Notes: generated by a model not told the origin, from the sequence alone. DNA of 64,000 nt from an uncultured Nitrososphaeraceae archaeon (GCA_963779615.1 CAVZZA010000003.1:32001-96000); one strand, 5' to 3'; positions 1 to 64,000 are shown, counted from the first letter of the stretch. Numbers and translations are program-made.

Positions 1-2
1 AG

Positions 3-617
3 AATACGGTTTTTGCAAAGGACAATAGTGATGATAACGATAAAGACGATGATGATGGCCGCAGTGACAATGATGATGACAGCAAGTTTGTGGACAACAA
101 TGCCATCCAGATATGCTGTACTTGGGGTCAGGAGTTGGCAGACGGTGTCCTTACTTACTCATTTGAGGACAAGGACAAAAAGGTAGAGGCTTCGATTATA
201 AAGGCAGCGGATTCATGGAATGAGGTGCTGAATGGAGTTCAGCTCAAGAAAACCAAAGGTGATGGTGAGGTTTTAATCTCTTTTAGGACTGACGGCAAAA
301 AGGTTGCAGGAGAAACGGTAAACTATTTTGATGGCGATGGATTTATCAGAAAATCCCACATCACAATATCAAAGGAATCATATGACAATGAATTTAGCCC
401 ACCACAAATAGAACAAATTGTCAAGCATGAACTTGGGCACGTATTGGGTATGGGCCACGCAAACTTTAACGGTAATCTAATGTCAACCAGAGTTGACACC
501 GGAAGTGGAGCTATAACAGCTTGTGAAATCGAGGCGGTAAATACCGCGAATGCCTGGAAGATAAATGGAGATGGGTCATCCATGCACAATCCGTATGAAA
601 ATTACATCATTTGCTAA
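3..617 (+). CDS. Matrixin/M10-like zinc metalloprotease (5' partial)
   Basis: Metzincin motif HELGHVLGMGH followed by an NLM Met-turn. The frame is open back to the window edge through an Asp-rich tract (DNSDDNDKDDDDG), so the true start lies upstream. Confidence 0.85.
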   Translation, partial: NTVFAKDNSDDNDKDDDDGRSDNDDDSKFVDNNAIQICCTWGQELADGVLTYSFEDKDKKVEASIIKAADSWNEVLNGVQLKKTKGDGEVLISFRTDGKKVAGETVNYFDGDGFIRKSHITISKESYDNEFSPPQIEQIVKHELGHVLGMGHANFNGNLMSTRVDTGSGAITACEIEAVNTANAWKINGDGSSMHNPYENYIIC

Positions 618-924
618 AGGTGTTCTTTGTACAATAGAACAGAATAATAGAGGAGTGTTATCTTTTTTCAAGGATAAAGCACAACTTTAGCTCAACAGAC
701 CAAATCGACCATTTTTACAGATTCATTTAACAAGTATGGAAACAGGCCATCAACACGAATAACAACTATCATGATTGAATGAGAGAGTATTCGGTATGGG
801 CAGTGTTTGGGTATGCTTTATCGCGTCATAAACCGCTTGCACTTCAAGGTAAAAGCGGGATAAAACAGTCAGGAAAATAATGATTCAATACAGAGATATA
901 TATAATTTATAACACAACTTTTTT

Positions 925-1638
925 TTGGAGTCTCATTTGGACAAGGATGATTATTACAAGACACTCGGAGTATTAAAAGAGGCCAGCGACAAAGAGATCA
1001 AAAGTGCCTATAGGCGCCTAGCTAGGGAATATCATCCCGACAGAAATTCTAACGTTTCTGACGACATAATGAAGAAAATAAACATAGCCTTTGAGGTTCT
1101 TTCTGATCCTGAAAAAAGAAATGAATATAATAAATTCAGTTTCGTTGATGTTTTGGAAGACAATGATAAAACAAATGATGATGCGCATACAAGTGGCAAT
1201 GTTATTGATAGCGGTAATTACCAAGCAAAGTACAAAAGAAGAAAACATGCATCCTCTCCTGCCGCTGCCGCTGATACTATCAACGATTACCCCAACAACC
1301 ATAAAGACGACAACGGATACTATGCCTTTCAAAAAACGGCAGCGGCAGCGGCAGCAGCAGCAGCAGAACCAGCAACTTTTGCTAATGACCCATTACCCAT
1401 TCCAGAAAGCCGATATCACATAATTGTCGAGCCGTCCCTCTGTCTTGCATTTGGTAGTTGTGAAACGCTCGCCCCAAAAGTGTTTGTAGTAGAAAAAGAC
1501 AAACCAATAAACCCAAAGGCCATAGTCAAATCAGAAACCGGGGCAGAATTTGAAACAATACTTGATGCCGCCAAAACGTGCCCTACAAAAGCAATCATAA
1601 TTATAGACAGATACACAGGCGAACGCATTTTCCCTTGA
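925..1638 (+). CDS. DnaJ-domain/ferredoxin fusion protein (DnaJ-Fer)
   Basis: N-terminal J domain (DYYKTLGV...YHPDRN...AFEVLSDPEKR) and C-terminal ferredoxin (CLAFGSC...TCPTKAI), joined by a low-complexity poly-Ala linker. Confidence 0.9.
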   Translation: MESHLDKDDYYKTLGVLKEASDKEIKSAYRRLAREYHPDRNSNVSDDIMKKINIAFEVLSDPEKRNEYNKFSFVDVLEDNDKTNDDAHTSGNVIDSGNYQAKYKRRKHASSPAAAADTINDYPNNHKDDNGYYAFQKTAAAAAAAAAEPATFANDPLPIPESRYHIIVEPSLCLAFGSCETLAPKVFVVEKDKPINPKAIVKSETGAEFETILDAAKTCPTKAIIIIDRYTGERIFP

Positions 1639-2373
1639 TACCATGCTGTTTAATCAGGATGCAATTAGCAAATATCGCTAATTGACTAATATCTACTGCG
1701 CCTTTGATTCACAAAGCAGGAAATCTGAAGCTCAAACGCAGGGTTACTTTTTCTTTTAGGTCGGTATCTCTGTTTAAGCACTAGTGCAGTAGATGCGGCA
1801 CGAGCTTTCTGACTGCTATCTACCCAAAGTGATGAAAATATTCTCTTGGTTAGCAGTTTTGGTAATATATCATATTCCCTGTCTTACTTTCCAAACCTGT
1901 TACTGAAAATACCATTCAGTATCCTTTACCCTCCCTTTTCACAAATGACGGTCATATGTTGGAGTTGATGGATAATCAGCAATGGATTTCCTAGTCATAT
2001 GATGACGTCCATTATCGCATTCTTCCTTATGATGATATCCTGATTGGTACCACGAATAGATTGCTGATTACATAGATGGGTGCACATTTTCTTATTCGTA
2101 TTTTTGTATGATTGTTTTATGCACCGGCTGCAGACGTTACTCTGATCCAGGTCAGAGGCAAATATTGTCAGGTGGAATAGGTCAAGGCGGCAGGAGGCGA
2201 AAGGCATGTGGATCCTGTTTTTTACCCGTTTTGGGATGGTTTCTACAGCCATGGATCTTTTTTATTTGCTTTTCTCTTTGTTGATAGAGGTCGAAACCAT
2301 GTTTGTCAAGTTTGTTCCGGATTTCTTTGAGGGTGGAATCAATATTCCTTGCCATGAGGCTCACAAACTACCT

Positions 2374-2446
2374 CAAAAGCGATGGTTTATGAATAGCCTA
2401 TCAGCCAAAAGCGATGGTTTATGAATAGCCTATCAGCCAAAAGCGA
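2374..2446. repeat. 32-bp tandem direct repeat (2.3 copies)
   Basis: CAAAAGCGATGGTTTATGAATAGCCTATCAGC occurs at 2374-2405 and 2406-2437, then CAAAAGCGA. Confidence 0.9.
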
Positions 2447-2591
2447 GAAGGAACATTTGATGAAGATTTGACGGCCACAAAAACTGTTTTGAATCAACCA
2501 TGCACAAAATCTTTGACGCGAATGCAAAAGTTGGAGATAAGGATAACATATTATTATTAATTACACATCAAGAATAGTGTGATTAGGGAAG

Positions 2592-3581
2592 TTGTCTGAC
2601 ACAATAGATCAAAAAAACACCATACTTAACTTATATAATTCCGGAATTGATCCAGAAACAATATCCATGGAATTGGACATTAATCAGGATATTGTTATGA
2701 AAGTGATAAAAAATGAAACTATTAGAGAACAAAAAAAACCAACAAACAACACATCAAATGTTCTTTTAAACAGAATATATCTTGATGCGATTGTTGACAT
2801 TGACGCCATAATAAAAGAGTCTCAGGTTAATACATGGAAGGCGCTAAAATCAAAACCTGAATTCAATACCTCTTTTAAGGATACACAAAAAATATTAGAA
2901 AACTATGGGGAATCCAAAATCAATCTTGTAATTTTACATGTTGATTTGGTAGGCTCAACCAGGATGTCCTTAAATTTACCTATTGACAGGCTAACGACAA
3001 TAATTAGATCGTTTGCTCAACAAATGTCTCTTGTGGTATCAATGTACGGGGGGTATGTCCTAAAGTATATCGGGGATGCAGTTTTGGCTTTTTTTGTGGC
3101 AGAAGATGTTCCTGAGAACAAACCTCAAGATACAGGAATTGATTCCAAAGCCAAGGGTAAGGATAACTCATATTCACTTCAATACAGCAATGCAATAAGT
3201 TGTGCATACACCATGATCAAAGTCATACAGGAGGGTATAAACCCCATACTAAATCAATATGACTATCCCGAACTAAAAACAAGAATAGGAATAGATTATG
3301 GCGAGATTGCGATAGTCCAGTATGGCTGGGATATTGACGAGTATGAGAATGTCGTATTAAAAAAACCCCACCTTGACCTGATAGGGTACACCATCAGCAT
3401 AGCGGTAAAAATGACCTCTCTCGTAGATCCGGATCACATAGTAATCGGTCAGAAATTATTTGACAAATTAGACATTACACAAAAAAACAACTTTAAGCAA
3501 TTACCCGCCAATCCAGATATTTGGGGCTATATGCATAAGACAACTGGCAAAGTATACGATATTTATGGTAACAAAAAATAA
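2592..3581 (+). CDS. Class III adenylate/guanylate cyclase domain protein
   Basis: VILHVDLVGST, KYIGDAVLAFF, RIGIDYG and DLIG motifs, with a short HTH-like N-terminus. Confidence 0.88.
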   Translation: MSDTIDQKNTILNLYNSGIDPETISMELDINQDIVMKVIKNETIREQKKPTNNTSNVLLNRIYLDAIVDIDAIIKESQVNTWKALKSKPEFNTSFKDTQKILENYGESKINLVILHVDLVGSTRMSLNLPIDRLTTIIRSFAQQMSLVVSMYGGYVLKYIGDAVLAFFVAEDVPENKPQDTGIDSKAKGKDNSYSLQYSNAISCAYTMIKVIQEGINPILNQYDYPELKTRIGIDYGEIAIVQYGWDIDEYENVVLKKPHLDLIGYTISIAVKMTSLVDPDHIVIGQKLFDKLDITQKNNFKQLPANPDIWGYMHKTTGKVYDIYGNKK

Positions 3582-3802
3582 AATAATGTCATTCATCTTT
3601 ATAGAGACACTCTATTCAGTTGTTTTTGGTATTAATTATAGTCACAAAACAATATAAAGAAAACCACCTGGAAAGCGCATTGGATGTTCCTTATGATTGG
3701 GTCTACCACCCTTGACGACCCTTTATGTCAGCAAAAGGAATCTGACAACAAACTCAAATGCTATAGAGTCGGGATTGCGACTTTAACAGAAAAATGCAGA
3801 GG

Positions 3803-3946
3803 TTAACCTACACCACTTGGCCTTTTATGCTCCGAATGCTCTAATTTTATATGTTCTTCTTTTTCGTCCAAAGTATTGAATTTAATTCCACAATGCTCAC
3901 AGGTAAGGTTTGAGGATTTTGTTCCGGATGAAGACGCAGCAGACAT
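3803..3946 (-). CDS. C2H2 zinc-finger microprotein (47 aa)
   Basis: Hand translation gives MSAASSSGTKSSNLTCEHCGIKFNTLDEKEEHIKLEHSEHKRPSGVG (C-x2-C-x3-F-x8-H-x4-H). A paralogue lies at 59844-59994. Confidence 0.8.
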   Translation of the reverse strand: MSAASSSGTKSSNLTCEHCGIKFNTLDEKEEHIKLEHSEHKRPSGVG

Positions 3947-4322
3947 ACTTGTACACTCTATTACAATATGATCAAAGAATATAAAGAATTACAAAACTAC
4001 AAAACCATATAAGAATGATGACAATATTCCGGTCTCCCAAACATCAACATGGAAAACAAACAACATCAGATTATGAAAAGCCCCAACTCATAAATCTGCC
4101 AGTATGTTTTTTCATTAATAACGGCCCGGATTCAATAAATTACAAGGAGAAGAAAAGTCATAATCTATTTGAACAAGTAACAAAAGGTTTTGGGCTTTAA
4201 ATGCAAACAGGAATTTAACTCCTAGTTTTATTATTTTTATGTTAATTTTAGAAATGGATAATATGGTGATAATGCCCATTTTTTGTTAGTTTATAAAAAG
4301 GCGGAGGTATACGCCATTATAC

Positions 4323-5087
4323 ATGACAACGAAAACCGCGCTTTCATTTTTGGCAATTGTAGCAATCATGTCGGCCATAATGGCAATATTAAACGGATAC
4401 AGCATATCAATCATTTCCCTCATAAACGCTCAACCACCTTCCAATGATACGCAAAGCAGTGGGCAAAAACCACTTCCCGTTTTATTGATACATGGTTATG
4501 CAGAAGACTCTCAAATATGGAAAAAATGGGACGAATTGCTGAAAAAAGATGGCATTGCTGTCTACACAATGACCTTTAAGGAATCGGATGACAAGTGCGG
4601 ATCTTCAGCAGAGCACGCCAAAGAGCTAAACAAAAGGGTCAAGGCCATTCTGAACAGCACAGGGCAAAAGCAGTTAAATTTGGTCGGCCATAGCAAAGGA
4701 GGATTGGATGCAAGAGTATTTTTGGCAGATTCCAATGTAAAGGATGTTGCAAATCTGATCATGATTGGAACTCCAAACAACGGGTCTCCTGCCGCTGAGT
4801 TTAGCAGCATTTGTGAACCAGCTATAGACGATTTAAAGCCCGGAGCAAATTCAACCAAAGCAAAAATGAATCCAAACACCAAATATTACACCATTAGTGG
4901 AGATTGGACCCCCATAACCGAAGGAAATCCTTTGATTCCCGGGAAGGATGACGGTTTAGTTCCGGTAAATAGTGTAGAGTCAGAGAAATACTTTAAAAGT
5001 TTGGGTAGAACCGGGCATGCTCACGCTGATCTTTTGTCAGAGGATGAGTACAATATGTCAAAGGGAACACTAGCAGGGAAAAGGTGA
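4323..5087 (+). CDS. Secreted alpha/beta hydrolase (lipase/esterase)
   Basis: Hydrophobic N-terminus, oxyanion motif VLLIHG, nucleophile elbow GHSKGG, GTPNNGS, DDGLVP and a catalytic His (HAHADLL). Confidence 0.88.
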   Translation: MTTKTALSFLAIVAIMSAIMAILNGYSISIISLINAQPPSNDTQSSGQKPLPVLLIHGYAEDSQIWKKWDELLKKDGIAVYTMTFKESDDKCGSSAEHAKELNKRVKAILNSTGQKQLNLVGHSKGGLDARVFLADSNVKDVANLIMIGTPNNGSPAAEFSSICEPAIDDLKPGANSTKAKMNPNTKYYTISGDWTPITEGNPLIPGKDDGLVPVNSVESEKYFKSLGRTGHAHADLLSEDEYNMSKGTLAGKR

Positions 5088-5479
5088 TGCAGAGCATCAT
5101 TGCCGGCCTATTCAACTTTTCTAACTCGGCACTTTATGGTAAGATGACATATTAATATAGTTAGAGAAGGGAAAAGGGATCCATTTGTATTTTCAATCCA
5201 CCATTCTAAAAACAAACAAAAATAAGAAAGAAAACTTGTTCGGGTTAATTTATGATTTCAAGCAGGATAGTTCAACTAACATTGCATCTGCAGTTAATAA
5301 CATAAAAAAAATTAATGGAACCGCCTAATTTTTTTATTGCCTCATTGACATCACAATGTCAAGTCAAAAGATGAAAATGTATACGGCCAACTCAGGATAT
5401 GAACACATTGCCCTGAATAGGACAATTTGCAACGGTTATCCTTTTGCAGCGTTGTTTTCTTTTTGTTTGGTATCTCCGC

Positions 5480-7204
5480 TCACTTCCCTACAGTGACCAT
5501 GGCTGTCATCCATGGATGAATTGTGCAGTAATAGGGATATCCCCCTTCTTTTTCAAATTTATGCTTAAATGAACCATTACCCATTATAATTCCAGAATCA
5601 AATTCACCACTTGGCCCTGATTTTGCAAGCCCTGATGTTACGGTGTGAGGAATACTGTCATCATTGTTTGTCCATGTTACTTCGGTCCCTTGCTTTATCT
5701 TTGGGTTAGGGGGATCATAGAATATTTTGTTGCCAGGGTTAGCCGCACCCGAAACTATGGAAACCAAGTCATTTTTATTGTCGTTGCTGCCGCTGTTTAA
5801 AGTCATATTGGCGTCGGTGTTGTTTTTATCACTTGATTTTGTGGCTAAACTCTTATCCAGTGATAAAGACAGGTTTTCCCCGCCTTGTTGTATCTCTTTA
5901 GTTTCATTGTCTGTATTTTGCTCCTCCAGGGTGTCCCCGCCTTGAGAGTAATTCATCACTTGCGGTCTTTGCAACTTTTTTTGCAATTCATATTGCCAGT
6001 CAAACATGGACACGCTTTTGGTTAACGGCTTAGAACTGTTGTCAGATTGAGCAACAGACGATGATGTGGAATTTTCATTGTTTAATTGGGACTCTATCGG
6101 CGCTACCCCTTTTCCTGTTTCTTCTTCTTCTTCTTCGCCTCCCCCTGCAACAACTTGTATCTGACCCATATTGCCCCTTTCTTCCTGGATTCCATGGCTA
6201 TGGAACAAAAAGGTACCAGGATATTTCCACTTGGCCTCAATTATTGATGCGTCTCCGGGGGCTATGGGGACAGTCTGTGCATGAAAAGGGGGATTGTCCC
6301 ACAACCCTGACGGATAGGCGGAAAATGTGGTGCTGTGAAGATGGAAAGAGACGGGTATTGATGTACCGAGATTAATTACATACAATCGCATTAACTCGCC
6401 ATAATTAATTTGAAGGGGATTATGCATATACTGATCGGCATATCCATTTATGATATAATAATCGGCATCCAGCCCTAACTGATCCTCGAGGCTGTATTCA
6501 CCCATCACCATGACAAATTCTTTTGCGGGTGGCAATGGTTTGTCCTTTGGGTCTACGATTAGTGCACCGTACATGCCCATCCTTATATGCAAAGAGGTTG
6601 GCGGAGCATGGCAATGGTACATTAACGCGCCGGCAGGCTCACCCGTTATGTTATACAAATATGTTTGATTGGGCATTACTTGAGGAACCACACCATCATT
6701 CAAGTCATCATGATTACCGTGGAAATGTATTGTGTGAGGGATTGGAGATTTATTTATGTATTTAATGGTCACATTTTCACCTTCGGTCAACCTTATAGTA
6801 GGTCCGGGAACTGTTCCATTGTATGTCCAGACCTTAACCTTTTTTCCAGGGGCGATATCAATTTCTGCGTCCTCTGTAACAAGGGTTATCTGTCTATTTG
6901 GGACAGTTGCCTCCCTATCTGGCTTGGCATTGTTTTCTTTACCCGCGCTTGCACTAGACAAAAATGATCCATTGTCCTGTTTGAGGTTTGCTTGGCTGAC
7001 TGCTTGTGCAAACACGATATTATCATTATCATACACAACTATCTTTTCACCAGTGATTGAAAGAGACACAAATATTGCAAAAAGAGACAAAATCGGTAAA
7101 ATCAAACAATAACCTTTTTTTAATAACTTTAATCTGTTCACCAATAACCTGTTCATCAAGTTTGATTTGATATGCCCTGAAATACAATATAAATTTATAA
7201 GCAA
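5480..7204 (-). CDS. Two-domain multicopper oxidase fused to a C-terminal plastocyanin-like cupredoxin
   Basis: HTIHFHG, YHCH...LHIRMGM, FHLHS and FHSHG motifs; C-terminal HTVTS...YYCTIHPWM; N-terminal TM/signal segment. The start may be a downstream Met. Confidence 0.9.
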   Translation of the reverse strand: MLINLYCISGHIKSNLMNRLLVNRLKLLKKGYCLILPILSLFAIFVSLSITGEKIVVYDNDNIVFAQAVSQANLKQDNGSFLSSASAGKENNAKPDREATVPNRQITLVTEDAEIDIAPGKKVKVWTYNGTVPGPTIRLTEGENVTIKYINKSPIPHTIHFHGNHDDLNDGVVPQVMPNQTYLYNITGEPAGALMYHCHAPPTSLHIRMGMYGALIVDPKDKPLPPAKEFVMVMGEYSLEDQLGLDADYYIINGYADQYMHNPLQINYGELMRLYVINLGTSIPVSFHLHSTTFSAYPSGLWDNPPFHAQTVPIAPGDASIIEAKWKYPGTFLFHSHGIQEERGNMGQIQVVAGGGEEEEEETGKGVAPIESQLNNENSTSSSVAQSDNSSKPLTKSVSMFDWQYELQKKLQRPQVMNYSQGGDTLEEQNTDNETKEIQQGGENLSLSLDKSLATKSSDKNNTDANMTLNSGSNDNKNDLVSIVSGAANPGNKIFYDPPNPKIKQGTEVTWTNNDDSIPHTVTSGLAKSGPSGEFDSGIIMGNGSFKHKFEKEGGYPYYCTIHPWMTAMVTVGK

Positions 7205-7424
7205 TTCAGTGCCAATATTCCCATTTTAAGGTTCAAAACAGGCATTTACAAACCATAATGAAAATAAATGAAAAGACCGGCATTGTAGTCCATCACCCAT
7301 CAAATGAACACGTCAATAAAAAATCAAGAACATAAAAAAAAGATAAACTTGATTGTCCCTTAATGTAATGCGTTGTCAATCGAATTGAGGTTACTTTTGT
7401 GCTCCTCAAACCGATTCCACGGGT

Positions 7425-8426
7425 TTATTCTGGTCTTTCTTTTGAATTGTAAACGATGTTATTAAATGCATCAATATTTGCAAAGGCGATATCACGCGCC
7501 ATCCGGTTTAAAGCAATAGCATTCTCTGTATAAATAATAGATATTCTTGAGCATATGCCAAGTAGCCTGCTAAGGTATGCTTGATTACCCCAAACTAGAT
7601 TAGTGTTTCCAAAATAGGGGACAAACATGGATTGAAAGGAATTCATAAACTGCTTTTGCAGAGCCCTATAATTATTTGCAATTTCCCGGTTTAATTGGAA
7701 CGACTGTTCCCTGGCTTCATCAATAGACTGCGAATGAGGTGGAGTTAACCCTGTTTTGCCTGTTTCTATTTGTGCATTGTCTCTATCTTCACCCAAATTT
7801 CTGTTTGGATGTTCCTGGTTTTTTTGATTATTAAAACTGCTTGACATTAATTCATTCTCCCCAGGCAATGTCGAGGGTGAAATTTGTGGTGGTTGTTGTT
7901 GAGGCGATAATGGTACCTCTTTAGACATAGTCGGCGAATGAACCTTAACTCTTAATTCGGATTCAACCTCTTTGTCTTTGTCTTCTACGGGCACCTCTAG
8001 TTCTGTTTGTACTTCTACATCTATTCCGCCTTCTGCAGGGACCATCGTTACTGCTGCGATAATAGCTTCCTCATTCTCTTTCACATCCACAGGATTAACG
8101 ATTATCTCATCTCCATCTAAAATTGAATCTTTTGATTGGTCTGAAGTGTCTTTGACATTTTTTGCTGTTTTTGAAATACCACCATCGTCAAGGGACAAAA
8201 CACTTCCCTTGTTTTCCCCGTTACCGCCTCGCTCAAGTCCATTGGTTTTAAAAGTATCATCCTTAATCCCCGTGGTATCACCTGCCTCTGTTGGCCCTTC
8301 CACAACGACCTCCTTTCCAGTATCTATTGCTTCTTTGACTACCTCGCCAATAGTCGGGGTCAATGATTTTCTTTTATTATCGTTTTGATTACCATCATTA
8401 GTATTTTGATTATAATTACCAGTCAT
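7425..8426 (-). CDS. Hypothetical protein, acidic low-complexity N-terminus with helical (possibly phasin-like) C-terminus
   Basis: 333-aa ORF with ATG and AT-rich upstream. The C-terminal REIANNYRALQKQFMNSFQS...ENAIALNRMARDIAFANIDAF segment is amphipathic. Confidence 0.65.
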   Translation of the reverse strand: MTGNYNQNTNDGNQNDNKRKSLTPTIGEVVKEAIDTGKEVVVEGPTEAGDTTGIKDDTFKTNGLERGGNGENKGSVLSLDDGGISKTAKNVKDTSDQSKDSILDGDEIIVNPVDVKENEEAIIAAVTMVPAEGGIDVEVQTELEVPVEDKDKEVESELRVKVHSPTMSKEVPLSPQQQPPQISPSTLPGENELMSSSFNNQKNQEHPNRNLGEDRDNAQIETGKTGLTPPHSQSIDEAREQSFQLNREIANNYRALQKQFMNSFQSMFVPYFGNTNLVWGNQAYLSRLLGICSRISIIYTENAIALNRMARDIAFANIDAFNNIVYNSKERPE

Positions 8427-9117
8427 ATATTGATTAATAGCAATAAAGTATAATTAATACATATAGCAAAAGTACCGGTTTAGATTAACACACTGTTAAG
8501 CAAATCCCGAAATTGATGAACCAGAGGATTTACAGATAGAGATTTTTGTACACATGACAATGGGGGACATCCAAATTTTATTTTCCTTCAAATTACCAAA
8601 TCATCCATAGTTAGTGAAGTGTCGCTCTAAAGATGAATATATGCAGTTAAAAGATGTTGTGGGATTTACACCATGGCAAAACCAATAACAGGGGTAGCAG
8701 TATGCCTTATTTTTGTTAAATGCCATTATCAATATCGTTATATCGAATTAGTTTTTTAAAGATATCTTAATGGATCTCTTGCATAATTAGGTGGATATCA
8801 AATTTTTACCGCAAATCTATATCTTTTTATAAAATTTACATTTTGTTTTGCGCAATATGTTTGATATTCTGTGGATTTTTAGAAATTTATTAACAGGTGC
8901 TGATTATGCAAGAGGTTCAATGTCTTATCACTTTTTACATTTGCAACATAAAAAAATTGCTTTTCGGATGATTTGCAAATGACCAAATTCAACAAAAAAA
9001 TGTTAAAAACAAAAAAAATTATAGGACATCAAATAAATCCTAAATTTGATAACAAACCAACAAAACCAAATTAGTGAAAAACATGGTATGAAGGTTCAGG
9101 AAAAGGAAATACCTTTG

Positions 9118-10080
9118 CTATTTGACTGGCGAGTAGACATGTATATCTGAGTCTATACCATCAGTCACATATACGTCCCCCAGTGAGTTTATGGCTATAG
9201 ACGAAGGGTCTTGGAATCTTTCTATGCTGTTTCCAGTATTACCAAATTGTGTTAGGTAGTTTCCATTTTTGTCAAATACCTGTACACGGTTGTTCTCGTT
9301 ATCAACCACATACAGGTTATCCCCAGAATCTATCGCGATCTCAATTGGGTTTTCAAACTGGCCATTCCCTGATCCAGGCGTTCCAATTTGCGTCAAATAT
9401 TTTCCGGTTTTATCGAATTTTTGTATCCTGTCGTTCCCTGAATCAGCTACAAAGATGTTTCCAGTGGAATCTAACGATACGTCAGTAGGATTGATAAATT
9501 GGCCATTCCCTGGTCCATAGGATCCAAACCTCATCAAAAAGTTTCCGTTTTTGTCGAATTTCTGAACATTATTGTTTTCGCCAAAGTCAGTAGCAAATAT
9601 GTTATCTTCTGGACCCACACCCAATCCTCCGGGGTTAATAAATTGCCCCGGACCCAAACCTACAGAGCCAAAAGTACGGACAAATGTGCCGTTTTTATCA
9701 AATTCTTTGATTGCATAGGCAGGGTTCCCAAAGTCAGCAATGAAAACATTATCTTTTGAATCTACTGCCATTCCTGTTGGATTGGAGAAATATTGAGGTC
9801 CGTTGCCAAATGTACCAAAGCCCAAAATAAAGGTACCAGTGGGTGAAAACTTTTGAATCATTCTCGTACTGTAACCTGTTAAATCTCCTACATACACATT
9901 ATTTTCAGAATCTATAGCTACACCACTGGTTTGTTTGAATTGTCCGTAGGCAATTCCTTTTTCTCCCCACATTGTCTTGTGTGCAAACTCTAAAGCATGA
10001 ACCGAAAGAGAGTTTGATATCGCTACTAAAAATGATAACACAATTACGATACCAAAGATAAAAAATGGTTTAACCTTCAT
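9118..10080 (-). CDS. Secreted NHL-repeat beta-propeller protein
   Basis: Signal peptide and about six repeats of the GxGxGQFxNPxG(I/V)AxDSxxN(I/V)(F/Y)VAD...RIQKFD type. Confidence 0.9.
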   Translation of the reverse strand: MKVKPFFIFGIVIVLSFLVAISNSLSVHALEFAHKTMWGEKGIAYGQFKQTSGVAIDSENNVYVGDLTGYSTRMIQKFSPTGTFILGFGTFGNGPQYFSNPTGMAVDSKDNVFIADFGNPAYAIKEFDKNGTFVRTFGSVGLGPGQFINPGGLGVGPEDNIFATDFGENNNVQKFDKNGNFLMRFGSYGPGNGQFINPTDVSLDSTGNIFVADSGNDRIQKFDKTGKYLTQIGTPGSGNGQFENPIEIAIDSGDNLYVVDNENNRVQVFDKNGNYLTQFGNTGNSIERFQDPSSIAINSLGDVYVTDGIDSDIHVYSPVK

Positions 10081-10433
10081 AACATTTTATCAATATTATC
10101 ATTATTTAAATACTTTATCAATTTTTGATTTGTTCAGATGCGATGTTTTTCTCCCTTTAAAAACCAATAAAAAATTTGAACGATAGGTTACTTGCAATTT
10201 TTACAATCTTTTCGCCGTCAAGAAAGCAGTAGCCAGCACACACTTTTGGTTTAGTCTTTATGACATCTTAAAGAATTTACAAACTTATTATACTGCCATA
10301 CCCCTTTTGCACCAGGAAAAATGAGATGTTTGCATGTATTCTAATTGCTCGGGATAAAAAGGCATCCCCAACTATAAACTTCTGCCTTATGGACAAAGCT
10401 TTTTGTTTGATAAAAGGAAAGGGAATAAAAAAA

Positions 10434-11000
10434 TTAGGAGGTTCGGTAGGTCCCTAGCTCTCCTCGCTTAACATCAGAACTATTTACAATGATCCCATAG
10501 ATTTCATCATCCCCAAAATGATTCTTTATACTTTCAGGGTTCAACCAGATACTTATCACGCTATTGTTCATCACTTTTATGCTTGTAGGGACTTCATTAA
10601 CCGGGCCCTCCTTCAAATTTATAGTGGATGTTCCGTTATATTCAGTTGTATTACTATTTGTGTTTGATGAATCAGACAAAACAAAATTAGTTAGTGCATG
10701 GGTGTGTTTCATTGTTCCATCAGGTTTAATCATTTCAATCGCGGCATTAAACACGCCTGAAGAGTTATTGGTTTCGCCATTTGTCTGGTTATTTAGGTTA
10801 GATTTCCATGTTCCAAAAAGAAGCCATGTTGTATTACCTTGCTCGTCATCCTGCACCCCCAAAATGTGCCCCAAGACATAGTTTCCTTTGACAAGATCAG
10901 GCGGGACAGCCATAACGCTGCTAAAACTGTAGGCAAAAGACAAAAGAGTAGCCATCAAAAAAGCAGACAGTATAAAATCTTTGAGAATAGCCATTAACAA
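10434..11000 (-). CDS. Secreted hypothetical protein
   Basis: Signal peptide followed by an Asn/Thr-rich beta-type domain. Confidence 0.7.
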   Translation of the reverse strand: MLMAILKDFILSAFLMATLLSFAYSFSSVMAVPPDLVKGNYVLGHILGVQDDEQGNTTWLLFGTWKSNLNNQTNGETNNSSGVFNAAIEMIKPDGTMKHTHALTNFVLSDSSNTNSNTTEYNGTSTINLKEGPVNEVPTSIKVMNNSVISIWLNPESIKNHFGDDEIYGIIVNSSDVKRGELGTYRTS

Positions 11001-11737
11001 TTATACAGTTTTGCCACTATTATCTTTTTCTACATATCAGATTTCACCTTATTTGGTAACATTTGGCTCGGTTCATTATGGCTGCCCTCTTTTTCTAAAT
11101 GCCCAGATTTGATTCGTCGTCCCAAAGTCTATCTATCCTGATACTTTGTTGTGCCTTCAAGCCTTGTCTCTCTAAATATACCTTCAAGGATGTACATTTA
11201 CATCATTGGGCTGTGCAGGCAGTAGTATGCTCCATCAATATCTCCCCCCCTTTCTAGAATATTTTGATCGTGCTCTTTCGCACTTTAGGCATCTCTTCCT
11301 CCCACATTCATTCCGTTTAGTGCAGATTACCGTTGTTTTGCAAAGCCTTTCTGTACTCCAATACCCAAGGACAAGCACACTTTTGCTGCCACCTTATCGA
11401 GAACAGCAGAATAAACAGTTTCATGAATGCCACAGCCATGCAAATTTCCTTCTTAGGTTGTGTTTTTAGGTGAGGTAGGCTTCAACATTAACAACAGGTC
11501 GATTCATGAATACCTGTCTTTTCTTTTTTCCGTAAAAAGGAGTTATCTACATTTTGTCCTTTGGTTGTGGAAAGATTCAATTCATCCGTGAACGCAACAG
11601 GGCCGGGAGAATACTTTTCTTCCCTTTCACATCCCCCGATAGTGAAAGAATAAAAAAAAATCAGAATGTTTTTTCTTTAATATCATGGTCACTTGAAATT
11701 TTTTGCTTTTATTTGAGTTTTGCTGATATTAGTTGAC

Positions 11738-12133
11738 ATGGAATTACTCCGAATTTCAGCGGTAACATTATTGGTAAAAGATATGCATAAATCGTATTGT
11801 TTTTATTCCAAAGTTCCTGGTTTTCACATATCTTATTTTACCGACAAATTCATAACTTTTACACTAGATATGGACCATGACAGAAAAACCCATTTAAATC
11901 TGGAATTGAAAAAGCGTGGCGAATTCCAGAGTGCTGAAACAACAGATTTTGGAAGAATAATTTTTCACGTAGATAATGTGGATGCTTTACATTCTTATTT
12001 CAAAAGTGATGCAAACATGTTAAAACTAATTACCATAGAAAAGCAACCAGAAAACGCAGCATGGGGGGAAAGGTATTTCCATATACGGGATCCCGACGGA
12101 TATCAAATATCTTTTGCCGAACCAATAAAATGA
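11738..12133 (+). CDS. VOC/glyoxalase family protein
   Basis: ISAVTLLVKDM...FY, FGRIIFHVDNVD and WGERYFHIRDPDGYQISF. ATG at 11738 is preferred over TTG at 11720. Confidence 0.88.
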   Translation: MELLRISAVTLLVKDMHKSYCFYSKVPGFHISYFTDKFITFTLDMDHDRKTHLNLELKKRGEFQSAETTDFGRIIFHVDNVDALHSYFKSDANMLKLITIEKQPENAAWGERYFHIRDPDGYQISFAEPIK

Positions 12134-12496
12134 TTCAAGCCTTTGCCCTAATAGATGGATATCAGCATACCGGTTAAAGAAACAAACAGGCATTTTTTTT
12201 CCACAGAAATATATACATACCAATCTGATCGGTTCCACATCCATTCAAAGTTTTTTTTGTGGATTCTTCGGGTTGTTTTATAAAGCGGCTATCTTTAACT
12301 GCGCCTTTTTAATGGATCGCACAAAAAATTATTTCATGCAAGGTACAAGCCGAAAACCATTGACTGCGAACATTCTCAACTATCCCGTAACGATATAACG
12401 CTTCTTGAAATTGTCTCAAACAAACCAGTGTTAACAATCCTTGGTAGATAAATCAAGACTGATTGATATAGATTGGCAGTTATTTTGGTGAAATCT

Positions 12497-12770
12497 GGAT
12501 TGTTGCATGTTTCTCAAATTTCACGGATGCATCGTATTTCTCATCTAAAAAGTTACCGACTTGTTATGCAGTGGTACTTTCAGCCACTCTTTTGGCACAT
12601 TTTCAAACTTTGCCGAATAGGCATACTCTCCAAGCGTTCTCTTTATGGAAGAAAACACTGTTTCTGCCATTCCGTCTCTTTCCAGATCTTGGCAGTCTCT
12701 CCAATTTCCAAAATCATTTTTTTGCGACGACAAAACTGACAGGAGGGACCATAGTGAGGTCCTTCAAATT
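12497..12770 (-). mobile_element. IS5-family (IS903-like group) transposase 3' remnant
   Basis: Fragment MAETVFSSIKRTLGEYAYSAKFEN is the C-terminal catalytic Glu region. End sequence GGATTGTTGCATG at 12497 resembles the end of the 41.1-42.0 kb element (reverse complement GGTTTGTTGCATG). Confidence 0.75.
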
Positions 12771-12771
12771 G

Positions 12772-13225
12772 TTATTTTCTAACTTTCGTATCAACAATCC
12801 TTTGGTACAATTTGTCCATAAATTCGACCAGGATATCCTGCGTTTCTTGATCGTTTTTTCTCATGAAATAATACAACTCCTCTGTTGAAGCATGATAGTA
12901 ATTCAGCAAGAGTATTTTTAAGGTTAGAGTAAATATATTTGTCCTTGGATTCTCTTGTTTTAATTGCAAATGCGGTTCCGGACATTCTTCTTTTCATATG
13001 GATATTCTCCACCATCTCAATAAATGAATCATTAAGGGGAAGGTTTTCAAACAAGGTCTCTGAGAGCATGTCCGAGGCATCCTGTTCACTCACCTGCAGT
13101 TCCCTGGATAAAGTAAATAGTACATGGCAGGCAGCACACCCATTTTCCTTTATAATGAAAGGATTATTTTGTACATTTTGAATTTCTTTAGAAATGATTT
13201 GTTGCGCGGCTTCTTTTGTGTTCAT
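12772..13225 (-). pseudogene. Conserved thaumarchaeal-type hypothetical protein with a CxxCH motif, frameshifted near 12895-12902
   Basis: The N-terminal frame (ENGCAACHVLF...KNTLAELL) is continued in another frame by YHASTEELYYFMRKND...EFMDKLY. Confidence 0.65.
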
Positions 13226-13582
13226 ACAATTGGCATTTCAATATAAGGCACAACAATATAAAAAATAGACCAACTATATTATAAGGAGGATAACACAAAA
13301 TTAACTCACTTTCCTACCGGAATCGAGTCGTTAAGATCCACATACCAAGGCTAATCAATACAAAAACCATATAATGTAAACCACCATTGCTGGAATAAAC
13401 TAAGCATAAAATCCAGTTAGGTTATGAAACCCTGTACAGTTAAAAGCGGCTTGTGTAATTGAGTCAAAAAATTTTGATTCTCAATCAGGTGAACTGTATT
13501 CCTCAAGAGAAAAGGGGCCCTTTCAATATCCCCGCTCCCCGCCCATAAACTAAAGTATCAAGAATAACAATCAAAACAATAA

Positions 13583-13945
13583 ATGAAAATTTCAGAACTA
13601 TGTAAAATGATAGAAGATACGCTTCATTCTGGAAAATACGCATTTGAAAATGAGCGCCAAAAACTTTTTTCAGGTTCAGCAGAGGTCATTAACAGGTCAA
13701 ATTCTGAAGACTTAAAACACAAAGATATCAAAATAGAGACAAGGGTGCAGAATCTTTATACCCTAAATAACTACGTACCTAATATCCAGCATCTTCCGGG
13801 GGTAATTGAAACGGATGTATTGGATTCTTTTAAAATGTTATGCAGGCGCCTAGAAAGAATCAAAGAGACCGATATTGACACAAGTTCAAAAGATATCAAT
13901 TTTAAGAAGAAAAACCAACACCAGAGCAACAACAAAAGTGATTGA
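13583..13945 (+). CDS. Hypothetical protein
   Basis: 120-aa ORF with an ATG start and natural composition. Confidence 0.65.
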   Translation: MKISELCKMIEDTLHSGKYAFENERQKLFSGSAEVINRSNSEDLKHKDIKIETRVQNLYTLNNYVPNIQHLPGVIETDVLDSFKMLCRRLERIKETDIDTSSKDINFKKKNQHQSNNKSD

Positions 13946-14300
13946 AGAGATATCTTACATTGATTCAACAATATGCATTTTGAATTGCAAGTACAATCCC
14001 TTTATGGCCAAAATCAATAATGCCAGCAAAAGACAAAAACCATAAACATTCCAATTTTGCGCATAAGAAAATTAATTGTATTGAGGGAAGCATGTTATCA
14101 ATGCTGACAGTCCTTGTATGTTCTTTAAGACGATTAAACCATTCCACAACAAACCAATTGTAATTAATCTGACTCTAGAATAATATACACCAAGATTAAC
14201 TCATCCTGATCAAGTTAATATCATTTAAGGAAATGCCATCATAATGGTGATTATGGAGGGCTCAAAATGAGGTGAGGTACGCATCAACATCACATCACCA

Positions 14301-16130
14301 TTATTTTTTTTCTTTTACGACATTGCTTTTAATACCTTTTGTTGGCACATCAATTTGATTTCTAAATAGTGTTAGTCCTATTCTGCTAGCGTAGGGTTGT
14401 CCTTTTGCAAAGGACTCGGCAATGTTTTTAGTGAATTCAGGTTCAATTTTTGGAGGCATGGGGGGTTCAAATGGATCGACATATGCTTCGACGATTACAG
14501 GTTTTGTTGTTTCTGCCATAGCTGCCTGCATAACCTGCTCGACTTCGCCTGATTCCTTGATTGTATAGCCCTTACCTCCGCAGCTTTCAGCAAATTTTGC
14601 AAAGTCTATCGGAGAAAATTCTACACCGTATTCGGGGTTGCCTAAAAACGCCATTTGTTCCCACCTGATCATTCCCAAAGTATTGTTTTTGAGAATGATT
14701 ACTTTTATAGGCAACCCATATTGGACGGCGGTAGCAAATTCCCCCATAAGCATTGTGAACCCCCCATCGCCAACAAATGCAATACACTGCCTCTTTGGAA
14801 AAGCAATTTTAGCTGCTATCGCATAAGGTAAGCCACAAGCCATGGACGCCAACGTTCCTGACAACGAAAACTTCATTCCTTCTCTCAAGTTTATGAATCT
14901 AGCAGCAAACAATGTATTGGTTCCACTGTCGACTGAAACTATAGATTCATCCTCGAGTTTACTGGAAACTGCTGCGGCAATGGATTGAGGTTTTACCATC
15001 TTCTTGTCACGTTCATTGGTTTTCAAACTACTTTGCTCAGTCAGAAGATCATTCCATTTTTTCATTGCTTGCTGTTTTGATTGAAGGAATTGGGATTGGA
15101 CACTCTCATCATTTTTTTCAAGCAAAAGAGGCAGCAATGCCAAAAGTGTTTTTGCAGAGTCGCCCACAAGGCCCACTTCTACAGGGTAGCGTAATCCAAT
15201 CCTTTCAGGTTTTATATCTATTTGGATGCCACGTACCTTTCCAGGTTTTGGAAGGTACTCAACATAAGGAAAAGACGTTCCTATCATCAATAACGTATCA
15301 GATTCATTCATGGCTTGTAGGCTTGGATAGGTACCAAGCATACCAATTCCACCTAAGCTACTAGGATGGTCATCTGGAATTACAGCCTTGCCCAATAACG
15401 CCTTGATAACCGGAGCTTTTATTTTTTCTGCAATTGACATCACCGACTCGCTTGCGTTAAGCGCCCCCTGACCTACTAGAACTACTACACGGTTTCCAGA
15501 GTTTATGATATCCGCGGCTTTCAATAGCAAGAGATTATCCGGCGTGGTACCAATGTTCACAATTGTATCGGATGTATGGCCAGGCACCTTATGCTTTGAA
15601 TAATTGCCTTCCAGGTTTCTTTCTTGAATGTCGATTGGTATAGTAAGGTGACTTACACCCCTTTGAGCTAATGCTGTTCTGCATGCAATGTCAACAGCCA
15701 TTTCAGCTTGCTCTGGCGCTATTATCATATTATTATAAACCGCCACATCGGCAAACAGCTCCAATTGATTTACATCCTGCTGATAGCCTGAGCCCATCAA
15801 GTCAGAATAGGTCCTTCCAGTTATGGCAATTACAGGAGCATTGTCTAATTTTGCATCATACAAGCCGTTTAGGAGGTGAATGGCGCCAGGACCAGAGGTA
15901 GCGACACATGCCCCTAACTTTCCTGTATATTTTGCATAGGCGCAGGCCATAAATGCAGCAGATTCTTCATGTCGTACCAGAATAAATCTAATCTTGTCTT
16001 GTCTTTTCCGTAAAGCCTCCATAAAACCATTGATTCCGTCTCCAGGTAAACCAAATATAACTTCCACACCCCAATCAATCAGTGTTTCCGCGATTATATC
16101 AGAGGCCCGCATATTTTGATAGTCATTCAT
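14301..16130 (-). CDS. Thiamine-diphosphate/FAD-dependent pyruvate oxidase/dehydrogenase (PoxB/YdaP-like)
   Basis: IFGLPGDGIN, VRHEESAAFMA, TSGPGAIHLLNGLYDAKLD, ThDP motif GDGG...NN and SGTLASMACGLPYAIAA. Confidence 0.92.
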   Translation of the reverse strand: MNDYQNMRASDIIAETLIDWGVEVIFGLPGDGINGFMEALRKRQDKIRFILVRHEESAAFMACAYAKYTGKLGACVATSGPGAIHLLNGLYDAKLDNAPVIAITGRTYSDLMGSGYQQDVNQLELFADVAVYNNMIIAPEQAEMAVDIACRTALAQRGVSHLTIPIDIQERNLEGNYSKHKVPGHTSDTIVNIGTTPDNLLLLKAADIINSGNRVVVLVGQGALNASESVMSIAEKIKAPVIKALLGKAVIPDDHPSSLGGIGMLGTYPSLQAMNESDTLLMIGTSFPYVEYLPKPGKVRGIQIDIKPERIGLRYPVEVGLVGDSAKTLLALLPLLLEKNDESVQSQFLQSKQQAMKKWNDLLTEQSSLKTNERDKKMVKPQSIAAAVSSKLEDESIVSVDSGTNTLFAARFINLREGMKFSLSGTLASMACGLPYAIAAKIAFPKRQCIAFVGDGGFTMLMGEFATAVQYGLPIKVIILKNNTLGMIRWEQMAFLGNPEYGVEFSPIDFAKFAESCGGKGYTIKESGEVEQVMQAAMAETTKPVIVEAYVDPFEPPMPPKIEPEFTKNIAESFAKGQPYASRIGLTLFRNQIDVPTKGIKSNVVKEKK

Positions 16131-17317
16131 TGATGAGGTAAGCTATGGCATCGGAAAATATAAGAGGTTTCAATCACGCGGATTAAAAACAACATGGGAC
16201 GGGTTTCATTTAAAGTTAAAAGTAGGATAACAATTGGTTCTGCTGGATTGGAGGTTTTTCATAATTAAATATTGTTTTATTCATTATTTTCTTGAATAAC
16301 AGAATTGAACATTTTCCTTCAAAGCCACAAACCAACACGATTAAAGGCAATACAATTGCACAACATATAAATATATATTTGTACTACCCTTTTCCTTCAA
16401 ATTTTTATAGAGTCTTTTGCTTTGTCGCATAACTCAAATTTTCGCATTTTTCAGATGTATTAGTTTTATTTCCGCAAGGGGAATAATCGATATTCGTATT
16501 GTGCTGATATGGGCTCTATAAACTGACGAATTTCATGGTTAAGCAACAAAGCATAGTTTTTCCTCTTTTGTTCATCTCTCGATTTCAAAGATCCCGATTT
16601 TTCACTGGTATTACATCACCTCAAACATTCTGTTCTGCGTATCTTATTTTTATATGATTGATTTTAACATGTTTACCACAACAATCAACTAAAAGTACCC
16701 AACCTTCGAAACATTGCCATAAAGGTGTTGCAATACATAGGTAAAAGAGAATGTTTTCACACATGATGCTATCCCAAACAAACATAGCCTATCAAAGTAC
16801 ACCACGATCAATTTTGTTTCATCCCATGGAATGTTTCGATGATTCTATATTTCTATAACCAACAAGATTACATTTTTTCCTAATTAGAGGAAAAATTGTA
16901 ATGTTAAATCTAATTCAAATTCACCACAGGATCAAACTCGTCACTATTCTGGACGAAAAACAAACAATTTGTTATTGTTTGGGGGCTGTTATTGAGATTT
17001 TGTAACCATGTTATCGCAAGGCAAAACTGGGGGATGCCATATAGGTGAATCTTTACAAGAGTCTTTGATGCCAACAATTATTGGTTTTTGGTCTTTACTA
17101 ACATTAAAAAACCGGCACCCGTCATATGTGGCAAAATAATTTACAGAGGGCATGCAATGAAAAAACAAAAAATGGAAACCAAGCCCGCAAAGAATTGATT
17201 GAGATTGTTTTCAGACATTTTATAATTTACAGTATAAATAGCCTCCCTATTCTATAGCATATTTTGCCTTTTAATTCAATTAAACAAATTAAGGTACCCA
17301 TCTAGTAGTATTAGATA

Positions 17318-18241
17318 TTGCTTTTGACCGATATGCTTGAACTGTTTTTATCCACTTTTAGACGCAATGAACAAGATGTTGTTAACCTTTACAACACGTT
17401 TTCAAGGCTAATGCAAATTACAAGTGGTGGAGATATGCTCAATTTTGGATATTGGGACAACGATACTCAAAACCCTTTGCAGGCGCAATATACACTGTCC
17501 AATATGGTTGGAGAATTTGCTTCCCTGAAAACGGCAAGAACATTGATAGATGCTGGAAGTGGATACTCTGCCCCTGCAATTCAATGGAAATCGCAATACG
17601 ATTCTCTTGAAATCATTTGTATAAACATAAACTTAGAGCAACTAAAGACTGCTGCCGTCGGAGCTGCTTCAAAATTTAACAATAAAAAAATGGTGAAGGC
17701 TATTGTATCAGACACGGTTGACAATTCAAGCATTCACAACTTTCTCCATTTAAATGCCACCTCTACAATGTTACCAGTAAAAAGTAAATCAATGGACAGG
17801 GTAATTGCTTTTGAATCTGCTCAACATTTTAAGCCACTAGTACAATTTGTTCAGGAATCAAACAGGGTATTAAGGCAAGAAGGTCTTTTAGTAATGGCAG
17901 TTCCAGTTATAACAGATGGCTCTTTCCTATCGCTACCCCTTTTTGCAAAGCTAGGGATACTCTCGGTTACTTGGGCGTCTGAACACTACAGATTAAAATT
18001 TGTCATATCAATGGTAAAAGCACATGGCTTTCAGATTAAAGATATCAAATACATAGGCTCGAATGTATACGAGCCCCTGGCTAGGTATTATATAGATAAC
18101 AGGGAAAAATTAAAAAACATAATTATTACAGAATACCCAAAGTTTCTTGAAACTATACTCTACAGGTCAATTTTAAAAATGAAGGCCGCCTCTAATCAGG
18201 GGATTATTGAATACATATTATTAAAGGCTGAAAAGACATGA
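17318..18241 (+). CDS. Class I SAM-dependent methyltransferase (sterol/tocopherol/RebM-like)
   Basis: MLNFGYW, motif I LIDAGSGYSAPA, FESAQHF and RVLRQEGLL. Confidence 0.85.
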   Translation: MLLTDMLELFLSTFRRNEQDVVNLYNTFSRLMQITSGGDMLNFGYWDNDTQNPLQAQYTLSNMVGEFASLKTARTLIDAGSGYSAPAIQWKSQYDSLEIICININLEQLKTAAVGAASKFNNKKMVKAIVSDTVDNSSIHNFLHLNATSTMLPVKSKSMDRVIAFESAQHFKPLVQFVQESNRVLRQEGLLVMAVPVITDGSFLSLPLFAKLGILSVTWASEHYRLKFVISMVKAHGFQIKDIKYIGSNVYEPLARYYIDNREKLKNIIITEYPKFLETILYRSILKMKAASNQGIIEYILLKAEKT

Positions 18242-19509
18242 ATTGAAGATAAATTATCAAGCATTTTTAAGTTTTCACACACAGAATTTTGTTTAATGCA
18301 TTGGTTTACCCATAATTTACTAAAATAATGCAGTGGTTATTTCTATTCCTTTAATTAATAACACTAAGTTGATACCAGTCGTCTTCAATACCATGCCCTT
18401 TTTTTTAAGTTACCCATATGATAACAATTAGTGAAGGTGGGCTAAACCTTCCAGACATCCATGACAACAAGGACATATCATCCTTTTCATATTTGCAGAA
18501 AATGGCTTGCTATTGAAACAGTAAAGCCACATGCCAATTGTACATTACTAAACAGGCAATGCAAAAGTTTTAACGTTAAGGCAATTGGTGCTTTGTCTGA
18601 CTATACGGATAAAAAAAATGATGAGATACACGGAACAAGATTTGAGAAGGCACTGCTAGAGTCCCTAATGAAGAACATGTCTGTGGAGTCACGGTGTGGT
18701 TGGGTGTTGATGCATTTGTCAAGAGTGGTAAATCTACAGTCCAATTGGAAGGGCTAACGATTAACCAGCCTATGATGAATAGGCATTGTTGAAGAAAGTT
18801 TGAAGATAGAACCAAGTCCTCAACTAAAAACAATAATATGAGATCTTGGATTAGTAACGACACACAGGGCGGACGTAATATAGATATTAAAATTTCTCAA
18901 TCCGCTCATGGGCGCAATTTACATCACCACTAATAAAACCTTTTAAATCAAAAGTTCCTTTGATTTACGAGAATTTGTTTATATCTTTAGTATTAATGGT
19001 AGTTCAGACCCCTTTTTCAGCTCGCATCCTACACATTAAATTAATGGAAATCTATTGCAGAACCAATAACACAAATCACCGTCATTTGTAAACATAAAAT
19101 TTTTTAGGTGTTGTCAATTACCAGGCATTTTTGCCAAAAGAAGAATCAAATTGGCGAACAAGTCATTCACATTTTCAGGCAAGGGTACAATGTTTTGTCT
19201 TGTTCTGCCGATATAGAAAAGGTTTTTTTATTATTATCACATTGCCAAGACTTGACTCTACACACTCAACAATTTATAGCGGTTAGTAGCCTACCCCCCA
19301 CCCGTTGAAAATTTTCTTTTGGCGTTTGTTTCATTTGTATCTTTGTGCGCGCCTTCATCATTGAATGCATTCGTTACTTTTCGGTGGAAAAATCAAGTGG
19401 CTAGCTGCTGAAAGGGCCATGGAAAAGAAAGAAATCTGTGAAATTCAAATAGAAAAATGCAACAACAAGCGTTATTAAATGGTGTGTAGTAAAAATACCA
19501 GGCAAAAAC

Positions 19510-20826
19510 TTGAAGTTCATCATCCTTTCATTAATTATTTTAGCCATATTATCTCCGTTAATACTCACCGAGATTCAGCAGGCACGTGGTGCTTACACAA
19601 AAGCAACTCCTGAAGAGAGCGGGCCTACTTTTAAAGATCAATCTCTAAAGGCAATCAAGATAACTGAGGGTTTGGACCATCCCACAAGTATGGCGTTTTT
19701 GGGTCCGGATGACATCCTGGTTTTACAAAAGAATGATGGAACTGTACACAGGGTAGTCAATGGGAAAGTTGTGGCAAAGCCCCTACTACAAGTTGAAGTT
19801 TCCCAAGGAGTAGAATGGGGTATGCTTGGGATTGCAGTAAGTAAGAGTAACAGCACTCAACCAAATAACCCAATTCATGTTTTCTTGTACTACACGCAAG
19901 CTTCTGGAAATGTTGCCCCTGATTCAGAGGATGGCGAAAATGGTGAAGGTAGTGATGTTGACAGCATTTACAGGTATGACTTGGTAGGGGACGCGTTGGT
20001 AAATCCAAAACTACTGTTAAATCTGCCGGCAAATATGCCTTCTGGAGGGCAGGAAAACAATCATGTTGGAGGAAAACTGGAGATTGGCCCTGACAACAAT
20101 CTTTACGTAACCATAGGTGACGTTGGGGGTAGAAATGGCCAGGCACAGAACATGGCAGATGGTGGTCCTCTTGACGGAACGAGCGGCATACTGAGAATGA
20201 CACAGGATGGAAAGCCATTGCCTTTATCCAACAATGGCACATCTTCCCCACAAAACAAACAACCAGAAATAAAGGATTTTTACTATGCATACGGCATACG
20301 AAACAGTTTTGGCTTTGATTTTGACCCTGTTACCAAAAAGTTATGGGATACTGAAAATGGAGGCACCGCCAACGATGAAATCAATTTGGTAGATAAAGGC
20401 TTCAATAGCGGATGGGTAAAGGTACAAGGTCTTGCAGGTCTTGCGGAAGAAGGTTTTAACCCACAGAGCGAGTTAGTTCAATTTCCCAATTCTTATTACC
20501 GTGATCCCGATTTCGTATGGGAGGGAACCATTGGGGTAACATTTTTGCAATTTCTTCAGTCATCAAAGTTAGGTCCGCAATACGCAAATACAATGTTTAT
20601 TGGTGACGTCAATACAGGCAATCTCTATAATTTCCAATTAAACAAAGACAGAAACGGCTTGGCATTGCAGGGAGATTTAGTTGATAGGGTGGCAAATACT
20701 GACGATGATCAAACTCCAATAATACTTGGTAGCGGATTTGGAGTAGTTACCGATATAAAGGAAGGGCCGGATGGCTTTCTTTATGTTTTGAATTATAGCG
20801 GAGAAATTTATAAAATATACAAATGA
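19510..20826 (+). CDS. Secreted PQQ-dependent glucose/sorbosone dehydrogenase family protein
   Basis: GLDHPTSMAFL, NHVGGKLEIGPD, YAYGIRNSFGFDFDP, ENG...DEIN and EGPDGFLYV, with a signal peptide. Confidence 0.9.
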   Translation: MKFIILSLIILAILSPLILTEIQQARGAYTKATPEESGPTFKDQSLKAIKITEGLDHPTSMAFLGPDDILVLQKNDGTVHRVVNGKVVAKPLLQVEVSQGVEWGMLGIAVSKSNSTQPNNPIHVFLYYTQASGNVAPDSEDGENGEGSDVDSIYRYDLVGDALVNPKLLLNLPANMPSGGQENNHVGGKLEIGPDNNLYVTIGDVGGRNGQAQNMADGGPLDGTSGILRMTQDGKPLPLSNNGTSSPQNKQPEIKDFYYAYGIRNSFGFDFDPVTKKLWDTENGGTANDEINLVDKGFNSGWVKVQGLAGLAEEGFNPQSELVQFPNSYYRDPDFVWEGTIGVTFLQFLQSSKLGPQYANTMFIGDVNTGNLYNFQLNKDRNGLALQGDLVDRVANTDDDQTPIILGSGFGVVTDIKEGPDGFLYVLNYSGEIYKIYK

Positions 20827-21084
20827 AAAGCATAAACTTTGGGTTCAAAATCAGAATCCAACAGGATATGCTTTTCACCATAACACTGCAATACCTGTTT
20901 GCTTACCCATGGCACCTTTTTATCAAAAAAATACCTGCTGTCGCAATTACACCATTATAACCACAGGTTCTTTACTGTACAATATTTGAAAACTGATACA
21001 TTGCCCATATTAAATCACACCATAAGCGGGCAAGTGCATCTTTTTGTGCGCCCTTTTTCAAACAAAATTCATATTGGCTAGTGA

Positions 21085-21999
21085 TCACGTTAACTTTTTA
21101 CTGTAGATTAGGAATTCTTCACAATTATCAATACAGATGTCATTGAACATAGAGATTAAATCGATAGAATTTTCCACAAAAAGATGGATGTTTTTGATTT
21201 GGTTATGTGCACCCAATGCTTCCATAATTAAATAAACGAAATTAGGATATGTAGAATAATCAAGACAATCAAGGTAGCAGATCTGCAGTAACGGCTCGTT
21301 ACAAAATATATCCTTGTTCCCTATTATATTTATTACAGATAATCCGATAATTTTATCATTCTTGTCCACAATTAGAAAAAGTTTTTCTTTAGATATCAAA
21401 TCATAAACACCATCAAAGGTATTTTTCAGCTTATAGAATTTCCATTCATTAAAATATCGGCCATCCATTTTTGAGTAAACTTCAGAAGTATCCAGATAAT
21501 TTTGTATATGTTTAATGTCGTGGATGTTAGCACATCTAAAAATCAATGAATGACCATTGAATTGCAAAGTTTTCCCTATTTTCATGTTGTAGTATCTACA
21601 AACCGAATTTGCAGAAAACCCATGCCTTTCAAACAGTCTTTTGGAAATTACGTTTTTATTGGATACCAATGCACAAGACTCATCCAATCCCTTTTTAATC
21701 CCATATTTTACCATATACTTTAAAAGATACGTGGCTATTCCCTGATTCCTACAAGTTTCATTTACTCTCAAACCCTCAATCCACAAGACATTATTTGGAC
21801 ATGAACTGATATGAGATACAGCAACAGGACCATAAACCAACGTGCCCGAATTGGGCATGTCTACAACAAGCAATAATCCAGAAGGGTCGGTTACCCATGA
21901 ATCCCAAACTATGTCGATATAGTCCCCCCAAGCAAAAGTGTCTTGGCAAAAATTTAAAACCTTATGCTTGTCGGAAGGTTGTGCTTTGCGAATATGCAA
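21085..21999 (-). CDS. GNAT-family N-acetyltransferase
   Basis: WGDYI, acetyl-CoA motif WIEGLRV...RNQGIA and NVISKRLFERHGF. Confidence 0.82.
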   Translation of the reverse strand: MHIRKAQPSDKHKVLNFCQDTFAWGDYIDIVWDSWVTDPSGLLLVVDMPNSGTLVYGPVAVSHISSCPNNVLWIEGLRVNETCRNQGIATYLLKYMVKYGIKKGLDESCALVSNKNVISKRLFERHGFSANSVCRYYNMKIGKTLQFNGHSLIFRCANIHDIKHIQNYLDTSEVYSKMDGRYFNEWKFYKLKNTFDGVYDLISKEKLFLIVDKNDKIIGLSVINIIGNKDIFCNEPLLQICYLDCLDYSTYPNFVYLIMEALGAHNQIKNIHLFVENSIDLISMFNDICIDNCEEFLIYSKKLT

Positions 22000-22379
22000 A
22001 TATTTATCTTATTTTCAAGCGCAACATTAAAGCTTTTACGACATAATTTAATTTGTCATTATGAAAATGATTGATTATTGGCCCTTTTCTCCAAAATTCA
22101 GGGCAAGAAACAAAAAAATGAAGAATTTGATTATTGAATCCTCTGGCACAAGGCCAGTAACAATATAATGCCGGTTTGTTATTTTTGATAAAATGGCCAA
22201 TAACCTATGTTAGGTTAACCTGGGTGTGGTTTTCACTTTTATTTTATCTGGTTTTGCACTTCCAGTTGCAACAAAAATATAATACCACGCCCAAAAATAC
22301 AAATTTTTAGGAATGCGGGTAGTTTCTTTATAATATATAGTTATTTAAAGTATATAGAATATAATACATTAGAGCATAA

Positions 22380-22793
22380 ATGGGAGAAATCATAGACAAG
22401 GTTAAAGATAAAGCAAAGGATGTTAAGGATGCAGTTGTAGACACAACAAAAGGCGTCGGAGAAAAAACAAAGGACACATTAACTCCATCATCATCCTCAT
22501 CAGATTCATCATATTCTGACTCACCATCGTCCAATCAAGATGGGAGATATGAAGAGGGTGGCCCAGGTACCGAAATAGGGAGAAAAGATGACCCCTTAAC
22601 AGAATACAGAGATAAAGAAGCAATGACACCTGCAAAAATAAATGCAGGGGAACCTACTGCTGTACGTAGAGATCCTTCAGACCAAAAGATAACAGAAGAA
22701 GGTCAAACAGGAACAGATACTGAACAAGCAAATGAGCAATTACGTAAACGTGGCATGACCAAACTCGATTCTGATTCTTCTAACACATCCTAA
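22380..22793 (+). CDS. Hydrophilic LEA/stress-like protein
   Basis: DKVKDKAKDVKDAVVDTTK repeats, Ser tract, no Cys/Trp/Phe; TATA-like TTTAAA about 35 nt upstream. Confidence 0.7.
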   Translation: MGEIIDKVKDKAKDVKDAVVDTTKGVGEKTKDTLTPSSSSSDSSYSDSPSSNQDGRYEEGGPGTEIGRKDDPLTEYRDKEAMTPAKINAGEPTAVRRDPSDQKITEEGQTGTDTEQANEQLRKRGMTKLDSDSSNTS

Positions 22794-22950
22794 AATATAA
22801 AATCAAATACAAAAAAGAAACAGAATACAAATTATCCCTTTTTTTATTTTTCCAAAACTTTTACCTCATTTTACTATATCAAGGTAATAAGGTTAGCAGT
22901 ACAACCTTAAAATTTGATGTTGCAATAAACTTTTTTGGAAAAGGAAAAAG

Positions 22951-23770
<820 letters not shown>

Positions 23771-23944
23771 GATATACCTGAGTCTCAACACTCAAGTATA
23801 AAAATTAACTTGGTTTCAATAAACTAAAACCTATTGCAACATGATTTAAATTATGTTGAATTAAAATGCTTTCAAAACACAGATAAAACATGAGAATCAC
23901 TTAACTATCACTTCTGGATACATTAAATAACTTTGATTTAACTA

Positions 23945-24274
23945 ATGGGTATGAGCGAATACAGAGATAACAATGTAAATTATACCGTAAAGATACTTAG
24001 GAACTCAATAAAATATTATCTACCAAGGGTGGAGGGATACCTTGAGGTTATACGAAACCTGTCTTCAGAATATAGTGGTATGTCACTTATAGAGTTTGAT
24101 GGGTATTTTGAGAAAAAGTTTGAGCCGGTAAAATATGTAAGGGTGGAAGTTCACATAGGCGAAATTGACGAAGGAAAAATAATAGAATTTGCAAATGACA
24201 TAAGAAACACACTTAGACAAAAGAGCCTGGCCATAGAATTTAACAATCAGCTGATGTTGGTAGAAGAAAAATGA
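23945..24274 (+). CDS. Hypothetical protein (possible ferredoxin-like fold)
   Basis: 109-aa ORF with ATG and an alternating alpha/beta pattern. Confidence 0.65.
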   Translation: MGMSEYRDNNVNYTVKILRNSIKYYLPRVEGYLEVIRNLSSEYSGMSLIEFDGYFEKKFEPVKYVRVEVHIGEIDEGKIIEFANDIRNTLRQKSLAIEFNNQLMLVEEK

Positions 24275-24654
24275 CAATAAACAAAATTTTCAACCTAAGC
24301 AAGACGTCACCAATTAAAAGAATAAAAGGTAATGCTCCCAAGAGATAATGATTGTTACAGATAAACCATGAAACAAAATTAGGTGCTTAACTAATAAATT
24401 TTAATGCGTTGACTACTAGCTAAATGAAGAAGTATTACTCGGATCTAGAGACATGACAGTTTGATACATCACTGGCAAGGATGAAATAACATTTTGAATT
24501 TAGAAAGCACCAACACAATTTGCCTGCAATTATCTTTTTTAGAAACGCAGGATTTATGTGAGGGAGAAGGAATTACAAATTGTTCTCCGATACATACACA
24601 TCTTTTTCTTTTCAGCATGTTGTTCATCTTAGGCAGAGGTAACAATGTAAACTC

Positions 24655-25002
24655 CTATGGTTCTGTCATTTTTTCATTTACTGAATTGACTCTATCTTCT
24701 AGTGTTTCCATTTTATCAAGTCTTTCGTCTATGCGAATCGTTGAAACTATTCGTTTGGCGCCCAAATCCTTTATAGCCTGATGTGCCACCTCAATTGACT
24801 TTAATATGTCCTGGATATTATTGGCCTCTATTTCCGTTCCCATTGCATTTAGATTGACTTTAACCCCCTTGAGTTTTTTAATTGCTTTAAAAGCAAACGC
24901 TATCTCTCTACTTATGCTTGTTTGCATTGCATCAGTTGAATAGTTTTTTCCCAGCGGGATTATGCTGATTTCTGCAACTACTTTAAGATTTTCTAATGCC
25001 AT
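24655..25002 (-). CDS. MTH1187/YkoF thiamine-binding family protein
   Basis: AEISIIPLG...SIS..IA, LNAMGTEIE, AHQA...GAKRIVSTIRIDERLDK and LEDRVNSV. Confidence 0.88.
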   Translation of the reverse strand: MALENLKVVAEISIIPLGKNYSTDAMQTSISREIAFAFKAIKKLKGVKVNLNAMGTEIEANNIQDILKSIEVAHQAIKDLGAKRIVSTIRIDERLDKMETLEDRVNSVNEKMTEP

Positions 25003-25743
25003 ATTATTACTACTTGTAAAGAATATGTAAATTTAATGTGCATTAAACCTTAAAAACACCTTCTTTTGGATATGGGAGCCGTATACTGCTAAACGGTAAT
25101 TGGATTATGTGCTTATTCCCTTTAATTGATGTTAAATCAATAGATTGTAATTCACACACCCTTCAACTTTAATATTGTATGTTCATTAATTTTAACCATT
25201 TATACATGCAGCATTGGGATGTATCTGCCTGTTTAATATTATTTTTAAGTCCAGCTTTCAAATCAGATTTTTGCTGTTTTGAGGCTATCGACCTTTCAAA
25301 ATACTTCAAGGTCAATAGCTTGGAATATTCCATCTTACAGTCTCAAATCAGTGAATACTCCTTGATCCGAGGATTATCCAATTTTTTGGCAAAACTTTGT
25401 GCTTCGTCCTATTGTACAATCAGTGGATGTTGCCAATCAGATAAACAGCTCAACTATTTGGATTGTAAAGCATGAGAAACCAGATTTAGTACAAATGAAT
25501 ATTGTTTTGGCAACCCAAAATCAACAACACTTATTTTGCCTATCGATTCCATCTCCTTAGATTTTATTTAGGTAGTCGATCAATCAAATTTGTTTCACAT
25601 TCCAATGAACCTATGATTCGTGTTTTTCTACAGATATTCTTCACTATTGCTTCACGAATATGGATTTTCATCCATCTATGAATTGCCCCAATCTTGCAAC
25701 ATGAAAACAAGATCTTCTTATAGTTTTATTCATAATAGCGCAT

Positions 25744-26106
25744 GTGAATTGCATGACAATTATTGCAATTGTTGCATCTATTTTTACTATTATAGCAGGA
25801 TTTTATCATATAATGATGGTTCCTGCCAACAATTTTAACGCCACAATTCTTTTTCTAGTTGGAGGTCTAGCCCAAATTTTTTGGGCAATACCCACTATAA
25901 GAAATTGGGGAAGAAAATGGGATTGTATAGGAATTGCTGGAACTATTGCTTTCATAACCATCTGGGCAATAACAAGGATACCTGATAACCCAATAACTGG
26001 GAGGGGAGGACCAATAGGCCAAAATGCAATCATTATAGAATTATCTCAAATAATGTTTGTTATTCTATTAGTTATCTTAGTTAGTAAAAGAAAAAAATCA
26101 AGATAA
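25744..26106 (+). CDS. Small integral membrane protein (about 4 TM)
   Basis: Four hydrophobic segments and WAITRIPDNPITGRGGP. Confidence 0.7.
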   Translation: MNCMTIIAIVASIFTIIAGFYHIMMVPANNFNATILFLVGGLAQIFWAIPTIRNWGRKWDCIGIAGTIAFITIWAITRIPDNPITGRGGPIGQNAIIIELSQIMFVILLVILVSKRKKSR

Positions 26107-26153
26107 CCAATGCCATAATCAAGTTTTTATAATAATACAAACGAGTAGCCTTA

Positions 26154-26378
26154 TTGACAAAAGACAAAACAACTCATCAAACAGTATTTACACAAGAACC
26201 AGGTCTTGGGTTAGTGGCTGTTGTTCCTTTTAATTGGGCTCACAGGCCTGTCAGGTTTGAATTTGAAGGTGAAGTGTTTACAACTAATGCAATTGAGAAC
26301 AATGGGAGGGCAGAGGTTCGATTTTCATCTCTATCGGCAGGGGGACCTGTTGAAATTGAACTTTATGAAAACAAGTAA
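26154..26378 (+). CDS. Small hypothetical protein
   Basis: 74-aa beta-rich ORF with natural composition, directly downstream of the membrane protein. Confidence 0.6.
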   Translation: MTKDKTTHQTVFTQEPGLGLVAVVPFNWAHRPVRFEFEGEVFTTNAIENNGRAEVRFSSLSAGGPVEIELYENK

Positions 26379-27075
26379 TTAGATTGGTTTTCCCAAAAGG
26401 GTTTTCTCATAATGTTTTTATTTAACATGTTCGAGTATGTAAAAGAAATTGCACTTTCGAAAAATATAGATTCAATTAAAGTGTGTCAAAACCCTACGTT
26501 TGGATTTTATCGATACACACAATAAATTTTCCTATATTCTTTTTACCCTTGATTATAATTCATTTCAACAAAGCATTGAAATAAAATATTATAAAAAACT
26601 CTGTACTATAGACACATAGATAGTCACCTAAAACAACATAGATTTGTTTATAAACTTTTTTTTCATTTACCACAATATTGTCTTTTTAAGAAGGAATGGT
26701 AAAAAATTGCATCTTCCAGGTTACATCTTTTTGGATATAACGCATTTAACCAAACATAACTTTTAATGAAATCTGTATTGGCACATATGGTTTGAGGGGA
26801 TTATCTATAAAAAATCTAAAGGAGCTTTTACTCATGTCTCAATTTCAGCAGCTTTGTATGAAAATGCCTTTTTAAAAACTTTTACTGGCAATTAAGTTAC
26901 TCCAAATAAAGCAAAAACACAAAGCATGCATCCAATACAAAACAGTCTCTGCATTTTTCTCCAAACAAGAAAAGGATCATCCCATTCAAATTGTAGTTAT
27001 TGTGTATACTACCTAAGAATTTCATGTAGACAGCACTGTAAATAAAGCACTCATTTTAAATGCCATTGCAATTAA

Positions 27076-27885
27076 TTAATCAGATAACTTTAACTCCAGA
27101 TCTTCAATTTTTTTTCTGATTTCTTTTATTTCCAATAGTATCTCTTTTTGGGTCGCAGGCTGCATAATTTCATTTTCTAATTGCTTGTATGCCTCTTCGG
27201 ATTTCCTTACAATCACTGCAACAAATATATTGATAACAATAAACGTTCCTATCACTATAAAGCTTATGAAGAAAAGCCCATAAAACGGATTCACAGTTGT
27301 TGCAGGAGACATTACCTCAACCCAGCCTTCCAATGTCAGTATTTGAAACAACGTTAAAACAGACCTCGGCAGTGTGTTCCAATGTTCTGGATCTATATTG
27401 TTAAATAAATGAAACCCCGCAATACCGTAGATAAAAAAAAGAAGAGACAAAAGTAAAAAAATGTTTACCATGCTTGGAATTGACTTAATTATCGTCATAA
27501 CCACAATTGACATTTCCCTGGATCGATTTGTTAAACGGGTAACTCGCAATAGTCTAATCAACCTGGCGACAGTGGAATAACCACCACCAAGGGGCAAAAG
27601 TGACAGTACGATAATTGAGAAATCCAATATGTTCCATCCGTCTTTAAAGTATTTGAAAACATTTGGGTACGAGGAAACCATCTTTAGTCCGGCCTCAATC
27701 ATAAAAACAGATAATACGAAAATGTTGATTGACTCAAAGAGCAAAAAATAGCTGTTAAATTCAGAAATTGTTTCTAACGCCAATACGGCTGCTTGTATCA
27801 ATATAACTATAGTTATGAAATAATTAAAACTTTTATGGTTAACTAACATTTTTACCATTGCAGACATTTTTACCATTGCAGACAT
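27076..27885 (-). CDS. Voltage-gated cation channel (BacNav/CavMr-like single-domain 6TM channel)
   Basis: S2 FMIEAGLKM, S3 DGWNILDFSII, S4 RLIRLLRVTRL, pore LFQILTLEGWVE, S6 INIFVAVIV and a C-terminal coiled coil. Confidence 0.92.
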   Translation of the reverse strand: MSAMVKMSAMVKMLVNHKSFNYFITIVILIQAAVLALETISEFNSYFLLFESINIFVLSVFMIEAGLKMVSSYPNVFKYFKDGWNILDFSIIVLSLLPLGGGYSTVARLIRLLRVTRLTNRSREMSIVVMTIIKSIPSMVNIFLLLSLLFFIYGIAGFHLFNNIDPEHWNTLPRSVLTLFQILTLEGWVEVMSPATTVNPFYGLFFISFIVIGTFIVINIFVAVIVRKSEEAYKQLENEIMQPATQKEILLEIKEIRKKIEDLELKLSD

Positions 27886-27889
27886 TTTT
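27847..27889. repeat. 18-bp tandem repeat at the channel start (MSAMVK x2)
   Basis: CATTTTTACCATTGCAGA twice, followed by CATTTTT. Confidence 0.9.
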
Positions 27890-28216
27890 CTCAGTTCTTA
27901 ATTTTATTTGTATAATATTTTTAACTTTTGAATGGTTATTCGCTCTTACATCAAAATTATGAACTATAACTGTATCGATAGGAATTATAAGAAGCGTGGC
28001 TTTTAAAATTCAATAAAGTTAGATTTATCTTTTGCTTGTATAATTTATCTGAAAAAAAACCGTTTTGTTTGTTGAAATAGAAGAATTATATGCAAGAGGG
28101 GGGAATGAAAATTCCAAAACGCTTGAAGATCAACCTTCAACAAATCATCATATCCTAACTAAACTGAATTACCTAAAAATAACAAACACAATCCAAAATA
28201 ATAAAAAAAAGGGTAA

Positions 28217-28435
28217 TTATTCTTTTTTTACGCCTTCTTTATGTATCCAATGGTACACAATGTTTTCGGCAGTAATCCAATAAGTTTCGGTACCCGCATC
28301 CACAATAATTTCCTTTGTATTGTCATCAAACTTTACATTATGTTTGTGCAACTCAAGCTCTTCACCAGAACCCAATCGGATCATTACCTCCCCATTATTT
28401 TCTACGCTGTCTTTTATAGATTCATAATTTGCCAT
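28217..28435 (-). CDS. Small hypothetical protein
   Basis: 72-aa ORF with ATG, one helix then beta strands (GEVMIRLGSGEELELHKH). Confidence 0.65.
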   Translation of the reverse strand: MANYESIKDSVENNGEVMIRLGSGEELELHKHNVKFDDNTKEIIVDAGTETYWITAENIVYHWIHKEGVKKE

Positions 28436-28907
28436 TATCTTAACTCAATTGTAATCTTCCTTTTAACTTTATCAGGAATAAAACGGAAAAACAAGTCATT
28501 AAATAAACATTAACGAATTCCTTTGGTTTTACTGCTTTTCCTTTATTTTGATATCGCAAAAGACGCTAATCCTATTTAACTTTGTAATTTAGGTTGCATT
28601 TTCCCTTTATCTTAATAAAGCAATACAATTGATTGATTTCAATTCCTTAGACATGGCTAGTGTTTGATTAAAAGAATTGGCTTATTTTTATTAATGAATA
28701 CGGGTATTGAAAATGACATTTAAGCACATGTAACTGTGAACAGGTATTTTTTGGGCATTAATAAAAAGAAATCACAGTACTAATAAAAAGGCATTTGACT
28801 GATATATTTATAGTTGTTAACATATGTACATATATGTATATTTGCATAAGGATCCCATTAGCAATATTTATCCACACTCAGGACAAGTATTTTAGAAGGT
28901 AAAGAGG

Positions 28908-29354
28908 ATGCCTGACAGATTATTTTCAGAAGATGACACGGAATTCATTGAGGCAAGAATCAATAACATTGGCTTTCTTGACACAATGGGATTGGAGGGC
29001 GCCGTTATCTTAAAATCCATCGACGGTGTGGAGTTTCCTATTGTTGCATTCTCGGGGGAGGTAGCAGGACACATAGCTCTGTTTCAACAGGGAAAAAAAA
29101 ATGACGTACCTACCATGTACAATCTGGTTGAAGAAATCGCGGTAATGCATGATTTACTTTTAATTGAGGTAAGAATATATCAAAGTGATTCGGCTTTGCG
29201 GGCTAACCTATATTTTCAAAACAGAAAAAAAGAAATCCAGATCCTGAGAAACTACCGCGCGTCTGATGCGATAGCGCTGGCGGCTTATCATGACATCCCA
29301 ATCAAGATAAGAAAGACATTATTGAAAAAAAAAGATAACGAGATTGGCATCTAA
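28908..29354 (+). CDS. Bifunctional nuclease / DUF151 family protein
   Basis: VILKS...FPI, PTMYNLV, RANLYF and RASDAIALA...IPIKI. Confidence 0.85.
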   Translation: MPDRLFSEDDTEFIEARINNIGFLDTMGLEGAVILKSIDGVEFPIVAFSGEVAGHIALFQQGKKNDVPTMYNLVEEIAVMHDLLLIEVRIYQSDSALRANLYFQNRKKEIQILRNYRASDAIALAAYHDIPIKIRKTLLKKKDNEIGI

Positions 29355-29850
29355 AAAAAATAGTATTGTATTTTCTTTCAACATATAACGCCTATATTTC
29401 ATTAATGAACATGACAAGGTTTTCAACTATCTACAATACTGTAACAAAATTTAATTGATCTAAAATAAACTGTTGTACTGCTTTATCTTTTAGCATTAGT
29501 TGGTGAAAATAGATTTAGGACAACAGCAAGCGTCAATACGTTAGGAGACCAACACGATTGGTAATGATGCCAATCTAAGAATTTCACATCGACATTTAGC
29601 AACACCCCATAAAACGGATTTGTTATTACAGGCATTAGGTAGAGACTGTGAAAGGCAATAATAGATATATAGAATTTTTCAATACATTCACCTTGAATAA
29701 CTTATTACTCTATTTCTTGTTTTTTTTCTTATGCATAGCCTTTAATTGTCATGTTCATAGATTAACATTATCATGGTATTATAAAAGAGAATATTTGGGT
29801 TTTTTATTATTTTGTTTTAGAAAAAACACAGCCATGAAGTACTCATAATC

Positions 29851-29985
29851 TTAAAGAGGTAGTAACGGCTTATTTTGTTTGTGCCACTACTCTTCTTCCC
29901 CTTCCAATTTTTCTCTTTGTTCCTCTTCTTCTTTTTCATGCTCTTTTTTTAATTCCTCCAAATCTTGGTCAGTTTCCATATTCAT
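29851..29985 (-). CDS. Putative charged microprotein (44 aa)
   Basis: MNMETDQDLEELKKEHEKEEEEQREKLEGKKSSGTQNKPLLPL, with a TATA-like TTTATATA just upstream. Confidence 0.35.
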
Positions 29986-30293
29986 TCCACAAATAATTTA
30001 TATATAAACACTTAAGCCTTTTATCAGAATTAGTTCATTACTAGTTTTGTTAACAATAATAAATAAGATATTTTGATTTAGTACCAGTGTAGAATACAAT
30101 TTGGTTTGCGACAAGTTATCAGTATTAGGCATTTCCATACAGTTTTTACAGATTATTTTTTTGGATTTTTATACCGAACAATAAGCAATACACCCAGAAA
30201 ACGCCATTCCGTAACACATTCTCCCATTAATTATTGGAGGTGGATGCTAAAGTAGCTTCATATTAACTCAGGTATTTAACACATAACAATATT

Positions 30294-31256
30294 TTGAGTG
30301 AAAAAGTTGACAAGAAGTACTGTATTTCAGTTTCCAATTTGAGAAAAGAATACGCACACAAAAAAGTTGCACTGGATGGCATTTCATTCAATGTGGAGTA
30401 TGGTAAGATATTCGGATTCCTTGGGCCGAACGGGGCTGGCAAGAGCACAACGATAAAGATATTAACCACATTACTTAACCCAACTTCCGGGAACGTGCAT
30501 ATCTTTGGAAAAGATATCACAAAATTTGCCGTTGAAATAAGAAAGAAAATAGGCGTGATATCTCAACAGCCAAGTTCGGAGAATCATTTGACAGTGGAAA
30601 AAGCCCTGGACCTGTATGGATTGCTATGGGGGATCAAAGGGAAGAAAAGGAAAGACAAAGTAAATGAAATAATTGAGGTGTTTGACCTGCAAGAAATTCG
30701 GAAAACAAATAATGACGAGCTCTCAATAGGTCAAAGAAGAAGGGTTCAAGTTGCAAGGGAATTTATCCATGACATGAAATTGCTTTTTTTAGATGAGCCT
30801 ACAGTTGGGTTGGATCCCTCTGCAAGGAGAATGCTCTTGGATTATATCAAAAGTCAGGTAAAGTTGGGCCTTACTGTTTTTTTTACAACTCACATAATGG
30901 AAGAAGCAGAATATTTATGCGATGAAATAGCCATCATCAACAGAGGAAAAATAATTGCTTTTGATACACCTAGCGGATTAAAGAATAAATATGATGTGAA
31001 CAAAATTATCGAGTTAGGGGTAAAGGATATTTCCGCCAAATCAATCTTTCCTTTATTAAAGGACACCGCTTTTGATTCACAAGTTGAAATTGATGGGGTG
31101 CACAGTTTTAAGATAAAGTCTTTAAATCCCCAACAGGTTTTAATTAAAATAATTGAAGGCTTTTCAAAAAACAATATACAGATAGAAAGCATCGCAATCA
31201 AATCTCCTTCTTTAGAAGAAATATTCCTAAATATGGTAAGCAATGAAAAGCAATAA
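30294..31256 (+). CDS. ABC-2/DrrA-type ABC transporter ATP-binding protein
   Basis: Walker A GPNGAGKST, signature LSIGQRRR, Walker B LLFLDEPT and H-loop TTHIMEEA. Confidence 0.95.
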   Translation: MSEKVDKKYCISVSNLRKEYAHKKVALDGISFNVEYGKIFGFLGPNGAGKSTTIKILTTLLNPTSGNVHIFGKDITKFAVEIRKKIGVISQQPSSENHLTVEKALDLYGLLWGIKGKKRKDKVNEIIEVFDLQEIRKTNNDELSIGQRRRVQVAREFIHDMKLLFLDEPTVGLDPSARRMLLDYIKSQVKLGLTVFFTTHIMEEAEYLCDEIAIINRGKIIAFDTPSGLKNKYDVNKIIELGVKDISAKSIFPLLKDTAFDSQVEIDGVHSFKIKSLNPQQVLIKIIEGFSKNNIQIESIAIKSPSLEEIFLNMVSNEKQ

Positions 31257-31279
31257 AATAAAAACTCCGACAAATTGTT

Positions 31280-32074
31280 TTACACTTTTACTTTCAACAT
31301 AGAAATGGCGGCGATTAAAAAAGCTATGGACGAAATCACTGAAATAATAACGACTTCAATAGCAGTAAAGCCAGTAATTTGTGAGTATATCCCCGCCCTG
31401 GTTATATCTACTATATAGGTTAGAGGATTAATGTAGAAGGCTGTCTTTAGAGGTTCAGGTACTGATTCCGCAGGATAAAATGTAGAACTTGCAAAGGCGA
31501 AAAACAAAAAAACACCATTACTGATAACAGTAAATCCTTCACTGCTTTTTAGCCTTGTGGATATTATTACTGTAACAGACCCAAAAAATACTGCACCGAT
31601 GACTATGGCAAAAATTGTAAAAGGTATACTCACCATTGTGGGATTTGCATTGCCTACCATAGTCGGAAGGCCAACCACTAGGATCAATGCAGCGCTAGCC
31701 AGCCCCATAATCATAATGGTAACAAGATTACCGATTATGTATTGGAGTTTTGTAAAAGGCAAGACAAGCAATTGCTGAAACATGCCGTTCCTCTTATCAC
31801 TCCAAATAATGCTTCCAGTAACAGTACTGCTATTCATAACATTAAAACCAATCATTCCCACGGCCAAATACGAGGGATATGAAACGAGTATATCGCCTAT
31901 TTGCACTCCTTGATTTCCAATTAATCCAGAATATGCATATCCTGATACAAATATATAAAAAGTAGGAAAGACAACTTGCCATATCAAAAACACCTTATCG
32001 ATAGAAGCTACAAGGTTTCTATAGGTTAACGTTAAAACTTCATTAAACAACATCGCATCAATTAAGAGTATCAT
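31280..32074 (-). CDS. ABC-2 type permease
   Basis: About 6 TM segments, DKRNGMFQQLLVLP and SSTFYP...INPLTY. Confidence 0.9.
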   Translation of the reverse strand: MILLIDAMLFNEVLTLTYRNLVASIDKVFLIWQVVFPTFYIFVSGYAYSGLIGNQGVQIGDILVSYPSYLAVGMIGFNVMNSSTVTGSIIWSDKRNGMFQQLLVLPFTKLQYIIGNLVTIMIMGLASAALILVVGLPTMVGNANPTMVSIPFTIFAIVIGAVFFGSVTVIISTRLKSSEGFTVISNGVFLFFAFASSTFYPAESVPEPLKTAFYINPLTYIVDITRAGIYSQITGFTAIEVVIISVISSIAFLIAAISMLKVKV

Positions 32075-32281
32075 TTTTCCATGTTATTATGTGCTTTGCG
32101 GCTTCAATTTTTTTCTTCTTTTCACTTTTTTTACCCTTTAAATTATATTTTCAAATGACGCAACTCGCCCTGTAAATCACAGATCATCCAACAGACAGAT
32201 TGTAACGATTATCAAATGCATTGAAATCCTATATCGCCATAAAGGAGGCAAACTAGCAATGTTTTGCAGGCATTCAGTAAT

Positions 32282-33715
32282 TTAATTATTAATTTTCTGG
32301 TACCTTTCATAACATAATTTCATAATAAACGGGATAGTTGAAACTACCATAAGAATCGCCGATATCAGGAAGATGGCCTGTAAAGAGGTCACAAATGCGT
32401 CAACTTTCATTGTGTCAATATTTAATGCATCAAAGGATCCTGAAAAGATATTTTGAGTCTCATGTAATGGCATAATATGAGTAAATACCAAAAATACCAG
32501 ACCAATGCTGAATGCACTTCCTGTCATAACCAACGTGGTACTTATACCTGCCGCCACTCCTCTTCTAAAAGATGGAACAGAATTCATGATTATAGTTCTA
32601 TTAGGCGATGCAAATATTCCCATTCCAGCCCCTACCAAGACCAAAGGCAACACAGAATCATAAAAGGACATTGTTGCACCTACCGAGGAAAGTATAAAAA
32701 AACCTGCTGCAGATATAAGCAACCCCGCAGGTGCGATTAAGGTAAAGTTGTATTTATCGTATAACCATCCACTTATTGGCGCAAAGGCAGCCAATGCCAG
32801 GGAAACTGGGATCAGATAGATTCCTGCGTCGAGGGAACCGAGTCTCATTGATGGCCCCTGAAGATAAAACACCATAACCAATGTAAAGGCTCCCCTGGCT
32901 AATGCGTTGAGAAATATAGCGATATTACTACTGGTAAAAAGATTTATTCTAAATAAAGAAAAATCAAACATTGGTTTTGACACTTTTTTCTCCACAAAGT
33001 AAAACAAGGTTAGTAGGGCAGAGCCTCCCAAAATAACTAAACAAATTTTTAACTGATCAATAACCTGAAATGCCCCAAAAGTTATTCCAACCAAAAGAAG
33101 AAGCATTCCTCCAGAAAATACAGCGTTTCCTAGCCAATCTATTTTCTCTTTTTTAATTGTACCCAATTCTTTTAGCTTGGAGTATGCCCAAAGGGTCGCA
33201 AATATCCCTATAGGCATATTTATCCAGAATATGGATCTCCACCCTAAATATGAAGTCAAAAACCCTCCAAGGGCAAGCCCTATTACAGAACCTACAACTA
33301 TAGATATCTGGTTTAAACCCAATGCTCTTCCCCTCTCATTTTCTGGGAAAACATCTGTAATGATTGCAGCACTATTTGAGAAGAGAAATGCCGCCCCTAC
33401 GGCTTGAACAACTCGAAACATTATCAACTGTTCTCCAGTACTGGAAATGCTACATAGGGCAGAACCGACGGTAAATACTGCAAAGCCCATATTATACAAT
33501 TTGACTCGTCCAAACATATCGGCTAGCCTACCAAAAGTTAAAAGTACAGATGCAGTCACTACCCAGTATCCAATAGCTATCCATACAAGTGTCAGAAGCG
33601 ATGCATGGAGATCGTACGCTATTGCGGGTAAGGCAATGATAACAATGTTTCTATCAAGGGACGCCATTAATGTACCAATTGTAGTATTACTTAACGCCAT
33701 CCATTTGTAATTCAA
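32282..33715 (-). CDS. MFS transporter, DHA2 (EmrB/QacA-like)
   Basis: Motif A GRLADMFGRVK, FRVVQAVG, WRSIFWINMPIG and about 14 TM. Confidence 0.92.
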   Translation of the reverse strand: MNYKWMALSNTTIGTLMASLDRNIVIIALPAIAYDLHASLLTLVWIAIGYWVVTASVLLTFGRLADMFGRVKLYNMGFAVFTVGSALCSISSTGEQLIMFRVVQAVGAAFLFSNSAAIITDVFPENERGRALGLNQISIVVGSVIGLALGGFLTSYLGWRSIFWINMPIGIFATLWAYSKLKELGTIKKEKIDWLGNAVFSGGMLLLLVGITFGAFQVIDQLKICLVILGGSALLTLFYFVEKKVSKPMFDFSLFRINLFTSSNIAIFLNALARGAFTLVMVFYLQGPSMRLGSLDAGIYLIPVSLALAAFAPISGWLYDKYNFTLIAPAGLLISAAGFFILSSVGATMSFYDSVLPLVLVGAGMGIFASPNRTIIMNSVPSFRRGVAAGISTTLVMTGSAFSIGLVFLVFTHIMPLHETQNIFSGSFDALNIDTMKVDAFVTSLQAIFLISAILMVVSTIPFIMKLCYERYQKINN

Positions 33716-34066
33716 ATTTAGCTATTAGTTTAATAACTGTATTATAAATAATATTTCCAAAGTGCCTTGGCTCACTGTATCCTACGTATAAATTGTTTTT
33801 GAATAAAAAATTATATTGATTGCTGAATAAAAACAGGTAAGCAAAGCCTGTTGTCGTTACTACACAGTTGTGAGACAATTTTGCTAGGATATGGCCCCAG
33901 GAATGGGCTGAATGAAAAAAGAGCAAAAGTGAAATTTAAAATTGGTAGATGCACATGTCAAAACGTGCAAAACACAGCATCACTAGACAATATTGATTTT
34001 GAATTGTATTGCTATGCCTTTTGGCACTAAATGAATTAAGTTAAGTTTTTAAATACACTGTAATAA

Positions 34067-34570
34067 TTGCTGATATTGTACATATCCACATTCATTTTAG
34101 TTTCAATCATGATAGAATTATTGTTATTTACCCTAACTCAAAATAGTAATGCCCAATTGGATTTTCCTACCAATTACACTCTTGACATTAAAATTCAAGA
34201 AAAAAATCAACTAGCCAGTGGTAATCATACTTCTCAGCTATACAGCTCGGGAGCAATCAATACAAATGTGGGCGACTTGATAGGAGCAAAAATTGCCAGG
34301 TCTTCAACCTATATATTAGTGTCAGAAGACCAGGTTTTTCTGAAATTCAATTTAAAAATTCCTGAAGAAATTGGCAGTACTAATTCCAATGTGGAAAAAG
34401 TAGACTTTTTCTTAAAGGTCGATGCCATAAAAGACAGTGAAAATCAAACAAAGACATATGTACTAAAACCACAACAATACAGTAATGCCCAAATAGCAAA
34501 CCATAAGGTTTTAGGAGGATTGATTGACCTTCAAGGAAGTAAAGGCATTTTACGCTTATATTTACTATAG
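34067..34570 (+). CDS. Secreted hypothetical protein
   Basis: Hydrophobic N-terminus ending in SNA-Q, followed by a beta-rich domain. Confidence 0.6.
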   Translation: MLILYISTFILVSIMIELLLFTLTQNSNAQLDFPTNYTLDIKIQEKNQLASGNHTSQLYSSGAINTNVGDLIGAKIARSSTYILVSEDQVFLKFNLKIPEEIGSTNSNVEKVDFFLKVDAIKDSENQTKTYVLKPQQYSNAQIANHKVLGGLIDLQGSKGILRLYLL

Positions 34571-34651
34571 ACATACTTTGAAATTAAATTGCTTTGTTTT
34601 TTTTCACTGACCCTTAAACTCTTAAAAATGATTGTGTACTAAACTATTCTT

Positions 34652-34798
34652 ATGGTCAAACAAGTCTTGCCTTCTTGCAATGTATGCGGCGTCTCAGTTA
34701 TCGATCATGTGGACCCGGAGGTAGAAAAAGAGGGGCAAATTAAAAAAGGAAAATATGTTGATAATGTTTGGGTTTGTGATGATTGCCTAAATAAGTGA
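34652..34798 (+). CDS. CxxC...CxxC zinc-ribbon microprotein (48 aa)
   Basis: MVKQVLPSCNVCGVSVIDHVDPEVEKEGQIKKGKYVDNVWVCDDCLNK*. Confidence 0.7.
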   Translation: MVKQVLPSCNVCGVSVIDHVDPEVEKEGQIKKGKYVDNVWVCDDCLNK

Positions 34799-35106
34799 TA
34801 GCAGCAGATATTTTATTTTTCGTGGTCTAAAGCAATCCCTTATTTGGGATATGGTAAGGAATACAAATCCACTTCAAGGCATTATTGAATATATCGATAT
34901 AATTTACCTCTATTTGAATCCATAGTTGCAATGTTGTGTATTTACGAATAGATCAAGCAATACCAAAGAACGGATAGCCTGTCCACAAGTTACGATTTAA
35001 TTTTGTTTTGTCATGTTCTATTACATAAATTCAGGGATATCCCGCACAGATATTGAAATCAATAGTTGTCGGTTTTTGCGTCATCCACTGTTAGAGGAAT
35101 TTTTTG

Positions 35107-36318
35107 TTAGTCATGAGATTTCTTTTTATCTTTTTTTTGATTAAACATTCTGCTTGAGTATTCAGCCAGTTTCTTCAAAGCCTCGACTCTCTCCCCTCTT
35201 TGTATTTCTGCCCCCTCAATTGCAGAAAATAGATAACTGATAGATTTATCATATGTTTTACGCGCCACAGGATACGGAACACCATCCTTACCGCCATGTG
35301 CAAAATTATACTTTACTGGATCCTGCCATGATGCTTTGCTTCCAAAGATTATTTCGCCTATAAGAGAAAGTGCTCTTACACTTGCTGGTCCTACTCCTGG
35401 AATAGAGATTAGCTGCTCGTAGTTTTGGGGCTGTATGTCGTAAATTTTTTTAAACACGCTCCAGTTAAGCTTGCGAGGCATCTCATAGTGTTCGGTAAAA
35501 TGCATAGTTTCCTTTTTGCCATTAGATACGTAACCTCCATTACTGGCACCATCTGCTGCAATCCAACTGTCTAGGGAAGCATTGTTGGTTTCCGTGGTGG
35601 GCCTTTTTGTTATCTCCACTACTTTGTATGCGGAGGATTGCAAGTTATGAAAATCCCCTTTTGCCAATTCAACACACATTTTTTGATTTTCAACTGAATT
35701 AGTTGATGTCATGTCAAGAGTGTTTGGATTTTTGTGTTCGCTTATAATCCCTACATGAGGTTCAGACACAAAGCTCTTGATATCATCTGAAATCCAATGA
35801 TACCTTCTTGCCATTTTAGTATTTGGGTTCATCCCTTGCTGCACGACAGTCCAATCTCCATATTCATCGAAAAGAATTGCATGATGATATAATGAATAGT
35901 CATCCTGTATTGCGGCACTATCCACCTTTGCTGTCATTCTACTAGCATACAGGAGTTTATCAATTTTGGCTGAAGATAGATTGTAATCCCTCTCTGCGAT
36001 CTGTGGAATTTCATGTTTTGTTTGGGTAGCCTTCTTTCCTTTTCCGCCTGCAATAGATATTCCATGAACACCAGCACTGATTGATTGTTTTAAAACACCT
36101 GTAAGCACAGTTGTAACCCCTGAAGAATGCCAATCAAATCCCAGGACACATCCAAATGCCTGAAACCACAATGGGTCGGCTAATCTATTTAGAAACAAAT
36201 GTTGACCATACTCATCTATAATTACCTTTGATATAGCGTAGGAAAGTCTAGCCATTCGTTGAACCAAATATGCCGGCGCATGCCCACCATGTAAAGGAAG
36301 GTTGATTGTGGAAATCAA
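35107..36318 (-). CDS. DUF763 domain protein
   Basis: LPLHGGHAP, DPLWFQAFGCVLGFDWHSSGVTT, AKVDSAAIQD, VVQQGMN, ARRYHW, HhH-like IPGVGP and FAHGGKDGVPYPV. Confidence 0.92.
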   Translation of the reverse strand: MISTINLPLHGGHAPAYLVQRMARLSYAISKVIIDEYGQHLFLNRLADPLWFQAFGCVLGFDWHSSGVTTVLTGVLKQSISAGVHGISIAGGKGKKATQTKHEIPQIAERDYNLSSAKIDKLLYASRMTAKVDSAAIQDDYSLYHHAILFDEYGDWTVVQQGMNPNTKMARRYHWISDDIKSFVSEPHVGIISEHKNPNTLDMTSTNSVENQKMCVELAKGDFHNLQSSAYKVVEITKRPTTETNNASLDSWIAADGASNGGYVSNGKKETMHFTEHYEMPRKLNWSVFKKIYDIQPQNYEQLISIPGVGPASVRALSLIGEIIFGSKASWQDPVKYNFAHGGKDGVPYPVARKTYDKSISYLFSAIEGAEIQRGERVEALKKLAEYSSRMFNQKKDKKKSHD

Positions 36319-37088
36319 GTTCCTAAATTATAGGATATCTAATTCTATTTAATTTATTGTCATGATATACATTATTTCGGTTTTTTCCGGTTTTTTGATT
36401 GTTTAATTCATTGTTTAATCAATAGTACCGTCATCATCTTGGGAGGAACAACCCTTCTGTTTGTTCTCTGTAAAACATTGAGTTTGCCATACCGTGACAA
36501 TTTGTTTATGCTTAGTGATCTTTACCATTACCAATATCTACACCAATGCTCGATATTATGGCCAAACTATCGCCTGAAAAAAGACACGGCATCATGTAAC
36601 CGTTTGACAGAATAATTTTCAAGAGCATATAACAATAAAAAGTGGTCAGGTTCTATTTATTTCCCTTATGTTCGGTTTGGCAAGACATATGAAAATATTG
36701 GATTGAAAGCATTATACAAATAACCCGTAATCAACAGACACCCATGATAACGAGTAAATCTACAGGAATGAAATATTTTTTGAAAAGTTGTTCTTTCTGT
36801 GATTTGATTTCAATTCATAGAAATGCAAACAAACCACTCAACAGGGAAAAAATTTTTTGGCATCTAGTCATATCCATATCATTATTAGGCAATCATGAAA
36901 CAGTTAGCAGGGGAATAAAATGTGCCCGTCTTTTGATTCTTAAAAAATATGTGAACCCAATGCACATTGCATTTGGATTTATTTGGTTTTTTAATAAAGT
37001 AACATTCACCTGCAGGATGAACTCCATGTTTAAAGTTATTGTGTTGTTATAAACGCTTTTTAAAGAAGGGTAATAAAAAAAATTCAGT

Positions 37089-37673
37089 ATGGCTATAATA
37101 TCATTTAAGGGCAAGGAACCAAAGATAAGTCAAGGTTGTTTTATAGCAGATAATTCTACCATTATCGGAGATGTAGAATTGGGTTCACATTCTTCTGCCT
37201 GGTTTGGCACTGTCATAAGGGGAGATGTATTTCATATCCGAATTGGTCGTAATACCAATATACAAAATAACAGTGTCGTTCATGTTACTACCAATAAGTT
37301 TCCAACGTTGGTTGGTAAAAATGTGACTGTAGGTCACTCGGTTACATTACATGGCTGTGTGGTGAATGATAACGTTCTAATTGGTAATGGATCGGTTGTG
37401 ACGGATCAATCTAGGATAGGGGAGTGGTCAATATTGGCAGCAGGGTCGGTTGTAAAGCCAGGAACAAACATTCCCTCAGGAAAGCTTTGGGGAGGGGTAC
37501 CTTCAAAGGAAATACGCGATATCAAAGATAAAGAGAAAGAATGGATCAGAGAATTGTCCAATAATTATGTAAGGTTATCCACTGATTATTTGGAGTCAAA
37601 CAATCTGAGTAACCGGATCATTAAACAAGCAAAAAGGAGACAGGATTACCTAAAATATTTTTTTGTGTTATAG
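37089..37673 (+). CDS. Gamma carbonic anhydrase family protein
   Basis: Hexapeptide repeats, IRGD and three His ligands (VVH, VGH, LHGC). Confidence 0.9.
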   Translation: MAIISFKGKEPKISQGCFIADNSTIIGDVELGSHSSAWFGTVIRGDVFHIRIGRNTNIQNNSVVHVTTNKFPTLVGKNVTVGHSVTLHGCVVNDNVLIGNGSVVTDQSRIGEWSILAAGSVVKPGTNIPSGKLWGGVPSKEIRDIKDKEKEWIRELSNNYVRLSTDYLESNNLSNRIIKQAKRRQDYLKYFFVL

Positions 37674-37830
37674 ATTAATCTTCAATTATTATGTTATCCA
37701 TTGGAGCTGCGCCAACATTTTACCAAATCATCTAAAAATTCTAAATACACTACCAATCAGAATTTTGTGAAATAAATTATTTTTTTATGAACAATGACTT
37801 TAGGTCATACAGTAAATAAACACCATCCTT

Positions 37831-38715
37831 TTACATGCCATCAAATGAAATCCAAATCCCAGGTTGGGTTTTTTTATCTATATATTTCCATATCGTAGGC
37901 GCAATCTCCAGTTCCGAGAAGTTTTTTCTTAGTGAATTGTGCATGTTCAAATAAACCGTATGGCTTGTAACTATTTTGTTGGGTTTTGCCAGTTTGGTTA
38001 ATTTGGCTGCCATACTTATGCCATAACCCAAAATATCAATATATGATTTTTCTCCTAACACATATTGAATAATTGAATGTTCACTAGCGTCAATTCCTAT
38101 CTTTACTTGCAATTGTTCATAATTATTTCGCATTAGAACAGGATTTATTATTTGCTCAAGGATGGCAATCATATATAGAGCACACTTTATTGCAGAATTG
38201 CAAGAGAGAGAATTGCTTTTATCCATAGGAAAATAAGCTATTACTGCATCCCCAACATATTTTAACACCTGGCCATTAAAATTGGATACTGCGACAGACA
38301 TTTCCTGCGTAAACATTTGAATTATCGTAGCTAACTTATCAACAGAAAAATTCCTTGTCATTAGTGTAGAGTCGACTAAATCGACATAAAGTACAACAAG
38401 TTTCAGTTTGGAACCTACATGCTGCAACAAAAACTGTTCAGATGTTTCTATTTTGGGACTCAGTCCAGAGCCTTTTTCAAACGCTTCCAAGATCCTGGTC
38501 TCAGTTTCCGTAATATGTGTTTGAAAATCCGTGATTTGTGGAAAACTATTGTGATTGAAAGGAACTTGTTTGTCTTTATCATGCATGTGTTTTTCTTGGC
38601 AATTTATGTGGTTGATTACAACAGACGCATCTTCTCGCACACCTCTCCAACACATACTAAAGTCCAACTTTTTTCCCTCAGAAATATACTCATTGAAATT
38701 CGGCCCTGAGAACAA
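37831..38715 (-). CDS. Class III adenylate/guanylate cyclase domain protein
   Basis: VVLYVDLVDST, KYVGDAVIAYF, KIGID and DILG; paralogue of 2592-3581. Confidence 0.87.
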   Translation of the reverse strand: MFSGPNFNEYISEGKKLDFSMCWRGVREDASVVINHINCQEKHMHDKDKQVPFNHNSFPQITDFQTHITETETRILEAFEKGSGLSPKIETSEQFLLQHVGSKLKLVVLYVDLVDSTLMTRNFSVDKLATIIQMFTQEMSVAVSNFNGQVLKYVGDAVIAYFPMDKSNSLSCNSAIKCALYMIAILEQIINPVLMRNNYEQLQVKIGIDASEHSIIQYVLGEKSYIDILGYGISMAAKLTKLAKPNKIVTSHTVYLNMHNSLRKNFSELEIAPTIWKYIDKKTQPGIWISFDGM

Positions 38716-38922
38716 GTTTCTATGTTCTATAAGAAATCCTTACATAAAAAGCCAATCTAATCTTTTTAGCATGGCAGCCTCAATAATATGTTCTAAACCC
38801 AAAAAAATAAAAATTAACAATATATCCTATTACAATATGGCTATAACGTTCCATTACATTTTATTCAAGAAACAATTAAAGAGTCGGTCAGTGTAATTCT
38901 ATATGGAAACCAGTGTATTATA

Positions 38923-39765
38923 ATGGAGTATGCGTATTCTAACGTCTTGGTTAGTACGCAATGGATAAACGACCATTTAAAGGATCCAAAAGTACGAATT
39001 ATAGAGGTTGACTATAATCCCTCCACAAGTTACTTACTCGGTCACATTCCAGGAGCAGTACTCTTTGACTGGAAACTAGAATTGGTTGACTCAACTAAGC
39101 GTGACATAATTTCAAAGGAGGTTTTTGAGGACCTAGTTCAAAAAGCTGGCATAAACAATGAAACCATACTGATTGTTTATGGCGACTTCAAGAACTGGTT
39201 TGCAGCATTTGCCTTCTGGATATTCAAGTATTATGGCTATGGCGATATCAGGTTGATGAATGGTTCACGTAAGAAATGGTTTGAGGAAGACCGGCCATTT
39301 AGTATGGACATTCCGACTTATACAAGAGGGACATTCAAAGCCTCCTCCCCTAATAAAAGCATAAGAGTTTTGATGGACTATGTAAAAGAATCTATTGGTT
39401 CTCAGGGCAGAGTACTGGTTGATGTTAGAACCAATGATGAGTATGATGGAAAAACTTTAGCCCCATCAGAATATTCTTCGGAATACGGTCAGGTCGGTGG
39501 ACATATTCCAGGTGCAGTGAATGTACCTTGGAGTTGGATGGTATATGATGACGGCACCTTCAAGTCTGCAGAAGAGCTAAGGAAAATATATGAATCACAT
39601 AGTGTCACGCCAGATAAGGAAGTCATAACATATTGCGGGATAGGGGAGAGGGCATCTTTTACCTGGTTTGTTCTGACATATCTTTTAGGGTATCCTAATG
39701 TAAAGAGTTACGACGGATCATGGCTTGAGTGGGGAAACAGCCTTGGTAACCCTATTGAAAAGTAA
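38923..39765 (+). CDS. Thiosulfate/3-mercaptopyruvate sulfurtransferase (tandem rhodanese)
   Basis: GHIPGA twice, active-site YCGIGERA and signature YDGSWLEWG. Confidence 0.95.
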   Translation: MEYAYSNVLVSTQWINDHLKDPKVRIIEVDYNPSTSYLLGHIPGAVLFDWKLELVDSTKRDIISKEVFEDLVQKAGINNETILIVYGDFKNWFAAFAFWIFKYYGYGDIRLMNGSRKKWFEEDRPFSMDIPTYTRGTFKASSPNKSIRVLMDYVKESIGSQGRVLVDVRTNDEYDGKTLAPSEYSSEYGQVGGHIPGAVNVPWSWMVYDDGTFKSAEELRKIYESHSVTPDKEVITYCGIGERASFTWFVLTYLLGYPNVKSYDGSWLEWGNSLGNPIEK

Positions 39766-40150
39766 GATATATTAGTTAAGGTCACTTTTTCTGAAGTGCT
39801 TTGTGTTTGATTTATATATAATATCATGAAAATGTAAGATACAAATTTTATTGGCCAAAGATACTTAATTTGGTTCTGTTCACTTATAGTGCGTTATTTC
39901 TGGGTGGTCAAAATGGGGCAGTAACTAGATTATATACTATATTGAATAACAGGTATCAATGAGCGATATTATAGATGATGCAACAAAGAAAATAAAAAAC
40001 ACCCAACAAGACTCCAAAGCAAAGGCTGAAACTGCAGAAGACCACGCAGAAGGAAAACCAAGTTCTGAAACACTTAACAAGGCAAAAGAAAAGGCAAAAG
40101 ACGCCCTCACCTAATTTTTTTCTATTCATCATTAAGAAGACCAATATTTA

Positions 40151-40543
40151 GTGTGGCAGAAATCAACAACCATCATAACGTATGGAGAATGGATAAACGC
40201 TATCTTAGTTTTTATATCTATTCCATTAACAATCTATTTTGTAAAACTAGAATTCATGGTAAAGGATTTAGAAAAACACCCTTTTCTAGATGGTATTAAA
40301 GAAGAAAATAAACAAGATGCCATAAATGCCTATAAAAAAGAAGGACAATAGGCGATTCAAAAGGAGATAGTTCACAAAATGATTCAACTAAATCCTAATG
40401 AAGTAGAAAAAAGAGACAATTCTGTAGAGAAATTTAGGACAAATCCACTCACTAAACCAAAATCAAAAGAATTAAAACGAATACCAGAAAAGGAAAAACA
40501 ACAAGCTATAGAACAGGCGATATTGCACCTCTATATGGAATAG
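40151..40543 (+). pseudogene. Small membrane-anchored hypothetical protein interrupted by an in-frame TAG
   Basis: The frame continues for 63 sense codons after TAG 40349-40351, to TAG 40541-40543. Confidence 0.45.
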
Positions 40544-41109
40544 GGTTGTGATTGGGTGTGATAACAGATTATCCATCTGATAACGAAAGCTTGTGGGAAA
40601 AAATCTTTAAAAATTGAAGTTGTCTCTTTTTAAGGTTTTGTAAAGAAGCAAACCCCAGTTCTGTTGTTTCTTATGTTGTTTAAATCAGTTGTTGGGATTC
40701 AGTTAGTAAGATAAATAACAGGTAATGGTATTGACAAAACGACAAAAAGAAAACTTGACATCAAGAAAAAACATGTTTCCAAATTTTAGTAAAGGTTTAT
40801 ATACCTTTTTCCCCTATAAAAATAATGATAAAAATTAATAATTGTAGATATTGTAATCATGAAGCAGGAGAACATGGTATTTTTAGAGGTTCCGATATTA
40901 ACGAAACACATTCTTGCAATAGATATGATTGTCGTTGTAGTCAATATATAAATTAAATAATTTTTAGGTTAGTCAACCATTTGCCATCCTAACCAAGTTG
41001 ACAGAACCAAATAACATAAATAGTTGTAGACAAAAGCCCATAATCAAAAAATAAGGTGTAGGTTAAGGTTGTTTAGTTGCTCAACCCTTGATTAAGCAAC
41101 CGTTTGCAA

Positions 41110-42039
41110 CCTAGGCCAATAAGACGACCAATCCAGCTATGGAAAGACCCGTTGACAGGTTGTCTAGTAGATTACAGATATTGCATCTGATATCCATATC
41201 ACCTACTTTGTATTCAAGAACAATGAATGTTTCTTCCAATCCTTGTTTCAACATATAGTGAGTTTTCTTATTGGGCCATAGCCGATGGGTTTCCAAGGGT
41301 GTGGCTGGTTTTGGTCTAACCCTGGCGTTCCTCCTTGCTTTTGTGCAATGGTAAATACAACTGCCTGCTAGACATTCAAAAATATCATTAATGCCATAGT
41401 CCCCGTCCGCAAATAGCTTACCTGTTATCTTATCATTTGATTTTGCAATATCTTCTGCCTTCAGGCAACACTTTGCCATCATGTAGATGCTCATTGGTTG
41501 CCTTCATCGACAAGGTTTTCTTGCTTTTTACATTTGCTGCAGCATGGATTTTCAGGCATCCTTTTTTCTTATCTTCCGTATTTCGTTCTTCCACTGGCCC
41601 CTGTTTGTTACCCTGATGACAGCGCTGCATATTGCAATTATGACAGGTTGATTGTTGAGTTCTTTGCTACGGTAATCATCATCGTTTATTTTGACACCCT
41701 ACCCGTTTGTTCTTCTGCTTATTGCACTGTAATTGGGGGTTGACGGAACTTTTCCATGAGCATGTCCTTTTGCAATTCCCTCCGTTTGCCGATAGGGAAC
41801 ATGAAAAGTACGCTTTGGAATACCCAAGGGGAAAAAGAAATGTGTTGGGATATGAGATGGTTCGCTCACCAACCTATCTCTGTTCATATCCTTTAGTTCT
41901 TTCCCAGTTGTCAATGACATCAAAATAAATCAGTGTTTCGCCAAGTTTACAAGAGATTGGTTGTGTTCTGACCATTTCACATGGTTCCTTAAAAAATACC
42001 ATCTAAATGCATTTGGAACTGCTAATCATGCAACAAACC
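41110..42039 (-). mobile_element. Degenerate IS5-family (IS903-like) element
   Basis: Transposase fragments in several frames: ELKDMN, PYRQTEGI, PNYSAISRR, KKGCLKIHAAANVKSKK, LFADGDY. End sequence CATGCAACAAACC ends at about 42039. Confidence 0.85.
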
Positions 42040-42110
42040 AATTACGCAAGAGATCTAATGTATTTAATATGTGATTCATTAAAACTGTTATATGGGTAGT
42101 GTAAGCTAAA

Positions 42111-42587
42111 ATGGAGATAGGAAACTTTTATAACAAATACAAAGATTATATTCTGTTTAACAAAAATATCATCATTTCGGGGGTGTTTGCATTCTTTGGT
42201 GGAGCCCTATTCACGCAGATATATACCCAATATGATAACAACAATCTTGCCAATTCTCTTACCACCCTCCTAATAGAATATGGGATTTACATCCCACTCT
42301 TTGCGTTTTTATATTATGTGGATAACAGAAAGAGGTATATAGAACCCTCTACAGGAAAGAAGGACCATAGCAAGATAAAGAGTGATATAAAAAAACTAAT
42401 TGCTGCATTTTCCGTCTCCGAGGTTATATTCTCTTTTGCAAAGGTAACCATTCATTATGAATTACTCCAATTTAAGATAGTAGAACCATATCAGGCATCA
42501 ATGATTGGTTCTCTAATAGCATGGGTAATATTTTTAGTATCAATAAACTTGAGTGTAAAGGCCGTGAAACTTTTTCGTTCTAAATGA
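42111..42587 (+). CDS. Membrane protein (GtrA-like, about 4 TM)
   Basis: Hydrophobic segments with NKNIIIS, EYGIYIPLF and PYQASMIGS. Confidence 0.7.
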   Translation: MEIGNFYNKYKDYILFNKNIIISGVFAFFGGALFTQIYTQYDNNNLANSLTTLLIEYGIYIPLFAFLYYVDNRKRYIEPSTGKKDHSKIKSDIKKLIAAFSVSEVIFSFAKVTIHYELLQFKIVEPYQASMIGSLIAWVIFLVSINLSVKAVKLFRSK

Positions 42588-43107
42588 GACCATGCTTTAA
42601 AATACTACGGCATCCAATGTTATCTCGGTTTTTCAATGGACTGTGTTTTGCTTTTTTGTACAATTTATTGTAATATATTATATGAATTGAGGTTTTTCCC
42701 TTGTTGTTTTAGGTCATTGCATAAAAAAAACCAAATAACGAAACTAAATTACTATTGCATGTGGTTCACTTTTTTTGCATTCTTGTTTTCACAAAATCCC
42801 ATTTTAAAGAACAGTTTTTGTAACACAGTGGTGGAGGCAGAGCCGAAATCGATTCTCCAAGAATACCACACTACGCATTATAACAATCAGGTTCCAAGTT
42901 TTTGGTCAAAAGATTGACCTAATTGTGAAATAATTAAATTTAGACATCTTATTTCAGAAGATTTAGAAAAAACAAGAGGTGCGTTAACTAAAACTATTCA
43001 GATGGTTGTATATTTGATAAATTGAGGCTTGCATCATATGATCATCTTCAATTTATGGATATATCCCCAAAGACCACCACCACCATTTCAAGATTCATCA
43101 GTTCCAA

Positions 43108-44664
43108 TCACTTTGATATTGATAGGTTTGTCCTCCTTTTTAAAATGAGCCCCGATGCAATGGATATGGTTGATATCAAAGTAGCTGTTAGAAAGATCAG
43201 GTTGTAAGATAATAATGATGGATATGATCTTCCACCAACTTCATTCACAGAGTCTTGGTATGTTTGCATGAATATTGAGGCAATCACAGGTCCGATTGAA
43301 CTTCCAATTAGCACAATTACAATCGATATACCAACGGATACACCACTAAATTGGTGTGGAGTGTATTGCAACACGATATTAAATGCGCCTACATTTATCA
43401 ATGACAGCCCTGCAGATATCATCACCAAATTAACAGCAATCATGAATTCCGTTGCATGAAAAACAAACAGGACGAAAAAACCAATTGTTGTGATAATGCT
43501 CCCCGCTATTACTGGTATAAAGTTACCAATTTTAGCTACAATGAATCCGGAAGAAGGAGCAAATACCAAAAACACTACCATAAAGGGCAATTGGATATTG
43601 GCACTGGTTATTGCGTCCCCGCCAAATCCAATGGGCGGAGGACTAGTTACTAAAATTGGAATAGTTTGATACACCATAAACATTGTGATACCAAAAGTTA
43701 GAAGAATGATGTTCGTAGGAAGAAGGATTTTATTTGCTATTAAATTAAGTGGGATTAACGGCGTTGGTACTTTCCGCTCTATGACAATAAAAAGGATTGA
43801 GGAGACTATTGTTAATGTGGCTAATGAAACTAAAACAGCAAAAGTATAGGACGAATCAACTGAACCCCTGTTGATATCACTATTAGTATTTGCAAAATAG
43901 GTCAGCGTAAGTAAAAATGAAGTTATTGTTATTGCCAAGGTTACAGTTCCCTTTAGGTCCATGCTATATTCATTACTGTTAACAATTTTTTGCGACTCTG
44001 AGGTGTTCTTTATTGTATGATTGGCATCTATACTTTGCATAAAATCTGCTTCCCCATTTCTTTTTTCCTCCGCTTTTGAGCGGTCATCGTTTTGGACAAA
44101 TTGTTTGATTATTACCCAAAGAATAATAGCAACAGGTATTATAGTAAAAAATGTAGACTGCCATCCGAAATTTTTAATGATAGTGCCACCTATCGCTATG
44201 CCCACTACTGAACCTGCAGCAAACATTGAACTAAATATACCAACACTTATTGCAAGCTTATGTACTGGAAATTGATCTCTTATAATCCCAAATGCTATCG
44301 GAAACATGGATATACCCAAGCCTTGGATAACCCTAGCAGTAAGAAGAACATAGATATTAGTCGATAGCCCACCAAGAACAATTCCTATGATATAGACAAT
44401 AAATATAATCAACACCATTTTCTTTTTGCCATAAACATCAGATAGTTTTCCGGCAATTGGAGTCATTACCGCGCCTGAAATAAGGTATGCCGTAAGTATC
44501 CACGATGAAGTGCTATACGAAATATCAAAATCTTTAATGATCTGGCCAATAGCTGGTATTAACATAGTCTCACCATACATAGTAATTAAAATGGTAGACC
44601 CCAAAATGGCAAGTGTTATCCATGTGGATGCCTGAATTTTTTCAGAAGGTTTTGCCACATTCAT
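43108..44664 (-). CDS. MFS transporter (14 TM)
   Basis: GKLSDVYGKKK, ARVIQGLG and FGWQSTF. Confidence 0.92.
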   Translation of the reverse strand: MNVAKPSEKIQASTWITLAILGSTILITMYGETMLIPAIGQIIKDFDISYSTSSWILTAYLISGAVMTPIAGKLSDVYGKKKMVLIIFIVYIIGIVLGGLSTNIYVLLTARVIQGLGISMFPIAFGIIRDQFPVHKLAISVGIFSSMFAAGSVVGIAIGGTIIKNFGWQSTFFTIIPVAIILWVIIKQFVQNDDRSKAEEKRNGEADFMQSIDANHTIKNTSESQKIVNSNEYSMDLKGTVTLAITITSFLLTLTYFANTNSDINRGSVDSSYTFAVLVSLATLTIVSSILFIVIERKVPTPLIPLNLIANKILLPTNIILLTFGITMFMVYQTIPILVTSPPPIGFGGDAITSANIQLPFMVVFLVFAPSSGFIVAKIGNFIPVIAGSIITTIGFFVLFVFHATEFMIAVNLVMISAGLSLINVGAFNIVLQYTPHQFSGVSVGISIVIVLIGSSIGPVIASIFMQTYQDSVNEVGGRSYPSLLSYNLIFLTATLISTISIASGLILKRRTNLSISK

Positions 44665-45431
44665 CGATCACCTTCCGCCTTTAATATGTCCTAATACCTA
44701 TCGGTTACTTTTGCCATGAGGGTGAAGAAGAAGATGATGTGAAAACACATTTCCTAGCCAGTTCCTAAATGTATGTGTCATTTTTAAATCCCCATCTTAC
44801 CCTGTAACATTTCACTATTCTCTTCTATGTTAGAACCATCCAAGCCTAAAAATTAAGACTTTTCCGTTGTTGCAGGTATTTCCCCTTATTAATAATACAA
44901 TGTTTTTATGCTGATTACATTTGCATTTATCTTAACAAATAAAACCATCATTCATTTGTTATTGGGTTCAACCGTATTTTAGCAATTAGAAATACAATAG
45001 CAAAATTACAGATTTAATGTAAAATCTTACTTGACAAAAAAGAAGAGAATCAACGGGTTTCCGACTTCTTTTTGTTTTGTATCTTAATCTATTGTTAAGG
45101 CCACAAGGAACAACAAACAGCACAAGCAGATGATTCAGCAGGAGGATATCCGTTAGTTCAAACAGGTGGTACTACTGGAGGAAAAATAGGATTAGTCAAA
45201 CATAACCAATTATGAATATTTTTTTCATTTATTTTTTATTTTCGTATCTTTCAGGCGGATATAATAGTCATGGTTGTTAAAATACCTTTTAATATAAAAA
45301 TTCAGTAGTAGAGTTATCTTACTAGTAGCATAAAATAATTCAATGGCCTTTATTGAATAAGTTTACTTTTACCATTAATATTATATTATACGATAAATAA
45401 TTTGACATTTATCTTGATTTTTGTCCACTTG

Positions 45432-46371
45432 GACCCTATACCAAAACTATCATTCTATAAACAGTTATCCCCAGGAGAACGGTACTAACTCAAGATAGTT
45501 TTCCATCTTTTCATATCATTTGAATATCTTTCTAAACCTGTTGTGCCATGAGTTGGTTCTCTCCACAACCCATGTTCTTGCAGGATGTTCTTTGCGATTT
45601 GAGGTTTTTTCTTTTCCGTATCTTTCTTGACCTCTCTTTTTTTTCTCCTGTACGGTAAATGTAGCACATATCCTCGTTTTGCAATTGCTTGTTCTTCGGG
45701 CTTGGACTATATGCTTTATCAAGACAAGGGTGTTGCAGTTTTCTTTTTCTTCCCGTCTTTGTTTTAGCATATGGAATACATCTTTAGCAACCGCATTATC
45801 CACTACATCTGTTACTAATTTAACATCATTCATACTTGCAGATGACATGACAGCTGAGAGCGGGATACCTTCCTTATCTGTTAAAACATGCTTATTTGTG
45901 CCCAGCTTGCCTCTGTCGGCGGGATTGCTTCCAGTCATCTCCCCCCCCTAAATGCGACTTTATGGATACGCTGTCAGGTGAGCACCAGGTCCACTTGATG
46001 CCCACTAGATTGTCATAGATTTTTAGCACCCTTATCCATATTTTCCTAAAGATGTCAAGTTTAATCCATTCCTGAAATCGCCTATGGCATGTCGAACCAG
46101 ATCCATTTCCAGGATGGAACACCTTCCATCGGCATCCTGTTCTTAGAATGTATAGGACACCAGCAAGTACTTTTTTAAATGGTATGATTGGACGACCAAC
46201 AGTTTTAGATTGTTTCTCTTTGGGTCAAACGATTCTAAAATTATCCCACAATTCATCTGAAATCTTGCATATAGTGCAAATATCCTTTTTATCCTCCTCC
46301 TTCTGGATGCAGGCCCCACGTTGGCAGTGATGATAACAAGCTATACTTCTATCGAATTTTGGGATAGGCTC
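45432..46371 (-). mobile_element. Degenerate IS5-family (IS427/IS1031-like) element with imperfect TIRs
   Basis: Fragments GSTCHRRFQEW, NPADRGKLGTNKHVLTDKEGIPLS and WVVERTNSWHNRFRK. Ends GACCCTATACCAAAA (45432) and the reverse complement GAGCCTATCCCAAAA (46357-46371) match at 13/15. Confidence 0.88.
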
Positions 46372-46965
46372 TAGAAAATTGATTTAGTAACTTTCAAAAG
46401 GATCCTTCAAGTATATATGGAAAGTCAGAGTCCCGTCTTTACCTGATATACTAGAGATGCTAAAAAATAATGTCGGGTACGGTAATTTGGAACAAGTAGA
46501 TCCTCCAAAAAGGAATCAGAATTGAATAGTGTACTAAAGGAACTACAATGTTCTAAAATGTTGCATAGTGTATTTTTTTTAATAATCTTACTAAATGGCC
46601 CGTTAACTCGGTCATGTGAGCATATTAGAGACTATTTTTGTCAAAAGACAAGATTGCAATTATTTCCAGAATAAATAGATCTCAATTAATATATAATTAC
46701 CAAGACTGCAAACCTCAATAATTAATTATAAATATACCTTAAACGGTAAAATTTGTGCTTAATACCCTAGGGGTTTTATTAGAAATTTTATAACTGCTTA
46801 GTATGCGACAAATCTATCGAATTGTATTTGAAATATTAAACCCAATAACAAATCGAGAACAAAATTTATATAAATAATCATACAAATACTTTGATAGGTT
46901 GAATTGATCTATTAATTTTACTAAATAACAGACACCCTTATCTAGGACTATTATGATTATTTAAT

Positions 46966-47142
46966 ATGCCTATAATAACTGTTGATATGTATAGTGGAAG
47001 AACCCAAAGAGAAAAAGACAAATTAGCAGAGGCAATCACCGAGGACGTAGTAAAAATACTAGGTGTAACAAAAGAGGAGGTCATAATAGTTTTCAATGAG
47101 CTATCTCATGGGAATTGGTATGCCTCAGGTATTCGCCTCTAA
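46966..47142 (+). CDS. 4-oxalocrotonate tautomerase family protein (58 aa)
   Basis: MPIITVDMYSGRTQREKDKLAEAITEDVVKILGVTKEEVIIVFNELSHGNWYASGIRL*, with catalytic Pro1 and GRT. It is missing from the ORF track. Confidence 0.9.
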   Translation: MPIITVDMYSGRTQREKDKLAEAITEDVVKILGVTKEEVIIVFNELSHGNWYASGIRL

Positions 47143-47337
47143 TAAAAAACCAAAAAAAACAACAATAAACCTTGCTTAATGATGATAAAACTCATTCAAA
47201 ATTATTGTTGATTTTAGCAGACTAGTTTTGTTTTTTTCAGTAGGGCTTTCTTTCTATTGCCATAATCTCTATTTTTTTGTATTTGGTTCATTTAGACACA
47301 AGCAAAATATATCTTTCTGTAAACAAATACTGATTGT

Positions 47338-47985
47338 ATTAACAATACGTCAATCAATCCTAAAGACGAATGGTCATCAGAACAGCATGCCCGGGCTTTT
47401 TTGAAAAAAGCCAATAATATACCCCATAGATCAGAGGGGGAGGATGTTTTGTTTGACCACATTCCAAAGGAGGCAATCCGAGTGTTAGACCTTGGAACAG
47501 GAGACGGTAGATTGCTAAGATTGTTAAAAAACAAAATTCCAGACATGCGTGCGGTTGCCATGGATGTTTCGCCTATAATGCTAGAGTCGGTAAAGAGCAA
47601 TTTTGCTAATGACTCTAGTGTACAAATAATAGAGCATGATCTTGGCAATTCCCTACCAAATATAGGATGTTTTGATGCAGTTATCTCTGGCTTTACCATA
47701 CATCATTTAAGCCATGAACGTAAGCGTTCACTTTTTAAAGAAACCTATGATATGCTTAACCCCAAAGGAATATTTTGCAATTTGGATAATGTTGCTTCAA
47801 CTTCCGAGAAACACCATATTCGATTTCTTTATGCAATAGGCTTTGCACCCGAAACTGAAAGTAAATCTGATAACCTGTTACCTATGGAAATACAATTAGA
47901 GTGGCTAAGGGAGATAGGGTTCAAGGATGTAGATTGCTACTGGAAATGGCTAGAATTTGCTCTTTTAATCGGATATAAATTATAA
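47338..47985 (+). CDS. Class I SAM-dependent methyltransferase
   Basis: VLDLGTGDG, FDAVISGFTIHHL, LNPKGIF and DCYWKW. The frame is open upstream of TTG 47401 back to 47323, so the start is uncertain. Confidence 0.85.
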   Translation: MNNTSINPKDEWSSEQHARAFLKKANNIPHRSEGEDVLFDHIPKEAIRVLDLGTGDGRLLRLLKNKIPDMRAVAMDVSPIMLESVKSNFANDSSVQIIEHDLGNSLPNIGCFDAVISGFTIHHLSHERKRSLFKETYDMLNPKGIFCNLDNVASTSEKHHIRFLYAIGFAPETESKSDNLLPMEIQLEWLREIGFKDVDCYWKWLEFALLIGYKL

Positions 47986-49544
47986 ATAGACACAGCAAAA
48001 TGAATTTTCTTTTTTTTCAGGAGGTTTACCTTTGAAAGAAGTTTGAATAAAACTAGAGATTCAGGACATATAGAATGATTTTTCTTTTCTTTAATATGTT
48101 GAGCCTGCAATATTATGTTGATATTTGTAATGTCCATAATTATTTTTAATGCAGAACAAACTATTTATTTAAAACTTACTTTGATTATCTTTACCGCACT
48201 TTTGTCTTTTTACTATATCAAACTATAGTATCACTAAATGAAGCTTGAACTAATATTCTAACTAAACCAAATAGACAACACCACAATTGCAAAAACAATG
48301 AAAAATTAATCTTTATACATTCATGGCTGCTCGGCTTGCGGTATCCTTAGAACGAATCCTTAAGTAATAACAAACGAGTAAATTATGATTTCCGTCAAGG
48401 CGTTCCATAAAACAATAAACATTTAGAAAAGATGCCACAATATTAAATATAAAATCAAACCCAATAGTACAAAGGATATCAAATAGACATAGAGAAAATT
48501 TTTAGGTTAAGAAAATTGACATTGGCCCAAGGGCGCAAATGGGAATATCCGTTCTTTAAAACACACCCCATTTTTTACAATATCTGTATTTTTTTTAGGA
48601 AAAAGGGCATAATTGGTGACAGCAAAACAATATTAAACTTTTAACTCGTGGAAATTTATAAGGTTTCCTAAATGAAAGCCAAAAAAGGGGGATGGGTTTT
48701 TTGCGTTAATGGGAGGTATCCGTATGTTCCTTTAGTTCTTGTCGAGAATTAAATTTCTGATCACATTTATCACATGAGAATGTTGCGTCTACGTTAGTAG
48801 AACTTTCATCAGATTGTTCTCCGCTATCTACTTTATCATAACTCATTGTTTTCAGTTACATATCATAATATATAAGATACCTGCGTCTTTTTTATGGCGA
48901 TGGACTTGGACGTCATCTTTTTTTATTGAAAAAACAGCTGTTCTTTACATTTAAATAGAGATGTAGGCCACCTCCAAATTTTCTTCCTCTTTTGTTGTCT
49001 TTTCTTTTTGATTCAAGATGTTATAATTCAATTCATTTTTGTGACACCTTTTTGTTATCCATTTGTTGTTGTAAACAATGTCTAACTGGATCCTTTGGCA
49101 CTGGTGAATGGTCCAAAAACCAATGCTTTTTGGACAGCCTATCATACGGGAGCAAAGAAGTTAGTTGGAACAAGTCTAGCGCACCAGTCCAGCCCATGAC
49201 CTTTAACAATAGTTCTTTCAAAAGCAATGACAGGAATGTGCCACTGCATTCAGAAAAAAATGTACCAGGTAAGGAATTAGTAGATAGTGTAAGGCAGAGG
49301 AAATACGTAAAAAGGGAGCAGGCAAGGGAATTGGGTGAACTTAACTACAGCAAAAATGGCATGGGCATAACCATTCAGGACATGACGTCTTGGATTCAGT
49401 TTTCTTAACCATTATAGAATGTTTTGCTGTGAGTTATTATGCAACAACCTTTTCAAACTTCCTCTCCTAACTCCATACCGATCATTGCCATCAAACATAC
49501 GGTTGGAGAGAAAAGTAGAATAGCTCATTGCCGGCCAAACAAGG

Positions 49545-49601
49545 ATTTGTTAAATGTAATATTTTGGTTCAGGATTTAGCACACCATTTAACAAATGTTA
49601 A
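49545..49601 (+). promoter_or_regulatory. Inverted repeat / candidate operator upstream of glnA
   Basis: ATTTGTTAAATG (49545-56) and CATTTAACAAAT (49585-96) are perfect 12-bp inverted arms. The near-palindrome TTAACAAATGTTAA (49588-601) overlaps, next to a TATA-like TTTAAA at about 49612. Confidence 0.5.
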
Positions 49602-49678
49602 GTAAAATCAATTTAAAGTTATCATTAATAAATAGAAAAGTACGGAAAGTTTATCTTTATTATTGCAGGAAATTATGA

Positions 49679-51187
49679 ATGCAGGTAGGAAAAATCTACA
49701 GAAATTCCTCATTAGACATAACAAATGAATTAGAAAAGGCCGAAATAAAGTGGGTAAGACTAAATTTTTGCGATCCTTTGGGTTATCTTCATCAAATTTC
49801 TGTCAACAGCAAGGAGATTACAGAGGATGCATTTAAGCAAGGACTACCAAGGCTCGATGGCAGCTCCATAAAAGGATTTAAGGAGATCTATGAGTCAGAT
49901 ATGCTGCTCAAACCCGACCCTTCCACTTTTGCCATATTGCCAGACTATTTTGACAAAAATCACCATCAGACTAGGGACTGCACATATCCTTCAATGGCGG
50001 CACGCATGTTTGTCGATATTTATGAGGGATTCGGTGGAAAAAGGTATTCTAGGGATAGCAGATATATCGCACAAAAAGCCGAAGAGGTATTGAATGACAA
50101 AGGCTTTGAGAAGAGTTATTGGGGGCCCGAGTTGGAATTTTTTGTTTTCAACAAAATTACTCTCCTACCAAATCCCATGTCCTCCGTAAATTGTTCTGGT
50201 GGGTCGGGATACTCTATTGAATCCTCCGAGGCACCGTGGAACTCCTCCAATGACAGTGGGTACACCATTCCATTTAAGGGAGGCTACTTTCCTGCTCCCC
50301 CAGCAGACAGTTTGACAGATTTAAGAGATGAAGTTTCGGAAACTTTGCAAGAGTTTTTTGGAATAAGAGTTGATGCCCATCACCACGAGGTCGCGACAGC
50401 CGGACAATGTGAGATTCAGATGGTATATGATGAGCTTACACACATGGCAGACAACGTAATTACCTACAAGAAGACAGTAAAGGAAGTCGCGGCCAAACGC
50501 CATATGATTGCAAATTTTATGCCAAAACCAATAGCGCTTGATAATGGTTCTGGTATGCATGTGAGCCAGAGCTTGTGGACAAAAAGGAAGCATGGAAATG
50601 ACATGAATGTGTTCTTTGATATTTCCGACGAATACGCAGAGCTAAGCCAAACCGCCCATTACTATATTGGAGGATTAATAGAGCATGCAAGGTCGCTTTG
50701 CGCTATAACAAACCCCACAACCAATTCCTACAGGAGATTAGTCCCTGGGTATGAAGCCCCAATAAATGTGGCATGGAGTAAAATGAATAGATCGGCCAGT
50801 ATAAGAATTCCTGCCCACTTCAAAAACATGGAGAGGCAGAAAAGAATAGAGTACAGAACACCTGATCCAAGTTCAAACATCTACCTTGTGGAGGCTGCGT
50901 TGTTGTTGGCAGGTCTTGATGGGATAAACAAAAAAATTTCGCCACCAGACCACATAGATAAGGACATTTACAAACTTACAGAACAACAAAAAAGAGAAGG
51001 AGGAATCAAGAAATTACCCACTTCATTATTGGACGCTATTGAGTCTTTGGAATCAGACAATGAGTTTTTGAAGCCAGTTTTTACAAATGACTTCCTTGAA
51101 ACATACTTCCAGATCAGAAAAGATGAGTATACAGCAGTTGCAGCAGTTCCCTCACCGAGAGAATTTTATATGTACGGGAATATCTAG
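49679..51187 (+). CDS. glnA: Glutamine synthetase type I
   Basis: DGSSIKGF, DMLLKPD, GPELEFF, GGYFP, HHHEVATAGQ, FMPKP...NGSGMH, NSYRRLVPGYEAP, NRSASIRIP and RIEYRTPDP, plus a GSI-beta-type insertion (GYSIESSEAPWNS). Confidence 0.97.
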   Translation: MQVGKIYRNSSLDITNELEKAEIKWVRLNFCDPLGYLHQISVNSKEITEDAFKQGLPRLDGSSIKGFKEIYESDMLLKPDPSTFAILPDYFDKNHHQTRDCTYPSMAARMFVDIYEGFGGKRYSRDSRYIAQKAEEVLNDKGFEKSYWGPELEFFVFNKITLLPNPMSSVNCSGGSGYSIESSEAPWNSSNDSGYTIPFKGGYFPAPPADSLTDLRDEVSETLQEFFGIRVDAHHHEVATAGQCEIQMVYDELTHMADNVITYKKTVKEVAAKRHMIANFMPKPIALDNGSGMHVSQSLWTKRKHGNDMNVFFDISDEYAELSQTAHYYIGGLIEHARSLCAITNPTTNSYRRLVPGYEAPINVAWSKMNRSASIRIPAHFKNMERQKRIEYRTPDPSSNIYLVEAALLLAGLDGINKKISPPDHIDKDIYKLTEQQKREGGIKKLPTSLLDAIESLESDNEFLKPVFTNDFLETYFQIRKDEYTAVAAVPSPREFYMYGNI

Positions 51188-51805
51188 TTAAAGACATGTC
51201 GTATCCTAAAGATGTATTGGAGACTAAAGGAAACCTTCTGAAGGAATCTTCTGCTTCTTCTTATTCTCCTATTCTAACAGACAATATTTCGAATTCTCAT
51301 TATTATGACAAGACAAAGATAATCCTAGACGCAAGAAAAGCATTTGATGGGCTTATCCCATATTCAGGATTAGGCGCCAATTCAACGAATGATTATTTTT
51401 CATCTATTGATTTTATTGGCGGTGGAAAACTTAAAGCAGATGAAGACTACAGCGATGTGGATCTATCAGTAACGATTGAGAGCGTTATTTATATGTATGG
51501 GAATGTCTAGTTAAAGATATGTCGTATCCTAAAGATGTATTGGAGATTAAAAGAAACCTTCTGAAGGAATCTTCTGCTTCTTCTAGTAGTATTTTAGATA
51601 ATATTTCGAATTCTCATTATTATGACAAGACAAAGATAATCCTAGACGCAAGAAAAGCATTTGATGGGCTTATCCCATATTCAGGATTAGGCGCCAATTC
51701 AACGAATGATTATTTTTCATCTATTGATTTTATTGGCGGTGGAAAACTTAAAGCAGATGAAGACTACAGCGATGTGGATCTATCATTAACGATTGGAGGA
51801 CGTTA
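51165..51805 (+). repeat. Tandem duplication of about 320 bp (glnA 3' end + spacer + 5' of the FMN-subunit gene)
   Basis: Copy 1 is 51165-51487 and copy 2 is 51488-~51805. A 186-nt core is identical (51283-51468 = 51600-51785); the flanks differ. Confidence 0.95.
51196..51510 (+). CDS. Truncated duplicate of the FMN-subunit N-terminus fused in frame to a copy of the GlnA C-terminal peptide
   Basis: Residues 1-~95 match the next ORF, and it ends YMYGNV*, whereas GlnA ends YMYGNI*. Confidence 0.5.
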   Translation: MSYPKDVLETKGNLLKESSASSYSPILTDNISNSHYYDKTKIILDARKAFDGLIPYSGLGANSTNDYFSSIDFIGGGKLKADEDYSDVDLSVTIESVIYMYGNV

Positions 51806-52988
51806 CTCAAATAATGTTATAACATCAGACATACCATTTTTTGTTTCTGGTATGAGCTATGGTTCATTGAAGCTTCCTGCAAAAATAGCATTGCACATAG
51901 CATTAAACAAACTTGCTATTGAAGATGGGATAAGAGTAATAATGAATACTGGTGAAGGTGGAGCATTGCCATGGGAAATCTATGGCTCGGATACTAAAAA
52001 TAATAGTATAATGGAATATGCTGAAAGGCTGCTTAGGGAGCACAATTTAGACAGTATAGATAGAGAACAACTTTTCCAAAGGCATTATCCTTTGGTAGTT
52101 CAATATGCGTCAGGCAGATTTTGGAGAGACCCTAACTACTTGTTGATACCGGATGCGATAGAAATCAAGATAGGTCAGGGTGCAAAAATAGGACATGGAG
52201 GAATGTTACCAGGTTCAAAGGTAACGGAGCTCGTAGCTGAGAATCGTGGAATACCTCCTTATAGATCAGCTTACTCGCCTTCAAGACATTTAGATATCTT
52301 GGGGCCTGAGGATTTGGTTGCCAAGATCCTTGAATTAAGAGAACTCACTGATTGGAAGGTTCCAATAATTGTAAAGGTAGGGGCTTCAAGAGCTTATGAT
52401 GACATTCAGATAATACTCAAATCTTATGCAGATTCTGCTGCCATAGATGGAATTGTGGGAGGTACTGGTGCGGCTCCATGGGAGATTCGAGATATTGTTG
52501 GAATAAATACAATACCTTCGATAAGGTTGGGAAAAAATGCAATAAATGATTATTATTTGAATAACGAGACAAATGAGTTTAAACTACTCGCCCATGGTGG
52601 TATTTGGGATTCGAAACGAATTGCAAAATGCATTGCTCTTGGAGCAAATGGAGTAGGCATAGGTACAGGGTTTCTCATATCAATGGGGTGTACATTGATT
52701 CAAGACTGTTATACTAATACTTGTCCTGCAGGCTTAACCGGCTCATTTGAAAAGCTTGATATAGAATTCAGTGTAAAGAGAATAATCAATTACATTAAGG
52801 GAACAATGATCGAACTGCAAAATATTGTAGGTTCATTAGGGAAGAAAAGAATCAAAGACCTTGGCCGAGAGGATCTTATTGCTACTGATGAAATATCAAG
52901 CATAGTATCGGGACTCTATAACAATAAGAATGTAAAGGCAGAGGATCATAGAATGTATGGAAAAAAAATTGCTGAGTTAAAAAATTGA
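51519..52988 (+). CDS. Glutamate synthase FMN-binding subunit (archaeal GltB2 / GlxD-MgsC-like)
   Basis: MSYGSL, NTGEGG, QYASGRF, IEIKIGQGAKIGHGGML, IIVKVG, IDG..GGTGAAP and [3Fe-4S] motif CTLIQDCYTNTCPAG. Confidence 0.92.
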   Translation: MSYPKDVLEIKRNLLKESSASSSSILDNISNSHYYDKTKIILDARKAFDGLIPYSGLGANSTNDYFSSIDFIGGGKLKADEDYSDVDLSLTIGGRYSNNVITSDIPFFVSGMSYGSLKLPAKIALHIALNKLAIEDGIRVIMNTGEGGALPWEIYGSDTKNNSIMEYAERLLREHNLDSIDREQLFQRHYPLVVQYASGRFWRDPNYLLIPDAIEIKIGQGAKIGHGGMLPGSKVTELVAENRGIPPYRSAYSPSRHLDILGPEDLVAKILELRELTDWKVPIIVKVGASRAYDDIQIILKSYADSAAIDGIVGGTGAAPWEIRDIVGINTIPSIRLGKNAINDYYLNNETNEFKLLAHGGIWDSKRIAKCIALGANGVGIGTGFLISMGCTLIQDCYTNTCPAGLTGSFEKLDIEFSVKRIINYIKGTMIELQNIVGSLGKKRIKDLGREDLIATDEISSIVSGLYNNKNVKAEDHRMYGKKIAELKN

Positions 52989-54145
52989 ATCCCAAAGAGA
53001 AATTTATTATAAGGTCTTCGATCCTAGAATTAGCAGAAACTGGTACTCCTCGCAGTATTTCAATAGATGAAAAAATAAGAATGGATCACAAAGAAAGAGG
53101 AAATGAAAATACAACAACAAACATCTGGGATTGCATAACTGCGTTGGGTGCACAATTATCAAGGCCCCCCTATGATCCATATCGGGAGATAATAAATCTT
53201 GGAATATCTGTAGGCAGAAGACAATGTCCAACTAAGGTTATTTTATCTATGCCCCTGATGATTTATGATAACGATAGGAAGATAGAAGAAGCGCCTTTGG
53301 AGGCTCTACATGTTGCATTGAATTGGCTTGCTGTTAATGACAATATAAATTTAGGATTGGTTTCAGAAAATAGAGTAAACAATAGTAGAAAGTACCCACA
53401 TTTTAAACGAATAAGCGAAAGATCAATAGGGGAGGAGGATTATGATTCTGAAGGACTTGTATTACAATACAACAGTGGCAAATCCCTACAATTTCTAACA
53501 GAGATGAGGAAAGAATTCAGCGGCCCAATTCTTGTAGAGATTGATGATGATTTTGAGAGATACATTGGATCATTGCTGGATGCAGGAGCTGATGGAATTA
53601 TTGCAGATACTGTTAAAATAACAAACAAAGAGAGGTACCAAGGAAAACATGCAGTAACAGTAATACACAAGGTACGATGCGCTATAAACCAATACTATGC
53701 TGGAAAAGAAAATGATGGTACGTTATTAATGGTTGCAGGGGACTTGAATAATACAGGCAGAATTGTAAAAGCTGCTGCATTGGGTGCGGATATTATTGGA
53801 TACTCCACCAGTTTGTTGATTGCAAATGCTGCAATTCATCATGATAACCCATCCAACATAAATGCAATATCAGAAAGGATCTGTAGACACATTCAGGCCA
53901 CCAAAGGAGAACTTAAAGGAGTACCTGCCGCATTAGGATACAGTAATTTCTATAACATATCACCTGCGGATTTGCGTACCTCTAGTATCGAGGCAAGTTT
54001 ACAGGCGGATATTGCCATAGAAGGAGTGGATAAAACTTATCGCCAAATAATTGAGGAATCGACAGGTGAACATGCCATAGAAGAAGGAATGGAAATTGAT
54101 AAAGATAAAAATCAGAAACTTAGTTGCATATCTATTGATAAATAG
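52985..54145 (+). CDS. Degenerate glutamate synthase FMN-barrel paralogue
   Basis: AQLSRPPYDPYRE, AGADGII, LMVAGDL...VKAAALGAD and ADLR are present. The GQGAK loop and Fe-S cysteines are absent. Its TTG overlaps the upstream TGA (TTGA). Confidence 0.8.
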   Translation: MNPKEKFIIRSSILELAETGTPRSISIDEKIRMDHKERGNENTTTNIWDCITALGAQLSRPPYDPYREIINLGISVGRRQCPTKVILSMPLMIYDNDRKIEEAPLEALHVALNWLAVNDNINLGLVSENRVNNSRKYPHFKRISERSIGEEDYDSEGLVLQYNSGKSLQFLTEMRKEFSGPILVEIDDDFERYIGSLLDAGADGIIADTVKITNKERYQGKHAVTVIHKVRCAINQYYAGKENDGTLLMVAGDLNNTGRIVKAAALGADIIGYSTSLLIANAAIHHDNPSNINAISERICRHIQATKGELKGVPAALGYSNFYNISPADLRTSSIEASLQADIAIEGVDKTYRQIIEESTGEHAIEEGMEIDKDKNQKLSCISIDK

Positions 54146-54167
54146 TTAAGGAGGGGACGGAAGGAAC

Positions 54168-55025
54168 ATGTGTGGCATTTGCGGAATTATATTAAAAGAT
54201 CACAATCCAAACTTTTCAATCGGTGCTCTGCTTTATCAGATGATGGAAGGCCAGCAGGTAAGAGCTCAAGATAGTGCAGGCATAGCCATTTTTAATAATG
54301 GAAATAGAGGTAATAACGATTCACTATATAATCTTACCTACCTTATGAAATCTCCTACTGGATACGAGTTGAGAGAAGAAAAAAGGCCTTTAAATGAACA
54401 AGATCGACGTGCTTCCAGATTAATCAAGGATGATCGGGTTTCTATAATAGGTTGTTCAAAAGAAATGAAGTTGGTCAAAGATGTAGGCCTTGTAAGAGAT
54501 CTTGATAAAAAATATGATATAAAATCAATGCAAGGATCTCACGGTATTGGACATTTAAGAATAGCAACGAGCAGTAGAGTTGACATGCATAATGCCCATC
54601 CATTCAGTACTACAGTCATGCCCGATATAGCAGTTGTGCATAATGGAGAAATCACAAATTATTCCAAATTAAAGAATTCGCTTGAGATTCAAGGATACCC
54701 TTTCTATTCTAATTGTGATTCAGAGGTCATAGCTGTTTTTCTTGCTGACCAGTTGTTAAAGCATGGAGACATAGAAAGGGCACATAATGAATTTATTCAA
54801 AAAGCCGATGGGCCATTTACCTATATTGCTGCTACAAATCATTCATTATCATTGATAAGGGATAGATTTGGAACAAGAAAGGGGATTGTAGGATACAATC
54901 CAGGAGGAGAGGGCCATCCTGCATTCTGGGCAATGGCAACGGATCTATCTGCATTAGATATTGTCGGAGCTAACGAAGATGTGAAAGCAGCGTCACCAGG
55001 CAAATCACTAATTTTCACAGTATAA
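54168..55025 (+). CDS. Class II (Ntn) glutamine amidotransferase subunit (GltB1 / GlxB-MgsA-like)
   Basis: N-terminal MCGI, DSAG, GIGHLRIAT, AHPF, VVHNGEITNY, DSEV and RDRFG, with SD-like AAGGAGG at 54148-54154. Confidence 0.92.
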   Translation: MCGICGIILKDHNPNFSIGALLYQMMEGQQVRAQDSAGIAIFNNGNRGNNDSLYNLTYLMKSPTGYELREEKRPLNEQDRRASRLIKDDRVSIIGCSKEMKLVKDVGLVRDLDKKYDIKSMQGSHGIGHLRIATSSRVDMHNAHPFSTTVMPDIAVVHNGEITNYSKLKNSLEIQGYPFYSNCDSEVIAVFLADQLLKHGDIERAHNEFIQKADGPFTYIAATNHSLSLIRDRFGTRKGIVGYNPGGEGHPAFWAMATDLSALDIVGANEDVKAASPGKSLIFTV

Positions 55026-55065
55026 TAAATAAATTAATAAAGCCATATCTAAAAAACAAAGACAA

Positions 55066-55995
55066 ATGTGTTATACGTTAGATATCGATGAATTACGAGC
55101 AATAGTAAAGGACATAGGCTCAAAGGTATCTAATCCAGATGCACAATTTGAAAGTGTCAACAACGCTTTTGAGAAGAATTTTGGAACAAAACTTCCTTAT
55201 GGATTAAAACGCGCATCTATAGAAAAATTTGGGGATGTTGCAAGTTCTCCCCTAATAATGGAAAGGGCAATTAACTCCATAATAAAAAAAAAGGTGGCAG
55301 CGGGTGAAACTAAAATCATACTAAAAAATCCAAAAGCCCTTTACAGAATAGGGATACTTGGTTATGATGAGACTATAAAATTAGACATGACAGTGGAAGG
55401 AAATGTTGGCAATTTTTTTGGCGCATTTTGCAACTTTGATGGAACCTGGATAGTTAATGGAAACGCCGAGAATGGATTGGCGGACAAGGGGTACAAAGGA
55501 AAAATAATTGTGGAAGGGTTTGCCACAGAACTTGCATGCCAAAACAATCAAGCAACCAAATTCAGTAATGGTGTCGATCTCTTGATTAAAAAAGGGTGTA
55601 TGGAGAGAGCTATGGGTCAAGCCAGGGGAGGAAGGTTGGTAACTTTTGGCGCAGGATACAATTCTGGTCTGTACATGTCAGGGGGAGTATTGCTTAATTT
55701 GGGCCTACCGGGAGAACTGTTTGGCCCTGGAATGGTTGGTGGCGTTATTTATTCTCCTGAAGGAACTACTGCAGCAGACGGTGCGGTTATCAATAAATTA
55801 AAGGTGGAAGATTATTCAATTATTAAAGAAACACTACGGGTATTTGAAAATGAGTTACGGATAGAGCAACTAGATAATTTATCCATGGAAAACCCGACAG
55901 TGTATTTAACCAACAATGTTATTAAAGATAATCAAAAGTATAACATAAGTGACTTTATCAAAATAGTCCCAAATATAACCAATTCTCATAACTAG
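55066..55995 (+). CDS. GXGXG beta-helix subunit (GltB3 / GlxC-MgsB / FwdC-like)
   Basis: VEGNVGNFFGAF, VNGNAENGLA, GAGYNSGLYMSGG and FGPGMVGGVIY repeats. Confidence 0.88.
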   Translation: MCYTLDIDELRAIVKDIGSKVSNPDAQFESVNNAFEKNFGTKLPYGLKRASIEKFGDVASSPLIMERAINSIIKKKVAAGETKIILKNPKALYRIGILGYDETIKLDMTVEGNVGNFFGAFCNFDGTWIVNGNAENGLADKGYKGKIIVEGFATELACQNNQATKFSNGVDLLIKKGCMERAMGQARGGRLVTFGAGYNSGLYMSGGVLLNLGLPGELFGPGMVGGVIYSPEGTTAADGAVINKLKVEDYSIIKETLRVFENELRIEQLDNLSMENPTVYLTNNVIKDNQKYNISDFIKIVPNITNSHN

Positions 55996-56107
55996 TGATT
56001 AGTGACAAAGCTATCCTCAAATTCACGGATGACGTATGATCAATATCCGGTCTTTAAGGCTGAACAGATGTTAAAACGGCTTTAATAAGCGCCTGTGAAC
56101 TTGATTG

Positions 56108-56546
56108 TCATAACAGCCGAAAATCCTCTTTCACAGTAATCAAAACTATATGTGTATTGGTTCTGTCAACATATGGTAACGATAGGTCCCTCTTGACAAA
56201 GTCACTTAATTCCCTTCGATTCCTAAATTTAGCAACTATTATCATATCCGTCAATCCAGTGATATCATAAACTGCACAAACATTTGGGAGCTTTGAAATG
56301 TGTTTCTCAACATCGTTTATTTTATTTTTGATTGCAGTTATTTCAATTACCGCCGTCAAATCAAATCCTAACTTTACATGGTCCACTATTGCAGAATAAG
56401 ATTTTATGATATTGTCTTTTTCCAATCTTGATATCCTGTTAAGTACCTGTGGGTGGAGAGACCCCTATTTCAAATGCTATTTTTCGGTAAGAACTCCTAG
56501 CATCTGCCAATAGCCTTTTTAATATCTTTGTGTCTGTCTCATCCAT
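56108..56546 (-). pseudogene. Lrp/AsnC transcriptional regulator, frameshifted (+1 at 56446-56447)
   Basis: MDETDTKILKRLLADARSSYRKIAFEIGVSPPT joins VLNRISRLEKDNIIKSY...VYDITG..DMI if one C/G is removed. Confidence 0.88.
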
Positions 56547-56998
56547 TAATGTGATTTGAATTGTTAACTTTATAAACATAAAAACAACTCCACTTTTTTT
56601 AATAAATATTAGTCAAAAACAATAACAAACATCGCATAATTATCAAAAAGCATAATTGGATATGCCTGAAAAAAGATGCAAGTACACCACCACCGTCAAA
56701 TGCTGTTGCTAATGCATCCCTATATATCAAAATAGGGAAAGGTGTCAATCTTGGCGACTGCTCGACTTGCCTTAACTTGTATTTTTTTTATTGCGGGTCA
56801 GAATATTTGATATCCTTGTAAATCTGTCACTATCAGTTGGAATATTTAGCAATCAATACGCGCTTAACCCAAAACTGCGCCTAAATGACAGAACAATATT
56901 ATTTGAATTATCAAAACAATGCTTGATTTGGCGGTATTGCTTTGATGGAGATAATGGTTGCTCCAGGAGTAGAAATCTGTTATATGGGACAACCTTTA

Positions 56999-57391
56999 TT
57001 ATTGTTGTTTTTTTTCTTTTACTTTGCCTGACTGTCTTTCTCTTCTTTGTTCTTTTGAAGATAAAGGATTACGAAATTTGTTTAACCAGTATTTAGTCAT
57101 TCTCTCGGTACTCGTGACAGACTCCTTATACAATTCAGTCATCCTTTCTGTATTTACCGCCAGATCCTTATACAATTCAGTCATCCTTTCTGAGCTTTTG
57201 ATATATTCTTTATATATTTCAGTCATTCTTATGGTATATTCAACATATTCGTTGTACATTTCACCCAAAGCCAGGGGAGAATATTGTTGCCACCAATCCG
57301 TAATTGATTTAAATTGATTGGGATTGTTCAAGTTTTTCTTATCTATATCGATGTTGTCGTTTCCCTGTCCTTGATTTTCCTTAATATCCAT
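56999..57391 (-). CDS. Hypothetical helical protein with 14-aa repeats
   Basis: RMTE(I/L)YK recurs every 14 aa; 42-bp nucleotide repeats span 57095-57229. Confidence 0.7.
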   Translation of the reverse strand: MDIKENQGQGNDNIDIDKKNLNNPNQFKSITDWWQQYSPLALGEMYNEYVEYTIRMTEIYKEYIKSSERMTELYKDLAVNTERMTELYKESVTSTERMTKYWLNKFRNPLSSKEQRRERQSGKVKEKKQQ

Positions 57392-57805
57392 AGATACTCG
57401 ATACCTAGTCCGGGTATTTTACCATTTTTTTGTATTCCATCATAAAAAAGAGCCTTCTTAATTTTAGCTAGTCAGGTACATCAAATAATTTTTTTTGCAC
57501 TGGAAAAAAGGTATTGTGGATTAAAGGCATTAATGATGGATGACTGTTACCCCAAAAAAAAAGTCAGACAGCAATTGAGTGTAAAATAGGACTATTTTAT
57601 AACGTTTTGCAAAAGCCTCTTTATGCAGTTGCCTAATGGTTTAATTCTTTTCAAAAGAATTTTTCTTTGATTTTTTACATTTCCACATTTCCATAAATTT
57701 GACAGATAACGACAGATAACAATAAGAGGTAATTGAAAAATTGATAAAAAATAAAGGAATTCCCTCTGTGAAACATCAGTTATTAATTATAAATTGTGTT
57801 TGTAC

Positions 57806-57986
57806 GGCCCTGTTAACTTAAGGAAATTTTTCCATTATTAAGCCATTAAAAATCATGGTAAAATATTTTTTAGAAATAAATGGTCACAAATTATGCTCAA
57901 AAATAGAACAAATTCTATCTGACGGGTAAAATGAACCTAGGGAATAGTTAAAGAAAATTATTATCAATACTTAAGTTAACAGGGCC
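57806..57986. mobile_element. MITE, 181 bp, IS6-like
   Basis: Perfect 17-bp TIRs GGCCCTGTTAACTTAAG (57806-22, and reverse complement at 57970-86), flanked by the 8-bp direct repeat GTTTGTAC (57798-805 and 57987-94). Confidence 0.92.
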
Positions 57987-58253
57987 GTTTGTACAATTTG
58001 CTCAAAACCTGCATTTTGAAACAACACACAAGAAAGAATAATGCACATTATTTGACGGGTTCAGCCTATCCACCTATTGATATATTGAAACAGAAAAGGG
58101 CAGATAAACAAGCCGAATAATCCACATCATCAGCCGTCGATAGAAATTGGACATGAATTGTAGACAGGCATCATTGAATATAATCATAGAATGCACTAAT
58201 TTATGTTATCTGGCAAAGGTATCATTATATAGTTTGTTTCCCTTGTTAATATT

Positions 58254-58664
58254 ATGCCTAAACAAAACCAAAATGCGCATCCACAACAAGACGTAAACAC
58301 ACCATCAAATGTTGTTGCTAATGCATCTCGATATAACAACAATGCATCCAGATTAAACAGCACAGAGACAGGCGGCAATTCCGTTATTGCGAGTGTAGGC
58401 AAATTATTAACAGTAATGGGAGTACAAGACGACACTATCAGGACATTATCAAAGATATCGGGACAAAGTTACAACAATAGACAAATGCATGAAATGCATA
58501 ATTCATTATTCGGAGGCCCTACAGGTGATTATGGCACTGATATTAGTGACCTTTTAACTAATGCGAATAATTTTATAAAACAGCAAAATCAACAGATTCA
58601 GAAACTTTTTACTTCATGCATGCATCGCGGGCCACGGTTTACTTATCAGATGCAATCACCATAG
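58254..58664 (+). CDS. Hypothetical Asn/Gln-rich protein
   Basis: 136-aa ORF with ATG. Its N-terminal motif is duplicated at 56691-56718. Confidence 0.5.
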   Translation: MPKQNQNAHPQQDVNTPSNVVANASRYNNNASRLNSTETGGNSVIASVGKLLTVMGVQDDTIRTLSKISGQSYNNRQMHEMHNSLFGGPTGDYGTDISDLLTNANNFIKQQNQQIQKLFTSCMHRGPRFTYQMQSP

Positions 58665-58801
58665 AAAGCAAAGGTCATTGTCCAGGTTCGCCACCATCTG
58701 TTTGGTTACCTGTTGTCATAGTTCAAAGCCAAAAGCACTTTAACAATAATGCAATTTCTTGGGAATATTCCTTACTCTCCAATAACAAACACCCTGGCAA
58801 T

Positions 58802-58954
58802 TTAATTATTCATTAATCCATACATTTCTTTGACACAATTTGAACACACTTTCAAATCACCCCTATCAAATCCATACTTAACATGAACATAGTGACTTGT
58901 CTCATTATCACACACTTCGCATTTGGTTGTGTTGGTATCTAATTCCATCTTCAT
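58802..58954 (-). CDS. CxxC...CxxC zinc-finger microprotein (50 aa)
   Basis: MKMELDTNTTKCEVCDNETSHYVHVKYGFDRGDLKVCSNCVKEMYGLMNN*. Confidence 0.6.
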   Translation of the reverse strand: MKMELDTNTTKCEVCDNETSHYVHVKYGFDRGDLKVCSNCVKEMYGLMNN

Positions 58955-59843
58955 TGTTTTCCATTATTATAGAATAGCAAGCGAAACTTAAACTTTTTTT
59001 TATATTGCGAAACATACGCATAATTAATCATTCAAGTCCATTTCCAAACATTTAATTCATATGTTCCCTGTCCTTCAACACCAAATGCAGTTATATCCAA
59101 ATCAATGAATGTGAAGCAGAATTCGTAAACTTTATCTCTAACACCCTCGTGAGTTGAACTCGATAAAACAACATAGCCATAGGTTGAAAGGCAATGGTGA
59201 ACCTAATCAAGTGGCTCAGAGTAATTGGCCATAAGATTTGGCAAAGTTCATAAGTTTAACGATTGTCGGTTATGTCAGATTAAGGGACATGGATTGAAAT
59301 AAAAATAAAAAAAAATTAGTCGTTTTGATAGTCTTTACGGATTGTATTGTATCTGCCTTTCTCGATTTCCATTATGACTTTTTTCCTATGTCTTTGGATA
59401 AATCTTGAGATTCTTGTATGATATTTTTAAAGATTTCTACCAAGTTTCTATGGTTTTGAAAAATTACTTCGTCTTTTTTTAACATTTCAGTGACTCTTTA
59501 ATTCATCTTCCCCATCTTTGGAAACTTTTGCTATTGTTATTGCATTATTGATTTTTAAATATCCATCAGCACATCCAAGGTTAAATGAGAATCTTCCTCA
59601 CGCCAACAGCGTTTTGACATTCGTAATAACTAACACCTATGGTATTTTCCTCAGTAGGCATTATCGGGTCAATAAAAGCCTTGAAACCCTCTTTTCCGAA
59701 AAGTTGACTTAATATTTCTCGTATATAGTTATCAAATTTTTCGAGGTCTTCATTATAATCTTCGATTTCTTTTTGTTTTATTTTTATGCACTATTTAGAT
59801 GTTTAAAAACGAGTAGTAAAAAATGGTAAATGATATTAGAAGT

Positions 59844-59994
59844 TTAACCTGAACCGCTTGGTGGTTTATGTTCAGAATGTTCTAATTTTATATGTTCTTC
59901 TTTGTCATTCACATTGTCGAAAGTAATTTTGCATTGTTCACAGGTAAATCCTGATGAGACTGCTCTAGATTCTGTTGTTGAAGACGTACTCCAT
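59844..59994 (-). pseudogene. C2H2 zinc-finger microprotein, ATG out of frame by +1
   Basis: ATG-G-AGT...: STSSTTESRAVSSGFTCEQCKITFDNVNDKEEHIKLEHSEHKPPSGSG*, a paralogue of 3803-3946. Confidence 0.75.
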
Positions 59995-60598
59995 AATTAG
60001 TGTCTAATGGATATAAGGATTTTGAGTTTAGGTTCTGTCAAGTTTTGGGTTCATATTCAATTATATTATTTAAAATTTTCATCACAATTCATTATTAAAG
60101 TTAAAGATCTTACGGGGAAAAGTTAAATGTACCTTAATCGAACAGAACCCGATTGTCAAATGTTTTAATCACACTATAACATGAGACCGTTTTTTGCATT
60201 CCGTGCTGTTAACTTAATCGATCATTTTACTTAATATTACAGCCTTGGAATAGATTAACCCGATCAACAACATGCTTTAGTTTACACTTTTCTTCAATAT
60301 CCCTACCACAGACTTTTCAATTTTTTTCAGATACATCTTTTCATGCATGTTGAAATCCCAATTTAATCTGAACAATATAACTATTAGTTTATTTTAGCGT
60401 GCTTATTCTGTTTTGTTGTCCAAATTTTGCCATTAACAGTAAATTAAATAATTTAAACATAGGTAGAACACCAAAAGACCCAACCATCATAAAAACAATA
60501 TCCATCTATTTTACCAATACTTGAAAGTTGTTAAATGATAAAAAACAAGAATATAAAATAAAGGGAGACGGTAGTTTTCTATTTGCAATTTTCCGCCC

Positions 60599-60997
60599 CT
60601 ACGGAGCAAGTCCCTCTTTCAACTTTTCGGCTATAATATCTGATCTTGCCACAACACCAATAATCTTATTAGTATTATCCTCTACAACAGGCACCATTAC
60701 AACCTCTTTTTTAATCATAATATCAATTATGTCGTTTATTGGCGTGTCTTTATTTGCTACTGATGGATTTGGAGTCATTACATCTTTTGCTACCATGGTA
60801 TAGAGCTTTTTGCCCCCTCTTATGGCTTTTAGTACGTCAATAGCAGTCACAATACCAACAACAGAATCATTATCATTCACGACAGGCACCCCGTTAAAAT
60901 CTCCTGCAAACAGTTTAGCATTAATTTGTTCAACATTGGTGTTTTCTTTTACCATGTCAACCTGTGTGGACATTACATCTTTAGCATTCAAATCCAA
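60599..60997 (-). CDS. CBS domain pair protein
   Basis: AKDVMS...GVPVVN...VGIVTAID and AKDVMT...VPVVE...IGVVARSDI. Confidence 0.92.
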   Translation of the reverse strand: MDLNAKDVMSTQVDMVKENTNVEQINAKLFAGDFNGVPVVNDNDSVVGIVTAIDVLKAIRGGKKLYTMVAKDVMTPNPSVANKDTPINDIIDIMIKKEVVMVPVVEDNTNKIIGVVARSDIIAEKLKEGLAP

Positions 60998-61122
60998 TAC
61001 TCATTACACACCATCTTTTATCATTGTATAAAAGTTAGATATGCAACCTAAAAGGCCAATTCAATGCGTTACCTGTTTTAATGGGAGTCAGTAAACAAAT
61101 TAATTCTATTTTTTTAGATCCC

Positions 61123-62264
61123 ATACCAATTAGCACATATGTTCAAACTGCATTTTTCATCTGTTTATTTTTTAATAAATGTTTATAGCTAGGCTGATTC
61201 CATTGTCATCTTGTTCATTTGAATCTTACCAGAGAATCTTTTGAATGGATCTGTAGATGTGAACAGGATGTATAGACAAAGGAAAGTATGCTGCTTGTCC
61301 TCAACGTGATTTATCATGGTTTAATAGCTGCCAAGGTAGCCAGGGATCTCCACAGAAGTAAAGCTTGGGCCCGTGAATGGCTAAAAAAGATACTATAAGG
61401 AGGGTACAGGAGGATTAAAAAATAGACCTAAAAGCGGCAGACCACCTGAACTATCTGAAGAGATTAGTTTTAGCATAAAGAAAGAACTAAAGGAAAGCAA
61501 CCAGGGATGGACCACAAGACAGGTGGATGAACTGATTGTAAGAAAAAGTGGCATTAAGATATCATTACACCCACATATACCGCATACTTCGCAGGTGGGG
61601 CTTCAAACAGAAGGTTCCCCGAAAAACGCATGTTAATACTGCATCCAATGAAGAGAAGAATGATTTCAAAAAAAGGCCACCCAAATATTTGTGGATAGAC
61701 AACAGCAACAAAAAGAGGAGCAAAAAGAAGGCTTTTTTGCCCTAGTGTCTCTGGATGAATCCTTTTTCTTCTGTGATTCCCTGGTAAGGAGGGTTTTTTT
61801 GGGTTGATGAGAAGAAAAGACCTGTAGTGAGGGTAACAGGCTCACACAAGCATTCATGCATTTTCGGAGCCTTGAGTCTGGAAGGAAAGCAGCTGTTCAG
61901 ACATACGACAGGTTCAGTGGAGACACGTTCCTGGAGTTCCTAAAGACAATTCATTCCAGGTTTCCAAAATGCCACCTGTTTATGGACAAGGCGTCACCAC
62001 ACCACAGGTCAAGGAAGGTAAAACAAATATTTTGAGGAAAACAATGATACTCTGATACCAGCATGCCTTCCCACTGCGTCACCCGAGTTTATGGTTATGG
62101 ACGAGGTATGGAACAGCCAAGTGAGACCTGCTGGTGCTAAAACACTACCCATCCTTTTCAGATTTTAAAAACAGGATATCTCGGTATTTCAGGACAAAAA
62201 GATTCAGTCTTGCTATGAGAACCTATTTGTTAATGGATGTTCGATAACTTATGCTAAATGGTAT
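61123..62264 (+). mobile_element. Degenerate IS630-family element
   Basis: HTH fragments (SGRPP, RILRRWGFKQKVPRK), slippery A7G at 61668-75, SLDES, FMDKASPH and LPTASPEF. Ends ATACCAATTAGCA and reverse complement ATACCATTTAGCA match at 12/13. Confidence 0.88.
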
Positions 62265-62560
62265 AAATTCATTCATTATTCTTATCATAAAAAAATAAAA
62301 TAAATCCCACTAGGAAACAGCAACAACTATAACAAAGCATTTTTTATTGCGGGTATTCTTGTCGGCTATGTAATTTTGTTTCTTCTTGACGGTCAAATGA
62401 TGCATTGTATTGCACGCATCTTTATGGACTGTTTGTTTGGTGGATGGTGAGAATGATATGCAATGTTTAAAATATTTAATTGACACACCTTATAAAAATT
62501 ATTTACTTAATTTACTTCTAACAATTAGAGTTAAGCAAAAATTACAACTTTTTGGAATTA

Positions 62561-63184
62561 TCACTGCATATCAAATGCTATTCCTTCTTCCTCTGTTGCA
62601 TCCGTAACAAAAATAGCTGAATGATGATTTTCTAAAATTGTATTAGTCCACTTTCCTTCGGTATTGACTGTATTCTTACTAACATCATAATGACATAACA
62701 CCAAACCATTAAAATTTATAAGCATAGAATGATATTTTTGCTCTAGAGCCAAGTCAGCCTCGATATTCTCTTTTGTATTTAATTTATCAACAAATCTTAT
62801 TACCAGGCGAAAAGGCACGTTCAGGTCATGAAACATTTTTTCTATTATCCCTTCGGAGCCTTCAAATACACCTCTTGGATGTCTCACAACATCAGATATT
62901 TTACATATCTTTAGCAAACCTTTTTTGTTAAAATCCCTAACATTGATATTGTTACTGATCATATCCTTTTCAATAGACACTATATCATCGTCATGAGTGG
63001 CGTATACACAATATTCTCCCCTAATCAACCCATTTCTTATAAATCTGAATATAATCCTTTTACCAAATGGCGAATTCTGATAACAAAGAACAACATGCTT
63101 ATTGCTTTCTAAAGCATCTATAAATTTCAGGGGATCTTTGTATGTTTTATTAATGTCTTCATGCATAATTAGGTTAGAAATCAT
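62561..63184 (-). CDS. MEDS sensory domain protein
   Basis: HVVLCY...FRFIRNGLIRGEYCVY, LALEQ and VLCHYD...LENHHSAIF. Confidence 0.8.
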   Translation of the reverse strand: MISNLIMHEDINKTYKDPLKFIDALESNKHVVLCYQNSPFGKRIIFRFIRNGLIRGEYCVYATHDDDIVSIEKDMISNNINVRDFNKKGLLKICKISDVVRHPRGVFEGSEGIIEKMFHDLNVPFRLVIRFVDKLNTKENIEADLALEQKYHSMLINFNGLVLCHYDVSKNTVNTEGKWTNTILENHHSAIFVTDATEEEGIAFDMQ

Positions 63185-63392
63185 ATAATACCCTCTTATA
63201 GAACATTATACTATAAATGTTTTATAGTAAATATTCACATCCAAAATAGGCAGGTTTGAAAATGACCATGCAATGCTAGAACTCCAATGAGCAATTTCTG
63301 GCCCACTTTTGGTGATTCTAGAGTGCCACAAATTACACTTTGACAGAAGAGCAGGAGAAATCCTTTTAGTTGTAATCGAGAATAATTAATAA

Positions 63393-64000
63393 TTGAGTAG
63401 TGTAGCACCATTTGATTTAATTGTAATAGGGACGGGAACAGCGGGCTCAACTGCTGCAGCAGAATGTCGCTCCAAAGGATGGAGGGTCGCAATAATAGAT
63501 TCACTACCATTTGGGGGAACATGTGCTTTGCGTGGGTGTGAGCCGAAGAAAATTCTTCTTGAGGCAGCAAAGACAGTTGATTCAAACCAAAGGCACGAAA
63601 ACAAGGGCACAAGTGATTCAGAGGCAATCCAGATAAAGTGGCCTGATTTGATTCGCTTTAAAAAAACCTTTACCGATCATTTCCCAAAGCAAAGGGAGGA
63701 TAGTTATCACAATTTAGGTATCATTCCTATTCACGGTCATGCCAAATTTATTGGCCCGGCCACGCTCAAGGTGGAAAATGATGGCGAAGGTGGTGACGGT
63801 AAGGGCAACGATGTGCTGGAAGGAAAACACATTTTGATAGCAACAGGATCAAAACCCGCAAACTTGACCATTACGGGTTATGAGAATGTCATTACAAGCG
63901 ATCAGTTTTTGGAATTTGATAGAGATCATTTGCCTGATAAAATTGTATTTGTGGGTGGAGGATACGTCTCATTTGAATTTGCGCATATTTCTGTTCGCGC
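63393..64000 (+). CDS. Pyridine nucleotide-disulfide oxidoreductase (glutathione reductase/MerA-like), 3' partial
   Basis: FDLIVIGTGTAG, redox CxxxxC in GGTCALRGCEPKK, ILIATGSKP and VGGGYVSFEFA; runs off the window end. Confidence 0.92.
   Translation, partial: MSSVAPFDLIVIGTGTAGSTAAAECRSKGWRVAIIDSLPFGGTCALRGCEPKKILLEAAKTVDSNQRHENKGTSDSEAIQIKWPDLIRFKKTFTDHFPKQREDSYHNLGIIPIHGHAKFIGPATLKVENDGEGGDGKGNDVLEGKHILIATGSKPANLTITGYENVITSDQFLEFDRDHLPDKIVFVGGGYVSFEFAHISVR

What the first reader, a model, noticed from the sequence alone, without database searches (positions are those of the whole stretch)
49679..55995. glnA operon with a glutamate-synthase-like enzyme split into four separate genes
Seen: glnA is followed, with spacers of -4 to about 40 nt, by an active FMN/[3Fe-4S] barrel, a degenerate barrel, an Ntn amidotransferase and a GXGXG beta-helix. 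No GltD, ferredoxin or other electron-input subunit is in the operon. Known: the bacterial GltB alpha chain has four domains (GATase, central incomplete barrel, FMN barrel, beta-helix), while split archaeal GltB1/2/3 and bacterial GlxBCD/MgsABC have three parts. Inference: this is a four-piece GOGAT in which a dead FMN paralogue fills the central-domain role. It would give an ammonia oxidiser a high-affinity GS/GOGAT route with an unknown electron donor (ferredoxin or F420).
Basis: partly seen in the sequence, partly recalled or inferred. Interest (0 to 1): 0.78.

Follow-up and report, generated by a model that had tools for sequence, protein, structure and literature searches.

The report
Four-gene glutamate synthase beside glutamine synthetase
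A soil ammonia-oxidising archaeon carries a compact gene set for glutamine synthetase plus a glutamate synthase built from four separate proteins, one of which is a catalytically stripped copy of the flavin barrel that seems to do the job of the "central domain" of the bacterial enzyme.

Summary
Window 49679-55995 encodes a type I GlnA, an FMN/[3Fe-4S] barrel, a degenerate barrel ("CEN"), a Cys1 Ntn amidotransferase and a GXGXG protein, all on the + strand. It is a diverged 323-nt tandem duplicate of the gene junction.

CEN is a full-length paralogue of the FMN subunit (hhalign 99.7%, E 2e-26). It lacks the catalytic Lys loop and the Fe-S loop, but keeps the motif GAQLSRPPYDPYRE, which aligns to the E. 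coli GltB central domain. It co-occurs with the FMN gene in 13 of 13 assessable genomes, is under purifying selection, is fused to an FMN barrel in other archaea, and is predicted to bind the FMN subunit (ipSAE 0.85, best control 0.00).

The module includes its own third GS paralogue and usually an Lrp/AsnC gene. No GltD was found in the genome. The FMN subunit has an insertion where ferredoxin-GOGAT has its own.

A methylamine enzyme is unlikely: the Fe-S cysteines and a type I GS are present.

"Four subunits of archaeal GOGAT" in Nitrosocosmicus is already in print (Alves 2019). What is new is the nature of the fourth subunit, its wider distribution and its bearing on GltB evolution. Enzyme activity and electron donor are untested.

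The parts
49679..51187 (+). Module-specific type I glutamine synthetase (third GlnA paralogue of the genome)
   Evidence: PF00120/PF03951 and TIGR00653 at 530 bits, above its 429 cut-off. The equivalents of E. coli D50/S53/Y179 are kept, unlike in the Paracoccus type III GS. The genome has 3 GS genes. Cluster-holding relatives G043 and G073 have 3, while non-holders G001, G032 and G054 have 2.
51165..51795 (+). Diverged tandem duplication (period 323/317 nt) of the glnA-3'/spacer/FMN-5' junction; the first copy yields the 104-aa ORF 51196-51510
   Evidence: the repeat finder families D1 and D2, 95% identity. The sequence and translations show the ORF is the FMN N-terminus followed by the GlnA C-terminal YMYGN tail. 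It is not seen in related loci, where glnA and the FMN gene are 8-30 nt apart.
51519..52988 (+). FMN/[3Fe-4S] synthase barrel subunit
   Evidence: PF01645 E 2.9e-80. 34% identical to the E. coli GltB FMN domain. K223, R243 and C391/C397/C402 are conserved. There are 43 residues between GEGG and QYASGRF, against 17 in Azospirillum GltB; Synechocystis Fd-GltS has its own insertion at the same site.
52985..54145 (+). CEN: degenerate complete barrel, paralogue of the FMN subunit and homologue of the GltB central domain
   Evidence: hhalign against the FMN family gives 99.7%, E 2e-26 over 324 columns. Against E. coli GltB it hits only 501-621, inside the central domain, E 8e-6. The AF2 model has pLDDT 83.7. 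VIA gives Z 19.8 with 303 residues aligned on Azospirillum GltB 787-1189. The catalytic loop and the Fe-S loop are missing. dN/dS is 0.16-0.24.
54168..55025 (+). Ntn (class II) glutamine amidotransferase subunit
   Evidence: PF13522/PF13537/PF13230. The N-terminus is MCGICG. It is fused to GXGXG in genome G106.
55066..55995 (+). GXGXG beta-helix subunit
   Evidence: PF01493 E 6e-12, plus a weak match to GltB 1269-1432.
56111..56582 (-). Lrp/AsnC-family gene linked to the module; interrupted here by a one-base frameshift
   Evidence: PF01037 on the 105-aa ORF. Homologues are present in 16 of 29 related loci, either convergent after GXG or divergent before glnA. tblastn places the N-terminal ~45 aa in another frame, and the sequence shows one extra G near 56453 relative to the relatives' reading frame.

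Best explanation
The region is a self-contained ammonia-assimilation module of Candidatus Nitrosocosmicus. It pairs a dedicated type I glutamine synthetase with a GltD-independent glutamate synthase assembled from four polypeptides.

Proposed mechanism (inferred):
1. The Cys1 amidotransferase hydrolyses glutamine.
2. Ammonia travels to the FMN barrel, where 2-oxoglutarate is aminated and then reduced by FMNH2.
3. FMN is re-reduced through the [3Fe-4S] cluster by an external one-electron protein donor. Ferredoxin is the most likely candidate.
4. The GXGXG helix buttresses the assembly.
5. CEN, a barrel that has lost its catalytic loops, packs its conserved N-terminal segment (GAQLSRPPYDPYRE, residues 55-68) against the catalytic loop and the Fe-S loop of the FMN subunit. 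In doing so it plays the scaffold and tunnel-lining part of the GltB central domain.

Shown here: gene content, conserved motifs, homology, co-occurrence, fusions in relatives, purifying selection, and a controlled complex prediction.

Inferred: the enzyme activity, the tunnel role, the identity of the donor, and regulation by the linked Lrp/AsnC protein.
For: **Domain content and catalytic motifs.** The three Fe-S cysteines are kept in the AOA FMN subunits, in the G106 and G113 forms and in E. coli GltB. They are lost in the Paracoccus MgsC-like protein.

**CEN is a paralogue of the FMN barrel and related to the central domain.**
- BLASTP against the FMN subunit gives two collinear HSPs, E 1e-9 and 2e-4.
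- hhalign against the FMN family gives 99.7%, E 2e-26.
- hhalign against E. coli GltB hits only 501-621, within the Pfam central domain 457-737.
- The 792-aa protein P0156 and the 708-aa G106 protein are FMN-CEN fusions. Their CEN half passes PF04898 at 58 and 29 bits, above the 22.8 cut-off. CEN aligns to that half at 98.3%, E 1e-14.

**Co-occurrence.** CEN is found in 14 of 101 family genomes. A strong PF01645 match occurs in 13 of those 14. The 14th has CEN at a contig end. There is no strong PF01645 match in the other 87.

**Synteny.** In 29 loci, FMN and CEN occur in 29, GAT in 27, GXG in 25 and glnA in 27. glnA is on the same strand in 21 and divergent in 6 Nitrosopumilaceae loci.

**Selection.** dN/dS for CEN is 0.16-0.24, against 0.04-0.18 for the other four genes.

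**Complex prediction.** ipSAE 0.85, best of 3 controls 0.00. That mark was reached by 116 of 157 solved complexes and 2 of 215 mismatched pairs. The counts hold only roughly because my own alignments were used. The runs agree in at least 90% of contacts, and the partner's pLDDT is at least 84. CEN residues 48-67 touch FMN residues 218-227, 252-256, 312-330 and 390-393.

**The GS is part of the module.** Genomes that hold the cluster have an extra GS paralogue, and its ammonium-site residues are kept.

**Presence in RNA libraries.** Contigs of RNA libraries from three soil studies cover all five genes and bridge the FMN/CEN, CEN/GAT and GAT/GXG junctions. This is a hint of expression, not proof.

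**Donor.** No GltD Fe-S domain was found in the genome. The AOA-specific insertion in the FMN subunit lies at the same site as the Fd-GltS insertion.
Against: - No activity data exist for this or any CEN-type enzyme.
- The complex pass may reflect the model's memory of the intramolecular central/FMN interface of solved GltB structures (caveat).
- The central-domain link rests on one 86-column hhalign hit at 83.6% probability. The same motif also occurs at the N-terminus of single-barrel archaeal FMN subunits. CEN could therefore come from a separate duplication.
- In the FMN tree the AOA subunits do not group with the GltB FMN domain, whereas the G106/P0156 fusions do at 98/95 support, though E. 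coli is a long branch.
- The insertion shares its position, not its sequence, with the Fd-GltS loop. That the loop binds ferredoxin is recalled, not checked here.
- JGI's automatic names call many FMN orthologues 'methylamine-glutamate N-methyltransferase subunit C'.
- In this genome the linked regulator gene is frameshifted and the glnA/FMN junction is duplicated.
Confidence: 0.72

Rival explanations
1. The module is an N-methylglutamate-pathway-like system (GmaS plus MgsABC) or another amine/amide transferase that needs no external reductant. That would explain the missing donor subunit.
For: JGI names for many orthologues of the FMN subunit read 'methylamine---glutamate N-methyltransferase subunit C'. 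The bacterial MgsABC-type cluster on a Paracoccus plasmid also joins a split GATase, GXGXG and FMN protein to a GS-like gene. No donor gene was found in the operon or genome.
Against: The Paracoccus FMN protein lacks all three Fe-S cysteines, whereas the AOA subunit keeps them. The Paracoccus partner is a type III GS lacking the D50/S53/Y179 equivalents. The window's GS passes the type I GlnA equivalog cut-off and keeps those residues. The Paracoccus cluster has three GOGAT-like genes and no CEN. In the tree the AOA FMN clade is separate from the Paracoccus sequence. The roles of D50/S53/Y179 are recalled from the GS literature.
Confidence: 0.07
2. CEN is not inert. It still binds a phosphorylated cofactor or effector in its barrel and acts as the electron-entry or regulatory subunit that replaces GltD.
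For: The best conserved stretch shared with FMN barrels is the beta7/beta8 phosphate-binding region. PF01645 matches residues 246-282, and N255, G258, K262 and G267 are invariant. The fold is a complete FMN-type barrel: Z 21.7 to IPP isomerase II and Z 19.8 to the GltB FMN domain. No other donor subunit was found.
Against: The GG and GTG glycine motifs of the FMN subunit read AGD and STS in CEN, and they vary across the family. The GGTGA segment and the whole catalytic loop are missing. No cysteine motif is present. In GltB the central domain is described as a truncated barrel (review PMC8097209); that it holds no cofactor is my recollection.
Confidence: 0.1
3. In this particular genome the module is decaying or mis-assembled and is no longer used.
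For: A 323-nt tandem duplication sits between glnA and the FMN gene. The linked Lrp/AsnC gene carries a one-base frameshift. A transposase fragment lies about 4 kb upstream. The distribution among relatives is patchy.
Against: All five structural ORFs are intact and full length. dN/dS against four relatives is 0.04-0.24. The duplication leaves a complete FMN gene with its own start and spacer. Near-identical sequence occurs in contigs of RNA libraries.
Confidence: 0.06

Closest known systems
Bacterial NADPH-glutamate synthase alpha chain GltB (E. coli, Azospirillum; PDB 1ea0, 6s6s)
   Same: The same four modules are present: Ntn GATase, central-type module, FMN/[3Fe-4S] barrel and GXGXG helix. 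The catalytic Lys/Arg and the C-X5-C-X4-C motif are conserved. CEN shares the central-domain motif.
   Different: Here there are four genes in the order FMN-CEN-GAT-GXG, not one chain in the order GAT-central-FMN-GXG. CEN appears to be a complete barrel, with 303 residues aligned on the FMN domain, whereas the literature describes the GltB central domain as truncated. No GltD partner was found.
Ferredoxin-dependent glutamate synthase (Synechocystis Fd-GltS, PDB 1llw/1ofd)
   Same: There is no GltD-type subunit and the [3Fe-4S] cluster is the only Fe-S centre. Both carry an insertion directly after the GEGG motif of the FMN barrel. For that segment Fd-GltS is the best PDB match.
   Different: Fd-GltS is a single 1520-residue chain. 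The inserted sequences are not alike. Use of ferredoxin by the AOA enzyme is inferred only.
Split archaeal GOGAT with a ferredoxin-like domain (seen here in non-AOA Nitrososphaeria G113/G114; the methanogen GltB1/2/3 type is named from memory)
   Same: Both have glnA next to a separate GATase and an FMN/[3Fe-4S] barrel with a GXGXG module. The N-terminus of that FMN barrel carries the AQTSRPPIDHYRE motif that CEN keeps.
   Different: The G113/G114 form has one barrel only, with GXGXG, two [4Fe-4S]-type motifs and FMN fused in a single 711-742-aa protein. Its GATase carries an ACT domain and there is no CEN. The AOA FMN subunit has no Fer4 domain.
Two-gene form in genome G106 and protein P0156: [GATase-GXGXG] plus [FMN-CEN] fusions
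   Same: It holds the same four modules including a CEN-type second barrel. The CEN half aligns with the window's CEN at 98.3%, E 1e-14.
   Different: The modules are fused pairwise. The CEN half is closer to Pfam Glu_syn_central. The FMN half groups with the E. coli GltB FMN domain rather than with the AOA clade. No glnA is adjacent.
MgsABC / GlxBCD-type three-subunit enzymes with type III GS (Paracoccus yeei plasmid pTT13-1 cluster)
   Same: It also has split GATase, GXGXG and FMN proteins next to a GS-family gene.
   Different: It has no Fe-S cysteines, no CEN, a type III GS without the ammonium-site residues, and a different gene order.

Membership tests
Glutamate synthase (GOGAT/GltS) catalytic core | N-terminal nucleophile Cys1 class-II glutamine amidotransferase | tested here: met
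   PF13522/PF13537/PF13230 hits. The ORF starts MCGICG.
Glutamate synthase (GOGAT/GltS) catalytic core | FMN synthase barrel with the QGAK..GG loop and the downstream Arg (Azospirillum K972/R992; residue roles recalled) | tested here: met
   PF01645 E 2.9e-80. K223 and R243 are invariant in alignment A3, which includes E. coli GltB.
Glutamate synthase (GOGAT/GltS) catalytic core | [3Fe-4S] ligand motif C-X5-C-X4-C-P | tested here: met
   C391/C397/C402 are invariant in 15 FMN orthologues and align with the E. coli and Azospirillum cysteines. Cluster binding itself was not tested.
Glutamate synthase (GOGAT/GltS) catalytic core | C-terminal GXGXG beta-helix | tested here: met
   PF01493 E 6e-12, above its cut-off.
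Glutamate synthase (GOGAT/GltS) catalytic core | Glutamine + 2-oxoglutarate + 2 e- gives 2 glutamate | not testable with these tools
The literature read infers the function from genes only.
NADPH-GOGAT (GltB + GltD) | GltD beta subunit (Fer4_20 plus FAD/NADPH domain) | tested here: not met
   PF14691 was not found in the own genome, which is 92.5% complete. The control rang in 10 of 14 reference genomes. None lies in the operon.
Ferredoxin-GOGAT (EC 1.4.7.1) | Single Fe-S centre, no GltD, and the Fd-GltS-type insertion after GEGG | tested here: inconclusive
   An insertion lies at the same site: 43 residues, against 17 in Azospirillum and about 35 in 1llw. There is no sequence likeness, and the donor is untested.
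Pfam Glu_syn_central (PF04898), tested for CEN | Match to the family profile above its gathering score | tested here: not met
   There is no PF04898 hit for the window's CEN, nor in the own genome at E<=1. Homology is supported indirectly. hhalign reaches GltB 501-621 at E 8e-6. Relative P0125 hits at E 6e-4, and the P0156 and G106 CEN halves score above the cut-off.
Pfam Glu_synthase (PF01645), tested for CEN | Match above the gathering score, with catalytic loop and Fe-S loop | tested here: not met
   16.1 bits against a cut-off of 20.4. The loops are absent. Paralogy is nevertheless clear at E 2e-26.
N-methylglutamate synthase MgsABC with GmaS | FMN subunit without Fe-S cysteines, type III GS-like GmaS, three subunits | tested here: not met
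   The cysteines are present, the GS is type I, and there are four subunits. The comparison was with the Paracoccus cluster. That cluster is identified by its annotation and layout, not by experiment.
Type I glutamine synthetase (GlnA) | TIGR00653 equivalog score and the ammonium-site D/S/Y residues | tested here: met
   530 bits against a 429 cut-off. DGSS and GGYFP are aligned with E. coli GlnA.

The most novel reading that the evidence does not exclude
CEN is a living representative of the stage before GltB was fused and trimmed. It is a free-standing, still complete second barrel made by duplicating a single-barrel archaeal FMN subunit. After the duplication the two copies divided the ancestral features. 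CEN kept the N-terminal AQ-S/T-R/N-PP-D-RE segment and lost the catalytic and Fe-S loops. The FMN copy kept those loops and lost the segment. This would settle the question that the 2021 review leaves open, namely whether the GltB central domain is a decayed FMN barrel. It would also give an experimentally separable 'central domain' for testing what that domain does, in an enzyme that probably takes electrons straight from ferredoxin.
Probability: 0.45. Interest if true: 0.62.

Novelty: new variant of a known kind. Interest (0 to 1): 0.5.

Why it matters
**For nitrifier physiology.** The module is the only GS-GOGAT route known in ammonia-oxidising archaea, which otherwise rely on glutamate dehydrogenase.

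This work shows that the route travels as a unit with its own GS and usually an Lrp/AsnC gene. It occurs in four Nitrososphaeraceae genera of the sample and in a few Nitrosopumilaceae, and it lacks any NAD(P)H-input subunit. How a chemolithoautotroph with little known reduced ferredoxin supplies the electrons therefore becomes a concrete, testable question.

**For enzymology.** The central domain of glutamate synthase cannot be removed from the single-chain enzymes. Here its counterpart is a separate protein, so its role in tunnel formation and in coupling the two active sites can be tested by simply leaving it out.

**For protein evolution.** CEN links the FMN barrel and the central domain by sequence as well as by fold.

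Tried and rejected
- **PDB sequence search with CEN.** It gave no meaningful match; the best was E 0.024 to a nicotinamidase.
- **Foldseek top 50.** It listed only generic FMN barrels and not GltB. The wide VIA search was needed to find GltB. It reports one alignment per chain, so a direct structural comparison of CEN with the GltB central domain alone could not be made.
- **PF04898 controls.** PF04898 'rings' in all 14 control genomes including methanogens. I first took this to mean a central domain in split archaeal enzymes. In G113/G114, however, the hit lies inside the FMN barrel at profile positions 134-216, so it is cross-talk between the two related profiles.
- **Metagenome scan with the distant CEN group (A2).** I did not examine them further. 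The gene context of P0129-P0131 and P0138 therefore remains unknown. The only hint is that P0129 and P0265 share a contig length of 5376 and that P0131 and P0263 share 7579.
- **Gaps between GAT and GXG in some relatives.** These gaps of 200-880 nt hold no conserved ORF and hence no hidden ferredoxin.
- **The 323-nt duplication in public runs.** The best DNA holder, X1, has almost no cover over 51216-51442, and its contigs of about 320 nt cannot bridge a repeat. RNA-library contigs of relatives leave the window sequence at 51269. The duplication is therefore neither confirmed nor refuted.
- **Literature on the Fd-GltS loop.** Searches for the Fd-GltS loop and for the tunnel residues Thr507/Asn508 found nothing usable. 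Those two points stay recalled.
- **F420 as donor.** Nothing in the data speaks for it.

Full report
**What is there**

The window lies in a 3.17-Mb, 5-contig genome. Source names for near-identical proteins place it in Candidatus Nitrosocosmicus.

Six ORFs run head to tail on the + strand from 49679 to 55995.

| Gene | Coordinates | Size | Evidence |
|---|---|---|---|
| glnA | 49679-51187 | 502 aa | Type I glutamine synthetase by Pfam and by the NCBIfam equivalog TIGR00653, 530 bits against a 429 cut-off |
| FMN | 51519-52988 | 489 aa | PF01645 at E 2.9e-80; 34% identical to the FMN domain of E. coli GltB |
| CEN | 52985-54145 | 386 aa | Only a sub-threshold PF01645 hit over residues 246-282 |
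| GAT | 54168-55025 | 285 aa | Class-II amidotransferase beginning MCGICG |
| GXG | 55066-55995 | 309 aa | GXGXG protein |

It is a 104-aa ORF at 51196-51510. Repeat analysis and the sequence show a tandem duplication with a period of 323 nt (317 nt after a 6-nt indel) and about 95% identity. The duplicated unit is the last ~20 nt of glnA, the 8-nt spacer and the first ~290 nt of the FMN gene. The ORF therefore reads FMN N-terminus followed by the GlnA tail YMYGN. Related loci have glnA and the FMN gene 8-30 nt apart without this duplication.

**The FMN subunit looks active**

In an alignment with E. coli GltB and other forms, several features are conserved:
- the QGAK(223)xGxGG loop;
- Arg243;
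- the GGTGA segment;
- the three cysteines C391/C397/C402, spaced C-X5-C-X4-C.

The equivalence to Azospirillum K972/R992 follows from the printed alignment. Their catalytic roles are recalled. The subunit has no ferredoxin-like domain.

**What CEN is**

*Paralogy with the FMN barrel.* BLASTP against its own neighbour gives two collinear matches: CEN 171-330 with FMN 270-453 at E 1e-9, and CEN 42-166 with FMN 60-200 at E 2e-4. CEN skips about 65 residues that hold the QGAK loop and the SPxxHxD segment. It also skips 14 residues that hold the cysteine motif.

Profile-profile comparison of a 21-sequence CEN alignment with a 15-sequence FMN alignment gives 99.7% probability, E 2e-26, over 324 columns.

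*Fold.* An AlphaFold2 model (pLDDT 83.7, pTM 0.85) is an FMN-type TIM barrel.
- Best VIA match: IPP isomerase II, Z 21.7, rmsd 3.1, 255 residues aligned.
- Azospirillum GltB: Z 19.8, rmsd 3.4, with the longest alignment of the list, 303 residues, model 2-343 on chain 787-1189. That range is the FMN domain.

*Link to the central domain.* The most conserved CEN segment, GAQLSRPPYDPYRE (residues 55-68, mostly invariant), aligns with AQVTNPPIDPLRE of E. coli GltB. The only hhalign hit of the CEN profile on the whole 1486-residue chain is 501-621 (83.6%, E 8e-6). That lies inside the Pfam central domain 457-737. In the single-chain model this segment is the low-confidence part, with residues 58-66 below pLDDT 50.

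*Family size.* The family is tiny. Only 40 representatives reach E<=1e-3 among 1.84 billion, and most of them are fragments. One full-length hit, P0156 (792 aa), is an FMN barrel fused to a CEN-type half. That half passes PF04898 (58 bits) and aligns with CEN at 98.3%, E 1e-14.

[quoted passage not shown] The SCOP paper (PMC5011417, passages read) states the duplication-plus-deletion scenario outright. CEN fits that scenario as an undeleted, unfused form.

*A complication.* The same motif sits at the N-terminus of the single-barrel FMN proteins of non-AOA relatives (AQTSRPPIDHYRE in G113). In degenerate form it also appears in the Paracoccus MgsC-like protein. It is lost in the AOA FMN subunit and in the E. 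coli FMN domain.

The simplest reading is that an ancestral barrel had both the motif and the catalytic loops, and that after duplication each copy kept one set. Whether the AOA duplication is the same event as the one behind GltB is open:
- In a 24-sequence tree the AOA FMN clade (99/97) is sister to an unnamed clade (P0263, P0265 and others; 100/100).
- The FMN halves of the G106 and P0156 fusions group with E. coli GltB (98/95), but E. coli is a long branch.

**Does CEN belong to the enzyme?**

*Co-occurrence.* In a 101-genome sample of the family (three of them unpublished genomes that only count as non-holders), CEN was found in 14. These are the own genome, 5 of 10 other genomes of the genus, 6 of 10 in a second genus, 1 of 2 in a third and 1 of 4 in a fourth. 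None was found in the other 14 genera.

A strong PF01645 match (E<=5e-79) occurs in 13 of these 14 and in none of the other 87. The 14th has CEN at the first bases of a contig.

*Wider sample.* In a 301-genome sample of the class, full-length CEN-type matches (E<=3e-30) were seen in 9 genomes. Only one of 180 Nitrosopumilaceae genomes was among them.

*Synteny.* A motif scan of species-representative genomes gave 29 loci, all Nitrososphaerales. Six of them are Nitrosopumilaceae or unclassified Thaumarchaeota MAGs.

Across these 29 loci, FMN and CEN are present in 29, GAT in 27, GXG in 25 and glnA in 27. The shortfalls are at contig ends. The order is always FMN-CEN-GAT-GXG. glnA lies upstream on the same strand in 21 loci and divergent in the 6 Nitrosopumilaceae-type loci.

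*Selection.* Nei-Gojobori dN/dS against four relatives is 0.16-0.24 for CEN and 0.04-0.18 for the other genes. CEN is thus constrained, if somewhat less tightly.

*Fusions.* In genome G106 the four modules are two genes, [GATase-GXGXG] of 632 aa and [FMN-CEN] of 708 aa. This is a Rosetta-stone argument for the FMN-CEN and GAT-GXG contacts.

*Complex prediction.* A controlled prediction of FMN with CEN supports binding. The score is 0.85 and the best of 3 controls is 0.00. That mark was reached by 116 of 157 solved complexes and 2 of 215 mismatched pairs. These counts hold only roughly because my own alignments were used. The runs agree in at least 90% of contacts, and the partner's pLDDT is at least 84.

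The interface puts CEN 48-67 against FMN 218-227 (the K223 loop), 252-256, 312-330 and 390-393 (the start of the cysteine loop). Solved GltB structures contain a comparable intramolecular interface, so the pass may partly be memory. It shows likeness, not binding.

**The GS and the regulator**

The genome has three GS genes. Two cluster-holding relatives have three, one of them 84-86% identical to the operon copy. Three non-holders of the same genus, each 98-99% complete, have only the other two. The operon GS is therefore part of the module.

It keeps the residues aligned with E. coli D50, S53 and Y179. The type III GS of the Paracoccus methylamine-type cluster does not. The roles of these residues are recalled.

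An Lrp/AsnC-family gene accompanies the module in 16 of 29 loci. It lies convergent behind GXG in the Nitrosocosmicus-type loci and divergent in front of glnA in the second genus. In the window it is interrupted by one extra G near 56453, which puts the N-terminal ~45 residues in another frame. This may be a sequencing error or a real lesion.

**Electron donor**

- No GltD Fe-S domain was found in the genome.
- No ferredoxin or other redox gene is conserved around the module.
- The retained cysteine motif argues for one-electron input.
- The AOA FMN subunits have 43 residues between GEGG and QYASGRF, where Azospirillum GltB has 17. Synechocystis ferredoxin-GltS has its own insertion at exactly this site (chain 907 to about 940), and for this segment it is the best PDB match.
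- In the complex model residues 150-192 are not at the CEN interface.

That the Fd-GltS loop is implicated in ferredoxin binding is recalled. My literature search for it found nothing. I therefore favour ferredoxin, at roughly even odds within the main reading.

**Rival: a methylamine enzyme**

JGI's pipeline names many orthologues 'methylamine-glutamate N-methyltransferase subunit C'. The annotated Paracoccus plasmid cluster (GATase, GXGXG, FMN protein, type III GS) differs in every diagnostic respect tested: it has no cysteine motif, no CEN, and a GS of another type without the ammonium-site residues. I give this rival about 7%.

**Presence in RNA libraries**

Logan contigs from RNA libraries of three soil studies (X6, X9, X10) lie on all five genes at 90-99% identity. 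They bridge the FMN/CEN, CEN/GAT and GAT/GXG junctions. Contigs cannot prove transcription or a single transcript, so this is only a hint.

**What is already known**

Alves et al. [quoted passage not shown] N. arcticus (NARC_80135-80138) and N. oleophilus, absent from N. exaquare and other AOA. The 2023 review repeats this.

A 2025 paper says GS-GOGAT is confined to Nitrosocosmicus and some Nitrosopumilaceae, although its evidence for its own strain, as far as I read, is glnA genes. Abby et al. infer loss of GOGAT at the origin of AOA.

None of the passages I read describes the fourth subunit. My searches on the central domain and archaeal GltB and on GOGAT subunits in Nitrosocosmicus found no such analysis. 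Supplements were not opened.

**Verdict**

The finding is real and correctly read, but its headline is not new. Five things are added here:
- the identity of the fourth subunit as a complete, catalytically stripped barrel carrying the central-domain motif;
- its strict linkage to the FMN subunit, and its fused relatives;
- the module-specific GS and the linked regulator;
- the broader but patchy distribution;
- the Fd-GltS-like insertion site.

I rate it a new variant of a known kind, with an interest score of about 0.5.

Noticed in passing
window 51165-51795: A diverged (about 95% identical) tandem duplication of 323/317 nt spans the glnA stop, the spacer and the 5' end of the FMN gene. It creates a 104-aa chimeric ORF. 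It is not present in any related locus examined.
   Followed up: partly
window 56111-56582 (- strand): An Lrp/AsnC-family gene, conserved next to the module in 16 of 29 related loci, is split here by a single extra G near 56453. This could be a pseudogene or an assembly error.
   Followed up: partly
L077 (G113) and L078 (G114): Non-AOA Nitrososphaeria carry a different GOGAT layout: glnA, then a GATase with an inserted ACT domain, then one 711-742-aa protein fusing GXGXG, two [4Fe-4S]-type motifs and the FMN barrel. The ACT domain suggests amino-acid control of the glutaminase.
   Followed up: partly
L080 (G106) 3247-7222: A two-gene GOGAT-like form with [GATase-GXGXG] and [FMN-CEN] fusions. 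A DAO-family FAD oxidoreductase ORF lies just upstream (1066-2433) and no glnA is adjacent.
   Followed up: partly
L020, L022, L024, L028, L029: In several MAG loci the module genes are broken into two or three ORF pieces. These are probably frameshifts in those assemblies, so gene counts taken from such MAGs would under-call the module.
   Followed up: no
L027, L031, L032, L037, L042, L044: In the second genus the GXGXG gene is separated from the GATase gene by 580-880 nt of AT-rich DNA without a conserved ORF. It is probably transcribed on its own there.
   Followed up: partly
window 45516-45938 (- strand): A weak DDE transposase fragment (PF01609, E 3e-4) lies about 4 kb upstream of the module, and an MFS transporter gene lies at 43108-44664.
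   Followed up: no
window 60599-63184 (- strand): A CBS-pair protein and a MEDS/KaiC-like sensory-domain protein lie downstream. They are not conserved next to the module in relatives.
   Followed up: no
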